Assembly (NCBI GenBank): GCA_965220195.1
Contig: CBDCPK010000005.1
Span: 3,029,875 to 3,093,874 of the forward strand
Source of the DNA: an uncultured Candidatus Binatia bacterium
Lineage (GTDB): Bacteria > Desulfobacterota > Binatia > Bin18
Direction of reading: 5' to 3'
DNA: 64,000 nucleotides
Shown here: piece by piece, positions 1 through 64,000 of the stretch
Layout: each line of letters starts with the position of its first letter
How positions within the stretch are numbered: position 1 is the first letter of the stretch
Translations under genes and position numbers: made by a program
Notes under the pieces: model-generated
What the model was told of the DNA's origin: nothing
The model's input: the letters and a program-made list of their open reading frames with translations, nothing else
The model's database searches: none

Positions 1-44
1 ATTGAACGGCGTAAAGCGGCAGCCTGATAGCGAATGACAGCAGC

Positions 45-2450
45 GTGTCTTCGATCGGGGGGTTATCCATGAGTCGTGAGGGAACAGGAAAAATGCTGGG
101 AGCGCAGGTACGCCGGGTCGAAGATCCGCGCGTTTTACTGGGGAAAACCCAATACGTTGACGACCTCGTATTGCCCGACATGCTGGCAGTCGCCTTTGTC
201 CGCAGTCCGTACGCCCACGCCAAAATTACGAACATCGATGTTCAGGCTGCGCTGACCAAGTCCGGCGTGGCATGTGTCCTGACCGGCAAGGACATTCTGG
301 AAACGATCAAGCCGCTCCGAGTCGAATTTGATACGCAGAAAGTCCCTTTTCACAAATCGTGCAACTGGCACGTCCTCACGCCTGACAAGGTCCGTTTTGT
401 GGGTGATATGGTTGCGGCGGTTGTGGCGACGGATCGCTATACCGCCGAGGACGCCGCCGAGCTTGTCGAAGTCGACTATGAGCCACTTGAGGCCGTGGCC
501 GACATGGAACACGCACTGCTCGCCGATGCCCCACTCGTGCACGAAGAGTGGGGCGACAATGTCATGGAACGGCTCGAAGCCCAGATTGGTGAGGTAGGCA
601 AGGCGTTTCAAGAGGCCGACTGTGTAGTGTCCGAACGGTTTGTGACTGGTCGTCACATGGCCTCACCCATGGAAACGCGGGGTTGTGTCGCCCAGTTTGA
701 TGTCGCAACGGAGTCGCTGACCGTCTGGTCCTCCACCCAAGTACCCCATACCCTGCGGGCCAGTCTGGCGACGCTGCTGGACCTGGCGGAGCACCGCATC
801 CGGGTCATTTCTCCTGATGTGGGTGGAGGCTTTGGCCTCAAAGCACATCCTTTTCCTGAAGAAGTGGTGGTGACCTATCTGGCCGGAGCCCTGCGCAAAC
901 CGGTCAAATGGATTGAAGACCGACGTGAGCATTTGTCGGCCTCTCTCCAGGCCAAGCATCAGATTGTCAATGCGGAATTGGCTCTCAAGAGCGACGGTAG
1001 CGTGCTGGGCCTCAAGGCACGTTTCCTGAGCGATGCGGGTGGCTATTCGTCCTATCCATGGAGTTCGGCTTTTGAGCCAAAACATGCGGCCGGGACCATA
1101 ACGGGTCCCTATAAGATTCCGGCCTTTAGCTTTGAAACCTGTACAGTCGCAACCAACAAAGCCTCCATTGGGGTGTACCGGGGCGTGGGTATCCCGGTTG
1201 CGGCTCTGGCCATGGAGCGTCTTCTGGATATGGGTGCCCAAAAGCTCGGTCTTGACCCGGCAGAGATCCGGCTGCGGAATATGATCCCGCAGGACGAGCA
1301 TCCGTATACGACCCTGATGGGTGCGGAGATCGAGAGCGGCAGCCACCAGGCCTCATTACAACAGGCGCTGGATATCCTCGGCTACGGCGATTTTCGGACT
1401 GAACAGCAGAAAGCCCGCGAGAACGGCCGTTATCTTGGGGCGGGGATCGGCTCGTATGTGGAAGGTACGGCCCACAACTCGGCCGTGTTTGATTCCTTTG
1501 GTGTCAAGATCGGTGGCTATGAGGCGGCGACGCTGCGCATTGATGAGTCGGGCAAGGTGACAGTCTTCGTTGGGACGCATTCGCACGGCCAGGGCCACCA
1601 CACCGTCTATGCCCAACTGATCGCGGACACGCTGGGCGTGGCGCTCGAAGACGTCGCGGTTGTCCAGGGTGATACACAGGCCACCCCGCGTGGCTGGGGG
1701 ACCTGGGCCAGTCGGAGTGCGGTAACGGGTGGGGGGGCCGTGACTTCGGCGGCGCGAAAGCTACGTGATAAGTTGCTGCGCATTGCGGCGCGCCTGACCG
1801 AGGTGCCCGCAGACGACCTCGAACTTGCCCAGGGTGTCGTCCAACGCAAAACCGGCGGGGTACGCCTGCTTTCCATTCCTGAGTTGGCGCATCGAATTAT
1901 CGCCCAGCCGACGAGCCTGCCTCCCGACGAAGAGCCGGGGCTGGACGTGACCGTGGCCTACGAACCGCCGCCGATAACGCACTCCAACGCGACCCATGTG
2001 GCCGCGGTTGAAGTCGATATTGAAACCGGCCAGGTTCGACTCTTGCGCTATATCGTGGTTGAAGACTGCGGCACGATTATCAATCCCATTATTGTGAATG
2101 GTCAGATTCAGGGCGGGGTAGCCCAGGGGATCGGTTCCGCGCTGTACGAGAACGCTGTATACGATGACACTGGCCAATTCCTGACCGGCACATTCATGGA
2201 CTATCTGATTCCCACAGCCGCAGATGTGCCCCAGGTAGAAATCGGACATATTGAAACGCCGTCGCCGTATACGCTCAACGGCATCAAGGGCATGGGCGAG
2301 GGTGGGGCGATTGCCCCGCCCTCGGCGATTGCCAATGCCGTAGCCGACGCGCTGTCACCCTTTGGCGTGCGGATCAACGAGGTTCCGCTGACCCCGGAGC
2401 GCGTACTCAGCATGCTGGACCGGGCTCAAGCGAATTCCAGTGCCGAATGA
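45..2450 (+). CDS. Molybdopterin-dependent hydroxylase large subunit (aerobic CO dehydrogenase CoxL / xanthine dehydrogenase family)
   Basis: 801-aa ORF. The N-terminal GAQVRRVEDPRVLLGKTQYVDD motif and overall layout are typical of CoxL/XdhA-type large subunits. Codon usage is high GC. Confidence 0.8.
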   Translation: MSSIGGLSMSREGTGKMLGAQVRRVEDPRVLLGKTQYVDDLVLPDMLAVAFVRSPYAHAKITNIDVQAALTKSGVACVLTGKDILETIKPLRVEFDTQKVPFHKSCNWHVLTPDKVRFVGDMVAAVVATDRYTAEDAAELVEVDYEPLEAVADMEHALLADAPLVHEEWGDNVMERLEAQIGEVGKAFQEADCVVSERFVTGRHMASPMETRGCVAQFDVATESLTVWSSTQVPHTLRASLATLLDLAEHRIRVISPDVGGGFGLKAHPFPEEVVVTYLAGALRKPVKWIEDRREHLSASLQAKHQIVNAELALKSDGSVLGLKARFLSDAGGYSSYPWSSAFEPKHAAGTITGPYKIPAFSFETCTVATNKASIGVYRGVGIPVAALAMERLLDMGAQKLGLDPAEIRLRNMIPQDEHPYTTLMGAEIESGSHQASLQQALDILGYGDFRTEQQKARENGRYLGAGIGSYVEGTAHNSAVFDSFGVKIGGYEAATLRIDESGKVTVFVGTHSHGQGHHTVYAQLIADTLGVALEDVAVVQGDTQATPRGWGTWASRSAVTGGGAVTSAARKLRDKLLRIAARLTEVPADDLELAQGVVQRKTGGVRLLSIPELAHRIIAQPTSLPPDEEPGLDVTVAYEPPPITHSNATHVAAVEVDIETGQVRLLRYIVVEDCGTIINPIIVNGQIQGGVAQGIGSALYENAVYDDTGQFLTGTFMDYLIPTAADVPQVEIGHIETPSPYTLNGIKGMGEGGAIAPPSAIANAVADALSPFGVRINEVPLTPERVLSMLDRAQANSSAE

Positions 2451-3415
2451 GGCTACTGATGGATACCAACCTGCGGCGCCCTATCACGGACAGAGAGATG
2501 CGGACCTACGAAGAGGATGGCGTTGTCTGGTTGCCGGGTATTCTCGATCCGGAGTGGGCTGATTACCTCGCCCGCGGAATCAATGAATTGGTCAAAAACC
2601 CTCAGGGACAGGCGGTGGATTTTACGAATCTTGGTCTGGCCGCGAATACGCCTGAAGCTGTTTCCGGTTTCCAGGCTCGTGACAAGTGGTCGGAAGGTCA
2701 GAAGGAATGGGGCTCGCCTCGGCAATTAGCCGGTACAGTGTTGCTCGAAGACAGTATTCAGCCGGAAACGGACAAGCGGGGCCATTATCTCTCCATCACC
2801 GGCTCATGGCAGGTTAGCGATGTCCTGCGCGATGTGGCCATTCATTCACCTCTGCCGGAAATCGCGGCCACGTTGATGCAATCGCAGAAAGTTTTTCTGT
2901 ACGACGATCAAGTCCTGGTCAAACCGCCCCTCACCCTGGAGAAAACCTCGTGGCACCAGGACTTGGGCTATGACAACATCCAGGGCAGCCAGGTTTGTGG
3001 CGTGCGCGTTCCGGCGTATGCCGAGAGTGCGGACATGGGCCTGGTCCACTATCTGAAGGGTGTTCACAAGTCGGGCCAGATTTACAAGGTTAATTTTTTC
3101 ATCAGCAATGCCCATGCGGACGATGATGGCGGACTCGACGTTCCACGCATCGACGGACACGAAGACGATTTCGATATCGCCACCTTCGCGCCCCAGCCTG
3201 GGGATGTGGTGGTGCATCATCTAGCCAGTTTGCACGGGGCCGGCGGGAACCTCTCCCCAACGCGTACGCGCAGTGGAGTGACGGTGCGCTACGGCGGTGA
3301 CGATGTCACCCACAAATTCCGTCGTCACGCCCCACCGCAAGACCTCAGCTCACTACCCGACGGTACTCCCCTCGGACATGATGCCGCAAAGAACCCTCAG
3401 GTCTGGCCACGATAG
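2447..3415 (+). CDS. Phytanoyl-CoA dioxygenase (PhyH) family Fe(II)/2-oxoglutarate oxygenase
   Basis: WHQD (HxD) motif plus a distal His (VVVHHLASLHG). The 4-bp ATGA overlap with the upstream stop suggests co-translation with the Mo-hydroxylase gene. Confidence 0.55.
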   Translation: MRLLMDTNLRRPITDREMRTYEEDGVVWLPGILDPEWADYLARGINELVKNPQGQAVDFTNLGLAANTPEAVSGFQARDKWSEGQKEWGSPRQLAGTVLLEDSIQPETDKRGHYLSITGSWQVSDVLRDVAIHSPLPEIAATLMQSQKVFLYDDQVLVKPPLTLEKTSWHQDLGYDNIQGSQVCGVRVPAYAESADMGLVHYLKGVHKSGQIYKVNFFISNAHADDDGGLDVPRIDGHEDDFDIATFAPQPGDVVVHHLASLHGAGGNLSPTRTRSGVTVRYGGDDVTHKFRRHAPPQDLSSLPDGTPLGHDAAKNPQVWPR

Positions 3416-3473
3416 AAATTTCCACTGGCCTGCCTTCAAGCTATTCGAGGACTCTCAACTACGGCGGAACACT

Positions 3474-3815
3474 ATGAGTGAAAGCAAAACTAAAGGGCTG
3501 GTGTCTGATTACCAGGAGACGATCGCCAAGATCGGCAGCCACGGACCGCGTCCGTTCGGTCTCGGGTTGACGCACGGTTCGATGTTTACGCTGGTCTACC
3601 GTCCTCCCAATCCGGACGACCAGGAGCCTCACGACCAGGACGAACTGTATATTCCCATGAACGGCAGCGGGACGCTCATCGTTGATGACGAACGCCACTC
3701 GTTCAAGACCGGCGATATGCTGTTTGTCCCGGCCCACGCCGAGCATCGCTTTGAAGACTGCACTGACGGTCTGATGCTGTGGGCGATTTTTTACGGACCA
3801 AAGGGCGGGGAGTAG
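3474..3815 (+). CDS. Cupin domain protein
   Basis: Two-His cupin motifs (GxHxH-like ... PAHAEHRFED). The start was moved to the internal ATG at 3474 because the longer ORF overlaps the upstream gene. Confidence 0.6.
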   Translation: MSESKTKGLVSDYQETIAKIGSHGPRPFGLGLTHGSMFTLVYRPPNPDDQEPHDQDELYIPMNGSGTLIVDDERHSFKTGDMLFVPAHAEHRFEDCTDGLMLWAIFYGPKGGE

Positions 3816-3990
3816 GGGAACCCACCCCGGCCCTTCGGGCCACCCCTCCGAGGAGGGGATAGAAAAATTTCCCTCTTGGGAGGGAAAGAGGAAACGTGTC
3901 AGCATCTGCCTAGCTGTTGAAGGACACGTTTCCTCTTTGTGCCGCGGTAGCGGCGGAGTGGGTTCCTCTTCGTATCACACGTCCAAGGAG
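3816..3990. repeat. Composite palindromic intergenic element (REP-like) made of a 43-bp GGAACCCACCCC unit, a tetraloop hairpin and a 15-bp-stem AACGTGTC hairpin
   Basis: The unit GGAACCCACCCCGGCCCTTCGGGCCACCCCTCCGAGGAGGGGA recurs at 8425-8467 and, inverted, at 34396-34438. A perfect 15-bp inverted repeat AAGAGGAAACGTGTC / GACACGTTTCCTCTT sits at 3886-3937. The right end GGAGTGGGTTCC is the inverse of the left end. Confidence 0.6.
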
Positions 3991-3998
3991 GGAATCTG

Positions 3999-4196
3999 GT
4001 GATACTGTCCTTCAGCATTCTGCTTCTGCTTTCGGCCTGTAATCTGAGCAACTCAGTCGAGTCCGCTCCATCGACCGCGTGCTCTCAAATCGGCGTGCAG
4101 TGTCAGCTTCCGGGCGGGCCGCTCGGCGTGTGCCAATCGGCCCCATGCTCTGCAGGCGAGACTCCGCCCTGCTTTGCCTGTACTCCGCAGCACTAA
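3999..4196 (+). CDS. Small cysteine-rich lipoprotein/secreted peptide (65 aa)
   Basis: GTG start 8 nt after an AAGGAGGG RBS. Signal peptide with lipobox LSAC. The mature 52-aa part has 7 more Cys and several Pro/Gly. Confidence 0.4.
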   Translation: MILSFSILLLLSACNLSNSVESAPSTACSQIGVQCQLPGGPLGVCQSAPCSAGETPPCFACTPQH

Positions 4197-4280
4197 CCCT
4201 TCCTTGCTTGCATTCGCCGGCATTATCCGGTGTGATGTGCGCCGCGATAATGCGAAGGGGTGAGTCAGGAGAGAGAACGT

Positions 4281-5633
4281 ATGGGTCGCTACGATTATGA
4301 TTTCTTTGTTTTAGGGGCCGGCTCCGGTGGCGTGCGGGCGAGCCGGATTGCGGCTTCGTATGGGGCCAAGACCGCGGTTGTTGAGGAACGCTATCTGGGC
4401 GGAACCTGCGTCAACGTGGGCTGCATTCCAAAGAAACTCCTGGTGTACGCTTCGGAGTTCCGGGACCATTTCGAGGATGCCGCCGGCTTTGGGTGGACGG
4501 TCGGAGAGCGGACGGTTGATTGGAAAAAGCTAATTGAGAATAAAGACAAAGAAATCAACAGGCTGAACGGCATTTATCGCAATCTGCTCGAAGGCGCGGG
4601 CGCGGAAATCATTGAAGGCACCGCCCGCCTGATTGACGACCACACCATAGAGGTGGACGGCAAGCAGTACACCTCAGAATATATTCTGGTTGCGACCGGA
4701 AGCTGGCCAACTTTTCCCCAAACTCCGGGCATTGAACATGCCATTACCTCAAATGAAGCTTTTTATCTGGATGCGTTGCCCAAACGCGTAATTATTGTGG
4801 GTGGCGGCTATATTGCGGTCGAGTTTGCGACCATTTTTCACGGTCTAGGGTCAGAGGTGACCGAACTCTATCGGGATGAGCTGTTTCTGCGTGGCTTTGA
4901 TACCGACGTCAGGCAAGTCCTGGCTGATGAAATACGCAAACGAGGAGTAGATTTGCGCTTTAACTCAGACGTGAGTGGTATTGAAAAAACACCGCACGGA
5001 ATCAGAGCCACGCTGAACGACAAGAGCGAGCTTGAGGCCGATATCATCATGTACGCCACCGGCCGCTTACCCAACTCAAAAGGGCTCGGCCTTGAAACAG
5101 CCGGCGTTGAGACGAACGAGATCGGTGCCGTGTGTGTGGATGTCTATTCGCAAACCAACATCCCCCATATCTATGCTGTCGGAGATGTCACCGACAGGCT
5201 CAACCTGACGCCCATGGCTATTGCCGAAGGCCACGCCGTGGCGGAAACCCTGTTCAATAATAACCCTACTCGACCGGACCATATGAATGTGGCAACGGCA
5301 GTCTTCAGCCATCCGAACATCGGTACGGTAGGTCTGACGGAAGAGGAGGCGCGCCAGGAATACGACGCGATAGATATCTATAAATCCTCGTTCCGGGCCT
5401 TGAAGCACACGCTGAGCGGGCGGGATGAGAAGACCTTTATGAAGATTATTGTTGACCCAAAATCAGACCGGGTGGTTGGCTGCCATATGACCGGCCCGGA
5501 GGCAGGGGAGATTATTCAGGGCCTGGCCGTCGCCATCAAATGCCAGGCCACCAAAGCGCAGTTCGATGCCACCATCGGCATCCATCCGACCTCAGCCGAA
5601 GAATTTGTTACCATGCGACAAAAGGCTGCCTGA
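4281..5633 (+). CDS. gor: Glutathione-disulfide reductase family flavoprotein (pyridine nucleotide-disulfide oxidoreductase)
   Basis: GGTCVNVGCIPKK redox-active disulfide motif, an FAD Rossmann GxGxxG at the N-terminus and a C-terminal dimerisation HPT motif. AGGAGAGAG RBS before the ATG at 4281. Confidence 0.75.
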   Translation: MGRYDYDFFVLGAGSGGVRASRIAASYGAKTAVVEERYLGGTCVNVGCIPKKLLVYASEFRDHFEDAAGFGWTVGERTVDWKKLIENKDKEINRLNGIYRNLLEGAGAEIIEGTARLIDDHTIEVDGKQYTSEYILVATGSWPTFPQTPGIEHAITSNEAFYLDALPKRVIIVGGGYIAVEFATIFHGLGSEVTELYRDELFLRGFDTDVRQVLADEIRKRGVDLRFNSDVSGIEKTPHGIRATLNDKSELEADIIMYATGRLPNSKGLGLETAGVETNEIGAVCVDVYSQTNIPHIYAVGDVTDRLNLTPMAIAEGHAVAETLFNNNPTRPDHMNVATAVFSHPNIGTVGLTEEEARQEYDAIDIYKSSFRALKHTLSGRDEKTFMKIIVDPKSDRVVGCHMTGPEAGEIIQGLAVAIKCQATKAQFDATIGIHPTSAEEFVTMRQKAA

Positions 5634-5751
5634 GTTGAGCAATCTTCGCCCCTTCGGCGAGCTCAGGGTCGGTTTGGCTCCATCTCTGCTGAAGAAGCAC
5701 AGCGCAAGAGATTAAGTCTCCGTAAGGAGGACGCATCTAAAAGGAGACTCC

Positions 5752-6684
5752 ATGGAATGGAATGATGGCTTACCTGATGTCAGTTCATGGCAACCCAGAA
5801 GCGATAGGCAAGAGAATCTGAGTACCGGCTTGATGGTTACCTGCCAAGCATCTCAAACCAGAATTATAAATGAGGCCGAGAACGAGAGGAAATTCAATAT
5901 CGACAACTACGATTCCGGCCCAGGTGTCGAGGACATCGTGCGCCAAGAGTTATCCAAGCTCATGCCTCAGAGGTACTGCGTCGATGCTGGGGTGATTAAT
6001 GACCAAACGGGTAAAACCGCTGGAGACTTTGATATAGTAGTCAGAGACCAGACATGGACCAATGTAGTTAAACTCAAGGCGACGTCTCAATCACGCCGCT
6101 CTCATTTTCCTTTCGAGGCAATATATGCAGCAATAGAAGTCAAACAAACATTGGGTTTCCAGCAACTCGATAAAGCCATGGAGAAGCTCGTTACACTTTC
6201 TCGCTTAGACCGCCCTCGGAATCCGTATGGTCACATAACGGAAAACCAGCACTTTCCGTCCTTAGATAGGGAGGGTGCTATATTAAATCCACTTCATACC
6301 ACCGTATTTGGGACAAGAATACAAGACGGAATCGAGTTTCACGACATTGCTCGTAGATTCGACCAAATCAACGCCTGTCTCAATCGAGACCAGATGGTCA
6401 CAATGCTGTGTATTCTTGACCAAGGAACAGCGTGGTACTCTGTTAGGAGTGGTGAACCGTACAACGCGACTTTTATGACAGACCGGCAAGAGCCTCTCAT
6501 CTTGCAGGTGAATTACCAAGAGCCACAAAATGCTTTCTATAGATTCTTTCAGCATCTATCAGGACATCTTGCCCGTTCAGTGCTCGGATTAGGTAGACTA
6601 AGTTCCGAATACGGTTCACCACCTCCACCAAGAGAAACCATAGATAATGAGAATGCCTTTTATAATCAGGAAACTCGGCGGTGA
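5752..6684 (+). CDS. PD-(D/E)xK nuclease-fold protein (NERD-like), hypothetical
   Basis: GDFDIVV ... AAIEVKQT resembles the D...ExK catalytic core. G+C is visibly lower than in flanking genes. Strong AAAGGAG RBS. Confidence 0.5.
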   Translation: MEWNDGLPDVSSWQPRSDRQENLSTGLMVTCQASQTRIINEAENERKFNIDNYDSGPGVEDIVRQELSKLMPQRYCVDAGVINDQTGKTAGDFDIVVRDQTWTNVVKLKATSQSRRSHFPFEAIYAAIEVKQTLGFQQLDKAMEKLVTLSRLDRPRNPYGHITENQHFPSLDREGAILNPLHTTVFGTRIQDGIEFHDIARRFDQINACLNRDQMVTMLCILDQGTAWYSVRSGEPYNATFMTDRQEPLILQVNYQEPQNAFYRFFQHLSGHLARSVLGLGRLSSEYGSPPPPRETIDNENAFYNQETRR

Positions 6685-6903
6685 GGCCCCACAACACTGA
6701 GGAAGATGAAGAACACGACCATGTATTGGGGTGGTTCGAAGCTCAAGGAGCAAGATACCAGACGCGGATAAATACCGTGCTGCGGGTGTTCAAGGACGCG
6801 TCAAGCTCGGGGCCAGATAATGCGATTTTCTTCGACCAAAAGTGGTAGAGTTAATAGACGCGAATCCAATCGGTCTCCAGTTGCCTGCTGATGAGGGTAG
6901 CTG

Positions 6904-7242
6904 ATGAAATTACCAAACGTGCGTCGGGCGCAGATCGAACGGGAAAAGATCATGGATTACCTGCTATCACCCGCCAATCCACGTAGCAGAGCCAAGGCAG
7001 ATTTTTTTCTGAGTTTCGGTTTCAGCAGAGATCACTGGGAAGAGTTCGCGAAGGCACTGAAAGCTCATGCCGCATCTTATGAGGTCGCCCGAGTTGTAGA
7101 GACCGCATACGGTCCACGCTATCATGTGGACGGCGCGCTGGAGACACCGGACGGGCGCAATCCGGTCGTAAGGACCGTCTGGCAAACCGACCAGGGAAGT
7201 GCATATCCCAGACTCATTACAGCGTACCCGCACAGGAGGTGA
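6904..7242 (+). CDS. DUF6883-like protein (putative toxin-antitoxin-like pair member)
   Basis: 112-aa ORF with RBS. The partner gene starts 4 nt after its stop. This sequence type is recalled as DUF6883. Confidence 0.45.
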   Translation: MKLPNVRRAQIEREKIMDYLLSPANPRSRAKADFFLSFGFSRDHWEEFAKALKAHAASYEVARVVETAYGPRYHVDGALETPDGRNPVVRTVWQTDQGSAYPRLITAYPHRR

Positions 7243-7245
7243 GAA

Positions 7246-7488
7246 GTGTTCAAGGAACATGAGCAGATCGTGCTTACCGCTGAGGTGTTTGGTGATGAGG
7301 GAGAAGCACTAAAACCGGGCGACGTGGGCACACTCATCCACATCCACCCCAATGAAGAAGCCGCCGTGGTGGAGTTCCTCTCGCTGGATGGCGGAACAGT
7401 GGCTCTCGCTACGGTGTTGCCGTCACAGATGCGTCCGGTGACGGGTGCTGACCTCACTCATGCCCGAACGGTTACGATGGCGGCCTAA
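7246..7488 (+). CDS. DUF4926-like small protein
   Basis: GTG start after a CAGGAGG RBS. 80 aa. Usual genetic partner of DUF6883. Confidence 0.45.
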   Translation: MFKEHEQIVLTAEVFGDEGEALKPGDVGTLIHIHPNEEAAVVEFLSLDGGTVALATVLPSQMRPVTGADLTHARTVTMAA

Positions 7489-7587
7489 GAACGAGTCGTG
7501 CGCGATCTCAAAGATTCCTCACGAGGTAATAACATGACTCGCACGCTTGAAGAGGCTTTCGAGAGGGCTTCCGATGGAAAGTATGGC

Positions 7588-7974
7588 TTACCAGAGACGG
7601 CGAACGCCGTACCGGTCGAAGAGTGATTCGTTCGAAATGAAAACGAGATTGTGCGTCAGTGCCTGGGCGATGAGCATCCGGTCGAAGGGGTCGCGATGGG
7701 GACCAGGTAAAGCTCCGGCGCGACTGGCGTCATCCACTGTGATGGCAAGCTCGCCGAAACCCTGGTTTGCTATAGCTTCGGCAACGTCGGCGGCGATCAG
7801 GTCAGCGCCCGGGAGTTTGCCGAGCCGATGCTTGGTGGTGATTTCCCAGGCCGACGCTGCGCTTATCAACACTTCATTTGCCTCATCCGCAATCGCGCGG
7901 TGTACTGTCTCAGATAGACGCCTGCTGTCTGTCATCCACCAAAGAAAGGTATGAGTGTCCAACAGTGCTCGCAC
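7588..7974 (-). CDS. vapC: Type II toxin VapC (PIN domain ribonuclease)
   Basis: LLDTHTFLWW N-terminal PIN signature with conserved acidic residues. Directly downstream of the antitoxin gene. Confidence 0.8.
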   Translation of the reverse strand: MRALLDTHTFLWWMTDSRRLSETVHRAIADEANEVLISAASAWEITTKHRLGKLPGADLIAADVAEAIANQGFGELAITVDDASRAGALPGPHRDPFDRMLIAQALTHNLVFISNESLFDRYGVRRLW

Positions 7975-7976
7975 TG

Positions 7977-8210
7977 CTATTCACCTTCCCATGCTTTCAA
8001 CTCTTCCTCCGGCAGTGGGTCGAAGAAACTGTCTGGAATGACAATCTTTCCCTTGAAAATATCGGGCTGTCGCTTACCGCGCTTTTGGACGCTCACCAGT
8101 CGCGCCACCGGTTTGCCGTTGCGGGCGATGATGACCTCTTGACCGTTCTCGACTTGCACGAGCAGACGAGACAACTGGGTCTTCGCTTGATGGACATTCA
8201 CCACTGGCAT
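7977..8210 (-). CDS. vapB: Phd/YefM-type antitoxin (VapB)
   Basis: 77 aa with KTQLSRLL...IIARNGKPVARLV Phd/YefM fold signature. Its stop is 3 nt before the vapC start. Confidence 0.75.
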   Translation of the reverse strand: MPVVNVHQAKTQLSRLLVQVENGQEVIIARNGKPVARLVSVQKRGKRQPDIFKGKIVIPDSFFDPLPEEELKAWEGE

Positions 8211-8424
8211 CGCTGCTCCCTTGATCTGTGATTAGCTAAGCATATGACTAATACGGATATTATGTCAAGCAGCCAACCTCGATCATAATCTTCGGGAGCG
8301 CTGACCAGAGTACACAGTTGCATCTGCGCGTTCCCAACTATGGAAAACTCTTCAAGGCGGTGATGGCGGCGCACATTCCCGATTGGAAAAAACACGCTGT
8401 CCGCCGGCGCCGCGCTGCAGCCTG

Positions 8425-8467
8425 AGGTGGGAGGAACCCACCCCGCCGCTACGCGGCACCCCTCCTG
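8425..8467. repeat. Second copy of the 43-bp GGAACCCACCCC REP-like unit
   Basis: GGAACCCACCCCGCCGCTACGCGGCACCCCTCCTGGGAGGGGA. Same ends and the same CCCCTCC/GGAGGGG palindrome as the copy at 3819-3861. Confidence 0.55.
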
Positions 8468-8502
8468 GGAGGGGATTTTCGGGGAAGAGAGGTTAGAGTA
8501 TT

Positions 8503-9195
8503 TTATGGCCAGATAATACGGATTTCCTCGACCAGCAGACCAACTGAATTTTTGAGGTCGATGAAGTTCGGCACATCACCTTGAATCTGCTCAATCTGCA
8601 TCTCGTCCGACTGCCAGCCCTTTTCAAAGGCGGCCATATCAGCCCAAGACAGCTCCGCGACACCGTCAAAAGCGGGTGTCTCGGCTTCGTAGATTTCGGG
8701 AGCGACGTGGCATTGGACATAGCGTCTGAGCCCCGGCGTTCTGGGGACAATGGGGGCGTGGACATTACGCCAATGATCCTGAAACTCGGCAACGCTGAGC
8801 CCCGGTTTTCGTTTGAGTAGAAAAAGGGCTTTGACTCCGGGCGCGTCTTTGGCCAACTCGGGCCCTGGGACGACAACATTTTCCCTGGTCATCAAAAACG
8901 ACGGACCCTCGTCGGCAATGAAATTCGGCTCATCCGGGTAGGCTCCATTCATATAATCGGGGTTGGTGCCCAGCCCCCGGCCGGTTTCCAGGTCGTCAAA
9001 CCAGATCTCGGCCAGACCTTCGTATGGGCTGGTCGGGACTCCGGGGATGTCATCTGGCATGCGATGGCTCTGCACATAACGTCTCAGCGCTTTGATGCGG
9101 ACGGCCAGGGGAGCATGAATATCACGCCAGTGGCGATGAAAATGCTCGTGACTGATATCCGGCTTCTTTGGTATCAGCGCAAATCCTTTGATCAT
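8503..9195 (-). CDS. EthD-domain protein (tandem EthD domains)
   Basis: Two repeats of a HFHRHWRDIHAP / FQDHWRNVHAP-type EthD motif. AGGAG RBS. Confidence 0.6.
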   Translation of the reverse strand: MIKGFALIPKKPDISHEHFHRHWRDIHAPLAVRIKALRRYVQSHRMPDDIPGVPTSPYEGLAEIWFDDLETGRGLGTNPDYMNGAYPDEPNFIADEGPSFLMTRENVVVPGPELAKDAPGVKALFLLKRKPGLSVAEFQDHWRNVHAPIVPRTPGLRRYVQCHVAPEIYEAETPAFDGVAELSWADMAAFEKGWQSDEMQIEQIQGDVPNFIDLKNSVGLLVEEIRIIWP

Positions 9196-9216
9196 TGGAA
9201 TACTCCTGTCGGGTGT

Positions 9217-9600
9217 TTAATCCCCGGCTTTATACAGCGTCGGTTTCGGCGCCGCTCCCGAGGGTAGATCGTGCACCGGGACAAAGCGTGAGGCCTCGAT
9301 AGCCTGAAAGCCGCTGGGATTGCCTTTGTATTTCTCCACGGCAAACGCCACTTCCGTCATGCTGAGGGTCAGGTTGAAAAGGTTTTGCTCTTTGGTCGGC
9401 AGAGCGTCCAGAGAGAATTGGTCCAGGTAATCCAATGCTTTTTCAAGGCGGGGCCGAACCGCGACGTAAAATGTGCGTAGCTCTTCGGTCGTACTGGTGC
9501 GCCGTTTTTTGGTGCGTTCTCGTTCGGTCGCCAGGCACCAGCCGGCCTGGGCCAATGGTTCCAGGTCGGCGAATTCCTGAGGCAGGAGAGAGTCGGCCAT
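9217..9600 (-). CDS. Hypothetical protein
   Basis: The start was trimmed to the internal ATG (MADSLL) so that it does not overlap the upstream Rieske gene. No recognisable motif. Confidence 0.4.
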   Translation of the reverse strand: MADSLLPQEFADLEPLAQAGWCLATERERTKKRRTSTTEELRTFYVAVRPRLEKALDYLDQFSLDALPTKEQNLFNLTLSMTEVAFAVEKYKGNPSGFQAIEASRFVPVHDLPSGAAPKPTLYKAGD

Positions 9601-9608
9601 CGTCGGTC

Positions 9609-10913
9609 CTAATCGAACAGCGAGTCGCGGACGCCATCGCGTCTGGCGCGAATCTCCTGCTCGACCGCCCAATATGAGTGCCGGACGAAGAGTTCTTCGT
9701 CTTGCAGGTAAATCTGCTCAATCGCCCCGGTCTCCAGGGCATCCTGGGTATGTTCATGTGTGGCGCCGTCTTCGAGCAGGGCATCCCGCAGGAGAATTTT
9801 ATTGTATTCCTGCCCGAAGCGCTCGCTGGGGGTTGCGGCGCTTGGCATGTGAATCTTGAGTTCCCACAGCGCTTCGTTTTCCGAGACCGGCCAGAACTGA
9901 TGAGTATGCCACACGCCGGGCAGAATGAGGATGTTGAGATTCGGAAAAATGTGGACAATATCAAAGCCCCAGTCGTCTGCGTTGGTGACATTGATGCCCT
10001 GACCGGTGGGCAGAACGAAATCATTGTCTCTGGAGGTGATGGCGGCCGATTTGCCGAGTGCCAGTCCCTCAACATCCTTGGGCTGAAAATACTTATTGCC
10101 CGGCCAGTTGCCGACGCGGTGGCGGTCGTACAGGTCCAGCTCATAGGCATGACCGTAGGGGTTGTCCGGGCGGGTAAAGACGTCCGGCCAGGAATAACTG
10201 TGCAGATAGCGCACATGATAGATTTCGGACTGCGCGTCCAGCATCAACTTCCAGTTGGCGCGCTGATAGGACTGATAATGAAACTGGAGAGGAACGCGCT
10301 GAAACGGAAAGTCCTGCATGCGTTGGCCGGCTTCTCCCAGATACTCCTCTAAGGTCTCGGTCGGGTGGGGGTCGAGATTGACAAAGATAAAGCCCTCCCA
10401 CACCGCAGTATGCACCGGAATAAGATTGGCTTGGCCCTCAAGATTCTCGTAAAAGCGCTCACCGTCGGGTACGTCTCTGAGGGTGCCTTCGGCATCATAG
10501 ACCCAGCCATGAAACTTGCAGCTCAAATAGCACGAGCTTGACCCTTTATAGTCCCAGACCAATTTATTGCCCCGATGACGGCAAACGTTGTAGAAACCCC
10601 GAACAATATTGTCTTTGCCCCGAATGAGAACGATGGAAGCCTTGGCAATGGCGATCTCATGGACGAAATAGTCGCCGGGGTTGGGAATGGCATCAACCGT
10701 TCCGACGTGCAGCCAACATTTTTTGTAAATATATTCGCGCTCAGCCTCAAACCACTGCTTGGAGACCAGGGGTTCGATAGAGACCGGCCCGGTCCCGAGT
10801 TCTGGATATTTCTCGTGCCAGCGATGCACACTGGCGTCAAAGTCTTTCTGTAACGAAACTTGCACCCTCTCGGTTGGTTGGGCGGGCAGAGAAGCATCCA
10901 GACGCGTACTCAT
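9609..10913 (-). CDS. Rieske [2Fe-2S] aromatic-ring-hydroxylating oxygenase alpha subunit
   Basis: CxH-N16-CxxH Rieske motif (CRHRG...CKFHGW) and a catalytic domain with His/Asp iron ligands. GAGGAGAG RBS. Confidence 0.8.
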   Translation of the reverse strand: MSTRLDASLPAQPTERVQVSLQKDFDASVHRWHEKYPELGTGPVSIEPLVSKQWFEAEREYIYKKCWLHVGTVDAIPNPGDYFVHEIAIAKASIVLIRGKDNIVRGFYNVCRHRGNKLVWDYKGSSSCYLSCKFHGWVYDAEGTLRDVPDGERFYENLEGQANLIPVHTAVWEGFIFVNLDPHPTETLEEYLGEAGQRMQDFPFQRVPLQFHYQSYQRANWKLMLDAQSEIYHVRYLHSYSWPDVFTRPDNPYGHAYELDLYDRHRVGNWPGNKYFQPKDVEGLALGKSAAITSRDNDFVLPTGQGINVTNADDWGFDIVHIFPNLNILILPGVWHTHQFWPVSENEALWELKIHMPSAATPSERFGQEYNKILLRDALLEDGATHEHTQDALETGAIEQIYLQDEELFVRHSYWAVEQEIRARRDGVRDSLFD

Positions 10914-11011
10914 TCAACTCTCCTCATTGGCTCAGAACGCTAAGAGGGCAATCTTTCACGTGGCTTGGGCGAATGCAAGTAGAAACGCCGAATGAACACA
11001 CAGGTGCGTGT

Positions 11012-12175
11012 TCACTCAAACAAGCGCTCAAACCAGGGCAGAACATATGTCTCGTTAATCGAATAGGTATAGGCGTGGCCCCACTCAGGCAGCTCGGTAA
11101 ATGTCACTTCTTTCAGACCGTTTTCGACAAGCGTGGCGTGTGCCAGGCGAGCGACCGCCACCGGAAAAATAAAATCCTGGCTGCCATGGATAATCAGAAA
11201 GGGCAGGGTGGTGGCCTTCTGCATATCCAGCCAGGGAGGGAGGACCCCGGCGACAGGAGCAATTGCCCCAAAGAGATGGGGGCGCCTGGCGCCCAAGGCA
11301 TACGAGAACGTACCGCCGTCCGACAAACCGGTGACAAGAATCCGATCGGGATCAATGGCGTAGCGTTGGCGTACGGCCATGAGCGTGGAGGTCACGGACA
11401 CGACGTCCCGCTCCGGCTTCTCAATCGCCCAGGTCGGCCCGAGCGATTTGGGCGCGAGTACGATATAGCCCTCGCTCTTGGCTGGCCGCAGCCAGGTCAG
11501 CAAGTATTCGTCATTGGCTCCACCCCCGCCGTGCAGGGCGATAATCAGCGGCCAGTGTTGTTTCGGGTCATACTGCTCCGGAACATAGAGGGAGTAGGCT
11601 CCGTGGTTGCTTGACGACGGATGGTGGGAAATACCGACCTGCTGCTGCTGGGCAGGGACGCGCTCTTCGAGCTTGGGGAGGTGGGCAACCGCCTCCGGCA
11701 GAACCCAGTAGGGGTGCAGTGTCGGTGTGTCCAGACGAACCTCGTACAGAAGATAGCGCGCCCTGGTGAAGGCTGCGCGGCTCTGCATAAACGCCCCGAT
11801 AAAACCGGACTGATCGCTCCGTATAAAAATACCATAGGCCGTATCCAACAAGCCGACGGCCTCAAGCCAGGTCTGGTGGAATTCCTGTCGCTCTGGCAGT
11901 GGCTTAAGTCCGCTCAATTCAGACCGGAGGCGAACAAACAGTTCGCCAACCGTTTGGCTGAGGCCAGTCTGGAGTTGCGTGAATTTGGCCGGGTGGAGCT
12001 GTTCCTGGATATGCTCAAAGGCCTGCAGGAAGCGGAGTACATCTCTCTCCTGACGCGCAATGACGGACTGGTAGTCATCTTGTACCGGCTCTGCTGCTAT
12101 TGGCAGCGGCATGAATATGACACAGAGGCAGACGAGCAGGCAGGAGAGGAGGGGCGTCAGCCGAGGGTGAAGCAT
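11012..12175 (-). CDS. Secreted alpha/beta hydrolase (esterase/PHB depolymerase-like)
   Basis: N-terminal signal/TM peptide. GLSDGG nucleophile elbow with the Ser-Asp-His arrangement (HGSQD...GHAY). Confidence 0.7.
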   Translation of the reverse strand: MLHPRLTPLLSCLLVCLCVIFMPLPIAAEPVQDDYQSVIARQERDVLRFLQAFEHIQEQLHPAKFTQLQTGLSQTVGELFVRLRSELSGLKPLPERQEFHQTWLEAVGLLDTAYGIFIRSDQSGFIGAFMQSRAAFTRARYLLYEVRLDTPTLHPYWVLPEAVAHLPKLEERVPAQQQQVGISHHPSSSNHGAYSLYVPEQYDPKQHWPLIIALHGGGGANDEYLLTWLRPAKSEGYIVLAPKSLGPTWAIEKPERDVVSVTSTLMAVRQRYAIDPDRILVTGLSDGGTFSYALGARRPHLFGAIAPVAGVLPPWLDMQKATTLPFLIIHGSQDFIFPVAVARLAHATLVENGLKEVTFTELPEWGHAYTYSINETYVLPWFERLFE

Positions 12176-12213
12176 CTTCAGTTTCGGGGGCCTGCAGTAT
12201 GATGCCGCTACCC

Positions 12214-12657
12214 CTAATGCTTGGCCTTTTTCTTCTTTTTCTGCTTCCGTTTAGCCGGGGTGAGGAGAGAAACGTAGCTGATCCCGTCTCTGTTATCGGT
12301 CGTGACCGGCAGGGCGGCGGCTTTCCAGCCGGTATGACCGGCCTCCATGAGGTGTACGTTTTCATAGCCCGCAGCAGCGAGTCGCTCGACCGCCTGCTTT
12401 GCCCGCGAGCCTTTCTCACAACCGACAATCAACGGAGTCTCTTTAGGGCACACCTCTTCCATGACCAGATCAAAGCTTTCGTTCTGGAAGACTGACTTCG
12501 TGGTTGGATGAAAGAAGACAATCGGGACGTTGATGATTTTGCCTTTTGGATGACCGGTGGCGAATTCGGCCACCGTGCGGACATCAACATACGTCGTAGC
12601 GTCGTCGTTCTTCAGGCGCTCAAACGCTTCTTGGGGGGTGAGAGTCGTGCTACTCAT
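12214..12657 (-). CDS. Rhodanese-domain sulfurtransferase
   Basis: Active-site loop CEKGSRA and the rhodanese fold. Lys-rich C-terminal tail. Confidence 0.75.
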   Translation of the reverse strand: MSSTTLTPQEAFERLKNDDATTYVDVRTVAEFATGHPKGKIINVPIVFFHPTTKSVFQNESFDLVMEEVCPKETPLIVGCEKGSRAKQAVERLAAAGYENVHLMEAGHTGWKAAALPVTTDNRDGISYVSLLTPAKRKQKKKKKAKH

Positions 12658-12935
12658 GAACGGGACTCCTGTGGAGTCGGAAATTCCGGTGGGTCGAATT
12701 CCCGCACAAAGGGCGGGATTATGCGGCAGCGTTCTCGGCCGGCCGCCGGCAGTGCGCCTGTCAGTGTGTACTCGATCTCGCCGTCCGTTTCTCCACCGCT
12801 CTCACTGGTGCTGACCTCCTCAAGATGGTGATGCGCAAATCTCCCAGTGGGGGAGAGGGCGAAGACACATTCCAACACCTTTCGGGCCGGCAGGCGGCCC
12901 AGCGTGGGGTGAATCAGGGTCTCACGCTTTTTCAT
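12654..12935 (-). CDS. Hypothetical small protein co-transcribed with the rhodanese gene
   Basis: GGAAGGA RBS. ATGA overlap with the rhodanese start. Confidence 0.4.
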   Translation of the reverse strand: MKKRETLIHPTLGRLPARKVLECVFALSPTGRFAHHHLEEVSTSESGGETDGEIEYTLTGALPAAGRERCRIIPPFVREFDPPEFPTPQESRS

Positions 12936-13060
12936 GCTGCTTCCTTCCAGGATGGACTCTCCAGCGCGTGCTGGTCGTATTTATTTACGGGGTTTTGGCT
13001 TGACAGGCAAACCGCATCCGGCATAGCATACGGCCTTAATTAAGGAGGGCGCGTATCCCT

Positions 13061-13711
13061 ATGCAGGAAACCAGACAAAAAGAACTCGTCAACGGGGAGG
13101 TATGGTACTCGCCCGGAGACGATGTCCCCAACGTCCCAACCAAGCTCTTTGCGCTCCAAAACCTGTGTACTGACTGCAAAATGTGCGAGGTGGCGTGCTC
13201 GCTGATCCACTCACCGGAAGGCGAGCTGAACCCGGTCTGGACACGCATTAAAATCGACCATGCGCCCCAGGTCTCGCGCGTCTCAAAAGACGGCTTCGGG
13301 TTTATGCCGGCCATCTGTCATCACTGTGCCAATCCGCCCCCGTGTGCTGAAGTCTGTCCGACGGATGCGTTCTATTATGATCCCAAGACCCAGGCGGCGG
13401 TGATTGACCAGGACAAGTGCATTCAGTGCATGGAATGCGTTCCCGGTTGTCCGTTTGACACAGTCTTTGTTGCGCCGACCGGTGAGCTGCTCAAATGTGA
13501 CTTGTGTGGTGGGGACCCGGCCTGTGTAAAAGCCTGTTCCACGCGACCCGAGATGCTCAACGCGGGCAAACAATACTCCCGCATGCCGGTTCTCTTTTAT
13601 GAAGAGAAGGCGGCCTTTGGTCAAATTTTACGCCAAAAGCCCGAAGCGAAAGATGAAGTCGGGATCATGCAGGCCATGTTGTCAAAAGGAAAAGTGAGCA
13701 GTGCGGCGTAA
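13061..13711 (+). CDS. 4Fe-4S dicluster ferredoxin-type electron transfer subunit
   Basis: Four Cys clusters (CTDCKMCEVAC, CHHCANPPPCAEVCP, CIQCMECVPGCP, CDLCGGDPACVKAC). AAGGAGG RBS. Confidence 0.75.
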   Translation: MQETRQKELVNGEVWYSPGDDVPNVPTKLFALQNLCTDCKMCEVACSLIHSPEGELNPVWTRIKIDHAPQVSRVSKDGFGFMPAICHHCANPPPCAEVCPTDAFYYDPKTQAAVIDQDKCIQCMECVPGCPFDTVFVAPTGELLKCDLCGGDPACVKACSTRPEMLNAGKQYSRMPVLFYEEKAAFGQILRQKPEAKDEVGIMQAMLSKGKVSSAA

Positions 13712-13775
13712 GCCGAATGGCGTTATCGCAATTGGAGTGGAGCACAGCGGACGGAAGACAAAAGGAGTCAGCATC

Positions 13776-15806
13776 ATGGAAAGTGGCTTATTACGAGTCG
13801 ATCTCACAACAGGGGAAATTAAACGCGAAATACTCCCGCATTCCATGTTTGAACGCTGGGTCGGCGGCTCGGGGATTAACGATTGGCTTTTGTGGGAGCA
13901 TTTTCTGAAGCATGACATCATGTGCGATGCGCGGAGCCCGGAAAATGTCCTTATCTTTGGTGTGGGTCCACTGGCCGGTGTCGGGTCGGGTATTGGGGTG
14001 AAAGGCCGGCTGACGTTCAAAAGCCCATGTTATGGGTCTTTCGGTGATTCGACAGGTGGGGGTAAATTTCCTTACGTCGTGCGCTTCAGCGGCTATGACT
14101 ATATCGTGGTGACCGGGAAAGCGCCCAAGCCGGTGTATATCCATATTTGTAACGGAGAAGTCACCATCTGCGACGCGACCCACTTATGGGGGAAAGACAG
14201 TGCGGAAACGCATCAGATGCTCAGAAAAGAGCTAGGCGACTATCCCTCTGAAGCCTACACCCTGTCTATTGGTCAGGCGGGTGAAAACCAGGTTGGCATT
14301 GCTGGTGTGATTGCTGATGGCTGGCGGATTCACGCGCGCTGTGGTGGTGGCGGAGTCATGGGTTCAAAGAATCTCAAGGCCATTGTGACCCAAGGTACTC
14401 AGGGCATTAAGATTGATGACCCATCTAGTCTGCTCGAATGGTCGGATGGATTTCGCCAAAAGCTCGACGCCAACGAAGCCGCCTATGGCTTTAAGCGCCG
14501 TGGCACCCTGGGTGCTGTCGAGATGTACCAAAAGATTGGCGGCAATTTTTGGCGTAATAACCAAGGGGCGATGTTTCGTGGTGAGGAAGTGCGCTCCGAC
14601 AACTGGGTCAAGAAATATCATAAGTACTCGGAAGTCTGCTCCTCGGACTGTTATATTGCCTGCGATGGCCGTTATAAGATCGAAGGGCACGAATCCGACG
14701 CAGCTCAAAAGTATGTCGGCGAGTCTTTTCGCCACCCGGAATATCTGACGACGGGGAGTAGCGCAGGCGCCCTGGATGTCCGGGATTGGGCCGAGGTCGC
14801 CCACTGGGGCAAGATCACCAACGACTACGGCATCGACAATCAAGATTTGTCCTGCTCGATTAGTTTCCTCATGGAGCTCAAACAGCGTGAGATTATTTCC
14901 GATCGTGACGTGGAAGAGCTCTTTGGCAGACCCCAAAGTCTGGAATGGGGCAAGATGGAAGACATCGAAGCCTTGGTTGAAGATGTCGTCTACCAGAGAA
15001 ATCCTTTTGGCTGGCTGTTCCGGGATGGGGCCTATCATGGCGCCCTGCGCTACTCGGAACAACAAGGCCAGAATTTTATGAAGTATGCCATGTATGGCAA
15101 GGGTGGGGCGAGTTTCACCGAAGAGATGCGACCTTTTCCCACCTGGATGAACAACATGGCCGTGGCTTCGCGCGGGGCCGACCACCTCAAAGGCATTGGC
15201 CTGATCGAGAAATTCCAACGCAGAGACTTGTCGAAGGTCTATTTCAACGGCAGGACCGAAGCCGGAGATCCGACGATTCCGGATCTCAAGGGAGCGAGTA
15301 CCGCCCTCATTGAGAATCAGGTTGCCCTCATTAATTCGTACGGTGTGTGCATGTTCCACTGGATGCTTGATCCCCTCGGATATGCACCTGAGAGTTATTA
15401 CGGTGAGGTGTATACGGCAGTGACCGGTATTGATCGGACCAAAGAGGAGCGAATGCTTGATGGGGAGCGCATTTGCAATCTCGAAAAGGCCTTCAACTCC
15501 CGCCTCGGCATGCGGCGTGAGCACGATACGATCTGCGAGCGCTGGATGCATGAACCGTGTCCCGAAGGACCCAACAAAGGCCGTGTGGCCGGCGACATGT
15601 TTGAGCAGGTGCTTGAGGAATATTATGAGTGGCGTGGTTGGGACAAGGAAACCGGACTCCAAACGCGTCAAAAGATGGAGGAATTGGGATTGGAAGATGT
15701 GGCCGATGTGCTGGCTGCGGACAACGCCATGGCTGGTGAACGTCGCGCCGACCGCGCGGTCCACGTGGATGTCAAGATCGCGGATGACCCCGGTATTCCG
15801 GACTGA
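13776..15806 (+). CDS. aor: Tungsten-containing aldehyde:ferredoxin oxidoreductase (AOR family)
   Basis: AOR N-terminal LLRVDLTTGEI signature. The large AOR catalytic domain follows the ferredoxin gene. The start was set at the ATG preceded by an AGGAG RBS. Confidence 0.85.
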   Translation: MESGLLRVDLTTGEIKREILPHSMFERWVGGSGINDWLLWEHFLKHDIMCDARSPENVLIFGVGPLAGVGSGIGVKGRLTFKSPCYGSFGDSTGGGKFPYVVRFSGYDYIVVTGKAPKPVYIHICNGEVTICDATHLWGKDSAETHQMLRKELGDYPSEAYTLSIGQAGENQVGIAGVIADGWRIHARCGGGGVMGSKNLKAIVTQGTQGIKIDDPSSLLEWSDGFRQKLDANEAAYGFKRRGTLGAVEMYQKIGGNFWRNNQGAMFRGEEVRSDNWVKKYHKYSEVCSSDCYIACDGRYKIEGHESDAAQKYVGESFRHPEYLTTGSSAGALDVRDWAEVAHWGKITNDYGIDNQDLSCSISFLMELKQREIISDRDVEELFGRPQSLEWGKMEDIEALVEDVVYQRNPFGWLFRDGAYHGALRYSEQQGQNFMKYAMYGKGGASFTEEMRPFPTWMNNMAVASRGADHLKGIGLIEKFQRRDLSKVYFNGRTEAGDPTIPDLKGASTALIENQVALINSYGVCMFHWMLDPLGYAPESYYGEVYTAVTGIDRTKEERMLDGERICNLEKAFNSRLGMRREHDTICERWMHEPCPEGPNKGRVAGDMFEQVLEEYYEWRGWDKETGLQTRQKMEELGLEDVADVLAADNAMAGERRADRAVHVDVKIADDPGIPD

Positions 15807-15850
15807 TTGAAAAGAGGACACGTTGACTCTTTTGTGGAAAGGAACAGGAC

Positions 15851-16132
15851 GTGATTACGGTTCAGGCAGAGTATACCGCTCGTTTTAAGGAAATTACACA
15901 GACTACGAGTGAGACCATCCAACTCGAACAGGCCAATATGGCCGAGTTGGCGCAGATGCTGACCGATAAATATGGGCCGCAAATGCAGGCGTTGCTTATT
16001 GATCCCAATACGCAGGACCTGAATACGAACGGGACGCTGTTCATTGACTCCAGTGGACGGCGACTCTTTATCGACGATACCTTGGCGGACGGGGAAACCG
16101 TCTCCTTTATGGTCGGTATTGCCGGAGGCTAG
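15851..16132 (+). CDS. MoaD/ThiS-family sulfur carrier protein
   Basis: 93 aa ending in Gly-Gly. GTG start after a GAAAGGAACAGG RBS. Adjacent to the AOR operon. Confidence 0.65.
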   Translation: MITVQAEYTARFKEITQTTSETIQLEQANMAELAQMLTDKYGPQMQALLIDPNTQDLNTNGTLFIDSSGRRLFIDDTLADGETVSFMVGIAGG

Positions 16133-16218
16133 ACGCCGTCTGACCCCCTCTCCCTCCAGGGGAGAGGGAATACTTCCCCAATCCCCAAACCCTTATCCCC
16201 CATTCCGCAATCAAGCCC

Positions 16219-17631
16219 ATGCCCGAATCCATCCCTGAAATAGATTGTGATGTCGTGGTTATCGGGGGCGGTATTGCCGGTCTTTCGGCAGCTATTAGCG
16301 CACTGAACGAAGGCGCCGAGGTCATCCTGCTCGAAAAGGCTCCCAGGCTGCAACGTGGTGGGAACTCCGCCATTGCCGATGCCCAGATCCGCTATCCTCA
16401 CGAAGCTGATGAGTACTGTCCGACTCGACAGACCAAAGAAGATTTCCTTGACGCTTTTATGCGGGTCTCGCGTGGACGGGCGAACAAAGAGTTGGTGCAG
16501 GTCGTGGTGGATAACGCGGCCGACGTCGTCGATTGGCTGACCGGGATGGGGATCGCATGGGAAAAGGGCTATCCCAACGTCGCCGGCTATCGACGCCAGC
16601 CCGTGGGCGGCGGCTGGCAGTTGATCGATACTCTTTACAAACATCTGGAACGGGGCGGGGTGCATGTTGCGTATGAGACTGCGGCTGAAACACTCCTCAC
16701 CAACCGGAGTGGCCGCGTGGTTGGTGTGCGTGCGCTCGAACCCGAGGGCTATACCGATATTAAAGCCCGTGGCGGGGTCGTTATTGCCTGTGGCGGTTTC
16801 GAGGCCAACCCGGAAATGCGGGTGCGGTATTTGGGCCGGCATATGGACGGGCTCATCCTGCGCGGCAGCCGCTACAATACTGGGGATGGGCTGCGTATGG
16901 CCCTGGCCATCGGGGCGATGCCGGCCGGCCAATGGGGAGATTTCCACTCTGCCGTGCTTGATGCGCGTTCCTCGCCTTTTGAGTGTGGGGTGACGGCGAT
17001 CTACATCTTTCAACTTGGCCTCTTCGTTGATGAAGACGGGGAACGCTTTCTCGATGAAGGGGAAGACTTTCGCGATCAGACCTATGTGAAATTCAGTAAG
17101 GCCATTATGGCGCATAAAAGCGGGGTGGCCTTTAACGTCTTCGACAACAAACCGCGCGCTGAAGACCCGGAAGCCTGGAAACGGGCGATTCGGACGGACG
17201 AGGAGGCATTTGAAGCGCCGAGTATTCAGGAGTTAGCCGAACGCATCAAGGTTCCGGGCGACCGCCTGGAGCGCACTATTGAGGAATACAACGCCGCCTG
17301 CCCTACCGGGACGTTTGATCCGCTCACACTCGACGGCCTGGCTACGCAGGGCCTGGTCGTCAATAAGACCAACTGGGCACGTCCGCTCGACACGCCGCCC
17401 TATCTGGCCTATCCGGTGACTGGGGGCATTACTTTCACCTTCGGCGGCCTCAAATCCAACCCGAAAGCCGAAGTCATCCACTCTACGGGCCGCGCTATCC
17501 CCGGCCTGTACGTCGCCGGCGAGCCTATGGGCGAGTTGTATTACTACAACTATATGGGCGCAACCTCGGTTTTACGCGGTGCCGTGTTTGGCCGTATTGC
17601 GGGCCGGGAAGCCGCTCGACAGGCTTACTGA
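16219..17631 (+). CDS. FAD-binding dehydrogenase (fumarate reductase/succinate dehydrogenase flavoprotein-like, TcuA-like)
   Basis: N-terminal DVVVIGGGIAGLSAA FAD Rossmann motif. GGxxxxxG and C-terminal FAD-binding signatures. Confidence 0.7.
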   Translation: MPESIPEIDCDVVVIGGGIAGLSAAISALNEGAEVILLEKAPRLQRGGNSAIADAQIRYPHEADEYCPTRQTKEDFLDAFMRVSRGRANKELVQVVVDNAADVVDWLTGMGIAWEKGYPNVAGYRRQPVGGGWQLIDTLYKHLERGGVHVAYETAAETLLTNRSGRVVGVRALEPEGYTDIKARGGVVIACGGFEANPEMRVRYLGRHMDGLILRGSRYNTGDGLRMALAIGAMPAGQWGDFHSAVLDARSSPFECGVTAIYIFQLGLFVDEDGERFLDEGEDFRDQTYVKFSKAIMAHKSGVAFNVFDNKPRAEDPEAWKRAIRTDEEAFEAPSIQELAERIKVPGDRLERTIEEYNAACPTGTFDPLTLDGLATQGLVVNKTNWARPLDTPPYLAYPVTGGITFTFGGLKSNPKAEVIHSTGRAIPGLYVAGEPMGELYYYNYMGATSVLRGAVFGRIAGREAARQAY

Positions 17632-18076
17632 TAATCTCCGCTCGGATTAAACTTGGCGTCTTTGGCTAATACGCCCTTACCCGGAACATAATTCACCTCG
17701 ACCCGGATGCCGTCCGGGTCCTCAAATAAGACCGAGTAGTAGCCCGGTGCCCACGGGCCTTCCTGGGGTGGGGTGACGATGGTCGCGTTGAGTTCTTTCA
17801 ACAGGTCATAGACCTGATCGACATCCTGCGTGGAACGGGCGCGAAAACAGAAATGGTGCAGCCCGGTGCGTGTTTGGACGAAACGTTCGTCTTGGTGCTC
17901 GGGGGCACAAGGCTGTATGCCAACACCCGTCCGGGCGCCAACATGGTAGCACATATCTTCGCCATCAAAGACGAGTTGGAGGCCAAGAAACGGCAGTAGC
18001 TTTTATAGAACGCCTGGCATTCCTTGAACCGACTGACCGTCAGAATAATATGTGCAATCCCGTTTACTTCAATCAT
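17625..18076 (-). pseudogene. VOC/glyoxalase-family gene interrupted by an apparent -1 frameshift in an A4 run
   Basis: The N-terminal half (MIEVNGIAHIILTVS..., ORF 17798-18076) and the C-terminal half (GLHHFCFRA..., ORF 17625-17954) are in different frames. They join cleanly if one base is added near 17998-18001. Confidence 0.5.
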
Positions 18077-18287
18077 GACGAGACCCTATTTTTCTCTTCA
18101 CGTAGGACAAGTATCCAAGGCTTCGGACACGGATATCCACCTCGGATGTGAAGACCGGTTGTCTGTCACGACCGAGAGAAAAGCGCTACGGGGTTTTGAC
18201 CCGAGCCGCTCTTTCGGCACCGACTTCCCCTCGTTTTTTCCAGACTCTCTGGACGAGTGAGGTAAGCGGGTGCCGAATGCGTAACAA

Positions 18288-18500
18288 CTATGCAGGTTGG
18301 GGTGGGATGTCTCCTGTGGAACGAATATCTTCAAATTGACGAAGGGCGCGCTGGAACTCTTGCGTAGTGACCCGAAAGCGTTGGAACAATCGACGTGCAT
18401 CGACGAGGTCATGTGGCTGGCGTAATAGATGTTGAACTAACCGTTCGGTCGGGCCTTCCTGCGTGCCCGAGGCTGATAAGGGTTTGTCAGGGTCTGACAT
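18288..18500 (-). CDS. Hypothetical small protein (70 aa)
   Basis: Strong GGAGGAG RBS before the internal ATG (MSDPDKP...). No known motif. Confidence 0.35.
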   Translation of the reverse strand: MSDPDKPLSASGTQEGPTERLVQHLLRQPHDLVDARRLFQRFRVTTQEFQRALRQFEDIRSTGDIPPQPA

Positions 18501-18610
18501 ATTCTCCTCCTTCTCTGTACATTTTTTCCTATATGCGCTGATTTTATAAGAATCGGCAAGACCCCCTGAAATGCTCAGCATCCATATGCAATATCTCAGG
18601 GGAAACCCAA

Positions 18611-19753
18611 TTATTTTTCAGAGTGCTTAGTGTTGAACACTTCATCCGTATGCTCCCCCAGCTGTGGAGCGCGAGACCGAAAATCGGGCCGCTGGCCGTC
18701 GATCGAAAAGGGTAAACCCATGGCCTCAAGAGCAGTGCCGGGCACCTGGCGAATCATATCCATCGCCTGGGTTTGGGGTTGAGCAATGACTTCAGGAATC
18801 GTCAGAATCGGGGCGCACGGAACGCCTATCGCTTCCAGACGCTCCATCCAGGTTTCTTTGGTCTCTTGAGCCATATGCGCGGCGATTTCTTGTATCAGAT
18901 AATCCCGATGTTCCATGCGGCTCGCATTCGTTTGATAGCGAGAATCGGTTACCCACTCGTCGCGGCCAAGGGCTTTGGCGAGTTTGAAGAACAGCCGACT
19001 ATTGGCGACGCCCAGGACGAGGGGGCCGTTCTGCGTTTCAAAGGCGCCGAAGGCAACCTGACGAGGACTGCCGGTTGCGTGGCGAGCAGGCGCTTTGCCG
19101 GTCTTCTTATATTGGATCAGCGCCGTGCTGACATAGAAGACAGCCGTCTCAAAGAGTGACGTCGTAATCACGCAGCCGCGACCGGTCCGGTCTCGTTTGC
19201 GCAGGGCGGCCAGCGCAGCAATGGTTGTCCACATGCCGGTGCCATAATCGACGACCGAGGTCCCCATACGTACCGGCGGACCATTTTCCTGGCCAGTCAT
19301 ACTCATCAGCCCGCCAAAGGCTTGCAGCAGCACTTCGTAGCCGGGCTTATCCTTGAGCGGTCCGGTATGCCCAAAGGCCGTTACCCCACAATAGACGAGT
19401 GTAGGGTTGCGAGACAGGAGGAGGTCTGCTTCCAGTCCAACTTGAGCGGCGACCCCAGGACGGAGATTATGGAGAAACACGTCGGCCTGTTCGATGAGTT
19501 GATACAGTCGTTCCATGTCTGCCGCGTCTTTGAAGTCGATCACGACTGAGCGTTTGTTGCGGTTCATATTATGAAAGGGCAGGGAGGTGTCATCGACAAA
19601 CGGCGGCCCCCACGCCCTGGCGTCGTCGCCGGTTTCAGGCCGCTCGACTTTAATCACGTCCGCACCGAGGTCGGCCATAATGGCTCCGGCTAAAGGGCCG
19701 GCCAGGTTCATGCCAACCTCAACAATTTTTACTCCCGAGAGCGGCATCGGCAT
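18611..19753 (-). CDS. CoA-transferase family III (CaiB/BaiF-type)
   Basis: N-terminal LSGVKIVEVGxxxAGPxAG signature and family III fold length. Confidence 0.8.
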   Translation of the reverse strand: MPMPLSGVKIVEVGMNLAGPLAGAIMADLGADVIKVERPETGDDARAWGPPFVDDTSLPFHNMNRNKRSVVIDFKDAADMERLYQLIEQADVFLHNLRPGVAAQVGLEADLLLSRNPTLVYCGVTAFGHTGPLKDKPGYEVLLQAFGGLMSMTGQENGPPVRMGTSVVDYGTGMWTTIAALAALRKRDRTGRGCVITTSLFETAVFYVSTALIQYKKTGKAPARHATGSPRQVAFGAFETQNGPLVLGVANSRLFFKLAKALGRDEWVTDSRYQTNASRMEHRDYLIQEIAAHMAQETKETWMERLEAIGVPCAPILTIPEVIAQPQTQAMDMIRQVPGTALEAMGLPFSIDGQRPDFRSRAPQLGEHTDEVFNTKHSEK

Positions 19754-19804
19754 CTCCGTTTCACTGCCTGCGCTGTTTTTGTATGGGCCTGGGATAGGTG
19801 CTTT

Positions 19805-20599
19805 CTACCGTCCCCGAAAATGGGGTGGCCGCTTGGCCAGGAACGCCGCCACGCCCTCACGAAAATCCTCACTCATATAGGCGCGGACAACCAGATCTTC
19901 TCCTAAAATATCCTCGCCGACCGCGCGTCTATGGTGTTGTAAGCGCCGAAGAGCTTCTTTGGTGACCTGGAGGGTCAGGGGAGCGTTCTGAGATATTTCC
20001 TCGGCTATCTGACGAACCTGATGGTCAAGCTGGCCCGCCTCGAAAATCTCATTGACCAGACCGAGTTGCAGGGCCTCCTGGGCTCCGACCAGTCTGGCCC
20101 GAAACATCAGCTCCTTCGTTCTCGCCGGGCCTATGGCATCAATAATACGGGCATGGATGGCCACGCTCAGGCAGTTTCCCAAGGTGCGGGCAATGGGAAA
20201 CCCCATCCGGCTCTCCGGGGTACAATAGCGCAAGTCACTCACCAGAGCCAAAGCCGCACCGGCCCCGACGGCAACGCCTTGAATAGCAGCAATAACCGGC
20301 TTTTTGACACTTTCGAGGCGGCTGATAATCCCTTCGAGTTTGCGCTCGTATTCAATCGCGTCAGAGTCTTCCTTGAACGAGGTAAACTGGCTGATGTCCG
20401 TACCGGAGACAAAGGCTTTGTCGCCAGCTCCCTGCAGGATAAGCACTTTGATGGTGTCGTCCCGGTCAACGATATCGCAGGCTTCCTCCAGCGCGGCGTA
20501 CATATTCCAGGTGAGGGCATTCCGCGCCTCGGGCCGGTTAAAGGTCACCGTCGCTATGGAGCCATCCGAGCCGGTGTGATCGAAAAGGAGTTCGCTCAT
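19805..20599 (-). CDS. Enoyl-CoA hydratase/isomerase (crotonase family)
   Basis: Crotonase fold with the GAGDKAF oxyanion-hole motif. The start was trimmed to the ATG (MSELLFDH) that has an RBS. Confidence 0.8.
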   Translation of the reverse strand: MSELLFDHTGSDGSIATVTFNRPEARNALTWNMYAALEEACDIVDRDDTIKVLILQGAGDKAFVSGTDISQFTSFKEDSDAIEYERKLEGIISRLESVKKPVIAAIQGVAVGAGAALALVSDLRYCTPESRMGFPIARTLGNCLSVAIHARIIDAIGPARTKELMFRARLVGAQEALQLGLVNEIFEAGQLDHQVRQIAEEISQNAPLTLQVTKEALRRLQHHRRAVGEDILGEDLVVRAYMSEDFREGVAAFLAKRPPHFRGR

Positions 20600-20651
20600 A
20601 GGGGCGCATCTTTCCTGTGCTACCGCTCGTGGGAGAGGGACGCGCGGTGCA

Positions 20652-22271
20652 TCATGCCGATGATTGAATGGACAACTGTTCGCCTTCACTCTTGGCCATT
20701 ACGGTTGTGATCGCCAAGTCTCCGGTGACATTCACCGCGGTCCGAAACATATCGAGAATACGATCAACACCGAGGATTAATGCCAGCCCCACAGTCGGGA
20801 TCCCGGTCGAAGTCAGGACGAGGGCCAAGGTAATCATCCCGGCTCCAGGAACACCCGCCGCACCAATCGAGGCCATGGTGGCGGCCAGCACAATGCTGAG
20901 TTGACTGCCGAACGACAGGTCGGTTTGGAATACCTGGGCAATAAAAATTGCCGCAACGCCTTGATAGAGCGCCGTCCCGTCCATATTCACGGTAGAGCCG
21001 AGGGGGAGGACAAAACTCGCCACGGGATTACTCACGCCGATATTCTTCTCGGCGCACTCTATGGAAACGGGCAGGGTGGCTGACGAAGAAGAGGTAGAAA
21101 AGGCGATGAGTTGAGCCGGGCGGGCGGCACGCATAAACGCCGTCCACGGCAAGCGACCGATCAGGTGGACCAGGCCACCATACACAAGACCGCCATGAAT
21201 GGCTAAGCCAAGAACGACCGTACAGCCATACACGAGCAGGGCTGTCAGTACGCTGATACCACTCGTCCCGATCACTTCTGCGACAAGGGCGGCAACGCCA
21301 TACGGAGCCAAGGCCATCACCCAGCCTATGATGACGATCATCGCGTTCTGAAGCTTCTCAAAGAGCGAGACCACACTGGCGCTCTCCTCAGGACCCAGAG
21401 CGGTAATTGCAACACCCAGGACAATAGCGAAGAAAATAATCTGGAGCATATTGCCGCTGGTGAGCGAGTCGATGGGATTCGTCGGGATAATATCAAGCAG
21501 GGTATCGACCATGGAGGGAGAAACGGCGGCGGCGGACATCCGGTCGCCCGCCGCAGCTCCGAACTGGGCGAGTAGTACGGTGCGGTCGGCTGGGTCAATA
21601 AACTGGCCGGGTTGGACGACGTATGCACAGACGAGGCCGATGGAGACCGCGACGGCGGTTGTTCCCAGGTAGAGGCCCAGCGTTCGACTCCCCAGGCGGC
21701 CAAGTTTGCGAATATCGCCCAGGCTAGCCACACCTACAAGAAGTGAAGCGAAAACCAGGGGGACGACGACCATCTTGATCAGACGCATGAATAGCTGCCC
21801 TATGGGGCGTACGACGTCGATCACCTGCTCACCCAGCCGGCTGATAGGCCGTGGGGAAAAAGCAAAGCCGCCTCCCTCCAATGGAGTCCTGGAAATTTGC
21901 AGCCAGCCTTCTACAGAGCCGCCCGGAGAGAGCGCTCCGAGTTGTTGGCGGATGTGGCCGGACTGGTCTGCCAGCGCCAGCCGTTGACTGAAAGGAAACC
22001 GGACTTTCGCCCAAATGGGAACTTCTCTATCTGCTCCAAGAAGATCGGGATGCTGCTCGAATTTGGTTTCGAGCAACCTCATCTGGATCGGGACACCAGC
22101 CGGCATCTGAACGCGAGATGACGCATCAGCCGGATTTTGCTGGAAGACGATCTGCGAGGCGTCGCGAATGGCATAGACATCGTGCGTCAGCAAGAGCGAA
22201 TTGGGACCGAGCAGAAGGCCCACCACCGCGCCAACCGCCATCCCGATGAGAATCTTTGTATAGAGCTGCAT
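20652..22271 (-). CDS. Dicarboxylate/amino acid:cation symporter (DAACS) family transporter with an inserted soluble domain
   Basis: Multiple TM helices and a C-terminal region with the DAACS signature. About 110 aa are inserted after TM1. Confidence 0.7.
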   Translation of the reverse strand: MQLYTKILIGMAVGAVVGLLLGPNSLLLTHDVYAIRDASQIVFQQNPADASSRVQMPAGVPIQMRLLETKFEQHPDLLGADREVPIWAKVRFPFSQRLALADQSGHIRQQLGALSPGGSVEGWLQISRTPLEGGGFAFSPRPISRLGEQVIDVVRPIGQLFMRLIKMVVVPLVFASLLVGVASLGDIRKLGRLGSRTLGLYLGTTAVAVSIGLVCAYVVQPGQFIDPADRTVLLAQFGAAAGDRMSAAAVSPSMVDTLLDIIPTNPIDSLTSGNMLQIIFFAIVLGVAITALGPEESASVVSLFEKLQNAMIVIIGWVMALAPYGVAALVAEVIGTSGISVLTALLVYGCTVVLGLAIHGGLVYGGLVHLIGRLPWTAFMRAARPAQLIAFSTSSSSATLPVSIECAEKNIGVSNPVASFVLPLGSTVNMDGTALYQGVAAIFIAQVFQTDLSFGSQLSIVLAATMASIGAAGVPGAGMITLALVLTSTGIPTVGLALILGVDRILDMFRTAVNVTGDLAITTVMAKSEGEQLSIQSSA

Positions 22272-22279
22272 GCAGCCCC

Positions 22280-23188
22280 CTACGACTCGTTCGCGTCGTC
22301 CCAGGTGCCACGCACGGTTGTCTCCGTTTGTTGTTCGAGGGCTTTGATCGTTGCCAACACATCTTCCTGAGCAAACCCACCCGACTGATAGGCTTTGAGC
22401 AGTCCCTGTGCGGCTGAAGCCATGGTCAGGGGCACGTCCAATTCCGCGCCAAGATCGGTGGCGAGACCCATATCTTTGCAGGCGAGATCAATCGTAAACG
22501 TTGGCGCGAGCCGGTCGCGTAAAATGGCTCTGGTCCCGGACTCCCAGATAAAACTATTGCCGCTGCTGGCTTTGACGATTTTCCACAGCGCATTTGGATC
22601 GACACCGGCTTTAGCTCCGAGAATGAGGGCTTCGGCGCCACCCATCATATGAATAAAGGCCAGCATATTGTTCACCAGCTTGGCGACATTACCCGCACCA
22701 ATAGCCCCGACATGAAACACATTGCTGCCCATGCATTGCAGTACGGACTCACACGAATCGTACACCGCCTTATCCCCGCCAACCATGATGGCCAGCGTGC
22801 CTTTGCGTGCACCGCGCACCCCGCCGCTGACTGGTGCGTCAAGAAAATGCACCCCCTGGGCATTCACCTGTTCCGCCAGTCTTTGAACGACGGTTGGTGA
22901 ATTTGTGCTCATATCGATAATGGTTTTTCCTCTGGCAATACCGGCCAAGGCCCCGTTGTCAGCCAGGACGACTTCTTCGACATGGGCGGGCATGGGTAAG
23001 GAAAGACAGACCACTTCCACACCGGTGGCCGCGGCCTTGGGACTCTCGACCCAGGTCGCGCCATCTTCGATCAGATTGCCGGCTGCCTCTTGTTTGATGT
23101 CATACACCTGAAGGGAATGGCCGGCCTTCAGAAGATTGAGTGCCATAGGGTTACCCATATTGCCTACACCAACAAATCCCAGCTTCAT
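22280..23188 (-). CDS. NAD(P)-dependent 3-hydroxyisobutyrate/6-phosphogluconate dehydrogenase-like oxidoreductase
   Basis: GFVGVGNMGNPMA Rossmann motif and the HIBADH family layout. AGGAGG RBS before the ATG at 23188. Confidence 0.75.
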   Translation of the reverse strand: MKLGFVGVGNMGNPMALNLLKAGHSLQVYDIKQEAAGNLIEDGATWVESPKAAATGVEVVCLSLPMPAHVEEVVLADNGALAGIARGKTIIDMSTNSPTVVQRLAEQVNAQGVHFLDAPVSGGVRGARKGTLAIMVGGDKAVYDSCESVLQCMGSNVFHVGAIGAGNVAKLVNNMLAFIHMMGGAEALILGAKAGVDPNALWKIVKASSGNSFIWESGTRAILRDRLAPTFTIDLACKDMGLATDLGAELDVPLTMASAAQGLLKAYQSGGFAQEDVLATIKALEQQTETTVRGTWDDANES

Positions 23189-23259
23189 GCGATCCTCCTT
23201 TAGTTGTGCGAAACGAAGAGCAAACATGTCCTCCAATAGAGATGGGATGCTGGACATGT

Positions 23260-23811
23260 TTACGCTTTGGATGCTGTGAGGTCTATATGAATACGTAAGT
23301 CATCTGCAATACGGTCGAGCTGGTCTCTCAGGGTCGTCTCAGCAACGTCGCTCGGAACAGCCAGAGAGATCCGCATATGATAGATGACTGTGCCGTGGCC
23401 CGGCTCTGGCTGCGTGGAGGTCTGCATGTGCACAATATTCGCCCCCCGCTCGGCTAAGCAGCGGGCCACACGAGCGACAATGCCAGCTTTATCCACACCG
23501 GTTGCCACAAGTTCATAACCGCGCGTCTCCTCATTGGCACCATAGGGGAGGGGCTCTTCTTCAAGTGGCCGAAAAAAGACGGTCAGACGTTTTTCCCATT
23601 CGAGCCGTTTGCAAGCCGCTGAGAGCCGTTGCTGACAGTCCGGGCTCCGACCCGAGAGGAGGAGGAGCACGGCAAACTCACCCCCCAGAATAGTCATGCT
23701 GGAGTCTTCGAGGTTGCAATCGCACTCGAAAATCAGTTCAGCCAAATCGGCGACTATGCCGGGCCGGTCCCGACCGATGGCGGATAACGCGAACCATTGT
23801 TTCACGAGCAA
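23260..23811 (-). CDS. Tandem ACT-domain protein (GcvR-like)
   Basis: Two ACT-like repeats (IGRDRPGIVADLAE... and ATGVDKAGIVARVAR...). Confidence 0.5.
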   Translation of the reverse strand: MLVKQWFALSAIGRDRPGIVADLAELIFECDCNLEDSSMTILGGEFAVLLLLSGRSPDCQQRLSAACKRLEWEKRLTVFFRPLEEEPLPYGANEETRGYELVATGVDKAGIVARVARCLAERGANIVHMQTSTQPEPGHGTVIYHMRISLAVPSDVAETTLRDQLDRIADDLRIHIDLTASKA

Positions 23812-23838
23812 TTCCTTGGCGTCTGTGGACGGTAATGA

Positions 23839-24612
23839 TTATGCGCGTTGTGCCTTTACGGCTTCAACCAGCTGACTGAGGATGGAAGCTGACGTTCCGC
23901 GCAGGCTCAGCGTGCATAGGGGAGTTAATTCGCTTTCGTATAAATTTACCTCGATCAGCGTACCGCCTTTCTGGCTGACGGCAATGGGAAAGCCGGCGGC
24001 CGGATACACGGTCGCCGAGGTGCCGGCGACGATCATACAGTCGCACAACTGCGTTTCGCTATAACATCGCTCAATCGCATCTTGTGGAATGGGTTCACCA
24101 AACGAGACGGTGTCGCTTTTGAGAATACCGGAACAGTTGGGACATTCCGGCGGCAGCTGGTGCAGGGGCACCTCGGCGCCTGGAAAGCGAGAGTTGCAGG
24201 CAATGCAGCGCACCAGAGTATAATTGCCATGGATTTCGATGAGGTGCCGGCTGCCGGCTCGCCGGTGCAGGTTGTCAACGTTCTGCGTAATCATGCTGCG
24301 CAATATGCCCATGTTTTCCAACTCAACCAACGCAGTGTGCCCGGCATTCGGCTCCGCCGTGCCCAGGGTCTGCCATATCTCCTTGCTTGGTCCCGAGGGT
24401 GATAAGCGCTCTTCCCAGGCTTTCTTTGGGTCTTGGAGAAACAGCTCGTAGCCATTCATGGGCGGCTCTCCATACTTTGTCCACAAACCGCCCGGCCCAC
24501 GAAAGGGTGGAATCCCGCTCTCAACAGAGATACCGGCCCCGGTCATGGCCATGACATATTTAGCCGAAAGAAGGTGCCGCGCGGCTTCCTGAATTATTTC
24601 GGGCTCTGCCAT
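23839..24612 (-). CDS. cobB: NAD-dependent protein deacylase (Sir2/CobB family)
   Basis: GAGISVESGIPPFRG NAD-binding motif, a Zn-ribbon (CxxC...CxxC) and the catalytic His. Confidence 0.8.
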   Translation of the reverse strand: MAEPEIIQEAARHLLSAKYVMAMTGAGISVESGIPPFRGPGGLWTKYGEPPMNGYELFLQDPKKAWEERLSPSGPSKEIWQTLGTAEPNAGHTALVELENMGILRSMITQNVDNLHRRAGSRHLIEIHGNYTLVRCIACNSRFPGAEVPLHQLPPECPNCSGILKSDTVSFGEPIPQDAIERCYSETQLCDCMIVAGTSATVYPAAGFPIAVSQKGGTLIEVNLYESELTPLCTLSLRGTSASILSQLVEAVKAQRA

Positions 24613-24655
24613 ATCTCACCTCTGTCTTGTTCAGCGCTACGGGCCTCGTCTCCGC

Positions 24656-25414
24656 TCACTTGCCCTGCCAATTCGGTGCCCGTTTTTCAGCAAAGGCGAG
24701 GGCGCCTTCGCGGGCATCCTCGGTCGCTTGCAACTCATTATAGAGCGCGCGTTCTAATTTCAGCCCTTCCTCAAGGGGCACATCCAGACCGCGTAAGGAG
24801 GCTTGCTTGATATGCTGCACGGCCAGCGGCGCGCTCTTGCAAATCTCCTCGGCGATCTCTTCACACTTGCTCATAAGCTGGTTCATGGGGACGAGGTGGT
24901 CAACCAGACCGAGACGGTAGGCTTCTTCCGCGGAAATACGCGCGCCGGTATACAGCAGCTCTAAGGCCCGTCCCAGAGGAATGATTCGGGGTAAGCGTTG
25001 CGTCCCCCCGCCGCCCGGCAGCCAGCCCAGGCGGACTTCACCAAACCCGAATTGGGCATGTTCCGCAGCCACGCGGATATCGCACGCCAGGGCCTGCTCC
25101 AGGCCGCCACCATTGGCGTGGCCGTTGATTGCGGCGATGATGGGTTTATACAGGTCGAACAGGGTCGGGAAGAGATTGGTATTTTCGTTTTTTGGACGAT
25201 TGACATAATTGGACTTTATGTCACTCCCGGCACTAAACGCCCGCTCCCCGGTTCCGGTCATAATAGCGACCCGCAAGTTCGGATCGTCCCGAAATTCGGT
25301 CCAGATATCGGCCAGCATATTATAGGTTTCAAAGTCACAGGCGTTGAGGCGTTCCGGGCGGTTAATGGTCACATAGGCAATATGACCTTTTTTCTCAAAA
25401 AGCACTTTTGACAT
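24656..25414 (-). CDS. Enoyl-CoA hydratase/isomerase family protein
   Basis: Crotonase fold. The start was moved to MSKVLFEKKG, which has a GGAAGGAGGG RBS. The longer ORF would read through the G-rich intergenic repeat. Confidence 0.8.
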   Translation of the reverse strand: MSKVLFEKKGHIAYVTINRPERLNACDFETYNMLADIWTEFRDDPNLRVAIMTGTGERAFSAGSDIKSNYVNRPKNENTNLFPTLFDLYKPIIAAINGHANGGGLEQALACDIRVAAEHAQFGFGEVRLGWLPGGGGTQRLPRIIPLGRALELLYTGARISAEEAYRLGLVDHLVPMNQLMSKCEEIAEEICKSAPLAVQHIKQASLRGLDVPLEEGLKLERALYNELQATEDAREGALAFAEKRAPNWQGK

Positions 25415-25439
25415 AACTCCCTCCTTCCCATCGTCAGCT

Positions 25440-25552
25440 ATCAGGTGAGAGGTCAGAGAGGCAAGGGGAAGAGGGGGTAGGGTGAGGGGATTGGGGATTA
25501 GGGGTTGGGTGCCTGTCCCCTCTCCCCTGGCGGGTGAGGGGGATTGAGAGAT
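25440..25552. repeat. G-rich low-complexity intergenic repeat (GGGGA/GGGTG motifs)
   Basis: Runs of GGGGAAGAGGGGG, GGGGATTGGGGATTAGGGG and CCCCTCTCCCCTGG. Similar C-rich motifs occur at 16141-16205 on the opposite strand. Confidence 0.4.
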
Positions 25553-25557
25553 ACAGT

Positions 25558-26109
25558 CTATGTTAATGAGATAGCGTTCCATTGAACGCCTATTGGCGAG
25601 ATGACATCGTGAACCTTAGCAGTCTTGGATAGTCTTTTGAGCCTGGTTTTCGCCTGGCAGTATACAATTTCGCAGCTTTGGCGAGACTCGTCGTACTCCC
25701 AAATTTCCACATCTTTTGGGATCAGGTGTTGGTACGTTCGTATATAGTAATGCGTAAGGGTCTCCTTTGTTCTTGGTCTCTCATGGCGGAGAACAAAGAG
25801 TATCTTTCGATATTTCCTTGGGCCGCAATAGAAGTAGTACATCGCTTCGTTCCAAACCGTCATCTTTGCGCTAGGAACATTCCCGCTGGAAGTCCATTTA
25901 TGAGACTTGCACTCGACGAGCACAGGCGGTTCTTCAGAACCAAGGTCAAAAGAATGAGGCTTCTTTTGTCTGTAAACGCCAACATCTATAGAAAAATTCT
26001 TTACAACGTGAATACCTCTTTCCGCTAATACGGCCATGGCCAATTGTTCAAAATCTCTGCCAACACGGGAGTTGCTGGTTGAACCGATTCTTTGAAAATT
26101 CTCAGCCAT
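25558..26109 (-). CDS. Orphan PD-(D/E)xK-like nuclease-fold protein, hypothetical
   Basis: FDLGSEEPPVLVECKSHKW resembles the D...E-x-K core. The gene is clearly AT-richer than its neighbours. GGAAGGAG RBS. Confidence 0.45.
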   Translation of the reverse strand: MAENFQRIGSTSNSRVGRDFEQLAMAVLAERGIHVVKNFSIDVGVYRQKKPHSFDLGSEEPPVLVECKSHKWTSSGNVPSAKMTVWNEAMYYFYCGPRKYRKILFVLRHERPRTKETLTHYYIRTYQHLIPKDVEIWEYDESRQSCEIVYCQAKTRLKRLSKTAKVHDVISPIGVQWNAISLT

Positions 26110-26113
26110 AATA

Positions 26114-27004
26114 TTATTCGGACTCCTTCCTGGGCGCTTCGAATCGTTGCACTTCTTGCTGCTCCTGCCTGACCTGCTTTTCGGACTTGACCTGAACGAC
26201 GGACGCCTCCGCTACCCGCCTGGCGACTATAATAAATCCCGTATGTGCGACCATACGGTGTTCCGGGCGTATGGAGCGGTCCTTGACATGCCAGAATCGC
26301 AGCATGTTTTCCATGACCTCTACGCAGGCAAACCCGGGATCCGCGTGGAGCGCATCTACCAGCTCCTTGACTTGCAGCACCGTGGGGAGATAGCCGACGA
26401 GCACCCCGCCAGGCCGGACGACTTCTCGTGCGTGGGGCAGGACCTGCCACGGCTCCGGGAGGTCGACCAGGACGCGATCAACCTCCCGAATCGGCAAACC
26501 CTGATAGGCATCAGTTTGGGCTACTATCCAGTTTGGCGTAGCGCCAATAAAACGTCTGACGTTGTTGCGTGCCATCTTGCAATGGTCGGTCCGAATATCA
26601 ACGGTGAGTAAACGTCCCTCCGGCCCTATGGCCCGAAGCAAAGCGATACTCAGAGCGCCCGGACCTGATCCAACCTCAAGCACCCGGGCACCAGGGAAGA
26701 CATCTCCCCAGAGCAGGATAGGGCCAATATCTTTAGGATAGATTACCTGGGCCTGGCGAGGCAGATTGGGAATCAAGCGCGCATAGGTTGGTCGCAATAT
26801 GCGGAATCTTTCGCCTTGACCAACTTGGACCACACTTCCTTCTACAAGCCCAATAAACTGCTCAGCAGGAATATTCCCGCCACGCAGCGCAATAATACTA
26901 CCGGGATGCAGGATACGAATATATTCGCGCTCTTTCTGGTCAACGAAGAGAACGCTGTCGCCCGGCTGCAGGATCGCCCGATCTGATACGGACGGCGGCG
27001 TCAT
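26114..27004 (-). CDS. trmI: tRNA (adenine58-N1)-methyltransferase TrmI (Gcd14 family)
   Basis: SAM-binding VLEVGSGPGALS motif and the Gcd14-type N-terminal domain. GGGGGGAGG RBS. Confidence 0.7.
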   Translation of the reverse strand: MTPPSVSDRAILQPGDSVLFVDQKEREYIRILHPGSIIALRGGNIPAEQFIGLVEGSVVQVGQGERFRILRPTYARLIPNLPRQAQVIYPKDIGPILLWGDVFPGARVLEVGSGPGALSIALLRAIGPEGRLLTVDIRTDHCKMARNNVRRFIGATPNWIVAQTDAYQGLPIREVDRVLVDLPEPWQVLPHAREVVRPGGVLVGYLPTVLQVKELVDALHADPGFACVEVMENMLRFWHVKDRSIRPEHRMVAHTGFIIVARRVAEASVVQVKSEKQVRQEQQEVQRFEAPRKESE

Positions 27005-27132
27005 CCTCCCCCCTGCAGCGTTCGCGTGCCCCTTCCGATAAAAAATATAAGTATTTGATTTTGAAGGATAAATTTAACATTCATATGGCGACGGTACCAC
27101 GCGTGTCACAGACTGACAAGAACCCTTCACCC

Positions 27133-27162
27133 TTGACAGTCAGGCAAGCTATCGCCTATTCT
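27133..27162 (+). promoter_or_regulatory. Sigma70-like promoter (TTGACA-18-TATTCT)
   Basis: Consensus -35 and a near-consensus -10 with 18-nt spacing, about 30 nt upstream of the small zinc-ribbon gene pair. Confidence 0.4.
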
Positions 27163-27188
27163 GGCGAAATAATAGCGGAGGAAAGAAC

Positions 27189-27371
27189 ATGGCAGAGAGA
27201 GCGAAAACCGCCCAAAAAGACAAAAAATCCGACTCACAACAAATATGTCCAATGTGTGGAGCGACCAGTCGGGTCGTGCAGTTTGCCGGATTCGGGAAAA
27301 AAGGGTTCTATTGGGTGTGTGAAAAGAACATAGAACACGCAGTCACAACAAGCTCAGTCCGGAGTCTGTAA
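27189..27371 (+). CDS. Small zinc-ribbon protein (60 aa)
   Basis: CPMCG...C...C motif. GGAGG RBS. Confidence 0.4.
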   Translation: MAERAKTAQKDKKSDSQQICPMCGATSRVVQFAGFGKKGFYWVCEKNIEHAVTTSSVRSL

Positions 27372-27704
27372 ATGCCGCGGGCGAAGCAAGCTGAGAAGAA
27401 GCGTGCACTAGGGCTCTTTGACGAAGAAGAGCACGGGGAGGATCTCGACGAAGAGGAACTTCCAAAAGACGAAGCTGGACGACGCAAGATAAAAAAGCGC
27501 TATGAAGAACTCCTCGGGATTCGGGTCTCCAAGCTGCGTGGACGCGTGTTGAATCGGGAGCGGATCAATAAGACTATTGAGGGGATCTATTTTATCTGCG
27601 CGCGCTGCTCTCAGATATGCCATAGCCTGGATGAAGGCATTGTCGAAGATCCTGATAATACTGAAAATCTGTGTGAAGCGTGCGCGACGAGTAGGGCGGA
27701 CTGA
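27372..27704 (+). CDS. Zinc-ribbon protein with acidic/basic N-terminal region (110 aa)
   Basis: CARCSQIC ... CEAC four-Cys ribbon. Its start abuts the upstream stop (TAAATG). Confidence 0.4.
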   Translation: MPRAKQAEKKRALGLFDEEEHGEDLDEEELPKDEAGRRKIKKRYEELLGIRVSKLRGRVLNRERINKTIEGIYFICARCSQICHSLDEGIVEDPDNTENLCEACATSRAD

Positions 27705-27882
27705 ACAATCGTAGAGAGTCTTGCCGTTCTTCCTGCCATTGGCAGGCTGTCTATCCCTTGCACATTCCCGTGCAATATACTAGCAAGAATGCAGCGGCGA
27801 CAGGTAGCGTATCGGGCGCCGCCAGCGTCGTGTTTCCCGTGTACACGTTCACGAGGACCCCCTCTGAATTCCAGGAAGTCGC

Positions 27883-28695
27883 ATGCGACAGCACCAGACC
27901 CATACTTCCTTCCCGTTCCGGCTCCACTCGTCTCGGCGTGGCCTGCTCGTTGGGCTGTCCATGTTTGCTCTCCTCATGCTCCTGCCCGGCCGTGCTCCTG
28001 CGGTGTCTACCGTCCCCGTCCAGGTCCATCATGTCGGATTTGATCGGCACGCACAGGCTCCTGTGGTGATTCTTGCCGACGCTGAGAGTTCGCGCTTCCT
28101 CCCGATCTGGGTCGGTCCATTTGAAGCCCGGGCCATTGCGCTGGCGCTGGCCGGGACACCCGCTCCCCGTCCTCTGACGCACGACCTGATGAAAAACGTC
28201 CTGGAACACATGGGTGTTGAGTTTCAAAAGATCGTGGTGAGCGCGCTTAAAGATAATACGTATTTCGCGCAGATTCATTTACTCTTCACCGACCGGTCGG
28301 TCGAGATTGACAGTCGCCCGAGTGATGCTATTGCGCTTGCTCTCAGGTTCGACCGGCCTATTTTCGTTGCGGAGGACGTCTTTGCGGAAAGCAGTCAGCG
28401 GTTACCCGCACCACTCCAGACCATCAGCGCGACGGTCATGGGTATTGAGGTGCAGAATCTGACCGCTGAACTGGCAGAACATTTTCAGCTGCCGACCGCA
28501 GAGGGAGTGCTCGTGACAAATGCTGCTCAGGATCGGGGGACACTGCAACGCGGCGATGTCATTCTGGCCCTGGAGGGCGAACTCATCCGGAATATCTCAG
28601 ACTTTCAGCAGAAAACTTTGCAGGAGAATCAGTCCGTCCGTCTTCTCGTCCGACGTTCCGGACGGAATATCGATGTCATCCTTATGCTGCGATGA
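27883..28695 (+). CDS. Bifunctional nuclease (BFN/DUF151) domain protein with N-terminal membrane anchor and C-terminal PDZ-like domain
   Basis: DUF151 core (VILADAESSRFLPIWVG...SRPSDAIALALR). Hydrophobic N-terminus. Confidence 0.6.
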   Translation: MRQHQTHTSFPFRLHSSRRGLLVGLSMFALLMLLPGRAPAVSTVPVQVHHVGFDRHAQAPVVILADAESSRFLPIWVGPFEARAIALALAGTPAPRPLTHDLMKNVLEHMGVEFQKIVVSALKDNTYFAQIHLLFTDRSVEIDSRPSDAIALALRFDRPIFVAEDVFAESSQRLPAPLQTISATVMGIEVQNLTAELAEHFQLPTAEGVLVTNAAQDRGTLQRGDVILALEGELIRNISDFQQKTLQENQSVRLLVRRSGRNIDVILMLR

Positions 28696-28732
28696 ATAAC
28701 GGTCAAAGAGTGAATCAAAAAGGAGTATGGTC

Positions 28733-29140
28733 ATGAACGCTTTAGAGGATAAAGAGGCTATTCGTGATTTAATGACGCGGTACTGCCTCTCGATTGATGC
28801 CGGACGTTATGAGGAGTGGGTTCAATGTTTTACCGAGGATGGCACGTTTAACAGTCCGATTCTCGGCGTATGGCAAGGGCCGGAGAAACTGCTGGCCTTT
28901 ACCTCGCGCTATAAAGAATGGACTGGAGACGCGCAGCCCCGTCACTGCGTCATGAATATTCTGATTGACCTTGACGGTGATACGGCTACCGCAGAGAGCT
29001 ATCTGCTCATGACGCACGCGGCGCAAGGAAAAACTGAACTTGTGATTTCCGGGCGTTATGAGGACGAGATTGAGAAAGTTGCCGGACAGTGGCGTTTTAA
29101 GGAACGCAAGGTTTGCCCCGATACCTCGCCGGCAGGCTGA
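28733..29140 (+). CDS. NTF2-like (SnoaL-type) protein
   Basis: AIRDLMTRY...DAGRYEEW pattern typical of SnoaL-like proteins. The second ATG was chosen for RBS spacing. Confidence 0.55.
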   Translation: MNALEDKEAIRDLMTRYCLSIDAGRYEEWVQCFTEDGTFNSPILGVWQGPEKLLAFTSRYKEWTGDAQPRHCVMNILIDLDGDTATAESYLLMTHAAQGKTELVISGRYEDEIEKVAGQWRFKERKVCPDTSPAG

Positions 29141-29223
29141 AGAGGGTCGGTGCCCAAGCCTCTGTAACGCCTTTTCCATACCCCCTTTCAAAGTCGAAGA
29201 AAGCCGGATAAGACCGGCCACGT

Positions 29224-29311
29224 GGAGGGATGGCCGAGCGGTTGAAGGCGCCGGTCTTGAAAATCGGTAGAGTCCAAAAGGCTCTCGTGGGTTCGAATCC
29301 CACTCCCTCCG
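29224..29311 (+). tRNA. tRNA-Ser (anticodon UGA)
   Basis: Acceptor stem GGAGGGA/TCCCTCC. D-arm GCCGAGCGGTTGAAGGC. Anticodon loop CTTGAAA. Long variable arm. T-arm GTGGGTTCGAATCCCAC. Discriminator G. Confidence 0.85.
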
Positions 29312-29413
29312 CGTCCCCTTGATTCCCTTTGTTCCCGCCCGTTTGCCCCAGCGCCCAACGATTGGTCAGGGAAGGGAATGTGATAATGTTAATATCAAGA
29401 GAGAGGAGTAGGG

Positions 29414-29590
29414 ATGTCGCGTCGTAAGATAGCCATGCCTGAGGAATTGGAGGAATCAACTCGGAGACTCAAGAGGATGACGACCCCACGGAGCAAGATC
29501 GGTAAGATGAAACAGACGGCTGATAAGCTATTGGAACGGAACAAACAACTGATTGATCGATTGAAGAAAGACAAGGATAAGGAAGAATGA
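29414..29590 (+). CDS. Hypothetical small basic coiled-coil protein (58 aa)
   Basis: GAGAGGAG RBS. Its stop overlaps the next start (ATGATGG). Low G+C. Confidence 0.3.
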   Translation: MSRRKIAMPEELEESTRRLKRMTTPRSKIGKMKQTADKLLERNKQLIDRLKKDKDKEE

Positions 29591-29880
29591 TGGGCTTCGT
29601 GTTTGAAAAAGAAGGAAAGGCATACTGTATGGTGCTTAAAAGAAATGGGGATAACGGGTTCAAAGAGGGATACTTTACAGACAGAGAAAAAGACTCCAAA
29701 GAGAACGAATACTTGATAAATGGCAAAAGCTGTAAACGTGCTCATAACCCAGGGTCTCCCGAGTCTGGCCCTTGGAAGCCGCTTGGTCCCGATTGGAGCG
29801 GGGTTGTCAGCGCCTACGAAAAGGATGGGTGGGTAAAATCTCCGCTGACAAGTTTTGAGGGTCCCATACGACGGCTGTAG
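29587..29880 (+). CDS. Hypothetical protein (97 aa)
   Basis: Translationally coupled to the upstream small ORF. Low G+C. Confidence 0.3.
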   Translation: MMGFVFEKEGKAYCMVLKRNGDNGFKEGYFTDREKDSKENEYLINGKSCKRAHNPGSPESGPWKPLGPDWSGVVSAYEKDGWVKSPLTSFEGPIRRL

Positions 29881-29892
29881 GGAAAGGGGCAA

Positions 29893-30123
29893 GTGATGAG
29901 CAAGCTACGTCAGTTCTTCCGGCCGGCAGAGAGGTATGAGGACGGCCGGTTTAAGACCTATGATGATATGAGTGAGGAAGGGAAAGCAGCTACGAAGTTG
30001 CGGCTGAAGTTTATAGGCATCATGCTCTTGATTACCGTGCTCGGTCTTCTCCTTGCATGGGAGGGGTACAAGCACAACAGAGAAATGGAAGCACAGGGGA
30101 AAGAAGGCTTCTATTTGTGGTGA
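29893..30123 (+). CDS. Hypothetical small membrane protein (76 aa)
   Basis: One predicted TM helix (IGIMLLITVLGLLLAW). GGGGCAAG RBS-like. Confidence 0.3.
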   Translation: MMSKLRQFFRPAERYEDGRFKTYDDMSEEGKAATKLRLKFIGIMLLITVLGLLLAWEGYKHNREMEAQGKEGFYLW

Positions 30124-30235
30124 CAACGAGGCTCTGAGGTAGAGATGAAATTCCCTAGAGGGTGTTAGGCACTTCTGACAACCTATTGATTTTATGTAGG
30201 TTTTTTACAGAGCCACACAATGCCGCCCTCTATTT

Positions 30236-30372
30236 TGCTGTTCCCGAGGGGCCCGAAAACGCGGCAGTTTCGGCAGCATGCCGGGAACAGTAACTGTCCA
30301 GCGATTCCAAAGGGTTAGCCCTTGAAAAAAAAGCTGTTCCGCTGTTCCCGACCTCTAATGGGGAACAGAAAG
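30236..30372. promoter_or_regulatory. Array of CTGTTCC/GGGAACAG inverted and direct repeats upstream of hsdR (candidate operator region)
   Basis: CTGTTCCCG-N35-CGGGAACAG with a nested CCGAAA/TTTCGG hairpin. Second palindrome CTGTTCCC-N11-GGGAACAG. Tandem CTGTTCCGCTGTTCCC and GAACAGAAAGAACAG. Confidence 0.4.
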
Positions 30373-30462
30373 AACAGAAAATATGACCATACGCTGACAA
30401 TGGACGAGGCGGTACTATGCTGGCGCAAGAGGGTGAGATGTGATGAATGAAAGAATCCCGCC

Positions 30463-32871
30463 ATGCAGAAGACCCGTCTCAGCGAAAGCGATGTCCGCGC
30501 CAAGTATATTACGCCAGCCCTGCATCAGGCCGGCTGGGACGAGGCGCAGATTCGGCGCGAGGTCAGCTTCACCAAGGGCCGCATTATCGTGCGCGGCAAG
30601 CTGGTCAGCCGGGGTGAGGGCAAGCAGGCCGATTACGTCCTGCACTACAAGCCCAACCTCCCCATTGCGCTGATTGAAGCCAAGGACAACATGCACGCGG
30701 TTGGTGATGGCATGCAGCAGGCCCTGGGCTATGCCGAGACGCTGCATATCCCCTTTGTTTTTTCCTCCAACGGCGAGGGTTTTGTGTTCCACGACCGGAC
30801 CGGCCTGAGCCCTGAGCGGGAAACCACCCTCAGCCTGGACGCCTTTCCCGCGCCGGCCGAGCTGTGGGAGCGCTATCGTGCCTGGAAGGACCTGACACCA
30901 GAGGCCGAGTCCGTTGTTTCGCAGGACTATTTCAGCGACGGCGGCGGGAAGACCCCGCGCTACTATCAGGTCAACGCCATCAACGCCGCCATTGAGGCTA
31001 TTGCCAAGGGCCGCGAGCGCCTCCTGCTGGTCATGGCTACCGGAACGGGCAAGACCTATACCGCCTTTCAGATCATCTGGCGGTTGTGGAAGGCGGGCGG
31101 TAAAAAGCGCATTCTGTTTCTGGCCGACCGCAATGTGCTGATTGACCAGACGATGGTCAACGACTTCCGGCCTTTCGGTCCGGCCATGGCCAAGCTGTCG
31201 CCCAGGGCCGGGACCATCGAGCGCGCGGACGGTGCCTCCGAGGACCTGAGCGCCGCGATTGACCGCAGGCGGCGGATTGACACCTCGTATGAAATCTATC
31301 TCGGCCTGTACCAGGCCCTGACCGGGCCGGAGGACCGTCAGAAAGTCTTTCAACAGTTTTCGCCCGGCTTCTTCGACCTGATTGTGATTGACGAGTGCCA
31401 CCGCGGCAGCGCGGCCGAGGATTCGGCCTGGCGGGAAATCCTGGACTATTTCTCGTCCGCCACCCACATTGGTCTGACGGCCACGCCCAAGGAAACGGCC
31501 TATGTGTCCAACATCGAATACTTTGGCGAGCCGGTCTATACCTACTCGCTCAAACAGGGCATCCACGACGGATTTCTGGCCCCCTACAAAGTCATCAAGG
31601 TGCATATCGACCGCGACGTAGAGGGCTACCGACCCGAATCCGGCCAGTTGGACCGGGACGGGCACGAGGTCGAGGACCGCCTCTACAACACCAAGGATTT
31701 TGACCGCAATCTGGTATTGGACGAACGGACCAAGCTGGTGGCCCGCAAGATCACCCAATTCCTGAAGGAAAGCGGCGACCGCTTCCAGAAGACGATTGTC
31801 TTCTGCGTTGACCGGGAGCACGCGGCCCGGATGCGCCAGGCCCTCATCAACGAGAACGCCGCCCTGGTAGGCGAGAATCACCGCTATGTCATGCGGATCA
31901 CCGGCGGCGACACCGAGGGGCAGGCTCAACTGGACAACTTCATTGACCCGGAATCCCGATACCCCGTATTGGTCACCACTTCGCGTTTGCTCTCGACCGG
32001 GGTGGATATCCAGACCTGCCGGCTCATCGTGCTTGACCGGGAGGTGGGCTCCATGACCGAGTTCAAGCAGATTGTCGGTCGCGGCACCCGTGTGCACGAA
32101 GACACACGCAAGTTCTACTTTACGCTGATGGATTTTCGGGGCGCGACCGGTCATTTTGCCGACCCGGACTTTGACGGCGAGCCGGTGCAGATATACGAAC
32201 CCGGCGAGGACGATCCCATCACGCCGCCCGACGACGAAACAACGCCCCCGCAACCGGGCGAGGATGAGACGATTGTAGATGGTCTGCCACCCGATAGGCA
32301 GAAACCCCGCAAGATATATGTGGATAGTGTGAGCGCCGGCATCGTTGCCGAGCGGGTTGAGTATCTGGACCAATACGGCAAGCTGGTCACCGAGTCCTTA
32401 CGTGACTTTACCCGAAAGGCGCTGAAAAAGCGCTTTGCCAGCCTGGACGATTTTCTCCGGCGCTGGAAAGCGGCCGAACGCAAGCAGGCCATTCTTGAGG
32501 AATTGGCTGCCGAGGGGCTGGCGCTCGACACGATTGCCCAGGAACTCGGCAAGGACCTCGACCCTTTTGACCTGATTTGCCATGTAGCTTTTGACGCCAA
32601 GCCGCTGACCCGGCGCGAACGGGCTGAAAACGTCAAGAAGCGCGACGTGTTCGCCAAGTACGGAGACCGGGCCCGCACCGTGCTCGACGCATTACTCGCC
32701 AAGTATGCCGACGAGGGCGTGCTGAATCTGGACGATACCAACGTGCTGCGCATCCCACCCTTGAGCAACCTGGGCACCCCGCTGCAGCTTCTTAAGGCCT
32801 TTGGCGGCAAGGGAAGGTTCGTCCAGGCCGTTCACGATCTGCAAGCCGAGCTGTATAGGGAGAGCGCGTAA
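30463..32871 (+). CDS. hsdR: Type I restriction enzyme R subunit (HsdR)
   Basis: The N-terminal SESDTRAKYITPALHQAGW motif is classic for HsdR. Walker A GTGKT and DECH box (VIDECHRGS). Helicase C domain. Confidence 0.9.
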   Translation: MQKTRLSESDVRAKYITPALHQAGWDEAQIRREVSFTKGRIIVRGKLVSRGEGKQADYVLHYKPNLPIALIEAKDNMHAVGDGMQQALGYAETLHIPFVFSSNGEGFVFHDRTGLSPERETTLSLDAFPAPAELWERYRAWKDLTPEAESVVSQDYFSDGGGKTPRYYQVNAINAAIEAIAKGRERLLLVMATGTGKTYTAFQIIWRLWKAGGKKRILFLADRNVLIDQTMVNDFRPFGPAMAKLSPRAGTIERADGASEDLSAAIDRRRRIDTSYEIYLGLYQALTGPEDRQKVFQQFSPGFFDLIVIDECHRGSAAEDSAWREILDYFSSATHIGLTATPKETAYVSNIEYFGEPVYTYSLKQGIHDGFLAPYKVIKVHIDRDVEGYRPESGQLDRDGHEVEDRLYNTKDFDRNLVLDERTKLVARKITQFLKESGDRFQKTIVFCVDREHAARMRQALINENAALVGENHRYVMRITGGDTEGQAQLDNFIDPESRYPVLVTTSRLLSTGVDIQTCRLIVLDREVGSMTEFKQIVGRGTRVHEDTRKFYFTLMDFRGATGHFADPDFDGEPVQIYEPGEDDPITPPDDETTPPQPGEDETIVDGLPPDRQKPRKIYVDSVSAGIVAERVEYLDQYGKLVTESLRDFTRKALKKRFASLDDFLRRWKAAERKQAILEELAAEGLALDTIAQELGKDLDPFDLICHVAFDAKPLTRRERAENVKKRDVFAKYGDRARTVLDALLAKYADEGVLNLDDTNVLRIPPLSNLGTPLQLLKAFGGKGRFVQAVHDLQAELYRESA

Positions 32872-32874
32872 TTC

Positions 32875-34335
32875 ATGTCCGTTCGCACTCTGGTCAAATC
32901 CATTCAGGACATCATGCGCCAGGACACGGGCGTGGACGGTGACGCCCAGCGTATCAGTCAGTTGTGCTGGATGTTCTTTCTCAAGATCATTGACGACCAG
33001 GACCAGGAAATGGAGATGGAGAGGGAGGGGGAGGGCTACACGTCCCCTATACCCGAGCAGTTTCAATGGCGGACCTGGGCGGCCGACCCCGAGGGCATGA
33101 CCGGTGAGGAACTGTTGAACTTTATCAACGCCGACTTGTTCCCGTCGCTGAAGAACCTGGAAATTGACCAGGCAGGAGCCCGTAGCCGCGTTGTGCGCGA
33201 TGTTTTTGAGGATGCCTACAACTACATGAAGTCCGGCCAGTTGGTGCGTCAGGTGGTCAACAAGATCAACGATATTGACTTTAATGACCTGACCGAGCGT
33301 CAGCATTTCGGCGACATCTACGAGCAGATTCTCAACGACCTGCAATCCGCGGGCAATGCCGGCGAGTATTATACGCCCCGCGCCGTAACCGCCTTTATGG
33401 TTGATCGTATCGACCCCAAGCCGGACGAGACCGTATTCGACCCGGCCTGCGGGACCGGTGGCTTTTTGACCTGTGCACTGCGTCACATGCGTGAGCGTTA
33501 TGCCAAACGGCCCGAAGACGAACCGACCATACAGGCTGCCCTGCGTGCCGTTGAAAAGAAGCAGCTCCCCCACATGCTGTGCGTGACCAATATGCTGCTG
33601 CACGGCGTTGAAGACCCGAGCTTTGTGCGCCACGACAACACCCTGGCGCGGCCCTACATTAGCTGGGAGCAAAAGCACCGGGTGGACATTGTCCTGACCA
33701 ACCCGCCTTTTGGCGGCAGGGAGGAAGACGGTATTGAGGCCAACTTTCCGAAAGAGTTTCGGACCAAGGAGACCGCAGACCTGTTCCTGGCTCTTATTAT
33801 CCGCCTGCTGAAGCCGGGTGGGCGCGCCGCCGTGGTGCTGCCCGACGGCTCGCTGTTTGGCGAGGGCGTCAAAACGCGGCTCAAGGAGCACTTGATGGAG
33901 GAGTGCAACCTGCATACCATCGTGCGCCTGCCCAATTCCGTGTTCCGGCCGTATGCCTCTATCGGCACCAATCTGCTGTTCTTTGAGAAGGGCGCACCAA
34001 CCACTGACATCTGGTTCTACGAGCACCGCGTGCCCGCAGGTCAGAAAGCCTATTCCATGACCAGGCCGATCCGGCTGGACCATTTACAGCCCTGCATCGA
34101 CTGGTGGGGTGGGGCGGAGCGCACGGACCGCACGGAAACGGAGCGCGCCTGGAAGGTGACCGCCGAAGCCGTCAAGGCGCGCGGCTACAACCTGGACATC
34201 AAAAACCCGCATACCCAGGCAGACGACCTCGGCGACCCGCAAGAACTGCTGGCCAAGCTCAGCGCAACCGAGGCCGAGGTCACGGACTTGCGGGACCAGT
34301 TAAAGGCGATATTGGCCGAGGCGTTGCTGCGGTAA
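32875..34335 (+). CDS. hsdM: Type I restriction-modification N6-adenine DNA methyltransferase M subunit (HsdM)
   Basis: NPPFGG catalytic motif, SAM-binding FDPACGTGGFL, and the HsdM N-terminal domain. Starts 4 nt after the hsdR stop. Confidence 0.9.
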   Translation: MSVRTLVKSIQDIMRQDTGVDGDAQRISQLCWMFFLKIIDDQDQEMEMEREGEGYTSPIPEQFQWRTWAADPEGMTGEELLNFINADLFPSLKNLEIDQAGARSRVVRDVFEDAYNYMKSGQLVRQVVNKINDIDFNDLTERQHFGDIYEQILNDLQSAGNAGEYYTPRAVTAFMVDRIDPKPDETVFDPACGTGGFLTCALRHMRERYAKRPEDEPTIQAALRAVEKKQLPHMLCVTNMLLHGVEDPSFVRHDNTLARPYISWEQKHRVDIVLTNPPFGGREEDGIEANFPKEFRTKETADLFLALIIRLLKPGGRAAVVLPDGSLFGEGVKTRLKEHLMEECNLHTIVRLPNSVFRPYASIGTNLLFFEKGAPTTDIWFYEHRVPAGQKAYSMTRPIRLDHLQPCIDWWGGAERTDRTETERAWKVTAEAVKARGYNLDIKNPHTQADDLGDPQELLAKLSATEAEVTDLRDQLKAILAEALLR

Positions 34336-34395
34336 GGGCCGCTTGCAATCCACCGTTTCAGCCCCTCTCTCGCTCTCCTCTGTGGCCTTCATATC

Positions 34396-34456
34396 CCCTC
34401 CTTGGAGGGGTGGCCCGAAGGGCCGGGGTGGGTTCCTTTTCGCATCACACGTCCCG
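34396..34456. repeat. Third (inverted) copy of the 43-bp GGAACCCACCCC unit fused to the GTGGGTTCCTTTTCGCATCACACGTCC element
   Basis: CCCCTCCTTGGAGGGGTGGCCCGAAGGGCCGGGGTGGGTTCC is the reverse complement of 3819-3861. It is followed by a near copy of 3955-3985. Confidence 0.55.
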
Positions 34457-34593
34457 AGAGGAGAGAAGAGCACAGGCCTGTCCTTTACCACCGTATTGGA
34501 ACGCCTCCGGCTCATCCAACCTGCGGAACGAGTTTGATGCATACGGCTATTCCCCCTAAATTTGACTGATCCTAGTCATAAGGGGAATCACTC

Positions 34594-34890
34594 TTGAATA
34601 AATCCCGTCAAGCCAGGCAGACCGGCCCGGCACGGACTTCCGGCTGGAAGCTGGGAGAGGCCAAGGCAAAGTTCAGTGAACTCGTTCGCCTTGCCGCGTC
34701 CGGGCAGCCGCAACGGGTCACGGTTCACGGGAAGGACGCCGTGGTCATCGTCGCGGCAGACACATTCGAAGCCCTCCAGGCGCGGGAGCAATCGGGCAGC
34801 TTACACGAACTCCTGTCCCAATCTCCGCTGAGCCGTATCACGTTCGGTGGAGATAGTGTTCGGAGTCCGGTCCGTGAGTGTGCGTTGTGA
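34594..34890 (+). CDS. Phd/YefM-family antitoxin-like protein
   Basis: WKLGEAKAKFSELVR...VTVHGKDAVVIV matches the Phd/YefM N-terminal fold. TTG start after an AAGGGGAA RBS. Confidence 0.55.
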   Translation: MNKSRQARQTGPARTSGWKLGEAKAKFSELVRLAASGQPQRVTVHGKDAVVIVAADTFEALQAREQSGSLHELLSQSPLSRITFGGDSVRSPVRECAL

Positions 34891-34936
34891 ATAGCGCTTG
34901 CCTCTCTCGTCTTTCTATTTCACAATGGTCTCCATG

Positions 34937-35149
34937 AACACGGTCACTGTTCGCCTGGATGCAGAGCTTGCCCTTGAGTTGACAAAACTCGCGAAACGTA
35001 CGGGACGCCCCAAAAGCGAGTTGATTCGCCGTGCGTTACGCCGCCAACTGGCATTGGCTCGTTTTGAAGAACTGCGTCAGGGTGTCGCGCCGTTCGCAGA
35101 GGCCAGAGGGTGGCTTACGGATGAAGACGTTTTCCAGAACGTCTCATGA
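34937..35149 (+). CDS. Ribbon-helix-helix (CopG-like) antitoxin
   Basis: MNTVTVRLDAELALELTKLAKRTGRPKSELIRRAL is a typical RHH. Its stop overlaps the vapC start. Confidence 0.6.
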   Translation, partial: NTVTVRLDAELALELTKLAKRTGRPKSELIRRALRRQLALARFEELRQGVAPFAEARGWLTDEDVFQNVS

Positions 35150-35541
35150 GGGTATTCTTGGACACCAACGTGCTGGTTGCCGCCTACGCGACGCGCGGAC
35201 TTTGTGAGGATGTCTTTCGAGTCATATTAGCAGAACACGAACTCGTCGTGAGCGAGACCGTGCTCGCCGAATTTGAGCGCGTCCTGGTGCAGAAGCTCCG
35301 CTTGCCTCTTCCGCAAGTAAAAACACTGTCATCTTTCTTACGAAGACAGGCCGACATCGTTGACCCTGTCGCTCCCTCCGTGTGGCCGAAACGTGACCCG
35401 GACGACCGATGGGTCGTTGCGGCAGCGATAGAGGGAGGCGTTGATTTTCTTGTCACTGGTGATCGTGACCTGCTTGAAGTCGCTGCTGAAGTGCCCGTTT
35501 CCATCGTCTCGCCGCGAACGTTCTGGGAGCAACTTCGTTAG
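35146..35541 (+). CDS. vapC: VapC-family PIN-domain toxin
   Basis: MRVFLDTNVLVAA N-terminus, with conserved Asp/Glu positions later in the sequence. Confidence 0.8.
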   Translation: MRVFLDTNVLVAAYATRGLCEDVFRVILAEHELVVSETVLAEFERVLVQKLRLPLPQVKTLSSFLRRQADIVDPVAPSVWPKRDPDDRWVVAAAIEGGVDFLVTGDRDLLEVAAEVPVSIVSPRTFWEQLR

Positions 35542-35678
35542 TCCGCAGGGTGGCTGAGGAAAATGTCAGGTGAAGCTTCGCTCACTTGGCCTACGAGGCT
35601 GTTGGCCGGTTACACTCCTAAAGCATTGCCAAAAAGTAGCCTATACGCTACTGGAGGGTATGCCTGGGAGATGAGCAT

Positions 35679-35999
35679 ATGGCAAGGCGCACCATTCCGT
35701 ACGAAGACCTCCTCTATCAGGACCTCCAAGACCCCGAAGAGGCTGTGGCGTATCTGAACGCTGCCCTGGACGACGAATATGCACAGGGGGCAGAGGTCTT
35801 TCTCTTAGCCCTCCGTGATGTTGCCAAGGCTCGTGGTATGAAACAACTCGCTCAGGACACGCAACTCAGCCGGGAGAGCTTGTACCGAACATTGTCCCGT
35901 AAGGGGAACCCTCGCTTTTCCACGCTTGAGGCCGTGTTGAAGAGTCTTGGGCTGAAACTGAGTGTGACGGTGAAGCCCCCGGAAACAAAGGCTGCCTGA
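35679..35999 (+). CDS. HigA-family addiction-module antidote protein (orphan)
   Basis: DPEEAVAYLNAALDD...LLALRDVAKARGM...SRESLYRTLS matches the TIGR02684-like antidote family. No killer partner is detected upstream. Confidence 0.6.
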   Translation: MARRTIPYEDLLYQDLQDPEEAVAYLNAALDDEYAQGAEVFLLALRDVAKARGMKQLAQDTQLSRESLYRTLSRKGNPRFSTLEAVLKSLGLKLSVTVKPPETKAA

Positions 36000-36005
36000 C
36001 CTCCG

Positions 36006-36065
36006 CGTTACCTCTTCAATGAATGCCGAACACCTGCTCACCCACTTCGACCGCATAGCCGACGC
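36006..36065 (+). repeat. Direct repeat 1: duplicated 5' end of hsdS (about 50 bp plus GCCGACGC)
   Basis: CGTTACCTCTTCAATGAATGCCGAACACCTGCTCACCCACTTCGACCGC matches 36804-36852 with two mismatches. Confidence 0.7.
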
Positions 36066-36109
36066 GGCGCAGGTGACGCTTCGCTCGCCTAGGCTACGAG
36101 GCTGCCGAT

Positions 36110-36604
36110 ATGACTAAACCACGCGTGTATGTTGAGACCACGATTCCCAGCTTTTACCACGAAGAGCGCTCTGCTCCCGACATCGTAGCGCGCCGGGAAT
36201 GGACGCGGCGATGGTGGGACAGTGCGCCCGAGCACTACGAGCTTGTCACCAGCCCGGCCGTTCTGGACGAGCTGGCCCGCGGGATCCCGGAACGCAGTGA
36301 GAGACGCCTGTCGCTGGTGCGCAATCTCCCGCTCCTGCCCGTCGAATTGGCTATCACCGAGATCGTCCAAGGGTATATCAGGCACAAGCTGATGCCGGCG
36401 GATCCTGGTGGTGACGCCTTGCACTTGGCGCTCGCCTCCTACCACAAATGCGACTTTCTGGTAACGTGGAATTGTCGACATCTGGCAAACGCGAACAAGT
36501 TTGGCCATATCCGCCGTGTGAATACGATGCTCGGCCTTTTTATTCCGGCGCTCGTGACCCCGTTGGAACTCTTTGGAGGGAGCGATGAAACAGAATCAGA
36601 GTGA
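36110..36604 (+). CDS. PIN-like domain protein (putative VapC-like toxin)
   Basis: C-terminal DALHLALASYHKCDFLVTWNCRHL resembles the PIN C-terminal motif. The N-terminus (VYVETT) has Glu in the first acidic position. Confidence 0.5.
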   Translation: MTKPRVYVETTIPSFYHEERSAPDIVARREWTRRWWDSAPEHYELVTSPAVLDELARGIPERSERRLSLVRNLPLLPVELAITEIVQGYIRHKLMPADPGGDALHLALASYHKCDFLVTWNCRHLANANKFGHIRRVNTMLGLFIPALVTPLELFGGSDETESE

Positions 36605-36782
36605 CCCGGTGATTGATGAGATTCGAGAAGTGCGGCACCGCATCTCGGCGTGCTTTGGCCATGACCCCACACGGTTGGTAGCCTTCTACATGGAAATGCA
36701 GAAGCAGTACCAGGACCGGCTGATTGAGACCGCAAAGAGTTCTCAGGATAAGGATAACCAGCAATCTGACACGGCGCTTTAA
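36585..36782 (+). CDS. Small partner protein of the PIN-like gene (putative antitoxin), 65 aa
   Basis: Overlaps the PIN-like gene's 3' end by 20 nt. Charged helical protein. Confidence 0.4.
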   Translation: MKQNQSDPVIDEIREVRHRISACFGHDPTRLVAFYMEMQKQYQDRLIETAKSSQDKDNQQSDTAL

Positions 36783-36803
36783 CGCGCGAACAGCTCGCCG
36801 CAT

Positions 36804-36863
36804 CGTTACCCCTTCAATGAACGCCGAACACCTGCTCACCCACTTCGACCGCCTCGCCGACGC
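36804..36863 (+). repeat. Direct repeat 2: authentic 5' end of hsdS
   Basis: Partner of 36006-36065. Contains the hsdS start codon at 36817. Confidence 0.7.
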
Positions 36864-38532
36864 ACCGGACGCTATTCCGCGCTTGCGCCGGTTTATTCTT
36901 GATCTGGCGGTACGCGGCAAGCTGGTGGAGCAGGACCCGGAGGATGAGCCGGCGGGGGAGCTGTTGAAGCGGATTACGCCTGAGAAGCAACGACTTGTGG
37001 CTGAGGGGAAATTCAAATCGCTAGATACTACCGAATTCGATAATGGAGCAGAGAATGTTTCATTCTCAATCCCTGCTAATTGGGTGTGGTGTCGCCTGGA
37101 TGATATAGCAGCAATTGCCAGAGGCGGGTCGCCACGACCCATCAAAGCTTATCTCACGGATGACAGGGACGGCATCAACTGGATAAAGATCGGCGATTCA
37201 GAGAGAGGCAGTATCTACATAAACGAGACGAAAGAAAAAATTCGGCCTGACGGCCTAAAGAAATCAAGAATGGTCTTCCCCAATGATCTGATTCTATCGA
37301 ACTCTATGAGTTTTGGTTATCCATATATCTTGAATATTCAAGGATGCATACACGACGGATGGTTAGTCATACGAACTCCAGATGGTTTGTTGGATAAACT
37401 GTTTCTCTACAATTTGCTCCTTTCAAGCCATTCTAGGAACACGTTTTCAAATGCTGCGGCAGGGGCAGTAGTACAAAATCTAAATGCGGATAAGGTGCGG
37501 AGGCTTTCCATCCCCCTCCCACCCCTTGCCGAACAACACCGCATCGTCGCCAAAGTTGATGAACTGATGGCCCTGTGTGACCGGCTGGAAACAGCGCGGG
37601 AGGAGCGGGAAGCGACACGCAACCGACTGGCAACGGCAAGCCTCGCCCGCCTCAACGCACCCGACCCCGACCCGGCGGTCTTTCAGAACCACACGGCCTT
37701 TGCCCTCAACAACCTCACTCCGCTTACTACCCGTCCAGACCAGATCAAGGCGCTACGTCAGACCATCCTTAACTTGGCGGCACGGGGGAAGCTGGTGGAG
37801 CAGGACCCGGAGGATGAACCGGCGGGGGAACTGTTGAGAAAAGTAGCTGAGACCCGGAAGGCTCTAGTCGCTGAACGTAAAATGAAGCGTTCAAAGGACC
37901 TGCCGCCAGTAGAGGATCAAGAGATTAAGTTTGGTATACCAGCAGGATGGGCCGTTACTCGTATGGGCGTCGCGTATGACGTTCGTGACGGAACTCATGA
38001 CTCACCGAGGTACGTTGATGAGGGGTATCCACTTATCACTAGCAAAAACCTATCTTCCGGGTACTTATCCTTTGACGAGACGAAATTGATTAGCGAAGAG
38101 GACTACATTAAAATCTCGCAGCGATCTGCAGTCGTAAAAGGCGATATACTTTTGGCGATGATTGGGAGCATCGGAAATCCAGTGATCGTCGATACTGATC
38201 AACCATTCGCAATCAAAAATGTCGCCCTGCTAAAATATTTTGATCCAGACTATTCTAATCCCAGATTTTTACGGTTTTTCCTTCTAAATGCTGCTAACGA
38301 GATGAAGGCTCTTGCTGCCGGTGGTTTGCAACCATTCGTCTCACTTAGTTTCCTGCGAAACTATCCTCTTGCTCTTCCGCCGCTTGCCGAACAACACCGC
38401 ATTGTTGCCAAGGTTGATGAACTGATGGCGGTGTGTGACCGGTTGGAGGCGAGCCTTGCTGGGGGTGAGGAGACGCGGGGGCGGTTGGTGGAAGCGGTGT
38501 TACATGAGGCGTTGGCGCCAGAGTTGCACTGA
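36817..38532 (+). CDS. hsdS: Type I restriction-modification specificity subunit (HsdS)
   Basis: Two target-recognition domains. The duplicated conserved regions LAxRGKLVEQDPEDEPAGELL and LPPLAEQHRIVAKVDELMAxCDRLE each occur twice. Confidence 0.85.
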   Translation: MNAEHLLTHFDRLADAPDAIPRLRRFILDLAVRGKLVEQDPEDEPAGELLKRITPEKQRLVAEGKFKSLDTTEFDNGAENVSFSIPANWVWCRLDDIAAIARGGSPRPIKAYLTDDRDGINWIKIGDSERGSIYINETKEKIRPDGLKKSRMVFPNDLILSNSMSFGYPYILNIQGCIHDGWLVIRTPDGLLDKLFLYNLLLSSHSRNTFSNAAAGAVVQNLNADKVRRLSIPLPPLAEQHRIVAKVDELMALCDRLETAREEREATRNRLATASLARLNAPDPDPAVFQNHTAFALNNLTPLTTRPDQIKALRQTILNLAARGKLVEQDPEDEPAGELLRKVAETRKALVAERKMKRSKDLPPVEDQEIKFGIPAGWAVTRMGVAYDVRDGTHDSPRYVDEGYPLITSKNLSSGYLSFDETKLISEEDYIKISQRSAVVKGDILLAMIGSIGNPVIVDTDQPFAIKNVALLKYFDPDYSNPRFLRFFLLNAANEMKALAAGGLQPFVSLSFLRNYPLALPPLAEQHRIVAKVDELMAVCDRLEASLAGGEETRGRLVEAVLHEALAPELH

Positions 38533-38601
38533 CGATATTCTTAACTTAGTTACATGCGAATTATCCGTCTACGAACGATAGCGGATTGTAGAAGGTGATG
38601 G

Positions 38602-39894
38602 ATGGAACTAGAGAAGATAAAAAGCGTGGATGAGTACCTACGCTCTTTACAATCTTTGCGCAATGCACATGCCTACAGGTATAGGGGACAATCTAACAGT
38701 GCATGGCCGGTATGCTCCTCATGGGCTCGCGCATTTAAAGGCCAAACACATTGGGACTGCCTTTCCTACCATTCAGACCTGATACGCGATTTTCCTTCCT
38801 TTGATTCTCTACCTGGATACGTAAGAGACCTTTCCAGAGAGAATCCGAGTCTTCTTACAGATTGGGATAAAGTAGCAATTATACAGCATTATGGAGGTGA
38901 GACTGGAAAAAAGACTATACTGACCGACTTTACTATAAGGCCGCTTATTGCCCTATGGTTCGCTTGTCAAGAAAAGGAGCACCGGAAAGAAGACGGAAAA
39001 GTCTTTGCTGTTTCAATTGATATTTTAGACGAGGTAGGGCTCCCGCATATCGATGATTATATTCGGGGCAACCATTCAGATTTGTACACTCTCGATAGAT
39101 CGTACCTATTTCCTACAAGTTTTCAGTACAATCCCAGAGGCAATACCAGAAGTCCTCACAAAAGCTATGTTTCTCGGATCGATAAGCAAGCATCATCCTT
39201 TGTCCTAGGGATTGAGAGGGTTGAGGAGGCTAAATGCAAATCAGTCATAATTGAGGCCAGCAGCAAGAAGCGAATACTCAATGAGTTGCGCTACTTTTTC
39301 TCCATATCAGAGAAAGCGCTCATGGATGATTGGTATGCTCTTGGCGAGGCTGTAGCGAACGGCAAGGAGGTGTCTACCGACGGTTTTACCGATGCTGAGT
39401 ACTATAACTTAGCGAAGGATATTAGTTTGTTACATAGACAACCGAGGGCTGGGCGTCCTTATTTTGAGGAAGCCCTCCAATACTGGCATTCTCAGAGAGA
39501 TCGTAGAGAGGCAATGGTTAAAGCCAGTTACTCTGATGACGCCGACCGAGAAAGAGTGCGTTGTTACATGAATCAAGCAGGAGCGCACTATTACATGAAT
39601 ACGGCTTGGACGATCTACTGTCTTGAGGATGCAGATGAGGGGGAGACACGGCGTGCTTGTGGTTATGCCCACAAGGGTTTTGATATGGCTAGCTATGATC
39701 CACAGCGTCCCGGATTCGCTGTAGTCTATGCCCTTTGTCTACTGAGATTGAATAAGGAAAAAGCCGCATACGATTTATGCAGGAGAGAACTCGATTTCTA
39801 CGAGCACTCTGCCCCCGCCTTCTGTACGGGCAAGAATTCTCCTTCTATTGATAAATTGAGAAGGATAGTGAACATTTATGAGGCTCACCATTAG
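38602..39894 (+). CDS. FRG-domain protein
   Basis: The N-terminal YRYRGQSNSAWPV motif is the FRG signature. Low G+C. GAAGGTGA RBS. Confidence 0.65.
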   Translation: MELEKIKSVDEYLRSLQSLRNAHAYRYRGQSNSAWPVCSSWARAFKGQTHWDCLSYHSDLIRDFPSFDSLPGYVRDLSRENPSLLTDWDKVAIIQHYGGETGKKTILTDFTIRPLIALWFACQEKEHRKEDGKVFAVSIDILDEVGLPHIDDYIRGNHSDLYTLDRSYLFPTSFQYNPRGNTRSPHKSYVSRIDKQASSFVLGIERVEEAKCKSVIIEASSKKRILNELRYFFSISEKALMDDWYALGEAVANGKEVSTDGFTDAEYYNLAKDISLLHRQPRAGRPYFEEALQYWHSQRDRREAMVKASYSDDADRERVRCYMNQAGAHYYMNTAWTIYCLEDADEGETRRACGYAHKGFDMASYDPQRPGFAVVYALCLLRLNKEKAAYDLCRRELDFYEHSAPAFCTGKNSPSIDKLRRIVNIYEAHH

Positions 39895-40080
39895 CAATCT
39901 CTCATTGATTAACTAGACGCTCACACCTCTGGCAACCCAACCCCACGAACTCCACAAAATTTCCCTAGAAGCAGCCTGACTTCATCTGGACGATTTTCAC
40001 TTGTCCGATTGCGAGCGGATGGGATGCAAGCCAGGGACTCCTTCACCCTCACCCTCTATAGGGGAGAGAGAATAGGACAG

Positions 40081-40125
40081 GGACAGGGCTGGGAATGTCG
40101 GATTACGCCGCCGGTTCATCCGACC
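40081..40125 (+). repeat. 45-bp direct repeat, copy a (GGGAATGTCGGATTACGCC...)
   Basis: About 85 percent identical to 41703-41745 in the same orientation. Confidence 0.55.
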
Positions 40126-40183
40126 TACGGGACGCTCTTGAAGCCGTTGACAACATGTCCCATATCCGGGACACTATTCTTCC

Positions 40184-40516
40184 GTGAGGCCCGCCTTCTT
40201 TCATCCCAAAGCGAGAGACATCTTGCGGACTTTTCCAGAAACAGTACGAAAAGAGTTGGGCAAGGCTATTATAGATTTGCAGAAAGGGGCTTCTGTAGGC
40301 CCGCCCCTCTCTCGGCCTATGCCGTCCGTGGCTCTAGGGACAAATGAACTCAGAATCCGTGATCGTACGGGAATTTATCGAACCTTTTACTATACAAAGG
40401 CAGCGCGTGGGGTCTTGATCTTTCACGCGTTTATTAAAAAGACGCAGAAAACGCCGTTACGAGAGATTGAGACCGGAAGGAAACGGCTTAAGGAGATGCT
40501 CCATGAACTCAGCTAA
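40184..40516 (+). CDS. higB: HigB-like toxin (RelE/ParE superfamily, Gp49-like)
   Basis: LRIRDRTGIYRTFYYTKAARGVLIFHAFIKKTQK matches the Gp49/HigB family. GTG start. Confidence 0.65.
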   Translation: MRPAFFHPKARDILRTFPETVRKELGKAIIDLQKGASVGPPLSRPMPSVALGTNELRIRDRTGIYRTFYYTKAARGVLIFHAFIKKTQKTPLREIETGRKRLKEMLHELS

Positions 40517-40802
40517 ACCTGTCGTTGCAGAAGACGCGACTGCGCTGGCGGAAATTTTAGGACTGACTCCCATTGATGGAGCGGAAATCCAGTTGCGGAG
40601 CGACTTGAATGACAAAATTATTGAGGTTGTGGAGAAAAGCGGACTCACCCACGCTCAGGTTGCCAAACTGGCTCGGACTTCCCGGTCCCGTATGACGGCA
40701 ATTCTCAACCGTAATACCCAAGATGTCTCTACTGACCTGATGCTCCGCATCATGGCCGGCTTAGGCTATCGGGCCAAACTGACCTTCTCACGGGTGGCGT
40801 AG
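40503..40802 (+). CDS. higA: HigA-like XRE-family HTH antitoxin
   Basis: HTH motif LTHAQVAKLARTSRSRMTAIL. ATGA overlap with the higB stop. Confidence 0.7.
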   Translation: MNSAKPVVAEDATALAEILGLTPIDGAEIQLRSDLNDKIIEVVEKSGLTHAQVAKLARTSRSRMTAILNRNTQDVSTDLMLRIMAGLGYRAKLTFSRVA

Positions 40803-40986
40803 CCGACTTCTTCAGCCCCGTAGCCTCCGTCTCATCCGACCTCTGGAACTCAGCGGGTTCGTTGCCTGATATGGACTAGGCGGAAGATGGCACATCTAAG
40901 AAGTTGACAAGCTAATTTGAGACGCATATGGTTTTGCTGTGACTGACAGAGTTGCCTGAGCGACTCGCTGAAGTCAGTCGCCTTCA

Positions 40987-41020
40987 ACGCTAACTTTTGG
41001 TGGTTAGCGTTTTTCTTTTT
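40987..41020 (+). terminator. Rho-independent terminator (8-bp stem ACGCTAAC/GTTAGCGT plus T-run)
   Basis: Perfect 8-bp stem with an 8-nt loop, followed by TTTTTCTTTTT. The same bases encode the Lys-rich C-terminal tail of the convergent minus-strand PIN gene. Confidence 0.5.
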
Positions 41021-41292
41021 ACGGATTTTCCCGGTCGGTTTTTTCTTGTCTTTTTGTCATCCAGGTCGGTCAGGAGCCTGTCGATTTCGTCGTCTGTCCG
41101 TCCGTGGAGCCGGACGAGACGCGGACGGCGCAACACGGACGAATACTCGTTGAGCAGGTCGTCCGACATGAGGTAAAGGAGGTCGCCATCAAGCATGGCG
41201 TCCAGTATCCGTGCTGGGGGACTGCTCGAATCCGCGCCGATCAGCCCCGAAACGATGACATTGGTGTCGATAATACAAGCCTTCGGCGTCAT
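40990..41292 (-). CDS. PIN-domain toxin (VapC-like)
   Basis: ACIIDTNVIVSGL PIN N-terminal signature. Basic C-terminal tail. Confidence 0.7.
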   Translation of the reverse strand: MTPKACIIDTNVIVSGLIGADSSSPPARILDAMLDGDLLYLMSDDLLNEYSSVLRRPRLVRLHGRTDDEIDRLLTDLDDKKTRKNRPGKSVKRKTLTTKS

Positions 41293-41334
41293 CGGCTCTC
41301 TTCCGCACCTCTCGAACTTGGCCGCTGACGCCGC

Positions 41335-41580
41335 TCAGCGCGACTGCTCGTCACGAAAACGTCTTGTTTCCTCGACTGCCAGGGCCATCGCGTCGGGAGC
41401 GTTCAATCCAAACTGCGCTCGCGCCTTGGCGACAATCTCCTTGGCGGTATCGTAGGGTCGGATCCCTCTCAGTTCCAGGCTTTCCTCGATGATTGAAGCC
41501 ATGGAACGATTCTGCCGGGCCGCCGCTTCCTTCAGTGCCCGGTGTGTCCGGTCGGCTAAACTGATGGTCAGGCGGGGCAT
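41335..41580 (-). CDS. Ribbon-helix-helix antitoxin partnering the PIN toxin
   Basis: MPRLTISLADRTHRALKEAAARQNRSMASIIEESL is an RHH fold. Located upstream of the toxin on the same strand. Confidence 0.6.
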   Translation of the reverse strand: MPRLTISLADRTHRALKEAAARQNRSMASIIEESLELRGIRPYDTAKEIVAKARAQFGLNAPDAMALAVEETRRFRDEQSR

Positions 41581-41702
41581 GAGGATACACTCCTGTTCAT
41601 AAGCGCCGATTCAATGCTGCAAGCACCATAACACCATACCGACAATCTACATGTCCCACTCTTCAAAGGGAACTCTCCCCCTCGCGAGTCTCGGGGATGT
41701 CG

Positions 41703-41745
41703 GATTACGCCCCCGGCTCATCCAACCTATAGGGCTATGGGCGAC
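41703..41745 (+). repeat. 45-bp direct repeat, copy b (GGGGATGTCGGATTACGCC...)
   Basis: Partner of 40081-40125. Confidence 0.55.
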
Positions 41746-41861
41746 CCGACTCCCCTCTCGGGACGTGTAATACATATTAGGCTGTGACCGATGGAGTAGG
41801 TCCCTCTGAAAGCGGAGTCAACAGGGGCTGGGGGAGAGCGACGGGGTTCATTGCATCGTAT

Positions 41862-44510
41862 TCAACGTCGTTTCTCGGTAAACTCTTGTCGGATTTCTGT
41901 CACGGTATCCCTGATCTCCGCAGGTAGGGGTTCAAGTTCTTCGCCCAATTCTTCCCGTACAGCGTGCCAGAGCGGCTCCATTGGCTCGGCCAGTCCGGCT
42001 TCCTCCATTATCTGCTTGACGCGCGGGCCGTGGCCGGCGGCGACGGCCCGGATCAACGACTCTGTTAAACTAGGCCATTCCTGTTCCTGGAAGTCGCCGC
42101 CGATGCGTAGCGCGTGTTCGATCTGGTCCAGCGCTTCTGTCCATTGGCCACGATGAGCCAAGACATCGGAGAGCGTTTGAAAAGTGCTCGGATTCTTCGG
42201 CCCCAGTTCTATCGCGCGGCGGGCGCATTCCTCGGCCTCCAGCAGACGCGCGGCGTCATTCTGGTCAAGAATCGCTGTTGCCAGAATACGCCATGCTTCA
42301 TCATACGTCGGTGCGATATCCGTCGCCCTTCTACAACCAGCTTCCGCTTCATCGTGCCTTCCAAGTACGTTCGATAACCGACCGCCAGCTATCAGCCATT
42401 TTGCGACTGGACGACGTAGTTCCATCGGGTCGTTTGAGCGTACATAATCCGAGGAACGTTGAAAAATGGCGGCTACGTCTTCGTACCGTTTCAGGCCACC
42501 AATGCTAATGGCTTTTCTGCCTAGCGCTCTAATGGCTACATCACGCAGTTCCTTTGGGTCCTCCGTGCGGACATACTCGGTGGTCCGCTCCCAAGCAGCG
42601 GTGGCTTTTTCGTTGCGTCCCAGCTTGGCAAGAAGGTCACCCTTGGCGTTGAACGCCTCGGCGGCCAATTGGCGTAAGTCCACAGAGTCATCTGGATGGA
42701 CGTATTCCGTGACACGCTGCCAAGCAGCGATAGCCTCTTCATGACGACCCAATTTGGTGAGAGCCATGCTGTTGGTCCCGTGAGCCCAGGCGGCCATGTT
42801 GCGCAATTCTACCGAGTCATCCGGACGGATATATTCCGATGCCTGCTCCCATGTGGCGATGGCGTCTTCGTGCCGCTCCAGTTGGAAAAAAGCAAGGCCC
42901 TTGCTTGCCAATGCCGCGACGACTACGCCGCGTAATTCTGGCGAACCAGACGGACTCGTCTGCTCCAAGACACGATCGGAGGCGGCTATGGCGTCTTTGA
43001 AACGGCCCTCTTCAATCAGCGTGACGCTGCGTTCCACCCACTCGACAAGACGCTCTAGGCTTGCTTTATCTTGGCCTGCAAACGCCTCCTGAATTTTCTC
43101 AACGACCGGCGCGTTCGGACTGATAAAGTTCTTAGCAAGATCGAGCGCCTCGCGTTGCCAGTCCTCCCGCCCTTTGAAGTCCGTATCTCCAGCTACGTAG
43201 CCAGCCAGGATGGTGAGCCAATCGGACGCTTCTCCGCCGTGTGAGCCGTTCACTCGTAACGCCGACAGTACCGCCGGATACATCATCCGCATTCCGGATG
43301 GACCGAAAAGATCGTGAAGGAAGGCGACGAGTCGCTCTAAGCGGTGCCGGCCTGCACGCGAGAAGCGTAGCAGATAGTAGATGTTGTAAAATCGATCGCT
43401 GACTTCATATCGTATCCGCTTTGCTCCTCGTAGCCGGATCTCTTTTGCATAGCCCTTTTCCATAAGTTGCTTGAGTTGGGCGCTAGCGTGCGAGGAGTTT
43501 AGATTCGCGGCGTCGGCAACCTCCCTCGCCAGCATCGGCTTCCATCCCTCCGCGAGACAGTGAAATACTTTGCGGGACTGACCCGGTAATTCCTCGATCC
43601 GGGCTTTGAAATAAGGCGTCTGTTCGTCGATGAGCCGTTCCAGATCCTCAAAGGCAGAGCCGAGCGGCGATTCGATCAGGAGCCGACAGGCAAGAACCAG
43701 CAACCGCGGGTTCCCGCCCGTCAGCCGACGCAGGGTCTCCAGCCGGCCACGTTCATGACGCAGGGTTTCCGCAATTCCTGGCTTGCCGTCGCAAGCCGCG
43801 AGTGTTTCAAGTATGCGGAGAGTCTCTTCCTGCCCCAGACCTTCGAGCAGGAAGAGCCGGAAGAACTCGTAAAACGGCTCGCCGTGTCCTCGGATGGCTT
43901 CGAAGACGGCGTTAGCAGAACCGACCAACAGGATATTCGGACATTCAATCAGACTGGCCCGCAACGCGTGAACTTCGCGCTCGTCGCGCAACTGCTCGAA
44001 GACGGCGTCGAGGTTCTCGACGAACAGGATCAACCGTTTGCCGCTTGCCCGGCAAAAGTCCATAAGCGCTGCGAGCGCGTACGCGGCGAGCCGTTCCGTG
44101 TCTCTTTCGTCCTGGGCTAGAGCGTTGGCTCTGTCCTCCCACTGCGAGTCCTCGGTGGCGCGGGTCAGATGGCGCAGAGCGACAAGCCAGAAGTCCGCCA
44201 AGTTACCGACATCGTAGCTTTCCTCGTAGAACGGGACGGGTTGCCAGTTCGCGGCAAGGTCGGGCGACTCTCCAACTGCGTGCAGAAACCGTAGCCCAAG
44301 GGTAGTTTTTCCCATTCCGCGCGGGCCGATGAGCAGCATATGCTGACACGGTCGTCCGCGCTGCTGCTCGCGAATCAGGCGGAGCATCTCTGCGAGAGTT
44401 TTTTTACGAGCGACGAACGACGCCTTCAACTCGTCAGGAGTAAGCTGGGCCGGGTTGTACAGACGCTGGCGGATCATGACGCGACACTCCCGTGGTATTT
44501 CCGCCACCAT
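41862..44510 (-). CDS. STAND-like P-loop NTPase with winged-helix and C-terminal TPR array (882 aa)
   Basis: Walker A GPRGMGKTT. Walker B hhhhD(VEN)LD. Winged-helix region. At least 8 TPR-like repeats with a recurring A..W/Y..A pattern. An alternative start at 44477 gives a 4-bp overlap with the upstream gene. Confidence 0.7.
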   Translation of the reverse strand: MVAEIPRECRVMIRQRLYNPAQLTPDELKASFVARKKTLAEMLRLIREQQRGRPCQHMLLIGPRGMGKTTLGLRFLHAVGESPDLAANWQPVPFYEESYDVGNLADFWLVALRHLTRATEDSQWEDRANALAQDERDTERLAAYALAALMDFCRASGKRLILFVENLDAVFEQLRDEREVHALRASLIECPNILLVGSANAVFEAIRGHGEPFYEFFRLFLLEGLGQEETLRILETLAACDGKPGIAETLRHERGRLETLRRLTGGNPRLLVLACRLLIESPLGSAFEDLERLIDEQTPYFKARIEELPGQSRKVFHCLAEGWKPMLAREVADAANLNSSHASAQLKQLMEKGYAKEIRLRGAKRIRYEVSDRFYNIYYLLRFSRAGRHRLERLVAFLHDLFGPSGMRMMYPAVLSALRVNGSHGGEASDWLTILAGYVAGDTDFKGREDWQREALDLAKNFISPNAPVVEKIQEAFAGQDKASLERLVEWVERSVTLIEEGRFKDAIAASDRVLEQTSPSGSPELRGVVVAALASKGLAFFQLERHEDAIATWEQASEYIRPDDSVELRNMAAWAHGTNSMALTKLGRHEEAIAAWQRVTEYVHPDDSVDLRQLAAEAFNAKGDLLAKLGRNEKATAAWERTTEYVRTEDPKELRDVAIRALGRKAISIGGLKRYEDVAAIFQRSSDYVRSNDPMELRRPVAKWLIAGGRLSNVLGRHDEAEAGCRRATDIAPTYDEAWRILATAILDQNDAARLLEAEECARRAIELGPKNPSTFQTLSDVLAHRGQWTEALDQIEHALRIGGDFQEQEWPSLTESLIRAVAAGHGPRVKQIMEEAGLAEPMEPLWHAVREELGEELEPLPAEIRDTVTEIRQEFTEKRR

Positions 44511-45670
44511 TCCCGCAAGAGATTCGAGCGGAATTTCAGGTGACTGTCTTCCTGTTTTACGTAACCGTCGGCCTCCAGGTCGCGGAGCACGGACTGGAAC
44601 GTTTGCTCGTTGCGCTGTCGCAACTCTTCGAGTTCCGCGAGAGCCACACCGTCCTCTCGCCGGCAGACGCGGCTCAGGATATCACGTGCCGCTTCGTGTT
44701 CGTTCTCGTCAAATGCAATTTCGAGGCGCGCTGCATAATGGTCCAGATGGGCGGTGCCACTGGCTCCCGCCAGACGTTCCGCGAAACACCGCTCAATCAC
44801 TTCCAACGAAACGTGAGAAGCTTCGCCTCTGCAAGCATCGCGAAGCGCCGAGAAGAAAAGCTGAACATGGTACGGAACGGGCTCCCGCAGCAGGTCCAGG
44901 ATATGCGTGATAGCTTTTTCGTCGAGAGGAAAACTAGAATCACCGCCCAGCCCTTTCAGAAATTCGACAGCGGTCGGCCTGTTCCACGAGTCCAGGCGGA
45001 ACGGAGAGAGATCGTTAATCAGCCCTGAAAGGCCCGCGCGGCGCAGGACTCCTTCAAGTCCGATCGATCCGCCGACAAGTGTACGGACCCTGGTGCGCAA
45101 TTCTGGCGCTTGGCGCCAAGACCGAAGCCTGGACAGTAGTAATTCAGCATCATGTTTCCGCTCCTCATTCCGCAGCATCCGCGAAAGGAGGAGCGGTAGT
45201 TCATCAATGATGATCAGAAGATTCCCGCCGGTGTCCGGCAGGCTCGTCAGGCGCGCCGTGAGTTGGTCCGCAGCGTGGTCCCACTCACGGCCAATCGCCC
45301 GTCTGAGTTCGACACGCACTATGCCAGTATCAACACTGGCGGACAGGCGTCCAAAGACACCCTTGATGGCGTTCGAGAATGGAATCGCCTCGAAACGGCT
45401 TCGATATTGAGGATTGGCTGCCAGAGCAGCGATAATCGCCGCCATGCAGTCCGCCGGGTCGTCCCCACTTTCAACATCCACATAGATGACATCCCAGTTC
45501 TCGCGCGGCGCGCGGCGGAGCTCCAGCATTAAGCTGGTCTTGCCCACCCGCCTGGGGGCGAGCATTAGAATGTGCTCTCCTTGTTCCAGCTTTTCCCAGA
45601 GGCGGGCTATCTCGTAATCTCGTCCATAGAGGTCGTCGCCGACGACTGCCTGGCCAGTGACGTTGCGCAT
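44474..45670 (-). CDS. AAA+/ATPase_2-type P-loop ATPase with C-terminal winged-helix-like region (398 aa)
   Basis: Walker A APRRVGKTS. Walker B LLIIIDE. Same family architecture as the N-terminal half of the downstream gene. AGGAGA RBS and an AT-rich promoter with a TTGCCAAAAA duplication. Confidence 0.7.
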   Translation of the reverse strand: MRNVTGQAVVGDDLYGRDYEIARLWEKLEQGEHILMLAPRRVGKTSLMLELRRAPRENWDVIYVDVESGDDPADCMAAIIAALAANPQYRSRFEAIPFSNAIKGVFGRLSASVDTGIVRVELRRAIGREWDHAADQLTARLTSLPDTGGNLLIIIDELPLLLSRMLRNEERKHDAELLLSRLRSWRQAPELRTRVRTLVGGSIGLEGVLRRAGLSGLINDLSPFRLDSWNRPTAVEFLKGLGGDSSFPLDEKAITHILDLLREPVPYHVQLFFSALRDACRGEASHVSLEVIERCFAERLAGASGTAHLDHYAARLEIAFDENEHEAARDILSRVCRREDGVALAELEELRQRNEQTFQSVLRDLEADGYVKQEDSHLKFRSNLLREWWRKYHGSVAS

Positions 45671-45953
45671 ATATGAATCTCCTGTGGAGATTTTAGTGTG
45701 GCACCACGATAAATGACAAAGATATTTTTGGCAATAGATTTTTTGGCAAAAATTCTGATGTTATCTTTTGGTAAGGAGAAAATACTGCTAGGACAAAGAC
45801 TTAAAATCGCTCGTGAAGCGTAAGCCACCAAACGGCAGGAATGCGTTTGATCGTTCCGTTCAAGGGGAGGCGAGGCTACGAGGAGAGCCGATCAGATTTC
45901 TTTGGGGGGCAAAAACGTATCCACGAAACCACGAGGGGAAGTCACAGAGACGT

Positions 45954-46055
45954 CGCTCAGCGCGATTGCTCTTCACGAAAACGTCTTGTTTCCTCGACTG
46001 CCAGAGCCATCGCGTCGGGAGCGTTCAATCCAGACTGCGCTCGCGCCTTGACGAC
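45954..46055 (-). pseudogene. Truncated duplicate (3' about 100 bp) of the RHH antitoxin gene at 41335-41580
   Basis: About 90 percent identical to 41332-41433. No start codon and no intact ORF. Confidence 0.6.
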
Positions 46056-46152
46056 AAGACTAAGGCAAACTGTCCTCCCGCCTCCAGTTTAACAGAAGTA
46101 GTCTTATCGGACGTAATCTGCCTCAACGTAGTGCGAGACCTACTGTCCGGCA

Positions 46153-46878
46153 CTACAGTACGCCGAGGGGCGGCATGAGGTGAAGCTCGTCGGTATGAAT
46201 ACCGGCGGGCTGGGCAAGGACGCTCAGCATGGCATCTGCCACATCGTCCGGAGACAGCATTTTTGTCCGGTCCAGGTCTCCGCCGCTTTTGTCCCACAGG
46301 GGAGTATCGACAGCGCCGGGAATAACCGCGGTGACTTTTATCCCCTCTGAACGGACTTCAGCCGCCAGGACTTTCGTCAGACCGAGGGCGCCGAATTTGG
46401 AGGCGGTATAGGCGGTTGAGCCGGGTAAGATCATGTGGCTGGCAATGGACAATACGTTGAGGATATGGCCGCTTTTTCGGGGCAGCATGTGTTTGAGGGC
46501 ACTTTTACAGCAGAGATATGTCCCACGCAGATTGACGTTCATGAGCATGTCCCAGTCCTCGGTACGGGACTCCATGATGGGACCAAAGGCTGCGCCACCG
46601 GCGCTCGTCACCAGAATATCAAGCTGTCCGAACTCTTGGACGGCTTGATCCATCAGACTTGCGATTGCTCGCTCGTCGGTGACATCGGTGGGAACCGCGA
46701 CGGCTCGGGCGCCGGCCTGCGCACATTCTTGGGCAACTCCATCCAGCGTGGCCTGGGTCCGGGCAGCGAGCACGACCCGCACGCCGGCCCGAGCGAGGGC
46801 GAGGGCGGTGGCACGGCCTAGGCCGGAACTCGCGCCGGTAACAACGGCAACCTGTCCGTGAAGCTTGGGGGATGACAT
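46153..46878 (-). CDS. SDR-family short-chain dehydrogenase/reductase
   Basis: TGASSGLG cofactor motif and YxxxK catalytic motif. Confidence 0.8.
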   Translation of the reverse strand: MSSPKLHGQVAVVTGASSGLGRATALALARAGVRVVLAARTQATLDGVAQECAQAGARAVAVPTDVTDERAIASLMDQAVQEFGQLDILVTSAGGAAFGPIMESRTEDWDMLMNVNLRGTYLCCKSALKHMLPRKSGHILNVLSIASHMILPGSTAYTASKFGALGLTKVLAAEVRSEGIKVTAVIPGAVDTPLWDKSGGDLDRTKMLSPDDVADAMLSVLAQPAGIHTDELHLMPPLGVL

Positions 46879-46901
46879 GCTGGATTCCTTACGCGGGGCT
46901 C

Positions 46902-47738
46902 TTACGCGTTCTCTCCGTGATATTCAAAGAAATTCTTCGGGGTTTCCCATAAACCAATACGCACCAGGTGTGCGTCCAGACGCGGTTTCAGCAAGTCCCA
47001 AATAACGTGGACAATGTTTTCTCCCGTGGGGTTCAGATTGCGAAATTCCTCTGTGTCTCGATTGAGATGTTTATGGTCAAAACGCTCGATCACTTCTTCT
47101 TGCACAACCTGCATAAGCTCGACCAGGTCAAAAACCATACCGGTCTGCGGATCGATAGAGCCGGTGACGGTCACTTCCAGTTCGTAATTATGGCCATGGC
47201 CATGCAGATTATTACACTTGCCGAAAATCTCTCTGTTCTGCTCGTCGGATAAGTGCGGACTATGGAGACGGTGGGCTGCGCTAAAGCTGAACGATTTTGT
47301 GAGTGCGGCCATAGTCTTTCCCTCTCCGCCCGACACATCGGACCAGAGTGTTGGTTCTTCATACAGGCGAACGCGCAAGAGCTGTGCTGCCATCTGCTCC
47401 GCACGTAACCGGTCTTCAAGATAATCTCGCATATAGGCTGCGAGGTTCTCCGTCGTAGGAATGCGACGGCTAAAGGCCGGATGGTCGAGATTGATGAATT
47501 TATGGTCAAACTGGCTGGTGACCTCTTTGAGCAAGCGGTCAAGTTCCTTGATATTAATCACCATCCCGGTTTGCGGGTCGCTCTCTCCGTGAACGGTCAC
47601 ACGCAAGACGTAATTATGCCCGTGGCCGTACGGACTGACGCATTTACCAAAGGTCCGCCAATTTTTTTCCTCTGAAAAATCGGGATTCCAATAGCGGTGA
47701 GACGCCTCAAATTCAACAAAGCGGGTGAGATGATACAT
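46902..47738 (-). CDS. Tandem 6-pyruvoyl-tetrahydropterin synthase (PTPS/QueD-like) domains
   Basis: Two repeats, each with SAAHRL/EASHRY and GHGHNY(E/V)L motifs. Confidence 0.75.
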   Translation of the reverse strand: MYHLTRFVEFEASHRYWNPDFSEEKNWRTFGKCVSPYGHGHNYVLRVTVHGESDPQTGMVINIKELDRLLKEVTSQFDHKFINLDHPAFSRRIPTTENLAAYMRDYLEDRLRAEQMAAQLLRVRLYEEPTLWSDVSGGEGKTMAALTKSFSFSAAHRLHSPHLSDEQNREIFGKCNNLHGHGHNYELEVTVTGSIDPQTGMVFDLVELMQVVQEEVIERFDHKHLNRDTEEFRNLNPTGENIVHVIWDLLKPRLDAHLVRIGLWETPKNFFEYHGENA

Positions 47739-47868
47739 TGCATCACCAGTAGGGTTACCCCCTGAGGATGCAGTAATGGGTGCAGGGGGTCAAGTAGGAC
47801 AACCGCGGCGTTTGACGCGGCAAAATCCGGCGGAGCGGGTAGTGCGCTCAGAGCGCTCCGGCATGAGG

Positions 47869-49158
47869 CTAGGCTCGACAAGTCAGGAGAGCGATCTCGC
47901 GTGGAGTGAAAAGACGGATGCGCTGGCCCGTGACACCCAAGCCTCGATTTACATACAGAAAACAATTCTTGAGGCTATACTGGCCACGCGGAAAGCGGGT
48001 AATAAAGCGGGCCAAATTGAACTGCTGCGGCTGAAAGGGCAGGGCAAATTGACCGCCATGGGTATGGCCCGACAGGGTGAGATCAATACCAAGACTGGAT
48101 GCCGCCGGAAAAATGTCGGGACGGTGCGACAATAAAATAGTGGGCTCACGGCTCGGAATGCCTGCTCTGAGGTGGGTGAGGGTAGTATCCGCGTCGAGCC
48201 CGCGGGCCCAATCCTTCCCGCGGTCGTCCAGACCGATGAGGTGGAGCGTTGTGTCGGCAATGGCAAGATGGCTGACCTGGTCCTGCAGAAGCGTAATATG
48301 GGTGTAGTCTGCCAGGCCAGCCGCAACCGCCTGCGCTCCCGCATATCGATCATGGTTGCCAAGACAGGCAAAGACGCCGTGCCGGGCGTGGAGCGCGTTC
48401 AGATACGGGAAGAAGTCCGGGATATACGCAGGGTTGGAATCGAGTATATCGCCGGTCAGGAGAATGAGGTCTGGCCGGAGTTCATTGACCCGCTGTACAT
48501 AGGTTTTGAGTTCCTGTGCGGTGAGATTCGTCCCGATATGGAGATCACTGATATGGGCGATTGTGAGGTGAGGGCTTGTGGCCGGCCAATGGGCAAGGGG
48601 GAGTTCGATCTCGGATACGTGGAGTTGGCGCTGCCCTCCAAGGTAGCCATAGATGAAAAGACCGGTAATGAGCATGAGACTCACACCCGCAAAGAGTTGA
48701 AAGCCCAGTGTCAGCACGGGCTGAACCGACAGGTGGAGTTCTGTAAAGGGGAGGAAGAAGCCGCATATGGCGACGAGGAAAGAGAGGAGTGCCCATGCCA
48801 CGCCACATAATACGAGAAAAACGAAGCAAAAGGCGGCGATAAAAGCCGAGGCAAAATAAATCCGGAGAGGCAAACCGAGGACTGTGGGCAGGGTGGGCAG
48901 GCGCCGAGAGAAGCGAAGGAGAAAGAGATTCAGACAAAAAAGGATCGGTGTGAGAGTCAGGGCGGTGGCTGCGGAAGGTGCAGAGTGAAGCGGAAAAAAG
49001 ACGCTCAAAAACCAAACCGGTACAATCCATTGAGACAAGCTGATCGTGATTAAAAGGAGTATGAAGAAGTTCGCAAAGAAAACGCTCGAAATCCAATGGA
49101 AAGCTCTCGACGCGAGTTGGTATGGTGGGGTTTTCGTCTGAGCAGTTGGCACAGTCAT
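47869..49158 (-). CDS. Membrane-anchored metallophosphoesterase
   Basis: About 200 aa of TM helices, then DLHIG...GDILD...GNHD...GHTHGGQ calcineurin-like motifs. Confidence 0.7.
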   Translation of the reverse strand: MTVPTAQTKTPPYQLASRAFHWISSVFFANFFILLLITISLSQWIVPVWFLSVFFPLHSAPSAATALTLTPILFCLNLFLLRFSRRLPTLPTVLGLPLRIYFASAFIAAFCFVFLVLCGVAWALLSFLVAICGFFLPFTELHLSVQPVLTLGFQLFAGVSLMLITGLFIYGYLGGQRQLHVSEIELPLAHWPATSPHLTIAHISDLHIGTNLTAQELKTYVQRVNELRPDLILLTGDILDSNPAYIPDFFPYLNALHARHGVFACLGNHDRYAGAQAVAAGLADYTHITLLQDQVSHLAIADTTLHLIGLDDRGKDWARGLDADTTLTHLRAGIPSREPTILLSHRPDIFPAASSLGIDLTLSGHTHGGQFALPFQPQQFNLARFITRFPRGQYSLKNCFLYVNRGLGVTGQRIRLFTPREIALLTCRA

Positions 49159-49256
49159 ACTCCGTCGGATTTGGGAGACTGAAATGCAATACCCGAAGCT
49201 AGAGGGGAGTGGAGCTAAAGTAAAGACGGGCTGGCCCGGCGGAGTTGGTCGTCTGA

Positions 49257-50009
49257 TTAGGCAATAGGGTCGGCCAAGGCCTGCAAGATGCGCATCAGAC
49301 GTTGGATCTCCTCAGGTTTGATATCTTCAGGCAACTCAACGACTGCCCGACGCCCCGTGCCGAGTGGGATCTCCTGTCTACACAGGGAAACGTCGGCCAT
49401 CGCCTGAAAAGGGGGAGGGGGTGGCTGAGAGGGGAGGGGAGGGGAAAGAGTCAATGCCTCTTCCTGGGGCGTACGAGTGGATTGAGGCGGGAGAGGTGAG
49501 GGAGCTGTTTGAGGACGAAGAAGACCCAGGCCGGCGAAACGTGATGAATCCAAGAATGCACGAGAAACGACTTCCGCGTTCTTTTTGGTAAATCTATGTT
49601 TTATTATAAGCTGGTTTGTCAGATTGATATCCGAAGGCAGGCCAGTCTGCTCATACTGGGACAGCAGTCGTTGAAAGACCGTCGGTCGGCCGAGAGCTTC
49701 ACGTAAGGCCCGACAACGTTCTGTCTCGCCCGTGGCATGCTCTATTCTGATGAAAAGATCGCTGACCCGGAGATCTTTACCAATGGCTTCGAGGAGGCCG
49801 TACTGGCGTAAGCTGCTGAGTTTTCTGTTAAAAGGTCCAGATTGAGGGGCAAGCGCAATGTGTTCCGCAATGGATTCCCGACTTGTTGCGACCTGATTTT
49901 CAATACGAAATACCTTCCGCGTATCCTCAAGGCACTCTTGGAGGCTATATGAAGGAGCATTCGGACTTTTCGCCCGAGTGGTTTTCGCCCCAAGTGGCAG
50001 ACTCTCCAT
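49257..50009 (-). CDS. Hypothetical protein with Pro-rich linker
   Basis: 250-aa ORF with no diagnostic motif. Confidence 0.35.
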   Translation of the reverse strand: MESLPLGAKTTRAKSPNAPSYSLQECLEDTRKVFRIENQVATSRESIAEHIALAPQSGPFNRKLSSLRQYGLLEAIGKDLRVSDLFIRIEHATGETERCRALREALGRPTVFQRLLSQYEQTGLPSDINLTNQLIIKHRFTKKNAEVVSRAFLDSSRFAGLGLLRPQTAPSPLPPQSTRTPQEEALTLSPPLPSQPPPPPFQAMADVSLCRQEIPLGTGRRAVVELPEDIKPEEIQRLMRILQALADPIA

Positions 50010-50039
50010 CCTTTACCTCCTACGAAATAGTTATCCACA

Positions 50040-50400
50040 GGAAACGGAAGATGTGGATACAGTAATATATTATCCGCTAAGTAATATTCAACTATAAATA
50101 GTAAGTAAATATTACTAAATAGGGTGCGACAATTCAATGTCCAATCCCCGAATAATGAGGGTAAACGGTCAAAGAGATTCCGTGCCTGAGCGATATACCT
50201 GGTATTGCCGGATTCGACTGGGCGGGCAGGCTAGCATTGAACAAAAGAGCACATAATAAATCAGTAATTATTTCTTCTAATAAGATATTCAAGCTCATCA
50301 TATTTGAATATAATAGCTAAAAATTATTAAAGTAAATAAATTACTCTTCTTCAATGATATAAATTTTATAAATATCTAATTATTACTAATTAAATCAGGC
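50040..50400. promoter_or_regulatory. AT-rich divergent promoter region with repeated AGTAAT/ATTACT motifs
   Basis: About 360 bp of very low G+C. Motifs include AGTAAATATTACT, AGTAAATAAATTACT, CAGTAATATATTA, AAGTAATATTCAA, CAGTAATTATTTC and ATTATTACTAATT. Confidence 0.4.
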
Positions 50401-50487
50401 GACGAGTTGAAAACGTCAAAGCTATGCAGCGGACAATTGTTTCTTGACCCTCTGGACGAGAGTTTCTATGCTTCAGGCGGGGGTAAT

Positions 50488-51207
50488 ATGTCGAACCAAA
50501 GTCTCAGCAAGGGCGTGAAAAAGAAGCGGCCGCCCAAGCCGGCGGAACGTTCTGGTGGAAAGATTTCCATTATTCTCGTGGATGATCACCCGATTTTTCT
50601 GTCCGGCCTTCAGCAGTTGTTTCGAAAACAGCCTGACTTTGAACTCCTTGGCGTAGCCGAGAGTGTCGCAGATCTTGAGAATCTCCTCGAAAAGGCAAAG
50701 CCTCAGGTCATTCTTATGGATTTCGAGCTGCCCGAGGGAGATGGGATTAGTGCGACCGCTTTTGTTCGCAAGCAGTCACCGGAAACGAAGGTTGTGATGC
50801 TCACCGGCTATGACAATCCGCCGCTTATCTTTCGTGCCCTGAAGGTTGGGGCAGTCGGATACCTGCTCAAGAATACCCGCTCTAAGGAGATTCTTGAAAC
50901 ACTCCGAAAAGTCGCGGACGGAGAAGTGTTTTTGAATCCTGACCTGGCCCGTAAGTTCTTGCACGAGTTTCAGCGCGATCAAGAGGTCGAAGAGCTGAGA
51001 CGCTTGGTCCAAACACTCACGAATCGAGAGGAAGAAGTGTTACGCCTGGTAGCAACCGGCGCCTCGAATAAAGAAATCAGTCAGCAACTCTTTATCAGTG
51101 AACTCACGGTCAAGATGCATCTTGCGAGTATTTTCCGAAAGTTGCAGGTGAATGACCGGACGAAAGCGGCGGTGCTGGCGCTGAAAGCCGGTTTGGGGGA
51201 CGAATGA
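50488..51207 (+). CDS. NarL/FixJ-family response regulator (REC plus LuxR-type HTH)
   Basis: REC domain with ILVDDHP and a conserved Asp. C-terminal LTNREEEVLRLVATGASNKEIS LuxR HTH. Confidence 0.8.
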   Translation: MSNQSLSKGVKKKRPPKPAERSGGKISIILVDDHPIFLSGLQQLFRKQPDFELLGVAESVADLENLLEKAKPQVILMDFELPEGDGISATAFVRKQSPETKVVMLTGYDNPPLIFRALKVGAVGYLLKNTRSKEILETLRKVADGEVFLNPDLARKFLHEFQRDQEVEELRRLVQTLTNREEEVLRLVATGASNKEISQQLFISELTVKMHLASIFRKLQVNDRTKAAVLALKAGLGDE

Positions 51208-52658
51208 CGCAGCTGGCCCCGGTGATGCTGTACACGCTCTGTCTGGTGTTGTGTATACCAAGAGGGGCAGGGGCCGAAACGGCGGAGACGCGTGTGCAGG
51301 AGCTCCTGGCCGAGTGTCAATCTGCATATCACCGCCTCGTCGATTATCGCGGTATATTACGGCACGAGATATGGGAAAAAGGGGGCGTCCACAGGCAGCA
51401 TGAAATTGCGGTCACCTTTCGCAAGCCCTCTTCTCTGCTCATGCAGTGGCAATCGGGCTTATACCGCGGAACAACCCTGCTCACCAGGCCAACCCGGGCT
51501 CTGGGAACAATTTTCATCAGACTCGGTGGCTGGTTCGATTACGTCCGGGTCAATATTCCGTCCACGGAAATCAGCGACCCTTTTGCCCCAGCCCTCAAAG
51601 ATGTGAACGCGTGGCTATATGCGCTGAGAGCTCTCTCCCAAAGGCCCAGCGCCGACCGTAGCCTCCAACTCGTCGCTCTTCAGCCGGGAGACCCACAATT
51701 GGCCGAAGGGCGGGTGATTCTGTCAGTGCCGGCTTTCCTCATTCCATTTCGTGACAACACGGTGACTACGTATGAGTTCGTGATCGAGCGGGGAACCGGC
51801 CTGCCGCTCGAACTCATACTGCGAGGGGCATCCGGAGAAGTCCGCCAACGCTTGTCGTATACTGATCTCCAGATCAATACCGGGATTTTACAACAAGTCT
51901 TTGAGCGCGAATCTCCTGCATCCGGGGACCCGAGCCTGTTTCGACCTGGGACCGACCTGGATGTCCGCGGATTTGCCCAAAATTGGCTGCGCCGTGCAGG
52001 TGAAATACAAGACTATACCGGGGTATGGGTGACTGAAGCGCGTCGTGGAGGTCAATTGAGCCGACGGACGGCGAGCTTCAAGTTTCGGAAACCGTTCGAT
52101 GTGTATATCGCGTGGGAACAGGAGAGTGGCCGACTCAAGGAAGCCCTCTTTCGGACGGGGTGGAATAGAGAACGGGTCCGGGTCCGAACCTCGTTGTTCG
52201 GTATCCCGATCATTGGTGACCTCGTACCGGACGGCTCATGGATGCGAAGAGAATTGCACTCTTCTCTCACAGAGTTTGGGTTTGGTCAGGTTGTCGAACG
52301 GCTACAGAGGCAACTCTTACAAGGATGGCTCCAGAGCGAGTTGGAAGTGCAATTCCGTGGTATTCAGGAACACGATGGCCGGCCCTGCTACGTCTTGGAG
52401 TTTGTCTTCCCGAATAGTCAATGGCGCACCCATCCGTATTATCGTATCGTGCTGCACTGGGACATTGTCTATCGTGTGCCGGTCAAACAAGAAGCCTACG
52501 ATTGGAACAATCAGTTGGATACACGCTACGGGTTTCAGGATCTCCGTTTCAACGTCTCTCTGAATGAATATGACTTTAACTCCGCAAACCTGGAATACGG
52601 TTTTCTCTTATTCCGGCGGGTCCCGTGGCTTGATTGGTTTCTGACGGGACGGGAGTGA
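51204..52658 (+). CDS. Secreted hypothetical protein with internally duplicated domain
   Basis: Signal peptide. Two related about 150-aa halves. ATGA overlap with the regulator gene. Confidence 0.45.
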   Translation: MTQLAPVMLYTLCLVLCIPRGAGAETAETRVQELLAECQSAYHRLVDYRGILRHEIWEKGGVHRQHEIAVTFRKPSSLLMQWQSGLYRGTTLLTRPTRALGTIFIRLGGWFDYVRVNIPSTEISDPFAPALKDVNAWLYALRALSQRPSADRSLQLVALQPGDPQLAEGRVILSVPAFLIPFRDNTVTTYEFVIERGTGLPLELILRGASGEVRQRLSYTDLQINTGILQQVFERESPASGDPSLFRPGTDLDVRGFAQNWLRRAGEIQDYTGVWVTEARRGGQLSRRTASFKFRKPFDVYIAWEQESGRLKEALFRTGWNRERVRVRTSLFGIPIIGDLVPDGSWMRRELHSSLTEFGFGQVVERLQRQLLQGWLQSELEVQFRGIQEHDGRPCYVLEFVFPNSQWRTHPYYRIVLHWDIVYRVPVKQEAYDWNNQLDTRYGFQDLRFNVSLNEYDFNSANLEYGFLLFRRVPWLDWFLTGRE

Positions 52659-54163
52659 TGGGCGACGAGAGGGGACTCAGCACTCTTCAAGCTGGAACCG
52701 CTGGAGGTCTGCTGGGTCTCCTGTTGGCGGTGAGTGGTTTCGCCGCGTTTAACCTTGGCTATCTTGATCTCTATCAGGCGTTCGTGCCCCTGCTGTGTGT
52801 AGGAGTATTGTTGCGGGTTGAGGTGGGACAGGACTGGTTCCTGTCACTCTTACTCTTTGCGGTGACGAGTTCCTTGCTGTACACGGTTGGGCTGTTTGCC
52901 TTACCCTTACTCCTCGGATCAATACTCCTCAGTCTCCCTTTCGCCTTTGTGGTGAGATGGTGGGGCATGGATGCCGTGCCACAAACCGTACGCGAGGACG
53001 CCTACCCAGTCCGACGGATTCTTGAATTGTGCGCGCTGCTGCAAATAGCGCTCTTTTGCCGTTATATTATCTATCGTTCAAGCGGTGGCCGCATTCCTAT
53101 TCACATTGGAGAATTTGAAGAACTGGCACGATTCATACTGAGTGAAGCCGGCGGCTGGGCTGTTTTTGCCTTGGGCTATGGATTACAGCACCGGGCGCGG
53201 TATGGGACATTGTATACGTCTGGGCTCGATTTTGCGGGCAATTTCCCGACGTTAATGATTACGGGGTTGCTGCTGGTTACGCCGTATAGTGCGATCATGA
53301 TCCTTGGGGTCAATACTTTTGGGGGGGCGGGGCTCTACTTGAGCGCCATTCCAGTTGGGGCCGCCCATGTACTTATGCGAACACTCACGCTCCGCAAAAA
53401 AGAAATTGAGCGTCAAAATACGCAGTTGCAGTTGATGAATGTAGACATGGCCAGAAGCGAACGCATGGCGGCAATCGGACATATGTCGTCTACTATCTCG
53501 CATCAACTCCTCCAAAAAATCGGCCTCCTGGGTCTCCAGTGCGACCTGTTGCGCGACACGCTAGACGAGACGCAGCCGCCCAGCCACGAGAGGTTGGACG
53601 AGGCATCCCAACGGGTCGAACAACTCGACGCGGCCATTACGGACTTGAACACCACCCTGTCTGATCTGCTGGTCTTTTCCCGTGACTTTGCCGTCCATCG
53701 TGAGCCTGGGTTATTGAGCAAACTCCTGCAAGAGGCGGGGCGAGAAATTCACGAGGCCGCTCGAACACGCGGGGTGACCCTCCGCTATGAGCTGGAAATG
53801 CCGGGTGAAGGACCGCTCGTGCCCTTTGATCGTATCAAGCTCAAGCAGGCCATTTTGAATCTGTTGACGAACGCGCTGGAAGCCTCATCTGACGATGGGC
53901 AGATTACAATTGGTGCGCGACAGGTACACGATCAGATGCGGGTCACAATCCGAGATACGGGTACTGGTATTCCGGAAGGCGTGGGCGAACAGCTCTTTGC
54001 CCCCTTTGTCTCCACCAAGAAAACCGGCTCCGGCCTGGGCCTCGCCTTTACGCAAAAGATCATCGAACTTCATAATGGGACGATCACGGCACACAATAAT
54101 CGAGAGGGAGGGGCGACCTTTACCTTTGCCATTCCACTCACTGTGCCGGAACACAAAGGATAG
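52634..54163 (+). CDS. Membrane sensor histidine kinase
   Basis: Multiple TM segments. H-box HMSSTISHQL. N, G1 and G2 boxes (DTGTGIPEG...GSGLGLAF). An alternative start at 52658 overlaps the upstream stop. Confidence 0.8.
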   Translation: MVSDGTGVMGDERGLSTLQAGTAGGLLGLLLAVSGFAAFNLGYLDLYQAFVPLLCVGVLLRVEVGQDWFLSLLLFAVTSSLLYTVGLFALPLLLGSILLSLPFAFVVRWWGMDAVPQTVREDAYPVRRILELCALLQIALFCRYIIYRSSGGRIPIHIGEFEELARFILSEAGGWAVFALGYGLQHRARYGTLYTSGLDFAGNFPTLMITGLLLVTPYSAIMILGVNTFGGAGLYLSAIPVGAAHVLMRTLTLRKKEIERQNTQLQLMNVDMARSERMAAIGHMSSTISHQLLQKIGLLGLQCDLLRDTLDETQPPSHERLDEASQRVEQLDAAITDLNTTLSDLLVFSRDFAVHREPGLLSKLLQEAGREIHEAARTRGVTLRYELEMPGEGPLVPFDRIKLKQAILNLLTNALEASSDDGQITIGARQVHDQMRVTIRDTGTGIPEGVGEQLFAPFVSTKKTGSGLGLAFTQKIIELHNGTITAHNNREGGATFTFAIPLTVPEHKG

Positions 54164-54171
54164 CGAAGCGC

Positions 54172-54927
54172 ATGCAGTTACGGAATGCACTCGCACTGGT
54201 GACGGGCGCGGGCCGCCGCCTGGGACGAGAAATTGCTGTGGCTTTGTCTCAAGGAGGGGCCGATGTGGTCCTGCACACCTATACGTCATCAGGAGAGGAG
54301 ACACAGCAGGCGGTGCAACAATATGGTCGCCGCGCCTGGGTTATACGTGGCGATTTGGCAGACCGCCGCGACATCCAACGAGTAGCCCGTGAAGCCCTGG
54401 AAAAAACAGGAAAAATCGACATTCTCATCAATAATGCCGCTGTTTTCTTTCCTACTCCCATCGCCACCCTGACTGCGCAGGAGTGGCGCGCCTTCCGTCA
54501 GACGAATATATCGGCGCCCTTTTTCCTCTCCTTGCTCATCGGAAGACAAATGTATCAACACAGGCGCGGAAAAATCGTTTTTCTTGGCGATTGGAGCGGC
54601 CAGCGACCAAGTCGAAATTTTCTTCCCTACTGCGTGTCTAAGGCAGGGGTATCTGCACTGACGCAAGCGCTCGCAAAGGCATTTGCTCCACATGTTCAGG
54701 TCAACGAGGTCGCTCCTGGACCGGTCTTACTCCCGGCGGACTATGGCCCAGGCCGGCAAGAAGAGCTGCGTACCCGTACACCGCTGCAACGCTTCGGGAG
54801 CCCGCACGACATTGCGCGCACGGTCCGCTTTCTTCTGGAATCGGGGGATTTTGTGACCGGTGCCAGTTACGTGGTTGACGGCGGTTGGCTGGCTCAGGGG
54901 CCTGATGGCACCGAGACCTCACTATAA
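54172..54927 (+). CDS. SDR-family oxidoreductase (pteridine reductase-like)
   Basis: TGAGRRLG and YxxxK motifs. Confidence 0.7.
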   Translation: MQLRNALALVTGAGRRLGREIAVALSQGGADVVLHTYTSSGEETQQAVQQYGRRAWVIRGDLADRRDIQRVAREALEKTGKIDILINNAAVFFPTPIATLTAQEWRAFRQTNISAPFFLSLLIGRQMYQHRRGKIVFLGDWSGQRPSRNFLPYCVSKAGVSALTQALAKAFAPHVQVNEVAPGPVLLPADYGPGRQEELRTRTPLQRFGSPHDIARTVRFLLESGDFVTGASYVVDGGWLAQGPDGTETSL

Positions 54928-55670
54928 TCGGTCTGACACGGCGCGCCAGGGGCAAAATGATAGATAAATCGGCGCTGTCGTGAAGAATACGCAAGTAATG
55001 TTGAAGAGCAGGTGCCATAGCCGTCGAGGTGGATACACAGGCCGTTGCGCGGGTCTTCGGTTCGTGGGTCGAGCGGTGTGGCGTGGTCTGCAAGTCGCTC
55101 ATGGAGGAGGCGAAAAAGCTCCGTTAGGGAAAAAGATGCCTGGGGTGCTGTGGTCATCTTTTCTGCCACGGTCTGAAAATACTGAAAAGAGTGCGCAATC
55201 TTGGGACATTCGGGATCGTTGAGGTTCATATTGGTCAACAGGTGGACCCCTGGTTCGAGTTGCTGGATACGAATGGTCCGCTCAATCGGGTAGACGACGT
55301 ACGCCGCCTGGCTGTCAACCAGGAGGAGGTTGAAGGGGTTATAGCGATCGGCAGGTTGGTGCTGAACGGACGTAGTGGCCTGGTGGGCGGACGGCGCCTG
55401 AAGGGCGTCCAGGCTCAACAATCCACGCGACCGCCGGCGCGGGTCAGCCGGTTGGGGCGTATGCCGGTTTAACATGCCAGCGACAAGACCATGCGCGTTG
55501 ACACCCAGCCAGGTTCCTCCGGCAACAAGATCCTTCCCGCCGAAAATCCAGGGTGTGTGCTGGAGCACGACGGGTGCGGTAGAGGGGCGATTCAAGTATT
55601 CATCCCGGTTTGCCGCTACCACGACAGGATAATCCGGAAAAATTTGAAAGTATAAGGCGAGCGTACACAT
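54894..55670 (-). CDS. NRDE-family protein (DUF833/TANGO2-like)
   Basis: MCTLALYFQ...VVAANRDEY contains the NRDE motif. The start was trimmed to MCT. Confidence 0.6.
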   Translation of the reverse strand: MCTLALYFQIFPDYPVVVAANRDEYLNRPSTAPVVLQHTPWIFGGKDLVAGGTWLGVNAHGLVAGMLNRHTPQPADPRRRSRGLLSLDALQAPSAHQATTSVQHQPADRYNPFNLLLVDSQAAYVVYPIERTIRIQQLEPGVHLLTNMNLNDPECPKIAHSFQYFQTVAEKMTTAPQASFSLTELFRLLHERLADHATPLDPRTEDPRNGLCIHLDGYGTCSSTLLAYSSRQRRFIYHFAPGAPCQTDYSEVSVPSGP

Positions 55671-55789
55671 GCCGCGCGGCAGTATAAGATGGGGAGCGAG
55701 GCGTCGCAAGAGGGAAGGGGCTTCGCGTTGTGTTTCAGCTACCCCTATGATAGGGTCTGCCGGCATCATGTATGCACTGAGGAGGAAGA

Positions 55790-56761
55790 ATGTTCGAATC
55801 TGTTGATGACGTTGTTTCAAGGCTCTCAGACCAGAAATATATTTGTAATCGACAAATCGCGACCGTTGTCTATTTGGCCAGCCAACTGCGCAAACCGATC
55901 CTCGTCGAAGGGCCCGCTGGTGTCGGGAAGACGGAACTGGCAAAGGTAGTGGCCGGGGCGATGGACTGTGAATTGTTACGCCTGCAGTGCTACGAAGGCC
56001 TGGATGAGGCGAAAGCCCTCTACGAGTGGGAATATGCCAAACAACTGCTCTATACGCAGATCCTCAAGGACAAAATCAGTGAAGTGTTGAAAGGCACGAG
56101 TACGTTGAAGGAAGCGGTCGAGCGCATCGGCAAGCAGGATAGTGTCTTCTTCTCGGAACGCTTTATTCTGCCCCGACCCTTGTTGCAGGCCATATCGGCC
56201 GACCATCCCCTGGTCTTACTCATCGACGAGATCGATAAATCGGACAGTGAGTTCGAAGCCTTTTTGCTTGAGGTCTTGAGCGACTTTCAGGTGAGTGTGC
56301 CAGAGCTGGGAACGATTCAAGCCCAACAGCTCCCGGTTGTGGTCTTGACCAGTAATAATGCGCGCGAGATGTCAGACGCGCTCAAACGGCGCTGCCTCCA
56401 CCTCTTCATAGATTTTCCGAACCAGGAGCAAGAGCTCGAAATTGTGAAGCTCAAGGTGCCGGGGATCGCCACGCAGTTAGCCAGTCAGGTGGTTGAGGTC
56501 GTCCAGTCGATCCGCAAACTGGACCTGAAAAAAGTTCCCAGCATTAGCGAGACCCTGGACTGGGCGAAAGCGCTCACCCTGCTCAATGTGCACCGGCTTG
56601 AAGAATCTCAGGTGAATGAGACCCTGAACACGATCCTGAAATACGAAGGGGACGTGCGCAAGGCAGAGGCGGAGTTAAAGGAATATATCAGCCGTCAGAA
56701 GGCAAAGGTCGAGACACAGGCGACGAGCCAGGAACAAGACGACAAAGATCTCCTGCACTAG
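55790..56761 (+). CDS. MoxR-family AAA+ ATPase (CoxD-like)
   Basis: Walker A GPAGVGKT. Walker B LLIDEIDK. MoxR-type architecture. Followed by a CoxE-like VWA gene. Confidence 0.75.
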   Translation: MFESVDDVVSRLSDQKYICNRQIATVVYLASQLRKPILVEGPAGVGKTELAKVVAGAMDCELLRLQCYEGLDEAKALYEWEYAKQLLYTQILKDKISEVLKGTSTLKEAVERIGKQDSVFFSERFILPRPLLQAISADHPLVLLIDEIDKSDSEFEAFLLEVLSDFQVSVPELGTIQAQQLPVVVLTSNNAREMSDALKRRCLHLFIDFPNQEQELEIVKLKVPGIATQLASQVVEVVQSIRKLDLKKVPSISETLDWAKALTLLNVHRLEESQVNETLNTILKYEGDVRKAEAELKEYISRQKAKVETQATSQEQDDKDLLH

Positions 56762-56781
56762 ATAGGCCCACGTGAGGCTGT

Positions 56782-58194
56782 ATGGACGACAAGATTATTG
56801 AATTCGCCCACTTGCTGCGGGAGAACGGCCTGAAAGTCTCAGCCGCAGAAAATATGGATACCTTTGCCGCTCTTGGGTTGGTTGGAATCCGGGATAAACA
56901 ATTACTGAAAGATACGTTGCGAGCGACCTTTGTCAAACGTCAGGTAGACATCTCGGTGTATGACGAGCTCTTCGATATGTTCTTCACTGGCCTGGGTGAA
57001 GTGATCAAGGCTGCGGCCGCGTCCACCATGCAGGCGATGGAGATGACCGAGGAAGAATTTCAAGAATTCCTCGAACAGCTAGAAGACGCCTTGCAGAACA
57101 TGGACCAAGAAATGTCAGACTTGGCGCGCGCTTTGCTGACCAATAATACGGGGCAACTTGAAAAAATGCTTCAAGAGGCGGCCCAGCAGGCGAATCTCCA
57201 GGATATTCAGCGCTCTTTTCAGGAAGGACAGTTCGCGAATGCGCTCGCCCAGATGATGGGTTTCGGCAATATCCAGCAGGAACTGCAAAACCTCAAGGAT
57301 GCCTTACAGCAGGCCGGTTTAAGTCCAGAACAAATAGAACAATTGTCTCAATATATTGACCAGCGCCTCCAAGACCTCGCGCATATGATCCGCAGCTACG
57401 TCCGGGCCGAGTTAGAGAAAAAAGACTCGGAGTTGCGCGACCAGCAAAAAATGAGGAGCCTGGCGGACAAGAGTTTCTACTATTTGTCTGAGGACGAAAT
57501 TCGGAAAATGAAGGAGGCGGTCACCAAGCTGGCCCAGCGGCTGAAACATATTATTGCGATTCGGCGCAAACGGGGCAAACGAGGGCGGTTGGATTTGCAG
57601 CGAACGCTCCGAAAGAATCTGCAATACGGCGGTGTGCCCTTTCACATTATTCTTGATGTGAAAAAGAAAGAAAAACCGCAGGTTGTTATTCTGTGTGACG
57701 TGTCCGACTCGGTGCGGAACGTCTCGCGCTTTATGTTGCAATTTGTCTACTCCGTGCAGGACCTCTATTCCAAGGTGCGCAGCTTTATTTTTGTGGCGGA
57801 CATTGGCGACGTAACAAAACTGTTCGAGGATAATGAAGTCCACCAGGCCATAGATCTAGCCTTACGGGGCAATTTTATTAATATCTACGCGCACTCGGAT
57901 TTTGGCCGGGCGTTCAAGACGTTTCATCGGGATTATCTCTCTATCATCAATAAGCGGACCACGGTGTTGGTGCTGGGCGACGCGCGCAATAATTATAATC
58001 TGCCGCACGACTGGGTTATTCGGGACTTGCAACAAAAAGCCAAACAGGTGATTTGGCTGAACCCTGAAAGCCGGCTGACGTGGGGATTTGGAGATAGCGA
58101 GATGGACCGCTATGCGCCGTATTGTGATCTGGTTGAAGAGTGTCGTAATCTCAACCAGCTCTACCGCGTTATTGATCATTTGGTGACCGCCTAG
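56782..58194 (+). CDS. VWA-domain protein (CoxE-like)
   Basis: C-terminal VWA with a MIDAS-like DVSDS motif. Long coiled-coil N-terminal region. Confidence 0.7.
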   Translation: MDDKIIEFAHLLRENGLKVSAAENMDTFAALGLVGIRDKQLLKDTLRATFVKRQVDISVYDELFDMFFTGLGEVIKAAAASTMQAMEMTEEEFQEFLEQLEDALQNMDQEMSDLARALLTNNTGQLEKMLQEAAQQANLQDIQRSFQEGQFANALAQMMGFGNIQQELQNLKDALQQAGLSPEQIEQLSQYIDQRLQDLAHMIRSYVRAELEKKDSELRDQQKMRSLADKSFYYLSEDEIRKMKEAVTKLAQRLKHIIAIRRKRGKRGRLDLQRTLRKNLQYGGVPFHIILDVKKKEKPQVVILCDVSDSVRNVSRFMLQFVYSVQDLYSKVRSFIFVADIGDVTKLFEDNEVHQAIDLALRGNFINIYAHSDFGRAFKTFHRDYLSIINKRTTVLVLGDARNNYNLPHDWVIRDLQQKAKQVIWLNPESRLTWGFGDSEMDRYAPYCDLVEECRNLNQLYRVIDHLVTA

Positions 58195-58246
58195 AAGAGT
58201 GAACGTGTCCTCCCCTAGACAGAATATGCTGGACACATTTACTCTT
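58195..58246 (+). repeat. Conserved AACGTGTCC stem-loop element (copy 2 of 3)
   Basis: AAGAGTGAACGTGTCC-N20-GGACACATTTACTCTT. Homologous to 3886-3937 and 63863-63915. Confidence 0.5.
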
Positions 58247-58309
58247 TGCGGTAGGCATACCCCCTTGAAGGTGGTATCCTTTGTGTGATCCCGCGCAAAT
58301 GGAGGAGGA

Positions 58310-58828
58310 ATGGACCGCGAGGGTTTTATTGAAATGAAAGTCGGTGGGTTGACGCTTGACCCGGTGACCAAGACCCCAATCGTCATCCTGAAAGACGCTG
58401 AGAACAAGCTGAACCTGCCGATCTGGATTGGCTTGATGGAAGCGACTTCAATGGCGACCGAGTTGGAAGGGATCAAAATGGCGCGGCCCATGACCCATGA
58501 CCTTCTCCATAACATGATCAAGGAAGTCGGTGGCAAGGTCGAGGCTATTGAGGTGACGAATCTCCAGGACAATACGTATTACGCCGCCATTTGCCTCAAG
58601 GTTGGAGAACGGGATATTGTGATTGATTCCCGGCCTAGTGATGCTATCTCGCTTGCGCTTCGGACGAAAAGTCCCATTTTTGTGGCGGCCGAGGTGCTGG
58701 AATCGTCAAGCGTGCTCCAACAGAAGGAAGACGGTGAGGAAGAAGCGGATTTGTCGAGCGTCTCCCGGGACAAGTGGGCAGAGATCCTGGAGAAGATGTC
58801 TCCGGACGACTTTAAGTACAAAATGTAA
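58310..58828 (+). CDS. Bifunctional nuclease (BFN/DUF151) family protein
   Basis: VILKDAENKLNLPIWIG...SRPSDAISLALR DUF151 core. GGAGGAGGAA RBS. Confidence 0.7.
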   Translation: MDREGFIEMKVGGLTLDPVTKTPIVILKDAENKLNLPIWIGLMEATSMATELEGIKMARPMTHDLLHNMIKEVGGKVEAIEVTNLQDNTYYAAICLKVGERDIVIDSRPSDAISLALRTKSPIFVAAEVLESSSVLQQKEDGEEEADLSSVSRDKWAEILEKMSPDDFKYKM

Positions 58829-58857
58829 TCTTTTTCGTAGACTACTCCATACGGTCC

Positions 58858-59514
58858 ATGGCACGTACTCGTAAGCAAGAACTCTCCCCATCTTCATATC
58901 CTTCAGCACGACTGGTCGAATGGCTCCGGAAGCAGTCGGACGTCATCACGCACTACAAACAGCAGATTGTTCTTGGGGGGGTCGTTGTCGTCGTATGCGC
59001 CATATCCGGCATTTCCTGGGCAGCCTGGGCACAGTATCGCCAGAGTCAGGGGCTGGAACATTTTCGAGTCGGGCTCCTCGCGATAGAATCGAAAGAGTAC
59101 GATAGGGCTGTTGCCGCATTAACCCAGGCCGAAGCGGCGCTTCGCGGTGAGAGTAGGGGGGTCGCTACGTTGCACTTAGGGGAAGCGTTTGAGAAGAGCA
59201 ATCAGCTGTTGGAGGCGAAGGATGCCTACGAGCGAGTCGCCACCTTCCATGATGCTGGACCGTATGTGAAACAGATTGCGCTCTTACGTTTAGGCCACGG
59301 TGCGGAAGAAGCAGAAGAGTTCGATGCTGCGGCACAGTGGTACGGTGAGGCTTCCAGACTGGATGGACCAAGTAAGAGTGAGGCACTGCTGGCCCTGGGA
59401 GAAGCCTTAGAGAGACAGGATGGGGCAAGTGTTCCCCAAGCATATTTTGATTTGCTAGAGCAATTCCCCGACTCTCCACTTGCTGACATGGTTCGCACCA
59501 AGACGGGCAAGTGA
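58858..59514 (+). CDS. Membrane-anchored TPR-like protein (YfgM-like)
   Basis: One TM helix, then Ala/Glu-rich TPR-like helices. Confidence 0.45.
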   Translation: MARTRKQELSPSSYPSARLVEWLRKQSDVITHYKQQIVLGGVVVVVCAISGISWAAWAQYRQSQGLEHFRVGLLAIESKEYDRAVAALTQAEAALRGESRGVATLHLGEAFEKSNQLLEAKDAYERVATFHDAGPYVKQIALLRLGHGAEEAEEFDAAAQWYGEASRLDGPSKSEALLALGEALERQDGASVPQAYFDLLEQFPDSPLADMVRTKTGK

Positions 59515-60258
59515 GTTTTTATAATATGTTTTATGTCTGATAATATATATTCTGTCAAATTATATCTATTTATATCTATGGTGAATACGATCCTGATTAG
59601 GCCGTTGGCGAGGAGGACGGAAAGAACAGCGGCCATCCGATGCGCATTTGCGTATTTTTAAGGCTTTCTGCCTGATTTTCCAGAAGTCATAGCGTGTTCT
59701 CGCGCGACCGTCAGGCTCGGCTCGTATTTAGGCCTCCGCCCCCACTGAGCAGGCCTCCCAACACGGATCGGGCTACCGCTTGGTCTCGCTGACGCCCAGA
59801 TCGAGGCGAGTATTCTGACGGGCCTGATTGTATCGCCGGCGCTCGGAATGAGGATCTTTAGAAAAGTACAGGTATGTTCAGCGACGGAATGGCTGGGTCT
59901 AGGGCAAATCACGATGCTGTTAGCCGTCCGTCATTCCTGCGAAAGCAGGAATCCAGGTCCCCAGTCTCCCGCCCGCTGGATGCCGGATCACGTCCGGCAT
60001 GACGTAAGCGCACTGGCACCGCTACAACTTATTGCGAAACGCGCTAGGGGATAGTCTTCAGTATAGCCCTCTTTCAAGTAAATTTATATGACTATAGTCA
60101 AGAATACTATTACCGAGAAAAAGATAGCAAAATTTGCCTTGTATTTTCTGAATATAGGGGGATTAATTTAGGTCCCCGATTTCGGTATATACGATTTAGA
60201 CTATAGTCAATATTTTCTTGTTGTCATGCCTATATAGACAAATCCCTCAGACTGAACA

Positions 60259-60292
60259 TAAAAAAAGGAGCCCGACTTGGGCTCCTTTTTTG
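60259..60292. terminator. Bidirectional rho-independent terminator
   Basis: AAAAAAGGAGCCCGACTTGGGCTCCTTTTTT: a 7-bp GC-rich stem and 5-nt loop, flanked by an A-run and a T-run. Directly downstream of the minus-strand cupredoxin gene. Confidence 0.7.
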
Positions 60293-60310
60293 CTCCGAAA
60301 TTCAACTCGC

Positions 60311-61033
60311 TCAGGACTGCGAGAGCTCTACCGCAAGACTGGCATCACTACCAGCTTCCACTGTCACTTTTTGCGTGGTTTCCCCTAAAGTTTCATGCCA
60401 GATCTTCACCTCGTATTCACCAGCTGGCACATCGCCCAAGCTAAACTTGCCCTCCCCGTCGGTCACTGCGTAATAAGGGTGGTCAATGACCACGATCCAG
60501 CCGGTCATCCAGTTATGCGCATCGCAGGTCACTTTCACGTACTCGGGCTGATCAAATTTCTTCTTCAATTTCTTCTTAAATTTCGGCTGCGCCTGATTGA
60601 AGGCCGGGTTCGCTTCGCTATAGGTATGAATGTTGTGCAGGATACCATCGTTATTGAGAATCTCGAGTTCCGACCCAGCCGGCGTGAGCACGATATGCGG
60701 CGTGTAGACACATTCTTTTTGATCCAGGGGCATGACCTCGCCAAAATCTTTTCCACTGGAGATATTCGAGATTGAGATAACCGCGTTTTTGATACCTTTG
60801 TTCTCGCCAACGACGAGACTCTCATCATACTTTTGCGTCTGCGCACAGACTTTCGTATCCTTAGTGACTTCAATCGGTTTTGCTTCAGGCGCATCACCGG
60901 CAAACGTAATGCTTCCACTAATGCTCCCACCGTTATTGACCGCGCCAGCGTCGTACCCAAGGGCCACAGTAGCCAGAGACAGACTGGCTCCTACGACCAG
61001 GGAAATAACCGTTTTGATATTCATACTACGCAT
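60311..61033 (-). CDS. Secreted cupredoxin-domain (type-1 copper) protein
   Basis: Signal peptide. His ligand ILHNIHTY and a C-terminal CDAHNWM (Cys-x2-His-x2-Met) blue-copper loop. A C-terminal beta-sandwich-like extension follows. Confidence 0.55.
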   Translation of the reverse strand: MRSMNIKTVISLVVGASLSLATVALGYDAGAVNNGGSISGSITFAGDAPEAKPIEVTKDTKVCAQTQKYDESLVVGENKGIKNAVISISNISSGKDFGEVMPLDQKECVYTPHIVLTPAGSELEILNNDGILHNIHTYSEANPAFNQAQPKFKKKLKKKFDQPEYVKVTCDAHNWMTGWIVVIDHPYYAVTDGEGKFSLGDVPAGEYEVKIWHETLGETTQKVTVEAGSDASLAVELSQS

Positions 61034-61043
61034 GCTTCCTCCT

Positions 61044-63842
61044 CTACATGTTTGTTTCGGTCGCTTCAGTACTTTCGGCCTCTCTTGCTTCGTCAGCAGA
61101 TTGGGTCGACTCCTCTACCAGCGTTGCTGTATCATCAGCTGCTTCCTGAACTGTCGCCGCCACCGCCGCCGTTCCACTCGCTCCATTCCCATTCATACTG
61201 GCAAACGGATCGTCGATGCCAAGCAGCATGATATAATCCCGCATGGCCACAATTTGCTTGTCTTCATCGCCCGCAAGGACATCATCCGGACCACCGGGGT
61301 AAAAGGCCGGCATATTCGTCCCCGGCATGAGAGCCTGGGGATCTTGAATCCACTCGACAATCCACTCTGGATTCAGGCGTTCTTTTGCCAGAGCCAAGTC
61401 CGGTGCCCAGCCGGCCGGCGGTCCCTCCGGCTTGCGGTCGCCCTGCTGATGGCAGGAGAAACACGCAAAATAGTCCTCTGACATGAGCACCTCGCCCGCA
61501 TGAACCATTTCTGGCGAGGTCCGGGAGCGGTCAAAATAGGTGTACGGAATATCCAGCTTACTCAAAGCGTTAAAATAATCCACGATACCGCTGGCCTCGT
61601 CATTGGCAAAATGAAAGGTCGGCATCCGCAGTTCAAGCCAGGGACGGATGGGAATCGGCTGTTGGAGAAAGCCGTAGAACCACTCAGGCTGCACCTTTTT
61701 CCCTTGGCCGGTCAGGATGGGCGGGGCAAAGGATGGATTATCCAAATAAAGCGAGCGCACATCTCCGCCGCCACCTTCGATGACATGACAACCGGTACAA
61801 TTGTAGTACTGGACCAGCCGCTGCCCTTTGACAATGGCGTCGGTCCAGTCACTGTGGGCGGTGAATTGCTCAGGCACATGATGTCCGGTCTGACTCTTCA
61901 AAAAGACGCGGACAGAGAGAATATCCTCGTCCGAGAGATCGAACGACGGCATGAGCTGCTCAATCCGCTCCGTGGCGTAGCCCCGCGGGGCATTGACCTT
62001 CTCATACGTCCAATCTTCCCAGGTATGCGGGACATCGGTCCGGTTCCCAAAGAAGAGTTCTTCCAGGCTCTTCTCCCCAAATGAGGTCAACTCCACCCCA
62101 ATCCGGGCCTCTTTTTCCATGCCGGGGATGTCGTGGCAACCGTGGCAGCCATATCTTCGGACCAGGCCCTCCCCTTCGAGCACCAAGTCCGGGTCCTCCA
62201 ACTCGGCTCGAATGTCCGGCCGTTCAATGTCCGTCTTGAGGGTCAAAAGATAGGACACGATGGCCTGCGCCTCCTCGTCACTCAGACGCAGGTCCGGCAT
62301 GGCCGTATCTGGTGAGTAATCACGCGGATTTTTGATCCAGTGGTATAACCAGCGCGCATTCGTCTTCTCTGCAACACGGGCCAGATTCGGCGCATGATTT
62401 TTGTTCTGCCCGACCATGGTGGCGGTCTGTTCGGAGCTGAATCCGTGGCAGGCTCGGCAGCCAAGAGCGTTGACCAATTGCTCACCTTTTTGGACGAGTT
62501 CGGCATTTGTCGAATCAATCCCTTCAGGCTCAGGATGAGATTCCAACCATGCCTGCCCTTCCTCCATGCTGGCCTTCATCAGATAGGCCGTCACCGCCCG
62601 ACCTTGGTCCTCGGTAAAGAAGAAGTGCGGCATCCGGGTATGCGGTCGAAATTCATGGGGGTTGGTGACCCATTCAACCATCCAGGCCGGGTCGGACTTG
62701 ACGGCGACCCGCCGCAGGTAGGGACCTATTTTCTTGGTCTCGCCATACCCTTCAACCAAATGACAGCCGGTACAGCCGAGCTGCATGAAGAGTTTTTCAC
62801 CGCGAGCGATATGCTGACCAACTGTGGTATTCTGCGTGGCCACCGTCTGCATATCGGTGTGACAGCTCAGGCAGTTAGCTTCCATTTTGGGACCGAGCAG
62901 CAGCGGATGCTCCCAGAACTGCACATAGCCGTGGGCAATATCCACGCTGCTGGTCGCGACCCCCTGGCCATTATGACACGAGGTGCAGCCGAACGATTCC
63001 GGTGGATGGTTTGCCATTATGACGTCATACTGCGGATGCGTTTTGTGCGGATTGGGCTGATCTTCAAAGCCTCGCTTGTCAATACCGACATGACAGGACT
63101 GGCAGCGGTCAACGCGCGCCAAAGGCGTATCAAAATTGCTCCGGTCAAATTCCGGTACGACCACCTGCGTAATAGCGGGAACTGTGGGGAGGACAAGCCC
63201 TGGGAGCGGCCGTATCACGTAATTACCGAGACGCTGTTCCAGGAAATCTTTTTGCTGGTTCATTTTGCGGAGCGTGTCTCGGGCTTCAATAACACGCGCG
63301 TTGATCTCATTGATTTCGTTTTCAATCCGGTCCCGCTCCGACTGCTCGGCCAGAAAGACTTTCTCACGCGCGTCCGCCTCAGCCAGAAGCGCATCAAGGT
63401 AGGCTTTCTCGTCTTTTGTCGAGTGTTCTAACTGAATCGCATGGTCGTATTCGTACCAGGCGGCCTCGATCTCGCTACGGACGATGCGTAAGGCGTTCTC
63501 CGCGTCACTCGTCCGAATTTCGGCGGCCGCCAGTTCGGTCTGCAACGTGGCGAGACGCTGCCCCCCTTCCCCGCCCACGATATCGGTCTGGGCCGAGTCT
63601 AAGGAGGCCAGGACCTCCTGGTAAGCCGGGTCCGCGGCCAGACGCTCTTCTTCAGCCTGGATTTCCGCCAGGGTTTGATTGTAGGCAAGCATCGAGAATT
63701 CGGCCTGATATTTCTTCCAGGGCCGGCGCGAAATCGCATCGTCCCAGACCGACCAGACCGACCCGACCAGCAGCAGCCCCACTGCGAAGAGAAATACTCC
63801 ACTATACGATTTCTTTTCGTCGTCAACTTCTCTACGTGCCAT
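61044..63842 (-). CDS. Membrane-anchored multiheme c-type cytochrome (at least 8 CxxCH)
   Basis: N-terminal TM helix, a coiled-coil, and eight CxxCH motifs (CQSCH, CTSCH, CLSCH, CTGCH twice, CRACH, CHGCH, CFSCH). Confidence 0.8.
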   Translation of the reverse strand: MARREVDDEKKSYSGVFLFAVGLLLVGSVWSVWDDAISRRPWKKYQAEFSMLAYNQTLAEIQAEEERLAADPAYQEVLASLDSAQTDIVGGEGGQRLATLQTELAAAEIRTSDAENALRIVRSEIEAAWYEYDHAIQLEHSTKDEKAYLDALLAEADAREKVFLAEQSERDRIENEINEINARVIEARDTLRKMNQQKDFLEQRLGNYVIRPLPGLVLPTVPAITQVVVPEFDRSNFDTPLARVDRCQSCHVGIDKRGFEDQPNPHKTHPQYDVIMANHPPESFGCTSCHNGQGVATSSVDIAHGYVQFWEHPLLLGPKMEANCLSCHTDMQTVATQNTTVGQHIARGEKLFMQLGCTGCHLVEGYGETKKIGPYLRRVAVKSDPAWMVEWVTNPHEFRPHTRMPHFFFTEDQGRAVTAYLMKASMEEGQAWLESHPEPEGIDSTNAELVQKGEQLVNALGCRACHGFSSEQTATMVGQNKNHAPNLARVAEKTNARWLYHWIKNPRDYSPDTAMPDLRLSDEEAQAIVSYLLTLKTDIERPDIRAELEDPDLVLEGEGLVRRYGCHGCHDIPGMEKEARIGVELTSFGEKSLEELFFGNRTDVPHTWEDWTYEKVNAPRGYATERIEQLMPSFDLSDEDILSVRVFLKSQTGHHVPEQFTAHSDWTDAIVKGQRLVQYYNCTGCHVIEGGGGDVRSLYLDNPSFAPPILTGQGKKVQPEWFYGFLQQPIPIRPWLELRMPTFHFANDEASGIVDYFNALSKLDIPYTYFDRSRTSPEMVHAGEVLMSEDYFACFSCHQQGDRKPEGPPAGWAPDLALAKERLNPEWIVEWIQDPQALMPGTNMPAFYPGGPDDVLAGDEDKQIVAMRDYIMLLGIDDPFASMNGNGASGTAAVAATVQEAADDTATLVEESTQSADEAREAESTEATETNM

Positions 63843-63862
63843 AATAATCCACTATGAGTCAA

Positions 63863-63915
63863 AAGAGTAAACGTGTCCTCCTACTAGATATGAAATGCTG
63901 GATACGTTTACTCTT
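63863..63915 (+). repeat. Conserved AACGTGTCC stem-loop element (copy 3 of 3)
   Basis: AAGAGTAAACGTGTCC-N21-GGATACGTTTACTCTT. The arm mismatch is a G-U wobble on the plus-strand RNA. Confidence 0.5.
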
Positions 63916-64000
63916 TGCTTGCTCGCGTCTCAAGGAAGCGACCCAGATAAAATACCACCACTCCAATCCCAAGGAGCCATAGTTCCTTACCCATACTCTT

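Follow-up and report, generated by a model that had tools for sequence, protein, structure and literature searches.

Gene content of the hsd locus

The locus is an EcoEI-like Type I restriction-modification operon, hsdR-hsdM-hsdS, in a window of 64 kb (the whole stretch of DNA that was analysed), and all of the features described here lie on its plus strand. The restriction subunit gene hsdR (30463..32871) encodes a ResIII core (Pfam, 2.5e-44), an EcoEI-type C-terminal domain (EcoEI_R_C, 3e-33) and an HSDR_N domain, while the methyltransferase subunit gene hsdM (32875..34335) encodes an N6-adenine methyltransferase (N6_Mtase, 3.5e-73, with HsdM_N). The specificity gene hsdS (36817..38532) is intact, and its 571-aa product matches Pfam Methylase_S in two stretches, the two target-recognition domains, which are separated by conserved-region repeats (internal repeats D2 and D3). 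This domain composition is that of an EcoEI-like Type I system. A promoter and terminator scan of 34200-38700 returned nothing exceeding shuffle expectation, and the tRNA-Ser 3' end is not repeated within the window.

Within this operon family, the boundary between hsdM and hsdS is a hotspot for cargo. Related uncultured Binatia genomes served to interpret the window, and all genomes used are metagenome assemblies. Of 64 related operons, 39 have an hsdM stop that overlaps the start of hsdS (ATGA), while in 25 the two genes are separated by 0.06-2 kb of inserted DNA. The inserted cargos include MNT-HEPN, Fic, DUF1016-like, DUF433/PIN-like and VapC genes, REP-like DNA and, in L167, an IS5-type insertion sequence; seven related operons carry seven different cargos.

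In the window, the slot opens with an orphan Phd/YefM-type antitoxin gene (34594..34890; Pfam PhdYeFM_antitox, 5.9e-11) that has lost its toxin partner; in the related operon L003, an internally deleted VapC lies immediately 3' of the ortholog. There follows a VapBC pair, composed of a ribbon-helix-helix (RHH) antitoxin gene (34934..35149; RHH_1, 2.4e-11), whose 71-aa product is also called in L166, L169 and L170, and a VapC (PIN) toxin gene (35146..35541; PIN_3, 1.9e-14; TIGR00305). A 58-nt element (35544..35601) lies 3' of vapC and precedes a higA-like antitoxin gene of the HI1420-downstream type, which is without a toxin partner (35679..35999; dnstrm_HI1420, 5.2e-22; TIGR02684).

The 58-nt element was delimited by repeat family D4 and by alignments with L166, L165 and L169, and its last 35 nt (35567-35601) recur as a second, partial copy at 36070..36104. 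Its native site is after vapC, as in L166 and in L169, where it falls inside a collinear block of 1213 nt. The start of the element aligns with post-vapC sequence in L166 and with pre-relB sequence in L165, a weak alignment that tentatively suggests a leader plus 5' remnant of a relB-like antitoxin gene. Two other identities were considered. The element was dropped as the 3' end of a deleted upstream hsdS, since the match amounts to just 11 nt (GGGTGAGGAGA) in a different frame, and as a structured RNA or REP hairpin, since neither the copy in the window nor that in L002 folds better than shuffled sequence. An Rfam search of the element returned nothing. The version in L014 forms a perfect 9-bp hairpin (z = -2.2).

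The 5' end of hsdS is present twice. Segments 36006..36062 and 36804..36860 are direct repeats that start 798 bp apart and agree in 53 of 57 nucleotides, 30 of which form the longest uninterrupted match; the alignment proposed in an earlier note, which had described direct repeats of about 55 bp at this distance, thereby bears that description out. The repeat finder reported a longer match (family D1, 36006-36088 against 36804-36886, 82% over 83 nt), and inspection of the sequence beyond 36062 and 36860 found the arms unrelated, so that true similarity ends there. For a 36-nt core, ATGAAYGCCGAACACCTGCTCACCCACTTCGACCGC, exactly two occurrences were counted in the 64 kb of the window, where 100 shuffles gave an expectation of zero.

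The upstream arm comprises the hsdS leader and the first 44 nt of the gene, as delimited by the alignment and by the end of a block collinear with L169. A 32-codon ORF runs from this stranded start (36019..36117; translation MNAEHLLTHFDRIADAAQVTLRSPRLRGCRYD) and has no hsdS body downstream; the stranded hsdS part ends at codon 16 (codon 37 in L002). The downstream arm, established by repeat search, shuffles and alignment, heads the intact 571-aa HsdS. The earlier assignment of the upstream copy as a dead fragment and of the downstream copy as the real hsdS start is therefore correct. The 13 nt preceding both ATGs are identical at 12 of 13 positions, which is seen only in the window, and the two starts have probably been partly homogenised by gene conversion.

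Between the two copies lies a PIN-like two-gene module. The PIN-like gene (36110..36604) encodes a putative toxin of 164 aa (Pfam PIN, 5.7e-6, 27.4 bits against a cut-off of 23.6), and its ATG is overlapped by the TAA stop of the 32-codon ORF (ATGACTAA). The gene for a 65-aa partner (36585..36782) shares its first 20 nt with the end of the PIN-like gene, inside which its GGAGG Shine-Dalgarno sequence is located, and, according to tblastn, lies directly downstream in 78 of 80 loci. The module is promiscuous, very widespread and uncharacterised: these 80 genomic loci belong to many phyla, the module is 66-98% identical across at least 10 phyla, and the PIN-like protein has 7418 homologues, the best 120 of which are at 77-95% identity. 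DNA homology with copies elsewhere is confined to about 36105-36785, in agreement with the idea of a discrete inserted pair. The further claim that only these two genes separate the hsdS copies does not hold, as the 35-nt remnant at 36070-36104 and a 31-nt hsdS leader remnant at 36786-36816 are also present.

Across 25 homologues of the PIN-like protein, residues E9, E54, D102, D115 and N121 are invariant; they are compatible with a PIN site whose fourth acid has been replaced or shifted. An AlphaFold model based on 25 close homologues reached a pLDDT of 58, too poor to judge the fold. The protein has no usable sequence match in PDB, NCBIfam or PADLOC, and an exact-sequence look-up returned no record; the partner has no match in Pfam, NCBIfam, PADLOC or PDB. 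As in VapBC systems, a small partner gene is tightly linked in one operon, but here it lies downstream rather than upstream and is without a recognised DNA-binding family (RHH, AbrB, Phd or HTH). The genes at 36110-36782 are a putative toxin-antitoxin pair, and the module seems to possess its own promoter, a TTGTCC-N18-TATCTT box that may give rise to a leaderless transcript and that is deleted in the window-type allele.

Two operon variants among the relatives

The upstream copy of the hsdS start is fused to the 3' end of higA, as in L169 and L003. Window positions 34858-36069 align with L169 6578-7790 at 92.9% over 1213 nt, ending at hsdS nt 51. L169 is a cassette-free vapBC-higA-hsdS operon and continues past the end of the block into the hsdS body; in L003, higA is likewise followed directly by an intact hsdS. 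A search of related strains for hsdS loci lacking the cassette had been suggested earlier, and it located the same junction in these two relatives. The cassette-free relatives look like parental variants, not excision products.

The downstream copy has a different leader. The 31 nt preceding its ATG (36786..36816) are of a relE-remnant type, as identified by alignment A4 and by the collinear blocks in L165, L167 and L168, all of which begin at 36786, 31 nt upstream of the ATG. In the same three operons, this leader (GCGAACAGCYCGCCGCATCGT..CTTCA) represents what is left of the 5' part of a relE-like gene located after a relB-like gene. Its first 18-19 nt (GCGAACAGCTCGCCGCATC) lie beyond the repeat and are without counterpart at the upstream copy, where the 3' end of higA occupies the corresponding position; the same stretch precedes a single-copy hsdS in L165, L167 and L168. 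The combination of a higA-end leader upstream and a relE-remnant leader downstream indicates that the two copies descend from two operon variants. Two earlier readings of this region were rejected. The 13 nt before the downstream ATG are not a module trailer, given that the L165 alignment shows the relE-remnant leader instead, and Ile/Leu at hsdS codon 13 does not serve as a two-lineage marker, the pattern being broken by L169 (Leu).

The left joint of the window is shared by L002, a metagenome-assembled genome that was assembled independently in another study. In L002, ~37 hsdS codons (~111 nt) run directly into the vapC-end/58-nt element, which leads into the PIN-like module. In the window, the partial element at 36070-36104 marks this joint between hsdS fragment and module, and window 36070-36978 aligns with L002 3923-4825. 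Compared with L002, the window lacks 82 nt (L002 3841-3922) and a further 13 nt from the module leader. Since ~111 nt are kept at the L002 joint, the ~55 nt of the window are secondary and were probably left by a later deletion. The right junction differs between the two: L002 keeps ~35 nt of module trailer and its small ORF runs into the hsdS start (TAATG), whereas the window has the stop of the small gene, then CGC, then the relE remnant. This difference requires at least one further event, or lineages that are partly independent in origin.

Origin of the repeat

The repeat is probably the scar of an out-of-register joining of two operon variants with different cargo. Collinearity ties each of the two copies to its own single-copy variant, and the joint between them is non-homologous. 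The hsdM/hsdS junction, normally overlapping, would have become a slot for small cargo of the toxin-antitoxin type. One parent would have been of the L169 type (vapBC - 58-nt element - higA - hsdS) and the other of the L165 type, with a relB/relE-remnant leader before hsdS and, in one lineage, the PIN-like module replacing the relB-relE interior. A single out-of-register recombination could then have joined both variants. On the left, an illegitimate joint would have linked codon ~37 of the higA-variant hsdS to the vapC-end/58-nt element preceding the PIN-like module, possibly guided by an imperfect microhomology (AAGCTCGTAG / AACTTCGTTAG, 10 of 13 positions); on the right, the exchange would have been completed through ordinary homology located in hsdS or beyond it. 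The expected product is a pair of tandem cargos with two interleaved direct repeats, one of the 58-nt element and one of the hsdS 5' end. A second parent of the kind that this model predicts, with the order vapBC - 58-nt element - PIN-like module - relE remnant - hsdS and no higA, was not found in the sequence searched.

Two later changes would be specific to the window lineage. A deletion of ~82 nt would have reduced the stranded piece of hsdS, originally ~111 nt long, to ~51 nt, and a deletion of 13 nt would have taken the module's own -10-like box. Expression of the PIN-like gene would then most likely require transcripts reading through from the hsd operon, together with translational coupling to the 32-codon ORF.

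Tandem duplication of the whole cargo slot on one chromosome, from the 58-nt element to hsdS nt ~111, followed by differential cargo loss or replacement, with higA surviving in the first copy and the PIN-like module in the second, is an unlikely origin, even though the interleaved order (58-nt element ... hsdS 5' / 58-nt element ... hsdS 5') matches such a junction and the hsdM-hsdS slot of L003 does hold both higA and the PIN-like module. It would take at least three events, whereas the inter-variant crossover is one step for which both single-cargo junction types exist (L169 and L003; L165, L167 and L168). Moreover, it would not give the differing leaders, the higA end at one copy and the relE remnant at the other.

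A true target-site duplication, in which insertion by the module itself or by a helper enzyme would use staggered cuts with tens to hundreds of bases between them, is improbable. In its favour, direct repeats bracket the module in 8 of 47 full-flank loci, compared with 5 of the 376 shifted positions that served as controls (Fisher p = 1.1e-5), with tight gene-end repeats around the two module genes in L076 (108 nt, the 3' end of a PTS-EIIA gene) and L048 (91 nt, the 3' end of fumarase). These gene-end repeats are explained equally well by conserved neighbour genes acting as homology anchors, however; 39 of the 47 loci have no bracketing repeat, and three of the eight positives are REP/MITE-like. 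The bracketing repeats vary in length (27-300+ nt; ~111 nt in L002 against 55 nt in the window) and in identity (84-100%), and the end points of the module vary too. In the window, non-module material lies between the repeats, and the downstream leader is absent both at the upstream copy and at the empty-site junction.

Nor do the surroundings point to an insertion enzyme: the stretch from 26 to 46 kb of the window contains neither a transposase or integrase gene nor an attC site or an inverted terminal repeat. A transposable element would call for a transposase or defined terminal repeats, together with a fixed-length duplication of sequence that occurs once at the empty site, none of which is seen; an integron cassette would call for an imperfect inverted repeat at the cassette end and a tyrosine recombinase, which are likewise absent, and the flanks of the module vary among loci. 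The earlier note had offered target duplication and homologous capture as alternatives. Capture comes close to the data, while target duplication is unsupported in view of the missing leader at the upstream copy, the secondary nature of the 55-nt length and the absence of transposase, integrase and terminal repeats.

Precise excision of the module between the repeats, with their 30-nt perfect in-frame block, is possible in principle. A working switch, in which RecA-dependent or slippage deletion between the hsdS starts reversibly removes the module in a mixed population, is nevertheless very unlikely. Such a deletion would restore an intact higA-hsdS junction as in L169, and the identity upstream of both ATGs suggests gene conversion between the copies, but the deletion would be irreversible, the repeats have diverged by 7% and no excised form carrying a hybrid junction turned up. 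In addition, L002 retains the structure despite its longer repeat, which indicates that loss is infrequent. Finally, a chimeric join of co-existing strain variants is hardly credible, although all sequences are metagenome assemblies and both parental variants could plausibly occur in one community, because a chimeric join at shared sequence would give one copy, not two flanking a unique joint, and the independently assembled L002 has the same joint.

Related scars and known systems

The inter-variant scar proposed here is an ordinary and well-documented kind of case, a new example without a new mechanism. Stranded hsdS 5' ends recur in L107, L144 and L121/L123. Two more scars of this kind are seen in L003, where a 3' fragment of hsdM follows the PIN-like module and one of hsdS follows a different insert. 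In each case it is the dead copy that resembles the allele of the window more closely, which would be expected had the functional one been brought in from another allele.

Toxin-antitoxin modules embedded in Type I operons, PIN-domain modules included, were described by Matelska et al., who found that the arrangements are not conserved between close relatives. As in those cases, toxin-antitoxin genes lie between hsd genes in the same orientation. In addition to such cases, the present locus provides the anatomy of the junctions, in which stranded gene ends reveal cargo exchange; it also differs in that the partner in the PIN-like module is downstream and of no described family.

The closest parallel in anatomy comes from the T6SS effector-immunity, Rhs and CDI loci, where sequential cassette displacement leaves orphan ends (Kirchberger et al. 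2017; PMC5361080) and an anchor-plus-illegitimate-end model accounts for the orphan gene ends of T6SS and Rhs arrays. In both settings a conserved segment serves as anchor, the incoming variant brings cargo together with its own conserved end, the resident end is left dead and arrays grow by repetition. In T6SS, Rhs and CDI loci, 3' ends and immunity genes are stranded downstream, whereas in hsdS the 5' end is stranded upstream; the cargo here is also unrelated to the function of the host operon.

Integration through short homology duplicates that homology on both sides of the insert, and single crossovers in E. coli gave duplications of 109-950 bp (Amarir-Bouhram et al. 2011; PMC3240628). Campbell-type integration of this kind fits the size of the original repeat (~111 nt) and of the module repeats in other phyla. 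Recipient DNA is usually lost in classical homology-facilitated illegitimate recombination; in the present case, the joint would lie inside the anchor gene and so produce a duplication, a mechanism that we infer from anatomy alone.

The extra partial hsdS also recalls phase-variable Type I systems in that it shares conserved-region repeats with the expressed gene. Such systems (pneumococcal ivr/tvr, Mycoplasma and the Bacteroides shufflons) have inverted repeats, a dedicated recombinase and silent copies with recognition domains. The present locus is no hsdS shufflon: its repeats are direct rather than inverted, the fragment lacks a recognition domain, and no recombinase gene lies nearby.

A broader generalisation is conceivable but doubtful. 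The conserved first ~110 nt of hsdS, like hsdM and other conserved gene ends, might act as portable homology arms, making the hsdM-hsdS junction a recombinase-free site of cassette exchange at which each capture strands an end that becomes the next arm, and the module might spread mainly on such anchors. If true, this would explain why duplicated local gene ends occur around the module at roughly ten times the control frequency.

Read as an inter-variant scar, the locus would be a clear example of toxin-antitoxin or defence cargo being shuffled into and between Type I operons without a mobile-element enzyme, with conserved operon gene ends as recombination anchors and dead fragments as a record of exchange. 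The PIN-like two-gene module is a candidate for experimental work. For annotation, short 'hypothetical' ORFs that start like hsdS or end like hsdM or hsdS would be better treated as scars than as genes.

The duplicated hsdS start and its surroundings

The hsdM-hsdS junction, referred to here as the slot, lies in a Type I restriction-modification operon composed of hsdR (30463-32871), hsdM (32875-34335) and hsdS (36817-38532). Between hsdM and hsdS, and like them on the plus strand, are an orphan phd-type antitoxin gene (34594-34890), a VapBC pair (RHH antitoxin, 34934-35149; PIN toxin, 35146-35541), a 58-nt element (35544-35601), a higA-like antitoxin gene (35679-35999), an hsdS 5' fragment (between the higA-like gene and 36070), a second, 35-nt copy of the end of the 58-nt element (36070-36104, from the repeat search), the module formed by a PIN-like gene (36110-36604) and its 65-aa partner (36585-36782), and a 31-nt hsdS leader (36786-36816). 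An FRG-domain gene (38602-39894, plus strand) follows hsdS.

A repeat search of the window paired 36006-36088 with 36804-36886 as a direct repeat spaced by 798 bp. Base-by-base comparison confined the true similarity to 36006-36062 and 36804-36860 (53/57 identical, with a 30-nt perfect run), past which the copies are unrelated; the direct repeats of about 55 bp described in an earlier note are thus real. Across the window their 36-nt core has exactly two occurrences, against none expected from shuffles. The upstream copy is, as that note held, an hsdS fragment: it opens a 32-codon ORF (36019-36117) whose TAA stop overlaps the ATG of the PIN-like gene (ATGACTAA), while the downstream copy begins an intact 571-aa HsdS. 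The statement that only the PIN-like gene and its overlapping partner separate the copies was too narrow, as the 35-nt element copy and the 31-nt leader also lie there.

Origin of the two hsdS starts

At this known cargo hotspot the window carries a scar left by recombination between operon variants, and the evidence comes from related operons in other genomes. The module sits inside a homologous hsd operon in only 2 of 80 module-bearing loci, L002 and L003. L002 reads higA, ∼37 codons of hsdS, the 58-nt element, the module and hsdS, and shares its left joint with the window. Taking 82 nt (L002 3841-3922) out of L002 yields the window version, so that the window's 55-nt copy is the shortened remnant of a ∼111-nt fragment. 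Closer operons were located via HsdM homologues at 89-92% identity. One of these, L169 (vapBC, 58-nt element, higA, hsdS), is collinear with window 34858-36069 (92.9% over 1213 nt), and the block stops at hsdS nt 51, exactly where the window switches to the 35-nt remnant and module. In three others (L165, L167 and L168) a relB-like gene and the opening ∼25 codons of a relE-like gene precede hsdS, in that order, and their similarity to the window begins at 36786, 31 nt ahead of the downstream ATG. Past the repeat, the downstream copy has an 18-19 nt leader (GCGAACAGCTCGCCGCATC) that the upstream copy lacks, the end of higA standing there instead. These differing leaders, together with the two collinearities, settle that the two hsdS starts derive from two different natural operon variants.

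The earlier note had proposed target duplication by cassette insertion, or homologous capture. This is supported in part: recombination at the hsdS start stands, but duplication in place does not, since it would not give a leader on the downstream copy only, nor the end of higA at the upstream copy. Related hsdS loci lacking the cassette at this position, which the note had suggested looking for, do exist: L169 has higA-hsdS without the module, and in L003 an intact hsdS lies directly 3' of higA, with the module elsewhere, just after hsdM. A transposon or integron cassette was rejected, as no transposase or integrase is encoded in 26-46 kb of the window, and so was an hsdS shufflon, the repeats being direct, the fragment lacking a recognition domain and a recombinase being absent.

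In the proposed origin from two variants, the first parent would have been vapBC, 58-nt element, higA and hsdS, and the second vapBC, 58-nt element, module, relE remnant and hsdS; in the latter the module would have taken the place of the inner part of a relB-relE pair. A crossover out of register would have joined hsdS codon ∼37 of the first to the vapC end and 58-nt element of the second; the L002 joint (GGCAAGCTCGTAG to GTTGGGTGAGGAG) sits on imperfect microhomology with the vapC end (AGCAACTTCGTTAG). The product of this single crossover would contain both cargos and both interleaved repeat pairs (58-nt element and hsdS start). Deletions of 82 and 13 nt would have followed in the window's lineage, and the right junction would have been reworked in either the window or the L002 lineage: L002 keeps ∼35 nt of module trailer and runs into the TAATG of hsdS, and the window has the relE remnant. 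The two window hsdS starts were probably gene-converted, because the 13 nt ahead of their ATGs are 12/13 identical to each other and 9-10/13 to orthologues. The predicted second parent, with module and relE remnant and no higA, was not found among the sequences searched, which is the main gap in this history. Given the 30-nt perfect block, deletion between the repeats, restoring an L169-like higA-hsdS junction, is possible in principle.

The 58-nt element has the core GTCAGGNNA-MGCTTCGC-TNNCYTGAC (window 35544-35601 and 36070-36104; L002 3900-3957; L014 11937-11962). The version in the Nitrospira locus L014 folds into a perfect 9-bp hairpin (z = -2.2), both arms of its stem differing from those of Binatia; in the window and L002 the element is degenerate. 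It may be what is left of a relB leader, or else a small palindromic repeat.

The closest cassette-free relatives have a half-size hsdS (L169 7740-8624, L170 9386-10258; ∼290 aa with a single target-recognition domain). These genes presumably arose when internal conserved repeats, of the kind present in the window hsdS (37516-37589/38374-38447 and 36895-36967/37765-37837), recombined. In L164 (1683-6144), the locus with the most similar HsdM (92%), hsdM leads into VapBC, an HTH-peptidase M78 gene, a DUF3368 PIN-like gene, a TIR-domain gene and another PIN pair, and no hsdS can be seen ahead of a transporter gene.

The PIN-like module and its predicted expression

The PIN-like protein has 7418 homologues, the best 120 at 77-95% identity, and is 66-98% identical across 80 genomes of Binatia, Nitrospirota, Planctomycetota, Acidobacteriota, Gemmatimonadota, Proteobacteria, Chloroflexota, Cyanobacteria and other groups. 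In 78/80 loci the small partner lies directly 3' with the same short overlap. Since this 65-aa partner matches no described family, the pair, a PIN-like nuclease and a conserved downstream protein, is labelled toxin-antitoxin-like, with a putative function. Identity to the closest module copies (L001, L161-L163; 89-94% at the DNA level) is limited to 36105-36785, and the flanks are unrelated.

Close relatives have in common a ∼45-nt module leader, TTGTCC-N18-TATCT(T/G)-N6-ATG, that resembles a weak promoter from which a leaderless transcript could start; the 13-nt deletion in the window removed its TATCTT part. Expression of the PIN-like gene would most likely occur by operon read-through with termination-reinitiation coupling, because the fragment ORF still has the start context of hsdS, its stop overlaps the PIN-like ATG (ending 5 nt past the first base) and the -10-like box is lost.

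The slot and the module in other genomes

Of 80 loci retrieved with the HsdS N-terminus as query, 64 have both hsdM and hsdS. The two genes overlap by ATGA in 39/64, so an insertion sparing both must duplicate or replace a gene end. The slot holds a 0.06-2 kb insert in 25/64: MNT-HEPN pairs, Fic, DUF1016-like nucleases, DUF433/PIN-like pairs, VapC, GIY-YIG or REP-like DNA; that of L167 holds an IS5-type element. Stranded hsdS starts also occur in L107 (50 nt), L144 (62 nt) and L121/L123 (14 nt). In L003 (5757-5800, 6756-6805 and 10473-10567) a dead 50-nt hsdM 3' fragment comes after the module. Another insert there encodes a 287-aa ORF lacking any Pfam match, and after it stands a 95-nt hsdS 3' fragment, likewise dead. 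Both dead fragments are nearer the window's allele than the functional L003 copies are, the pattern expected from an incoming foreign allele.

Outside hsd operons, direct repeats bracket the module in 8/47 loci versus 5/376 shifted control positions (p = 1.1e-5), a roughly tenfold enrichment in which 3 of the 8 positives are REP/MITE-like repeats. In L076 (4737-4844/5519-5626) the final 108 nt of a PTS-EIIA gene are repeated, and in L048 (5842-5932/6678-6768) the final 91 nt of a fumarase C gene. Because repeat lengths and module end points vary, we favour anchor-mediated recombination at these loci as well, over the action of a dedicated insertion enzyme. Brackets are also present in L017 (∼5420-5780/6951-7310) and L035 (5452-5607/6670-6824); across these four loci, from unrelated phyla, they are housekeeping gene ends or intergenic DNA, 90-300+ nt long and 92-97% identical.

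The window locus is a new, well-resolved example of known processes. PIN-type toxin-antitoxin genes occur within Type I restriction-modification operons in arrangements that vary among close relatives (Matelska et al., PMC5499597), for T6SS, Rhs and CDI arrays the accepted model is replacement by an anchor plus an illegitimate end, which leaves stranded gene ends (PMC5361080), and in E. coli experiments short-homology integration duplicates that homology (109-950 bp; PMC3240628).

Several smaller features accompany the operon. The window's Phd/YefM antitoxin gene lacks a toxin partner; in L003 a VapC with an internal deletion still follows the orthologue, and only the final ∼40 nt of phd remain in L166, L169 and L170, which shows stepwise cargo decay in the slot. 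The hsdM-hsdS interval contains GC-rich palindromic REP-like repeats of the CCCTCTCCCC..GGAGAGGG type (window 34380-34440, L002 3330-3400, L165 9290-9380) and, in L003 and L166, ∼170-nt MITE-like elements with a GTCATTCCCGCGAAAGCGGGAATC core. A tRNA-Ser(TGA) gene (29224-29312), which may mark an island boundary, lies 1.1 kb upstream of hsdR; the window has no further copy of its 3' end and no visible integrase. Directly 3' of hsdS, the FRG-domain protein matches the PADLOC candidate defence family PDC-S15 (7e-20); its gene lies in a low-GC patch (0.46 vs ∼0.58) and is absent from L169 and L170, where other genes, such as a KAP NTPase, occupy the position. Further 3', the 40467-45670 neighbourhood resembles a defence island, with an HTH_37 gene, a truncated PIN_3 gene (40990-41292, minus strand) and two minus-strand AAA_16/STAND-type ATPases with TPR repeats (41862-44510 and 44474-45670).

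Follow-up and report, generated by a model that had tools for sequence, protein, structure and literature searches.

An FRG-domain gene beside a type I restriction-modification operon in Candidatus Binatia, maintained in relatives that have lost the operon

The window analysed here, a 64,000-nucleotide stretch of DNA from an uncultured Candidatus Binatia bacterium, contains an island that extends from a tRNA-Ser to about position 46100; toxin-antitoxin and STAND genes are crowded within it, together with restriction-modification (RM) genes. Within this island, a gene encoding a protein with an FRG domain lies directly downstream of hsdS. The features of the region, all on the forward (+) strand, are as follows.

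30463-32871, +, hsdR (full-length PADLOC and Pfam type I matches)
32875-34335, +, hsdM (full-length PADLOC and Pfam type I matches)
36724-38532, +, hsdS (Pfam Methylase_S, and PADLOC Specificity_I at 1e-126)
38591-38598, +, Shine-Dalgarno-like GAAGGTGA, a few bases 5' of the FRG ATG, read from the sequence
38602-39894, +, coding sequence of the FRG-domain gene, stop included, 430 aa, with an ATG start (ORF list and translation)
38602-39351, +, N-terminal alpha/beta domain, FRG with a predicted ADP-ribosyltransferase-like fold (residues 1-250)
38674-38988, +, Pfam FRG (PF08867) match including the YRG and DFT..PLIALWFA motifs (residues 25-129)
39037-39162, +, insert inside the FRG domain, longer in this clade and predicted to be disordered (residues 146-187; pLDDT <50)
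39391-39888, +, C-terminal all-helical region, predicted TPR-like solenoid, Cys/Tyr-rich and clade-specific in sequence (residues 264-429)
39691-39810, +, sub-threshold TPR-type Pfam match (ANAPC3, TPR_19, TPR_16; residues 364-403)
40091-40127, +, hairpin-forming intergenic repeat GTCGGAT...ATCCGAC, about 200 nt past the FRG stop
40184-40802, +, Gp49/HigB-like toxin (40184-40516) and HTH_37 antitoxin (40467-40802)

The ORF list and the translation bore out the position, the length and the location directly downstream of hsdS given for the gene in the original prediction, and the motif that it cited, YRYRGQSNSAWPV, was found at residues 25-37 of the protein. The FRG start is separated from the hsdS stop (38532) by 69 bp on the same strand, and neither a sigma-70-like promoter nor a terminator-like site was found in this interval. 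The Shine-Dalgarno-like sequence is kept in the orthologous loci L001 and L005 and is deleted in L006. An Rfam scan of positions 38300-41900 gave no match.

The type I RM operon upstream of the FRG gene is apparently intact, judging from its reading frames and profile matches. Translation of hsdS probably begins at the in-frame ATG at 36817; its orthologue in L001 has a length of 572 aa, and the gene carries the internal repeats D3/D4. Toxin-antitoxin genes are embedded between hsdM and hsdS: an RHH+PIN pair (34898-35541), a dnstrm_HI1420 antitoxin (35679-35999) and a PIN gene (36110-36604). A block of 10.4 kb (30419-40815) including these genes and the FRG gene is 90-94% identical to L001 and L002, but the sequences that flank it differ: tRNA-Ser/SnoaL and SDR/PTPS in the window, ADH/DUF1326 and CoA-transferase/Mrp in L001 and L002. 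Downstream of the FRG gene, the Gp49/HigB-like toxin (95% identity to a PF05973 protein of L025) and its antitoxin, recognized by a match to HTH_37, form a toxin-antitoxin module separate from FRG.

The assignment to the FRG family in the original prediction was confirmed by a match to Pfam PF08867 above the gathering score (E-value 2.9e-13; 51 bits for a cut-off of 25), covering residues 25-129 and profile positions 3-93 of 94. The (F/Y)RG motif is present as Y27-R28-G29. No NCBIfam model matched the protein; by contrast, it was matched by 14 models of the PADLOC PDC-S15 set, the best being PDLC04938 (7.4e-20, residues 1-245). According to the PADLOC source paper, the PDC sets comprise 145 phage defence candidates recognized by "guilt-by-embedding" within RM, BREX or DISARM loci, with PrrC named as the paradigm of RM-embedded defence. 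The link between FRG genes and RM loci that the original prediction had put forward thus proved correct and had already been published. Where other papers mention FRG, it is as an accessory gene specific to certain strains and carried by plasmids or islands, and no experimental study of any FRG protein was found in the searchable literature.

A word-indexed search of 5.8 billion proteins yielded only six orthologues of high identity (71-91%), plus a single distant protein, and a genome scan placed the orthologues P0004 and P0005 in MAGs of Candidatus Binatia. A profile search added 77 further proteins (P0007-P0083), mostly of about 505 aa, in which the FRG domain is followed by canonical TPRs and which are 21-30% identical to the query; this FRG+TPR set is metagenomic, and one member is named [quoted passage not shown]. 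Across 85 sequences, the residues R28, G29, H96, T101, D109, R192, Q196, K222, L229 and D243 are invariant and the DFT..PLIALWFA motif is almost so. A genome search with an alignment of eight sequences recovered six loci only. The protein is an ordinary addition to the catalogued candidate family PDC-S15. The domain, its predicted fold, its status as a defence candidate and the association with RM are all already in the literature or in databases. Particular to this locus are a subfamily specific to Binatia, whose TPR-like tail is degenerate, and a natural experiment of maintenance without RM.

The AF2 model of residues 1-255 (pTM 0.72; mean pLDDT 68) has core strands with values above 90. The disordered insert (residues 146-187) has a much shorter counterpart in the FRG+TPR relatives. 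The structural neighbours of this model have weak scores but are strongly enriched in ADP-ribosyltransferases (ARTs), including Tpt1/KptA, heat-labile enterotoxin, diphtheria-type toxins, PARPs, TccC3, Scabin, DarT, Arr, CopC and the RES toxins MbcT and ParT. The top ranks of a Foldseek search against the PDB were also ARTs, none of them significant, and among solved structures the closest to the model are Tpt1/KptA, MbcT/ParT, DarT and cholera- and pertussis-type toxins. A sequence search of the PDB with a profile of 15 FRG domains found no relative, the only match, a cystatin (E-value 0.49), being dismissed as chance, and the full-length profile matched TPR proteins only.

In our reading of the alignment, R28 of the YRG motif lies on the first core strand, as does an Arg in the ART enzymes, and the next core strand, with a helix after it, carries D109-F-T111. 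The site expected for the E/Q-x-E motif of toxin-type ARTs is occupied by Q196-x-S198, without an invariant Glu. The classical catalytic Glu therefore appears to be missing from the FRG protein, as it is from Tpt1 and the RES enzymes, and since Ser198 stands at the position of the Glu of R-S-E, classical transferase chemistry is not guaranteed. From the model, we infer that the N-terminal domain belongs, as a divergent member, to the ADP-ribosyltransferase superfamily, in line with the published prediction. The Frg-ART link is said to have been introduced by Burroughs and Aravind in 2020.

The C-terminal half, in which the original prediction had recognized no motif, indeed gave no above-threshold match to TPR HMMs, but it is modelled as a solenoid of helix hairpins resembling TPRs. 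ANAPC3, TPR_19 and TPR_16 were essentially the sole Pfam matches when the orthologue C-termini were scanned alone; they were found in five of the seven (residues 364-404; E-values from 1.5e-4 to 0.39, or to 0.41 over all the sub-threshold hits), all under the Pfam cut-offs. The tail also occupies the place of the canonical TPRs in the nearest family outside the clade, the FRG+TPR proteins, which have the same domain order and the same invariant FRG residues. The TPRs of the latter are recognized by strong Pfam and PDB matches within a C-terminus of about 280 aa, whereas the tail of the FRG protein is shorter (about 170 aa), Cys/Tyr-rich and under all TPR thresholds. When the clade C-terminus was compared by hhalign with the TPR region of the FRG+TPR proteins, the result was marginal (P 5.8e-4; probability 29%). 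A phmmer search with residues 256-430 against 1.84 billion representative proteins returned its own small Candidatus Binatia clade and one outside match, a eukaryote-like multi-VWA protein, which was rejected as spurious, its score being derived from nine repeated weak matches. The model, which may be biased by TPR proteins in the alignment, points to a degenerate and fast-evolving TPR-like domain.

The richness of this half in Cys and Tyr, noted in the original prediction, was confirmed: its last 175 residues contain 3.4% Cys and 8.6% Tyr, compared with 0.8% and 2.4% in eight neighbouring proteins. The AT-rich codon content of the gene may, in our view, account for some of the surplus of Tyr. 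Of the six cysteines in this half, C393 alone is shared by the seven orthologues, and a CxxC motif is absent, so a metal-binding or disulfide motif is unlikely, and a zinc-binding or disulfide-bonded Cys-rich domain was rejected as an identity for this half.

The FRG gene has a low GC content, as originally predicted (45.5%, with a GC3 of 44%; the window has 55.1%, hsdR 60.7% and hsdM 59.4%), and this is true of all FRG orthologues. The statement that the gene is markedly AT-richer than hsdS holds for hsdS as a whole (52.0% GC), but not for its two target-recognition (variable) segments, which are as AT-rich as the FRG gene (about 46% GC), the conserved segments having 58-60% GC. The contrast between the two genes is smaller than first stated. 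The low GC content is compatible with a foreign origin of the FRG gene. However, the accompanying claim that the gene was acquired separately from hsdS is not upheld, given the equally AT-rich recognition domains and the inheritance of hsdS and FRG as one block (30419-40815).

Comparison of the orthologous loci revealed RM operons in different states next to the FRG gene:

Window: hsdR, hsdM and hsdS all full-length
L001 (P0001): hsdR, hsdM and hsdS all full-length
L002 (P0001): hsdR and hsdS full-length; hsdM called as two pieces (392 and 92 aa)
L024 (P0002): hsdR, hsdM and hsdS all full-length
L025 (P0003): hsdS present, the contig ending inside it, short of any hsdR and hsdM
L005 and L008 (P0004): in-frame stop in hsdM; internal deletion of about 375 bp and a frame break in hsdR; hsdS half-length
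L006, L007 and L009 (P0005), and L023 (P0006): deletion that runs from hsdR into hsdS and takes most of the latter; 139 bp left of the hsdS 3' end adjoin the FRG ATG

L006 and L023 share one and the same deletion junction, and the RM deletion is therefore older than the split between these two loci. The hsdS-FRG junction is kept in every orthologous locus, and no other neighbour consistently adjoins FRG; the downstream gene varies, being part of a Gp49/HigB-HTH_37 pair in some relatives and of an HTH_3-Peptidase_M78 pair with DUF3368 in others.

All seven orthologous FRG ORFs are intact, with no frameshift or internal stop, including those beside the decayed operon of L005 and the deleted operons of L006, L007, L009 and L023; obligate co-occurrence of FRG with functional hsd genes was not observed. 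The dN/dS ratio ranged from 0.34 to 0.68 across all FRG pairs and was significantly below 1 in 20 of the 21, values that indicate moderate constraint; in four loci the two halves of the gene were compared separately, and each was under constraint. Between L006 and L023, both without RM, the ratio was 0.42 (64 non-synonymous and 38 synonymous differences; p = 1e-4 versus neutrality), with an FRG divergence of about 8% versus 3.3% for the flank. Because relatives keep the gene intact after the loss of RM, FRG probably stands alone and is not an accessory of the restriction system. The suggestion that it serves as an accessory or regulator of the adjacent type I system is not borne out by these loci, and the other option offered in the original prediction, an independent defence gene, appears to fit better. 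FRG was thus co-inherited with hsdS, but its maintenance does not depend on RM.

The GTCGGAT...ATCCGAC repeat is present in four copies in the island, versus 0.01 expected, at the borders of modules. No att-type repeat of the tRNA-Ser 3' end was found at the far side of the island; a 17-nt match of 88% to this end (D12) is probably due to chance. Beyond the clade, the five FRG+TPR relatives on long contigs have nearby a transposase, DruA and two integrases, an integrase with MNT/HEPN and TIR genes, or toxin-antitoxin genes, and an RM-type N6-methyltransferase gene adjoins two of the five. For the distant FRG genes of Opitutales, Dehalococcoidia and an unclassified MAG, tblastn found no Hsd homologue within 10 kb. 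Plasmid copies of FRG have as neighbours an integrase with Dnd genes, ParA-RHH with RepB, or unrelated genes, and the phage protein family phrog_4962 also matches FRG. RM adjacency in the wider family is recurrent yet in a minority, and the common setting of FRG genes is accessory, mobile, conflict-related DNA. Conservation in non-RM contexts, which the original prediction had named as evidence against its reading, was largely what we found for the wider family.

We tentatively propose, at slightly less than even chances, that the product of the gene is an FRG-family protein of conflict or defence, a PDC-S15 candidate that acts as a single polypeptide and independently of RM. As a divergent ART, the FRG domain would use NAD+, either as an NADase or by transferring ADP-ribose to a target that may be a nucleic-acid phosphate, as with Tpt1/KptA; FRG has been predicted in the literature to be an NAD+-using immune effector. 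The TPR-like tail would keep the enzyme inactive and bind a phage-derived protein or peptide, and this binding would free the enzyme and stop the infected cell, as in abortive infection. The position beside hsdS would reflect co-inheritance in a defence island, possibly with shared transcription, rather than functional dependence. An alternative that we regard as rather unlikely is that FRG has no immune role and is either a selfish or maintenance element of mobile DNA (acting, for example, by toxin-like addiction or exclusion) or a non-enzymatic scaffold or regulator travelling with islands, plasmids and phages. Such a role would agree with the FRG genes found on plasmids beside replication and partition genes and integrases, with phrog_4962 and the accessory regions described in the literature, with the low GC of all orthologues and with the toxin-antitoxin modules around the gene. 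However, no antitoxin-like partner is conserved, since the downstream neighbour is either Gp49/HTH_37 or HTH_3-Peptidase_M78, the PADLOC models match, and the fusion of an effector with a repeat sensor is typical of immune proteins. It is very improbable that FRG is a functionless remnant, decaying as a hitch-hiker in a recently transferred block: the fairly high dN/dS (up to 0.68), the small indels and variable ends among orthologues, and the faster divergence of FRG than of its flank between L006 and L023 could be read in this way, but the seven intact ORFs, the significant constraint in nearly all pairs and the retention of residues invariant in the 85-sequence family at 21-30% identity argue against it.

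TPR domains typically bind peptides, and this would also suit a guard resembling PrrC, in which FRG, silenced by HsdMS/HsdR or monitoring them through its TPR-like tail, would be freed by a phage anti-restriction protein or peptide and act as a suicidal second line of defence. The location of the gene immediately 3' of hsdS, on the same strand and with no terminator-like site in the short gap, the junction kept wherever an orthologous locus retains RM, and the N6-methyltransferase genes beside two of the five FRG+TPR relatives are consistent with a guard of this kind, as is the entry of the family into PADLOC through RM/BREX/DISARM embedding, for which PrrC is the named paradigm in the source paper. 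We nevertheless consider it unlikely, given that FRG remains intact and under purifying selection after the shared deletion of hsdR, hsdM and most of hsdS, is intact beside the decayed operon of L005, and in most sampled FRG and FRG+TPR genes has no RM gene within 8-10 kb. A more elaborate version, to which we assign a quite low probability, would combine an ART-fold enzyme lacking the classical Glu, acting like Tpt1/KptA on nucleic-acid phosphates or on an unconventional acceptor, with a tail that reads the state of the type I enzyme or a phage anti-restriction peptide and has a second, RM-independent trigger. If true, FRG would be a PrrC-style guard with a new chemistry, and its persistence after RM loss would be explained by the second trigger.

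The stand-alone defence protein that we favour would resemble DSR2, in which a SIR2 NADase is fused to a helical-repeat sensor whose C-terminal alpha-solenoid recognizes a phage protein. In both, a single chain would combine an N-terminal NAD+-consuming effector with a C-terminal solenoid, but DSR2 is much larger, has a SIR2 rather than an ART-like fold and has no sequence relation to the FRG protein. With PrrC of EcoprrI the FRG gene shares its status as a non-RM effector gene tied genetically to hsd genes; however, PrrC is an ABC-ATPase/nuclease (an anticodon nuclease) that depends on its RM partner, whereas FRG survives RM loss and has an unrelated effector domain. FRG is a widespread domain, and the locus is a compact, single-gene example with natural controls in which RM is intact, decayed or deleted; these controls argue that the gene works alone. 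As a construct, the locus would be a sensible choice for testing the function of the family for the first time. What it contributes in itself, however, is one more divergent member of the family and not a new type of system. The protein matches both PDC-S15 and PF08867, and a type I RM locus is the kind of context that yielded the PDCs, but here the gene follows the last of the RM genes instead of being embedded among them, and its product has a C-terminal half specific to the clade and, within the FRG domain, a longer insert predicted to be disordered.

The island extends from approximately 29313 to 46100, and genes of the housekeeping type restart at 46153 with an SDR gene. No integrase or clear att repeat was found. 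In the relatives, the same block comprising the type I restriction-modification (RM) operon and the FRG gene is present with other flanking genes, and this variation among relatives indicates that the RM-FRG block was mobile in the past, or that the region has been rearranged.

Features at the upstream border of the island and within it
29224-29312, tRNA-Ser(TGA), 1.1 kb upstream of hsdR
34501-34522, plus strand, 22-nt repeat copy at the module border after hsdM
40105-40126 (extended 40091-40127), plus strand, 22-nt repeat copy at the module border after FRG
40184-40516, Gp49/HigB-like toxin ORF with a GTG start
40821-40842, plus strand, 22-nt repeat copy at the module border after the HigB/HTH_37 pair
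41707-41728 (extended 41693-41729), plus strand, 22-nt repeat copy at the module border before the STAND genes
41862-44510, minus strand, STAND NTPase gene (AAA_16 + HTH + TPR)
44474-45670, minus strand, STAND NTPase gene (nSTAND1-like)

The 22-nt repeat, GCCNCCGGNTCATCCRACCT, has four copies in the window (0.01 expected by chance), all on the plus strand and confined to the island. Together with the GTCGGAT lying upstream of it, the repeat could form a 7-bp hairpin, the place of which is taken by TTGGA/TCCAA in the copy following hsdM. Look-alike copies, also intergenic, were found in the orthologous FRG loci L001, L005 and L006. The repeat may represent a REP-like element, or it may serve as a site of recombination.

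A direct repeat of 109 nt (94% identity; 41327-41435 and 45949-46057) flanks both STAND NTPase genes. In L005, in which the RM operon is decayed, the two copies align to overlapping coordinates, corresponding to a single stretch beside a PIN_3/RHH pair, and among the genes called in the 10 kb fetched on the downstream side, none has STAND domains. On this evidence, the two STAND genes appear to have been inserted. Between hsdM and hsdS, the embedded genes vary among relatives: RHH/PIN in the window, PhdYeFM/PIN in L005 and NYN in the relative L024. The 5' coding end of hsdS (36804-36886) is duplicated at 36006-36088 (83 nt, 82% identity), upstream of the PIN gene (36110-36604), suggesting that the hsdS start was the site where the embedded cassette inserted, or that the two recombined.

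The toxin ORF downstream of FRG overlaps the start of an HTH_37 antitoxin gene (40467-40802), and its product is 95% identical to a PF05973 protein from the relative L025. At the equivalent site of L001 the DNA is 94% identical, yet no gene was called there.

Relatives lacking the RM operon (L006, where the region lies at 9859-10003, L009 and L023) carry a second deletion, in which the 69-bp hsdS-FRG spacer was lost together with its Shine-Dalgarno-like site. The FRG ATG is directly abutted by an out-of-frame hsdS remnant, which contributes a GGGAGG about 8 nt upstream of this codon, so FRG translation may be preserved despite the spacer loss. Between L006 and L023, about 8% of sites differ in the FRG gene (dS 0.16), versus 3.3% in the 630-bp upstream flank (a 116-aa gene and the hsdS remnant), a disparity hinting that FRG evolves faster or has undergone allele exchange.

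Two distant FRG+TPR proteins from outside the clade of the FRG gene, P0080 and P0083, have about 100 additional residues N-terminal to the FRG domain; judged by eye, this region looks like a winged-helix DNA-binding module. The P0083 gene lies directly upstream of a type IIG-like gene (HSDR_N_2-N6_Mtase-Eco57I).

Follow-up and report, generated by a model that had tools for sequence, protein, structure and literature searches.

Low-copy REP-type hairpins at module boundaries of a toxin–antitoxin and defence island in an uncultured Candidatus Binatia bacterium

How do toxin–antitoxin (TA) and defence modules come to lie side by side in an island without a detectable integrase, and do the short repeats between them take part in joining them? 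This question is raised by a locus of an uncultured Candidatus Binatia bacterium, of which a stretch of 64,000 nucleotides (the window) was analysed. An earlier note on this DNA had described two direct repeats around a HigBA and a VapC/RHH module and had proposed that cassettes are shuffled at short conserved sites. The window was compared with 16 related loci from MAGs or metagenome contigs, which are mostly labelled Candidatus Binatia; many of them are close relatives, so that the junction events are few and non-independent.

The repeat was found to be genuine. A pattern search with GGGRATGTCGGATTACGCC... returned exactly two matches, compared to 0.04 expected from shuffles, both in the same orientation. 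These are the two co-oriented copies A and B (Table 1), for which starts at 40081 and 41703 had been given, each 10 nt off. They agree at 36 of 45 positions (80%), and the identity rises to 85% when only the first 41 nt are compared and to 89% for 37 nt; the previous figure of about 85% over 45 bp holds for the first 41 nt. The repeat had been thought to occur nowhere else in the window, which was incorrect. Its core, GCCnCCGnnTCATCCRACCT (22–27 nt), is present in four copies, including a third full copy and a right-half copy. All four are located on the plus strand, inside the island and outside of genes, between annotated ORFs. An nhmmer search retrieved these copies with E-values of 1e-7 to 3e-9, the next best match having E>1. 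In a covariance-model (CM) scan of the window with filters off, every match with E<5 fell within 33.4–41.7 kb. The 47 kb of core DNA in the window contain no copy, while the 17 kb of island contain four, plus two elements of a second family.

Table 1 Coordinates of the hairpin elements and of the TA modules and other island parts in the window
Feature	Position	Strand	Remarks
Segment upstream of hsdR	30223..30410	+	L001/L002 homologue directly abuts left foot of the element preceding higBA
Third full copy	34489..34531	+	between hsdM and Phd antitoxin gene; CM 43.6 bits, E 4e-10
Second hairpin+CTAC element (GTCAGGTGAAGCTTCGCTCACTTGGCCTACGAGG)	35559..35601	+	boundary after RHH/PIN module; weak CM match, E 0.11
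Second-family copy 2	36065..36104	+	left end of 742-bp PIN (164 aa) module; E 2.7
Full copy A	40091..40135	+	GGGAAT-GTCGGAT-TACGCCGCCGGTTC-ATCCGAC-CTACGGGACGC; CM 58 bits, E 4e-14
higBA module	40184..40802	+	higB (Gp49/PF05973) 40184-40516; higA (HTH_37) 40503-40802
Right-half copy	40816..40847	+	CCCCGTA-GCCTCCGTCTC-ATCCGAC-CTCTGG; nhmmer E 1e-7
Truncated vapC + RHH antitoxin	40990..41580	-	vapC (PIN_3, 100 aa) 40990-41292; RHH 41335-41580
Full copy B	41693..41737	+	GGGGAT-GTCGGAT-TACGCCCCCGGCTC-ATCCAAC-CTATAGGGCTA; CM 54 bits, E 6e-13

Copy A is located between an FRG-domain gene and the higB promoter; it is the minus strand that shows it in the canonical REP sense, with GTAG 5' of the hairpin. 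Copy B lies between the RHH/vapC promoter region and the 3' end of a STAND ATPase-TPR gene. The third full copy features a variant left arm (ATTGGA...TCCAAC), in which pairing is kept by a C–G to T–A change. The half copy lacks the left arm and follows the higA stop codon by 14 nt, between the two TA pairs; L063 and L064 carry a full copy at this position. Both pairs indeed lie between copies A and B, as described earlier, and since the half copy separates them, each pair is bracketed individually. Single TA modules between co-oriented hairpins were found in the window and also in L010 (HicB), L011 (HicAB), L016 (VapC-RHH) and L063 (HigBA).

The promoter/operator of the higBA module, TTGACA..TGTCCCATATCCGGGACA, sits just 3' of copy A, and in every relative that has retained higB, copy A precedes the −35 box of this gene by about 15 nt. 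Conservation of higBA among relatives ends at CTTCTTCAG, 13 nt beyond the higA stop codon. That the half copy belongs to a mobile higBA cassette was also considered, and was rejected because higA-linked homology stops at CTTCTTCAG in most relatives. In the second pair, vapC is truncated compared to the full-length gene of L016 (158 aa). An exact look-up of the RHH antitoxin protein gave no match. tRNA-derived att repeats were rejected as well: a tRNA-Ser adjoins the island, but its 3' end does not recur.

The element is predicted to form an imperfect hairpin with a 7-bp outer stem, a small internal loop and a 3-bp inner stem, and has CTAC/GTAG at its foot. The CTAC stands 3' of the stem with one C between in most of 47 copies, while the tetranucleotides at this position in the window are CTAC, CTAT, CTGC and CTCT. 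When windows of 56 nt centred on the copies were folded, the z-scores were non-significant. A fold better than that of shuffles was obtained for the trimmed consensus only (z −2.5 to −2.7), and the structural case is therefore based on covariation and not on energy. Three pairs with double changes emerged when 21 copies were aligned with MAFFT (14/500 shuffles), and five pairs and 12 cells in 44 distinct copies (0–1/500 shuffles). About 90% of the hairpin cells are paired across copies, with compensatory changes in 3–5 pairs. Covariation in the 44 distinct copies supports the predicted hairpin.

The consensus fold is identical in layout to that of the E. coli y REP adjoining rayT, and the outer sequence GTAGG(Y)CGGAT...ATCCG(R)CA is common to both. 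The definition of REPs includes a conserved GTAG 5' of the hairpin foot (PMC3333891). Judging by architecture and largely by outer sequence, the repeat is a member of the REP-type hairpin family. Inverted doublets resembling REPINs or BIMEs were observed in L007, L026, L039, L043 and L045, which are contigs not labelled Binatia, and neither in the window nor in most Binatia loci. A second family of hairpins with CTAC is also present in the island (Table 1). The first of its elements recurs at 1179–1221 of L063. The second marks a PIN module that is inserted in the 5' end of hsdS, and L063 is without positions 36067–36808.

To determine the abundance of the element, 185,579 species genomes were scanned with a pattern for loop type A, which yielded 27 stretches, about 11 of them true, with a maximum of one per genome; these values apply to loop type A, and loop type B may be present in many copies elsewhere in these genomes. 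Complete Binatia chromosomes, one of them of 4.48 Mb, were covered by this loop type A scan and likewise gave no more than one match. Just 14 stretches were obtained from metagenomes, of which about five are true and all are away from TA contexts. A scan of 72,556 plasmids did not reveal the element, yielding just three partial matches below the threshold, and viral contigs gave no match. In L007, it is part of BIME-like clusters inside the prp operon, and it stands beside unrelated genes in L007, L022 and L026. In the lineage studied here, the element is low-copy and was found only in the TA/restriction/defence island, at module boundaries. The earlier note had regarded an abundant REP without positional association to accessory modules as the finding that would speak against its proposal; the element is REP-type in form, while neither abundance (in the genome scan of loop type A) nor a lack of association was observed.

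Comparison with the related loci shows that different left and right neighbours have been joined at both hairpin feet. To the left of the higB promoter, three flanks occur, namely FRG (window, L028), an RHH-promoter remnant (L048–L050) and a segment X (L001, L002). The half copy behind higA is followed by one of three modules: a DUF3800-like gene (window, L001, L002, L061), an HTH-peptidase M78 gene (L028–L031) or vapC-RHH (L016). On the RHH side, one flank is found in combination with three right flanks that differ from each other. The element of L050 is a hybrid (left-B/right-A), and in L062 an internal hsdM sequence, GACGACCT, is fused to the 3' tail of the element, with the fusion point at GACGACC|T. 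The position of the L001/L002 homologue of the segment upstream of hsdR points to an insertion of the hsdR-to-FRG block at the left foot of copy A. An interpretation of L048–L050 as a permuted RHH–higBA order was rejected, since only an RHH-promoter remnant of 110–147 bp and no gene is present there.

At copy A, homology begins exactly at 40091 with L048–L050 and at 40117–40121 with L001, L002 and L062. Breakpoints of copy B are located at 41696–41701 (L063, L004) and 41729 (L016, L050), and the half copy has breakpoints on both sides, at 40813–40815 (8 loci) and 40842–40845 (L028, L029, L016). The copy at 34489 is part of a 190–250-bp segment that is absent from L048, L061 and L063, and its right edge, 34532, is a breakpoint with L061. 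At each hairpin foot, the junctions scatter across about 10 nt and share no single bond, which is evidence against an exact site-specific crossover as in integrons. Seven of the 70 homology-breakpoint clusters fall on elements, which make up 1.4% of the island (P~5e-5, with loci that are partly close kin); the other 63 lie away from elements. Clear rearrangements using other sequences were found at 35180, 34970/36455 and 41327. The gene pairs hsdM–phd and RHH–STAND are adjacent also in relatives without the element, indicating that it is not needed for every junction. The copies at these two places, 34489 and 41693, look like simple indels. The cassette shuffling proposed previously is in line with the re-assorted flanks of the 16 related loci, but neither a fixed bond nor a recombinase was found.

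No integrase, Y1 transposase or other recombinase was detected among the scanned window ORFs (Pfam) or the gene calls of the related loci. A phmmer search with E. coli RayT over the window and 500 kb of loci gave nothing below E=5. Neither strand of the island contains a pair of attC cores (RYYYAAC...GTTRRRY), compared to 2.4 pairs expected by chance. Rfam yielded no match up to E=5 over 34.0–42.2 kb. The elements were not called as intrinsic terminators, and a T tract is absent.

Based on sequence comparison, we consider it on balance probable that the low-copy REP-type hairpins serve as recombination joints, with TA and defence modules being inserted, deleted and re-ordered through their copies. 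DNA would be broken and rejoined at or beside the extruded hairpin. This could occur by short-homology or template-switch recombination between element copies, or by a hairpin-recognising single-strand nuclease or transferase of the Y1 (RAYT/IS200) type that would be encoded elsewhere in the genome. REP sequences are said to have been described as join-points of tandem duplications in Salmonella by Shyamala et al. in 1990. The folA–apaH intergenic site of E. coli is polymorphic and carries either the ccdO157 TA system or a REP, and in E. coli B1 strains rayT plus BIMEs at yafL–fhiA are replaced by hicAB (PMC3333891). The locus studied here is similar in that junctions lie in REP-type hairpins and that TA modules and REPs alternate at one intergenic site. 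It differs in that several successive island modules are each bounded by a copy, with neighbours combinatorially re-assorted, and in belonging to an uncultured lineage.

The copies could instead be ordinary or decaying REPs in non-essential gaps of a gene-dense island, without a role in module exchange. Their link to junctions would then be apparent, since conserved elements would be the only alignable DNA between unrelated flanks. We regard this as rather unlikely, although the REP architecture, the REPIN-like doublets in other taxa, the two indel-like copies between genes that are adjacent anyway and the majority of breakpoints away from elements agree with it. Like REPs, BIMEs or REPINs with their RAYT (TnpAREP) in E. 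coli and Pseudomonas, the element is an imperfect extragenic palindrome of 30–40 nt with a GTAG foot and a stem/internal-loop/stem layout. Classical REPs occur in large numbers and are a mark of stable regions, and islands are REP deserts (PMC3390384). Here, the distribution between core and island is reversed: the element is confined to the variable island, which classical REPs avoid, and it reaches one match per genome elsewhere (loop type A scan), whereas REPs occur in hundreds. The Binatia element also consists of co-oriented singletons, all four window copies pointing the same way, and RAYT was not found in the searched loci. Furthermore, the L050 hybrid and the three-by-three flank combinations require recombination inside or beside the element, and the L062 fusion uses a look-alike within hsdM. 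Least probable of all is a cis-regulatory or RNA element of TA operons (a terminator, an insulator or an mRNA-stabilising hairpin) that travels with each module, a role that would be compatible with the other explanations. REPs can stabilise upstream mRNA, and the position of copy A close to the higB −35 box would fit such a role. The absence of a T tract, of a terminator call and of an Rfam family match does not, and neither does the constant orientation of the element beside operons that face either way (window; L011) or its occurrence beside unrelated genes in L007, L022 and L026.

Co-oriented hairpins might also represent the IS200/IS605-like ends of a PATE-like non-autonomous TA unit, which a RAYT or TnpA encoded elsewhere would excise as ssDNA and insert beside another hairpin. 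IS200/IS605 elements and PATEs likewise have co-oriented subterminal hairpins at their ends and no inverted repeats, and their HUH Y1 chemistry acts at hairpin feet; REPtrons resemble this family (PMC3333891). RAYT of E. coli cleaves iREPs at their two feet, one of the cuts being CC^T within CTAC, with a relaxed C^T specificity, and the right foot of the element, GACC^TAC, is a site explicitly listed (PMC3333891). The junctions likewise lie at both feet, and the fusion point in L062 as well as the co-oriented hairpins around single TA modules in the window and four further loci are in line with such an activity. Nevertheless, this explanation is quite unlikely. No Y1 gene was found in any searched locus, neither tnpA/tnpB nor repeated identical units were found, and left and right hairpins are undifferentiated. 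Each TA module was seen once per locus, in related rather than unrelated islands, and not as an identical unit in unrelated places. In many relatives, CTTCTTCAG, where the higBA module ends, is not part of the element; junction positions vary, and E. coli RAYT requires a REP and an inverted iREP on one strand, whereas the copies here are co-oriented. It is to the same degree doubtful that the REP-type hairpins of this lineage make up a cassette system comparable to integrons but driven by single-strand HUH (RAYT/IS200-type) chemistry. A transposase encoded elsewhere would then cut out TA and defence modules that lie between co-oriented hairpins and would re-insert them at the feet of other hairpins. 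A dedicated site-specific recombination site of an integron- or Xer-like cassette system (an analogue of attC, pdif or IMEX) appears very improbable. Co-oriented short sites do separate single small modules, module order varies among relatives, and both chromosomal integrons and pdif modules typically contain TA cassettes. As in integron cassettes, small and often promoter-bearing TA modules stand between co-oriented sites that would fold as single-strand hairpins. Unlike attC sites (57–141 nt), however, the element has a length of about 40 nt and is without R''/R' core sites, intI or a fixed crossover. The pdif modules of Acinetobacter plasmids are discrete TA or resistance modules between short XerC/D recombination sites, found in varied contexts, which resembles the discrete TA modules in different contexts observed here. 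The pdif sites are 28 bp long, arranged as 11-6-11 (Xer/dif-type sites in general have two 11-bp arms and a spacer of 6–8 bp) and of alternating orientation on plasmids, whereas the element is a chromosomal 7-14-7 hairpin in direct orientation, GC-rich, with 7-bp arms 14 nt apart and no adjoining recombinase gene. The missing RYYYAAC...GTTRRRY pair in the island, the absence of intI or other tyrosine recombinases from the window and relatives, the lack of a single crossover position and the BIME-like clusters in the prp operon of L007 again speak against a dedicated site.

Taken together, a rare REP-type hairpin at the joints of an island, with neighbours that have been shown to be re-assorted at its feet, offers a concrete and testable substrate for open questions of the field: the function of REPs, whether REP transposases move anything besides REPs, and how modules turn over in integrase-less defence and TA islands. 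If only short-homology recombination is involved, the finding would add modestly to what is known of REPs as join-points of rearrangements. If the reading as an HUH-based cassette system were true, REP/RAYT systems would gain a role in the building of defence islands.

A pattern search of the 64-kb window with the motif GGGRATGTCGGATTACGCC gave exactly two matches, 40091 and 41693, both on the + strand, compared to 0.04 expected from shuffles of the window. The earlier note had described co-oriented 45-bp direct repeats around a block of two toxin-antitoxin (TA) pairs, HigBA and VapC/RHH. The orientation is confirmed, while the starts it gave (40081 and 41703) are each wrong by 10 nt, and its identity of about 85% holds across the first 41 nt but falls to 36/45 nt (80%) over the full length. 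It had seen the repeat nowhere else in the window; however, a repeat search for the core GCCnCCGnnTCATCCRACCT yielded four copies, all co-oriented (nhmmer E values 1e-7 to 3e-9, next match E > 1), which add a further full copy and a right-half copy. The two TA pairs are indeed enclosed, but since the half copy sits just past higA, each pair is bracketed individually. With filters off, a search with R1, the covariance model of the element, placed all matches with E < 5 within 33.4–41.7 kb, leaving the 47 kb of core DNA in the window free of matches. The observed repeat is real, yet its description was incomplete.

Copies of the element and the TA genes between copies A and B (window positions)
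Feature	Position	Strand	Remark
Third full copy	34489-34531	+	between hsdM and Phd antitoxin gene
Full copy A	40091-40135	+	GGGRATGTCGGATTACGCC match
higB (Gp49 family)	40184-40516		first gene of TA pair between copies A and B
higA	40503-40802		partner of higB
Right-half copy	40816-40847	+	14 nt past higA stop
Truncated PIN/vapC, 100 aa	40990-41292	-	
RHH antitoxin	41335-41580	-	partner of truncated vapC
Full copy B	41693-41737	+	GGGRATGTCGGATTACGCC match

The element, (GGGRAT)GTCGGAT-TAC-GCC-TCC-GGC-TC-ATCCGAC-CTACGGGAC, is built of an outer stem of 7 bp and an inner stem of 3 bp with an internal loop between them, and has CTAC one base past the foot. Its opposite strand, GTAGGTCGGATGAGCCGGAGGCGTAATCCGACA, has the same layout and outer sequence as the y REP beside rayT of E. 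coli (GTAGGCCGGATAAGGCGTTTATGCCGCATCCGGCA), and literature matches for the 11-mer GTAGGTCGGAT come mostly from E. coli papers (5 of 7 with either of two strings searched). REPs are defined as imperfect palindromes of 30–40 nt whose foot is preceded on the 5' side by a conserved GTAG (PMC3333891). Two loop types were observed, A (..ACGCCTCCGGCTC..) and B (..ACGCTTC-GCTAA..). Folding energies of 56-nt windows around the copies were no better than those of shuffles, and the trimmed consensus folded with z of about -2.6. Energy by itself is weak support for the hairpin, which is supported by covariation. Aligned with MAFFT, 21 copies show pairing in 90% of the cells and compensatory double changes in three pairs (14/500 shuffles). 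For 44 distinct copies, retrieved with R1 and fitted to this model, hence biased towards structure, double changes were found in 5 pairs and 12 cells (0–1/500 shuffles); examples are GTCGGCT...AGCCGAC and GTCGGAA...TTCCGAC.

A second family of hairpins with CTAC (GTCAGGTGAAGCTTCGCTCACTTGGCCTACGAGG) is present at 35559-35601 and 36065-36104, two more TA-module boundaries in the hsdM-hsdS interval, and also at 1179-1221 of L063 (L-numbers denote the contigs and loci compared). At about 6310-6350 of L004, the left arm reads TGTCGGATT-gatagccagcggtagc-GGATTACGCC, with a 5-nt GGATT duplicated around a 16-nt filler, possibly the scar of an earlier event.

All copies in the window are located in an island of 16.8 kb between tRNA-Ser (29224-29312) and an SDR/PTPS gene pair; ordinary metabolism genes and regulators occupy the rest. 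In order, the island encodes hsdR, hsdM, Phd and RHH-PIN, then a HigA-like antidote, a 164-aa PIN, hsdS, an FRG-domain gene, higBA, the truncated vapC-RHH and two STAND/AAA ATPases. Although it adjoins the tRNA gene, the island (29224-46152) lacks an integrase (neither integrase nor transposase among the 50 larger window ORFs scanned) and a tRNA-derived direct repeat (no repeat of the tRNA-Ser 3' end was found). The GC content falls to 0.46 across the 3' part of hsdS and the FRG gene (38–40 kb). The gene of the 164-aa PIN and an ORF of 69 aa make up a 742-bp insertion (36067-36808) in the 5' end of hsdS, with 83 nt of the hsdS start duplicated on its two sides (36006-36088 / 36804-36886); L063 shows the hsdS arrangement without this interruption. 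A 109-nt repeat (94%) of the RHH antitoxin 3' part occurs at 41327-41435 and at 45949-46057, the latter beside the SDR gene where the island ends, and homology between the window and L028 picks up again exactly at 41327. At 40905-41292, what is left of a DUF3800-like gene (its promoter and start; L002 has the gene intact) is joined to the 3'-truncated vapC, which encodes 100 aa compared to 158 aa in L016. The toxin of this pair is probably dead.

Related islands were collected as 22 contigs via the exact HigA protein and five HigA homologues. They encode type I RM, CBASS, AAA_15 and STAND genes and many TA pairs. Orphan antitoxins are frequent: higB is lost or fragmentary and higA intact in L001, L002, L053-L055, L057 and L062. 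In L063 and L064, the same HigA is paired with a different upstream ORF of 98 aa.

Comparison of these islands shows that flanks have been re-assorted at the two feet of the element. Past higA and the half copy, L001, L002 and L061 carry a DUF3800-like gene, of which the window keeps a remnant, whereas L028-L031 have an HTH-peptidase M78 gene and L016 has vapC-RHH; divergence between these three neighbours begins 0–12 nt past ATCCGACCT. Conservation of the higBA module ends at CTTCTTCAG, 13 nt past the stop; the downstream copy is therefore a neighbour outside the module. Across the element from the higB promoter, the left flank is the FRG flank in the window and L028, a 110–147-bp remnant of the RHH promoter flank in L048-L050, and in L001 and L002 a segment that has its window homologue upstream of hsdR. 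The RHH side is partnered in the window and L028 by the STAND flank, in L048-L050 by the higB flank and in L016 by another flank. The copy in L050 is a hybrid that matches copy B on the left and copy A in the loop and right arm. The truncated hsdM of L062 (5830-5930) has an internal GACGACCT that resembles the right arm of the element, and at this sequence it is fused to the 3' tail of the element plus the higB promoter. Two full copies surround higBA in L063, and co-oriented pairs surround HicB/HicAB modules in L010 and L011. Window positions 30223-30410, upstream of hsdR, are homologous to L001 6737-6925 and to L002, where the homologue directly adjoins the element before higBA; because of this homology, the 9.7-kb block from hsdR to FRG seems to have been inserted at the left foot of copy 40091.

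Comparison of the window island with 16 related loci gave 150 internal alignment ends, grouped into 70 clusters. The four elements (± 8 nt) account for seven of these clusters and for 1.36% of the island length (binomial P = 5e-5), an enrichment that is indicative and provides no rate, given the small number of events and the close relationship among many loci. The remaining 63 of the 70 clusters lie elsewhere. Left junctions were found at -7, -4, -1 or +3 from the stem and right junctions 0 to +12 past ACCT, spread over several positions rather than at a single bond. Some copies behave as simple indels, since the genes around 34489 and 41693 are adjacent also in relatives without the element. 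The earlier note's interpretation, shuffling of modules at short conserved sites, is partly supported: flanks have been re-assorted at the feet, but no bond is fixed, most breakpoints lie elsewhere and some copies are indels.

A scan of one genome per species (185,579 species) with the core pattern, covering loop type A only, returned 27 stretches, each a single match. About 11 are true homologues, with the left arm also present, among them seven Candidatus Binatia MAGs, one Burkholderiaceae MAG and one Rhodothermaceae MAG; four of the seven Binatia MAGs are true only as a higA-linked half copy or left-arm variant. No genome in this loop-type-A scan, a complete Binatia chromosome of 4.48 Mb included, had more than one stretch. 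The metagenome scan yielded 14 stretches (about five true), and scans of viral contigs and plasmids yielded none. On contigs not labelled Binatia, the element occurs in inverted doublets or a BIME-like triplet. Elements near-identical to those of the window (85–95%) are present in the Burkholderiaceae MAG (L007 6725-6989), as the triplet, between acnD and prpF, and in the Rhodothermaceae MAG (L026 555-640), beside a 445-aa ORF, possibly a restriction-modification methyltransferase. Classical REPs have hundreds of copies and mark stable regions, islands being REP deserts (PMC3390384), whereas this element is REP-like in form but low-copy (loop-type-A scan) and island-restricted (window). Of the abundant genome-wide REP without positional association, which the earlier note had set against its reading, it has the form, but with one match per genome (185,579 species, loop type A) and none in 47 kb of core DNA. 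It constitutes a REP-type hairpin family of low copy number that is restricted to the island.

The copies would serve as recombination joints between island modules, either because hairpin copies recombine with one another through short homology or template switching, or through a Y1 transposase that cuts and joins the DNA in trans. REPs were reportedly described as join-points of duplications by Shyamala et al. in 1990. An integron- or Xer-like site-specific system is disfavoured, since junction positions are spread, attC core sites are absent (0 found, 2.4 expected) and no tyrosine recombinase was found among the window ORFs scanned or the genes called in related loci. Mobilisation of the modules as cassettes by a Y1 transposase is improbable but attractive in three respects. 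The E. coli REP-associated Y1 transposase (RAYT) cuts iREPs at both feet, one cut being CC^T inside CTAC and the opposite one a C^T, with relaxed specificity (PMC3333891). Its explicit targets include GACC^TACA, and the right foot of the element is GACC^TAC. IS200/IS605 ends are likewise organised as co-oriented hairpins. However, no Y1 gene was present in the 500 kb of loci searched, and RAYT requires a REP together with an iREP in inverted orientation on one strand.

At the E. coli intergenic site folA-apaH, TA modules are known to alternate with REP structures, as rayT/BIME and hicAB do at another (PMC3333891). The element is best classed as functioning like a REP rather than as an established member of a REP population driven by RAYT, for which its copy number is too low (loop-type-A scan). 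If Y1-mobilised cassettes were nevertheless the true reading, the interest of the finding would be high; otherwise it is moderate.
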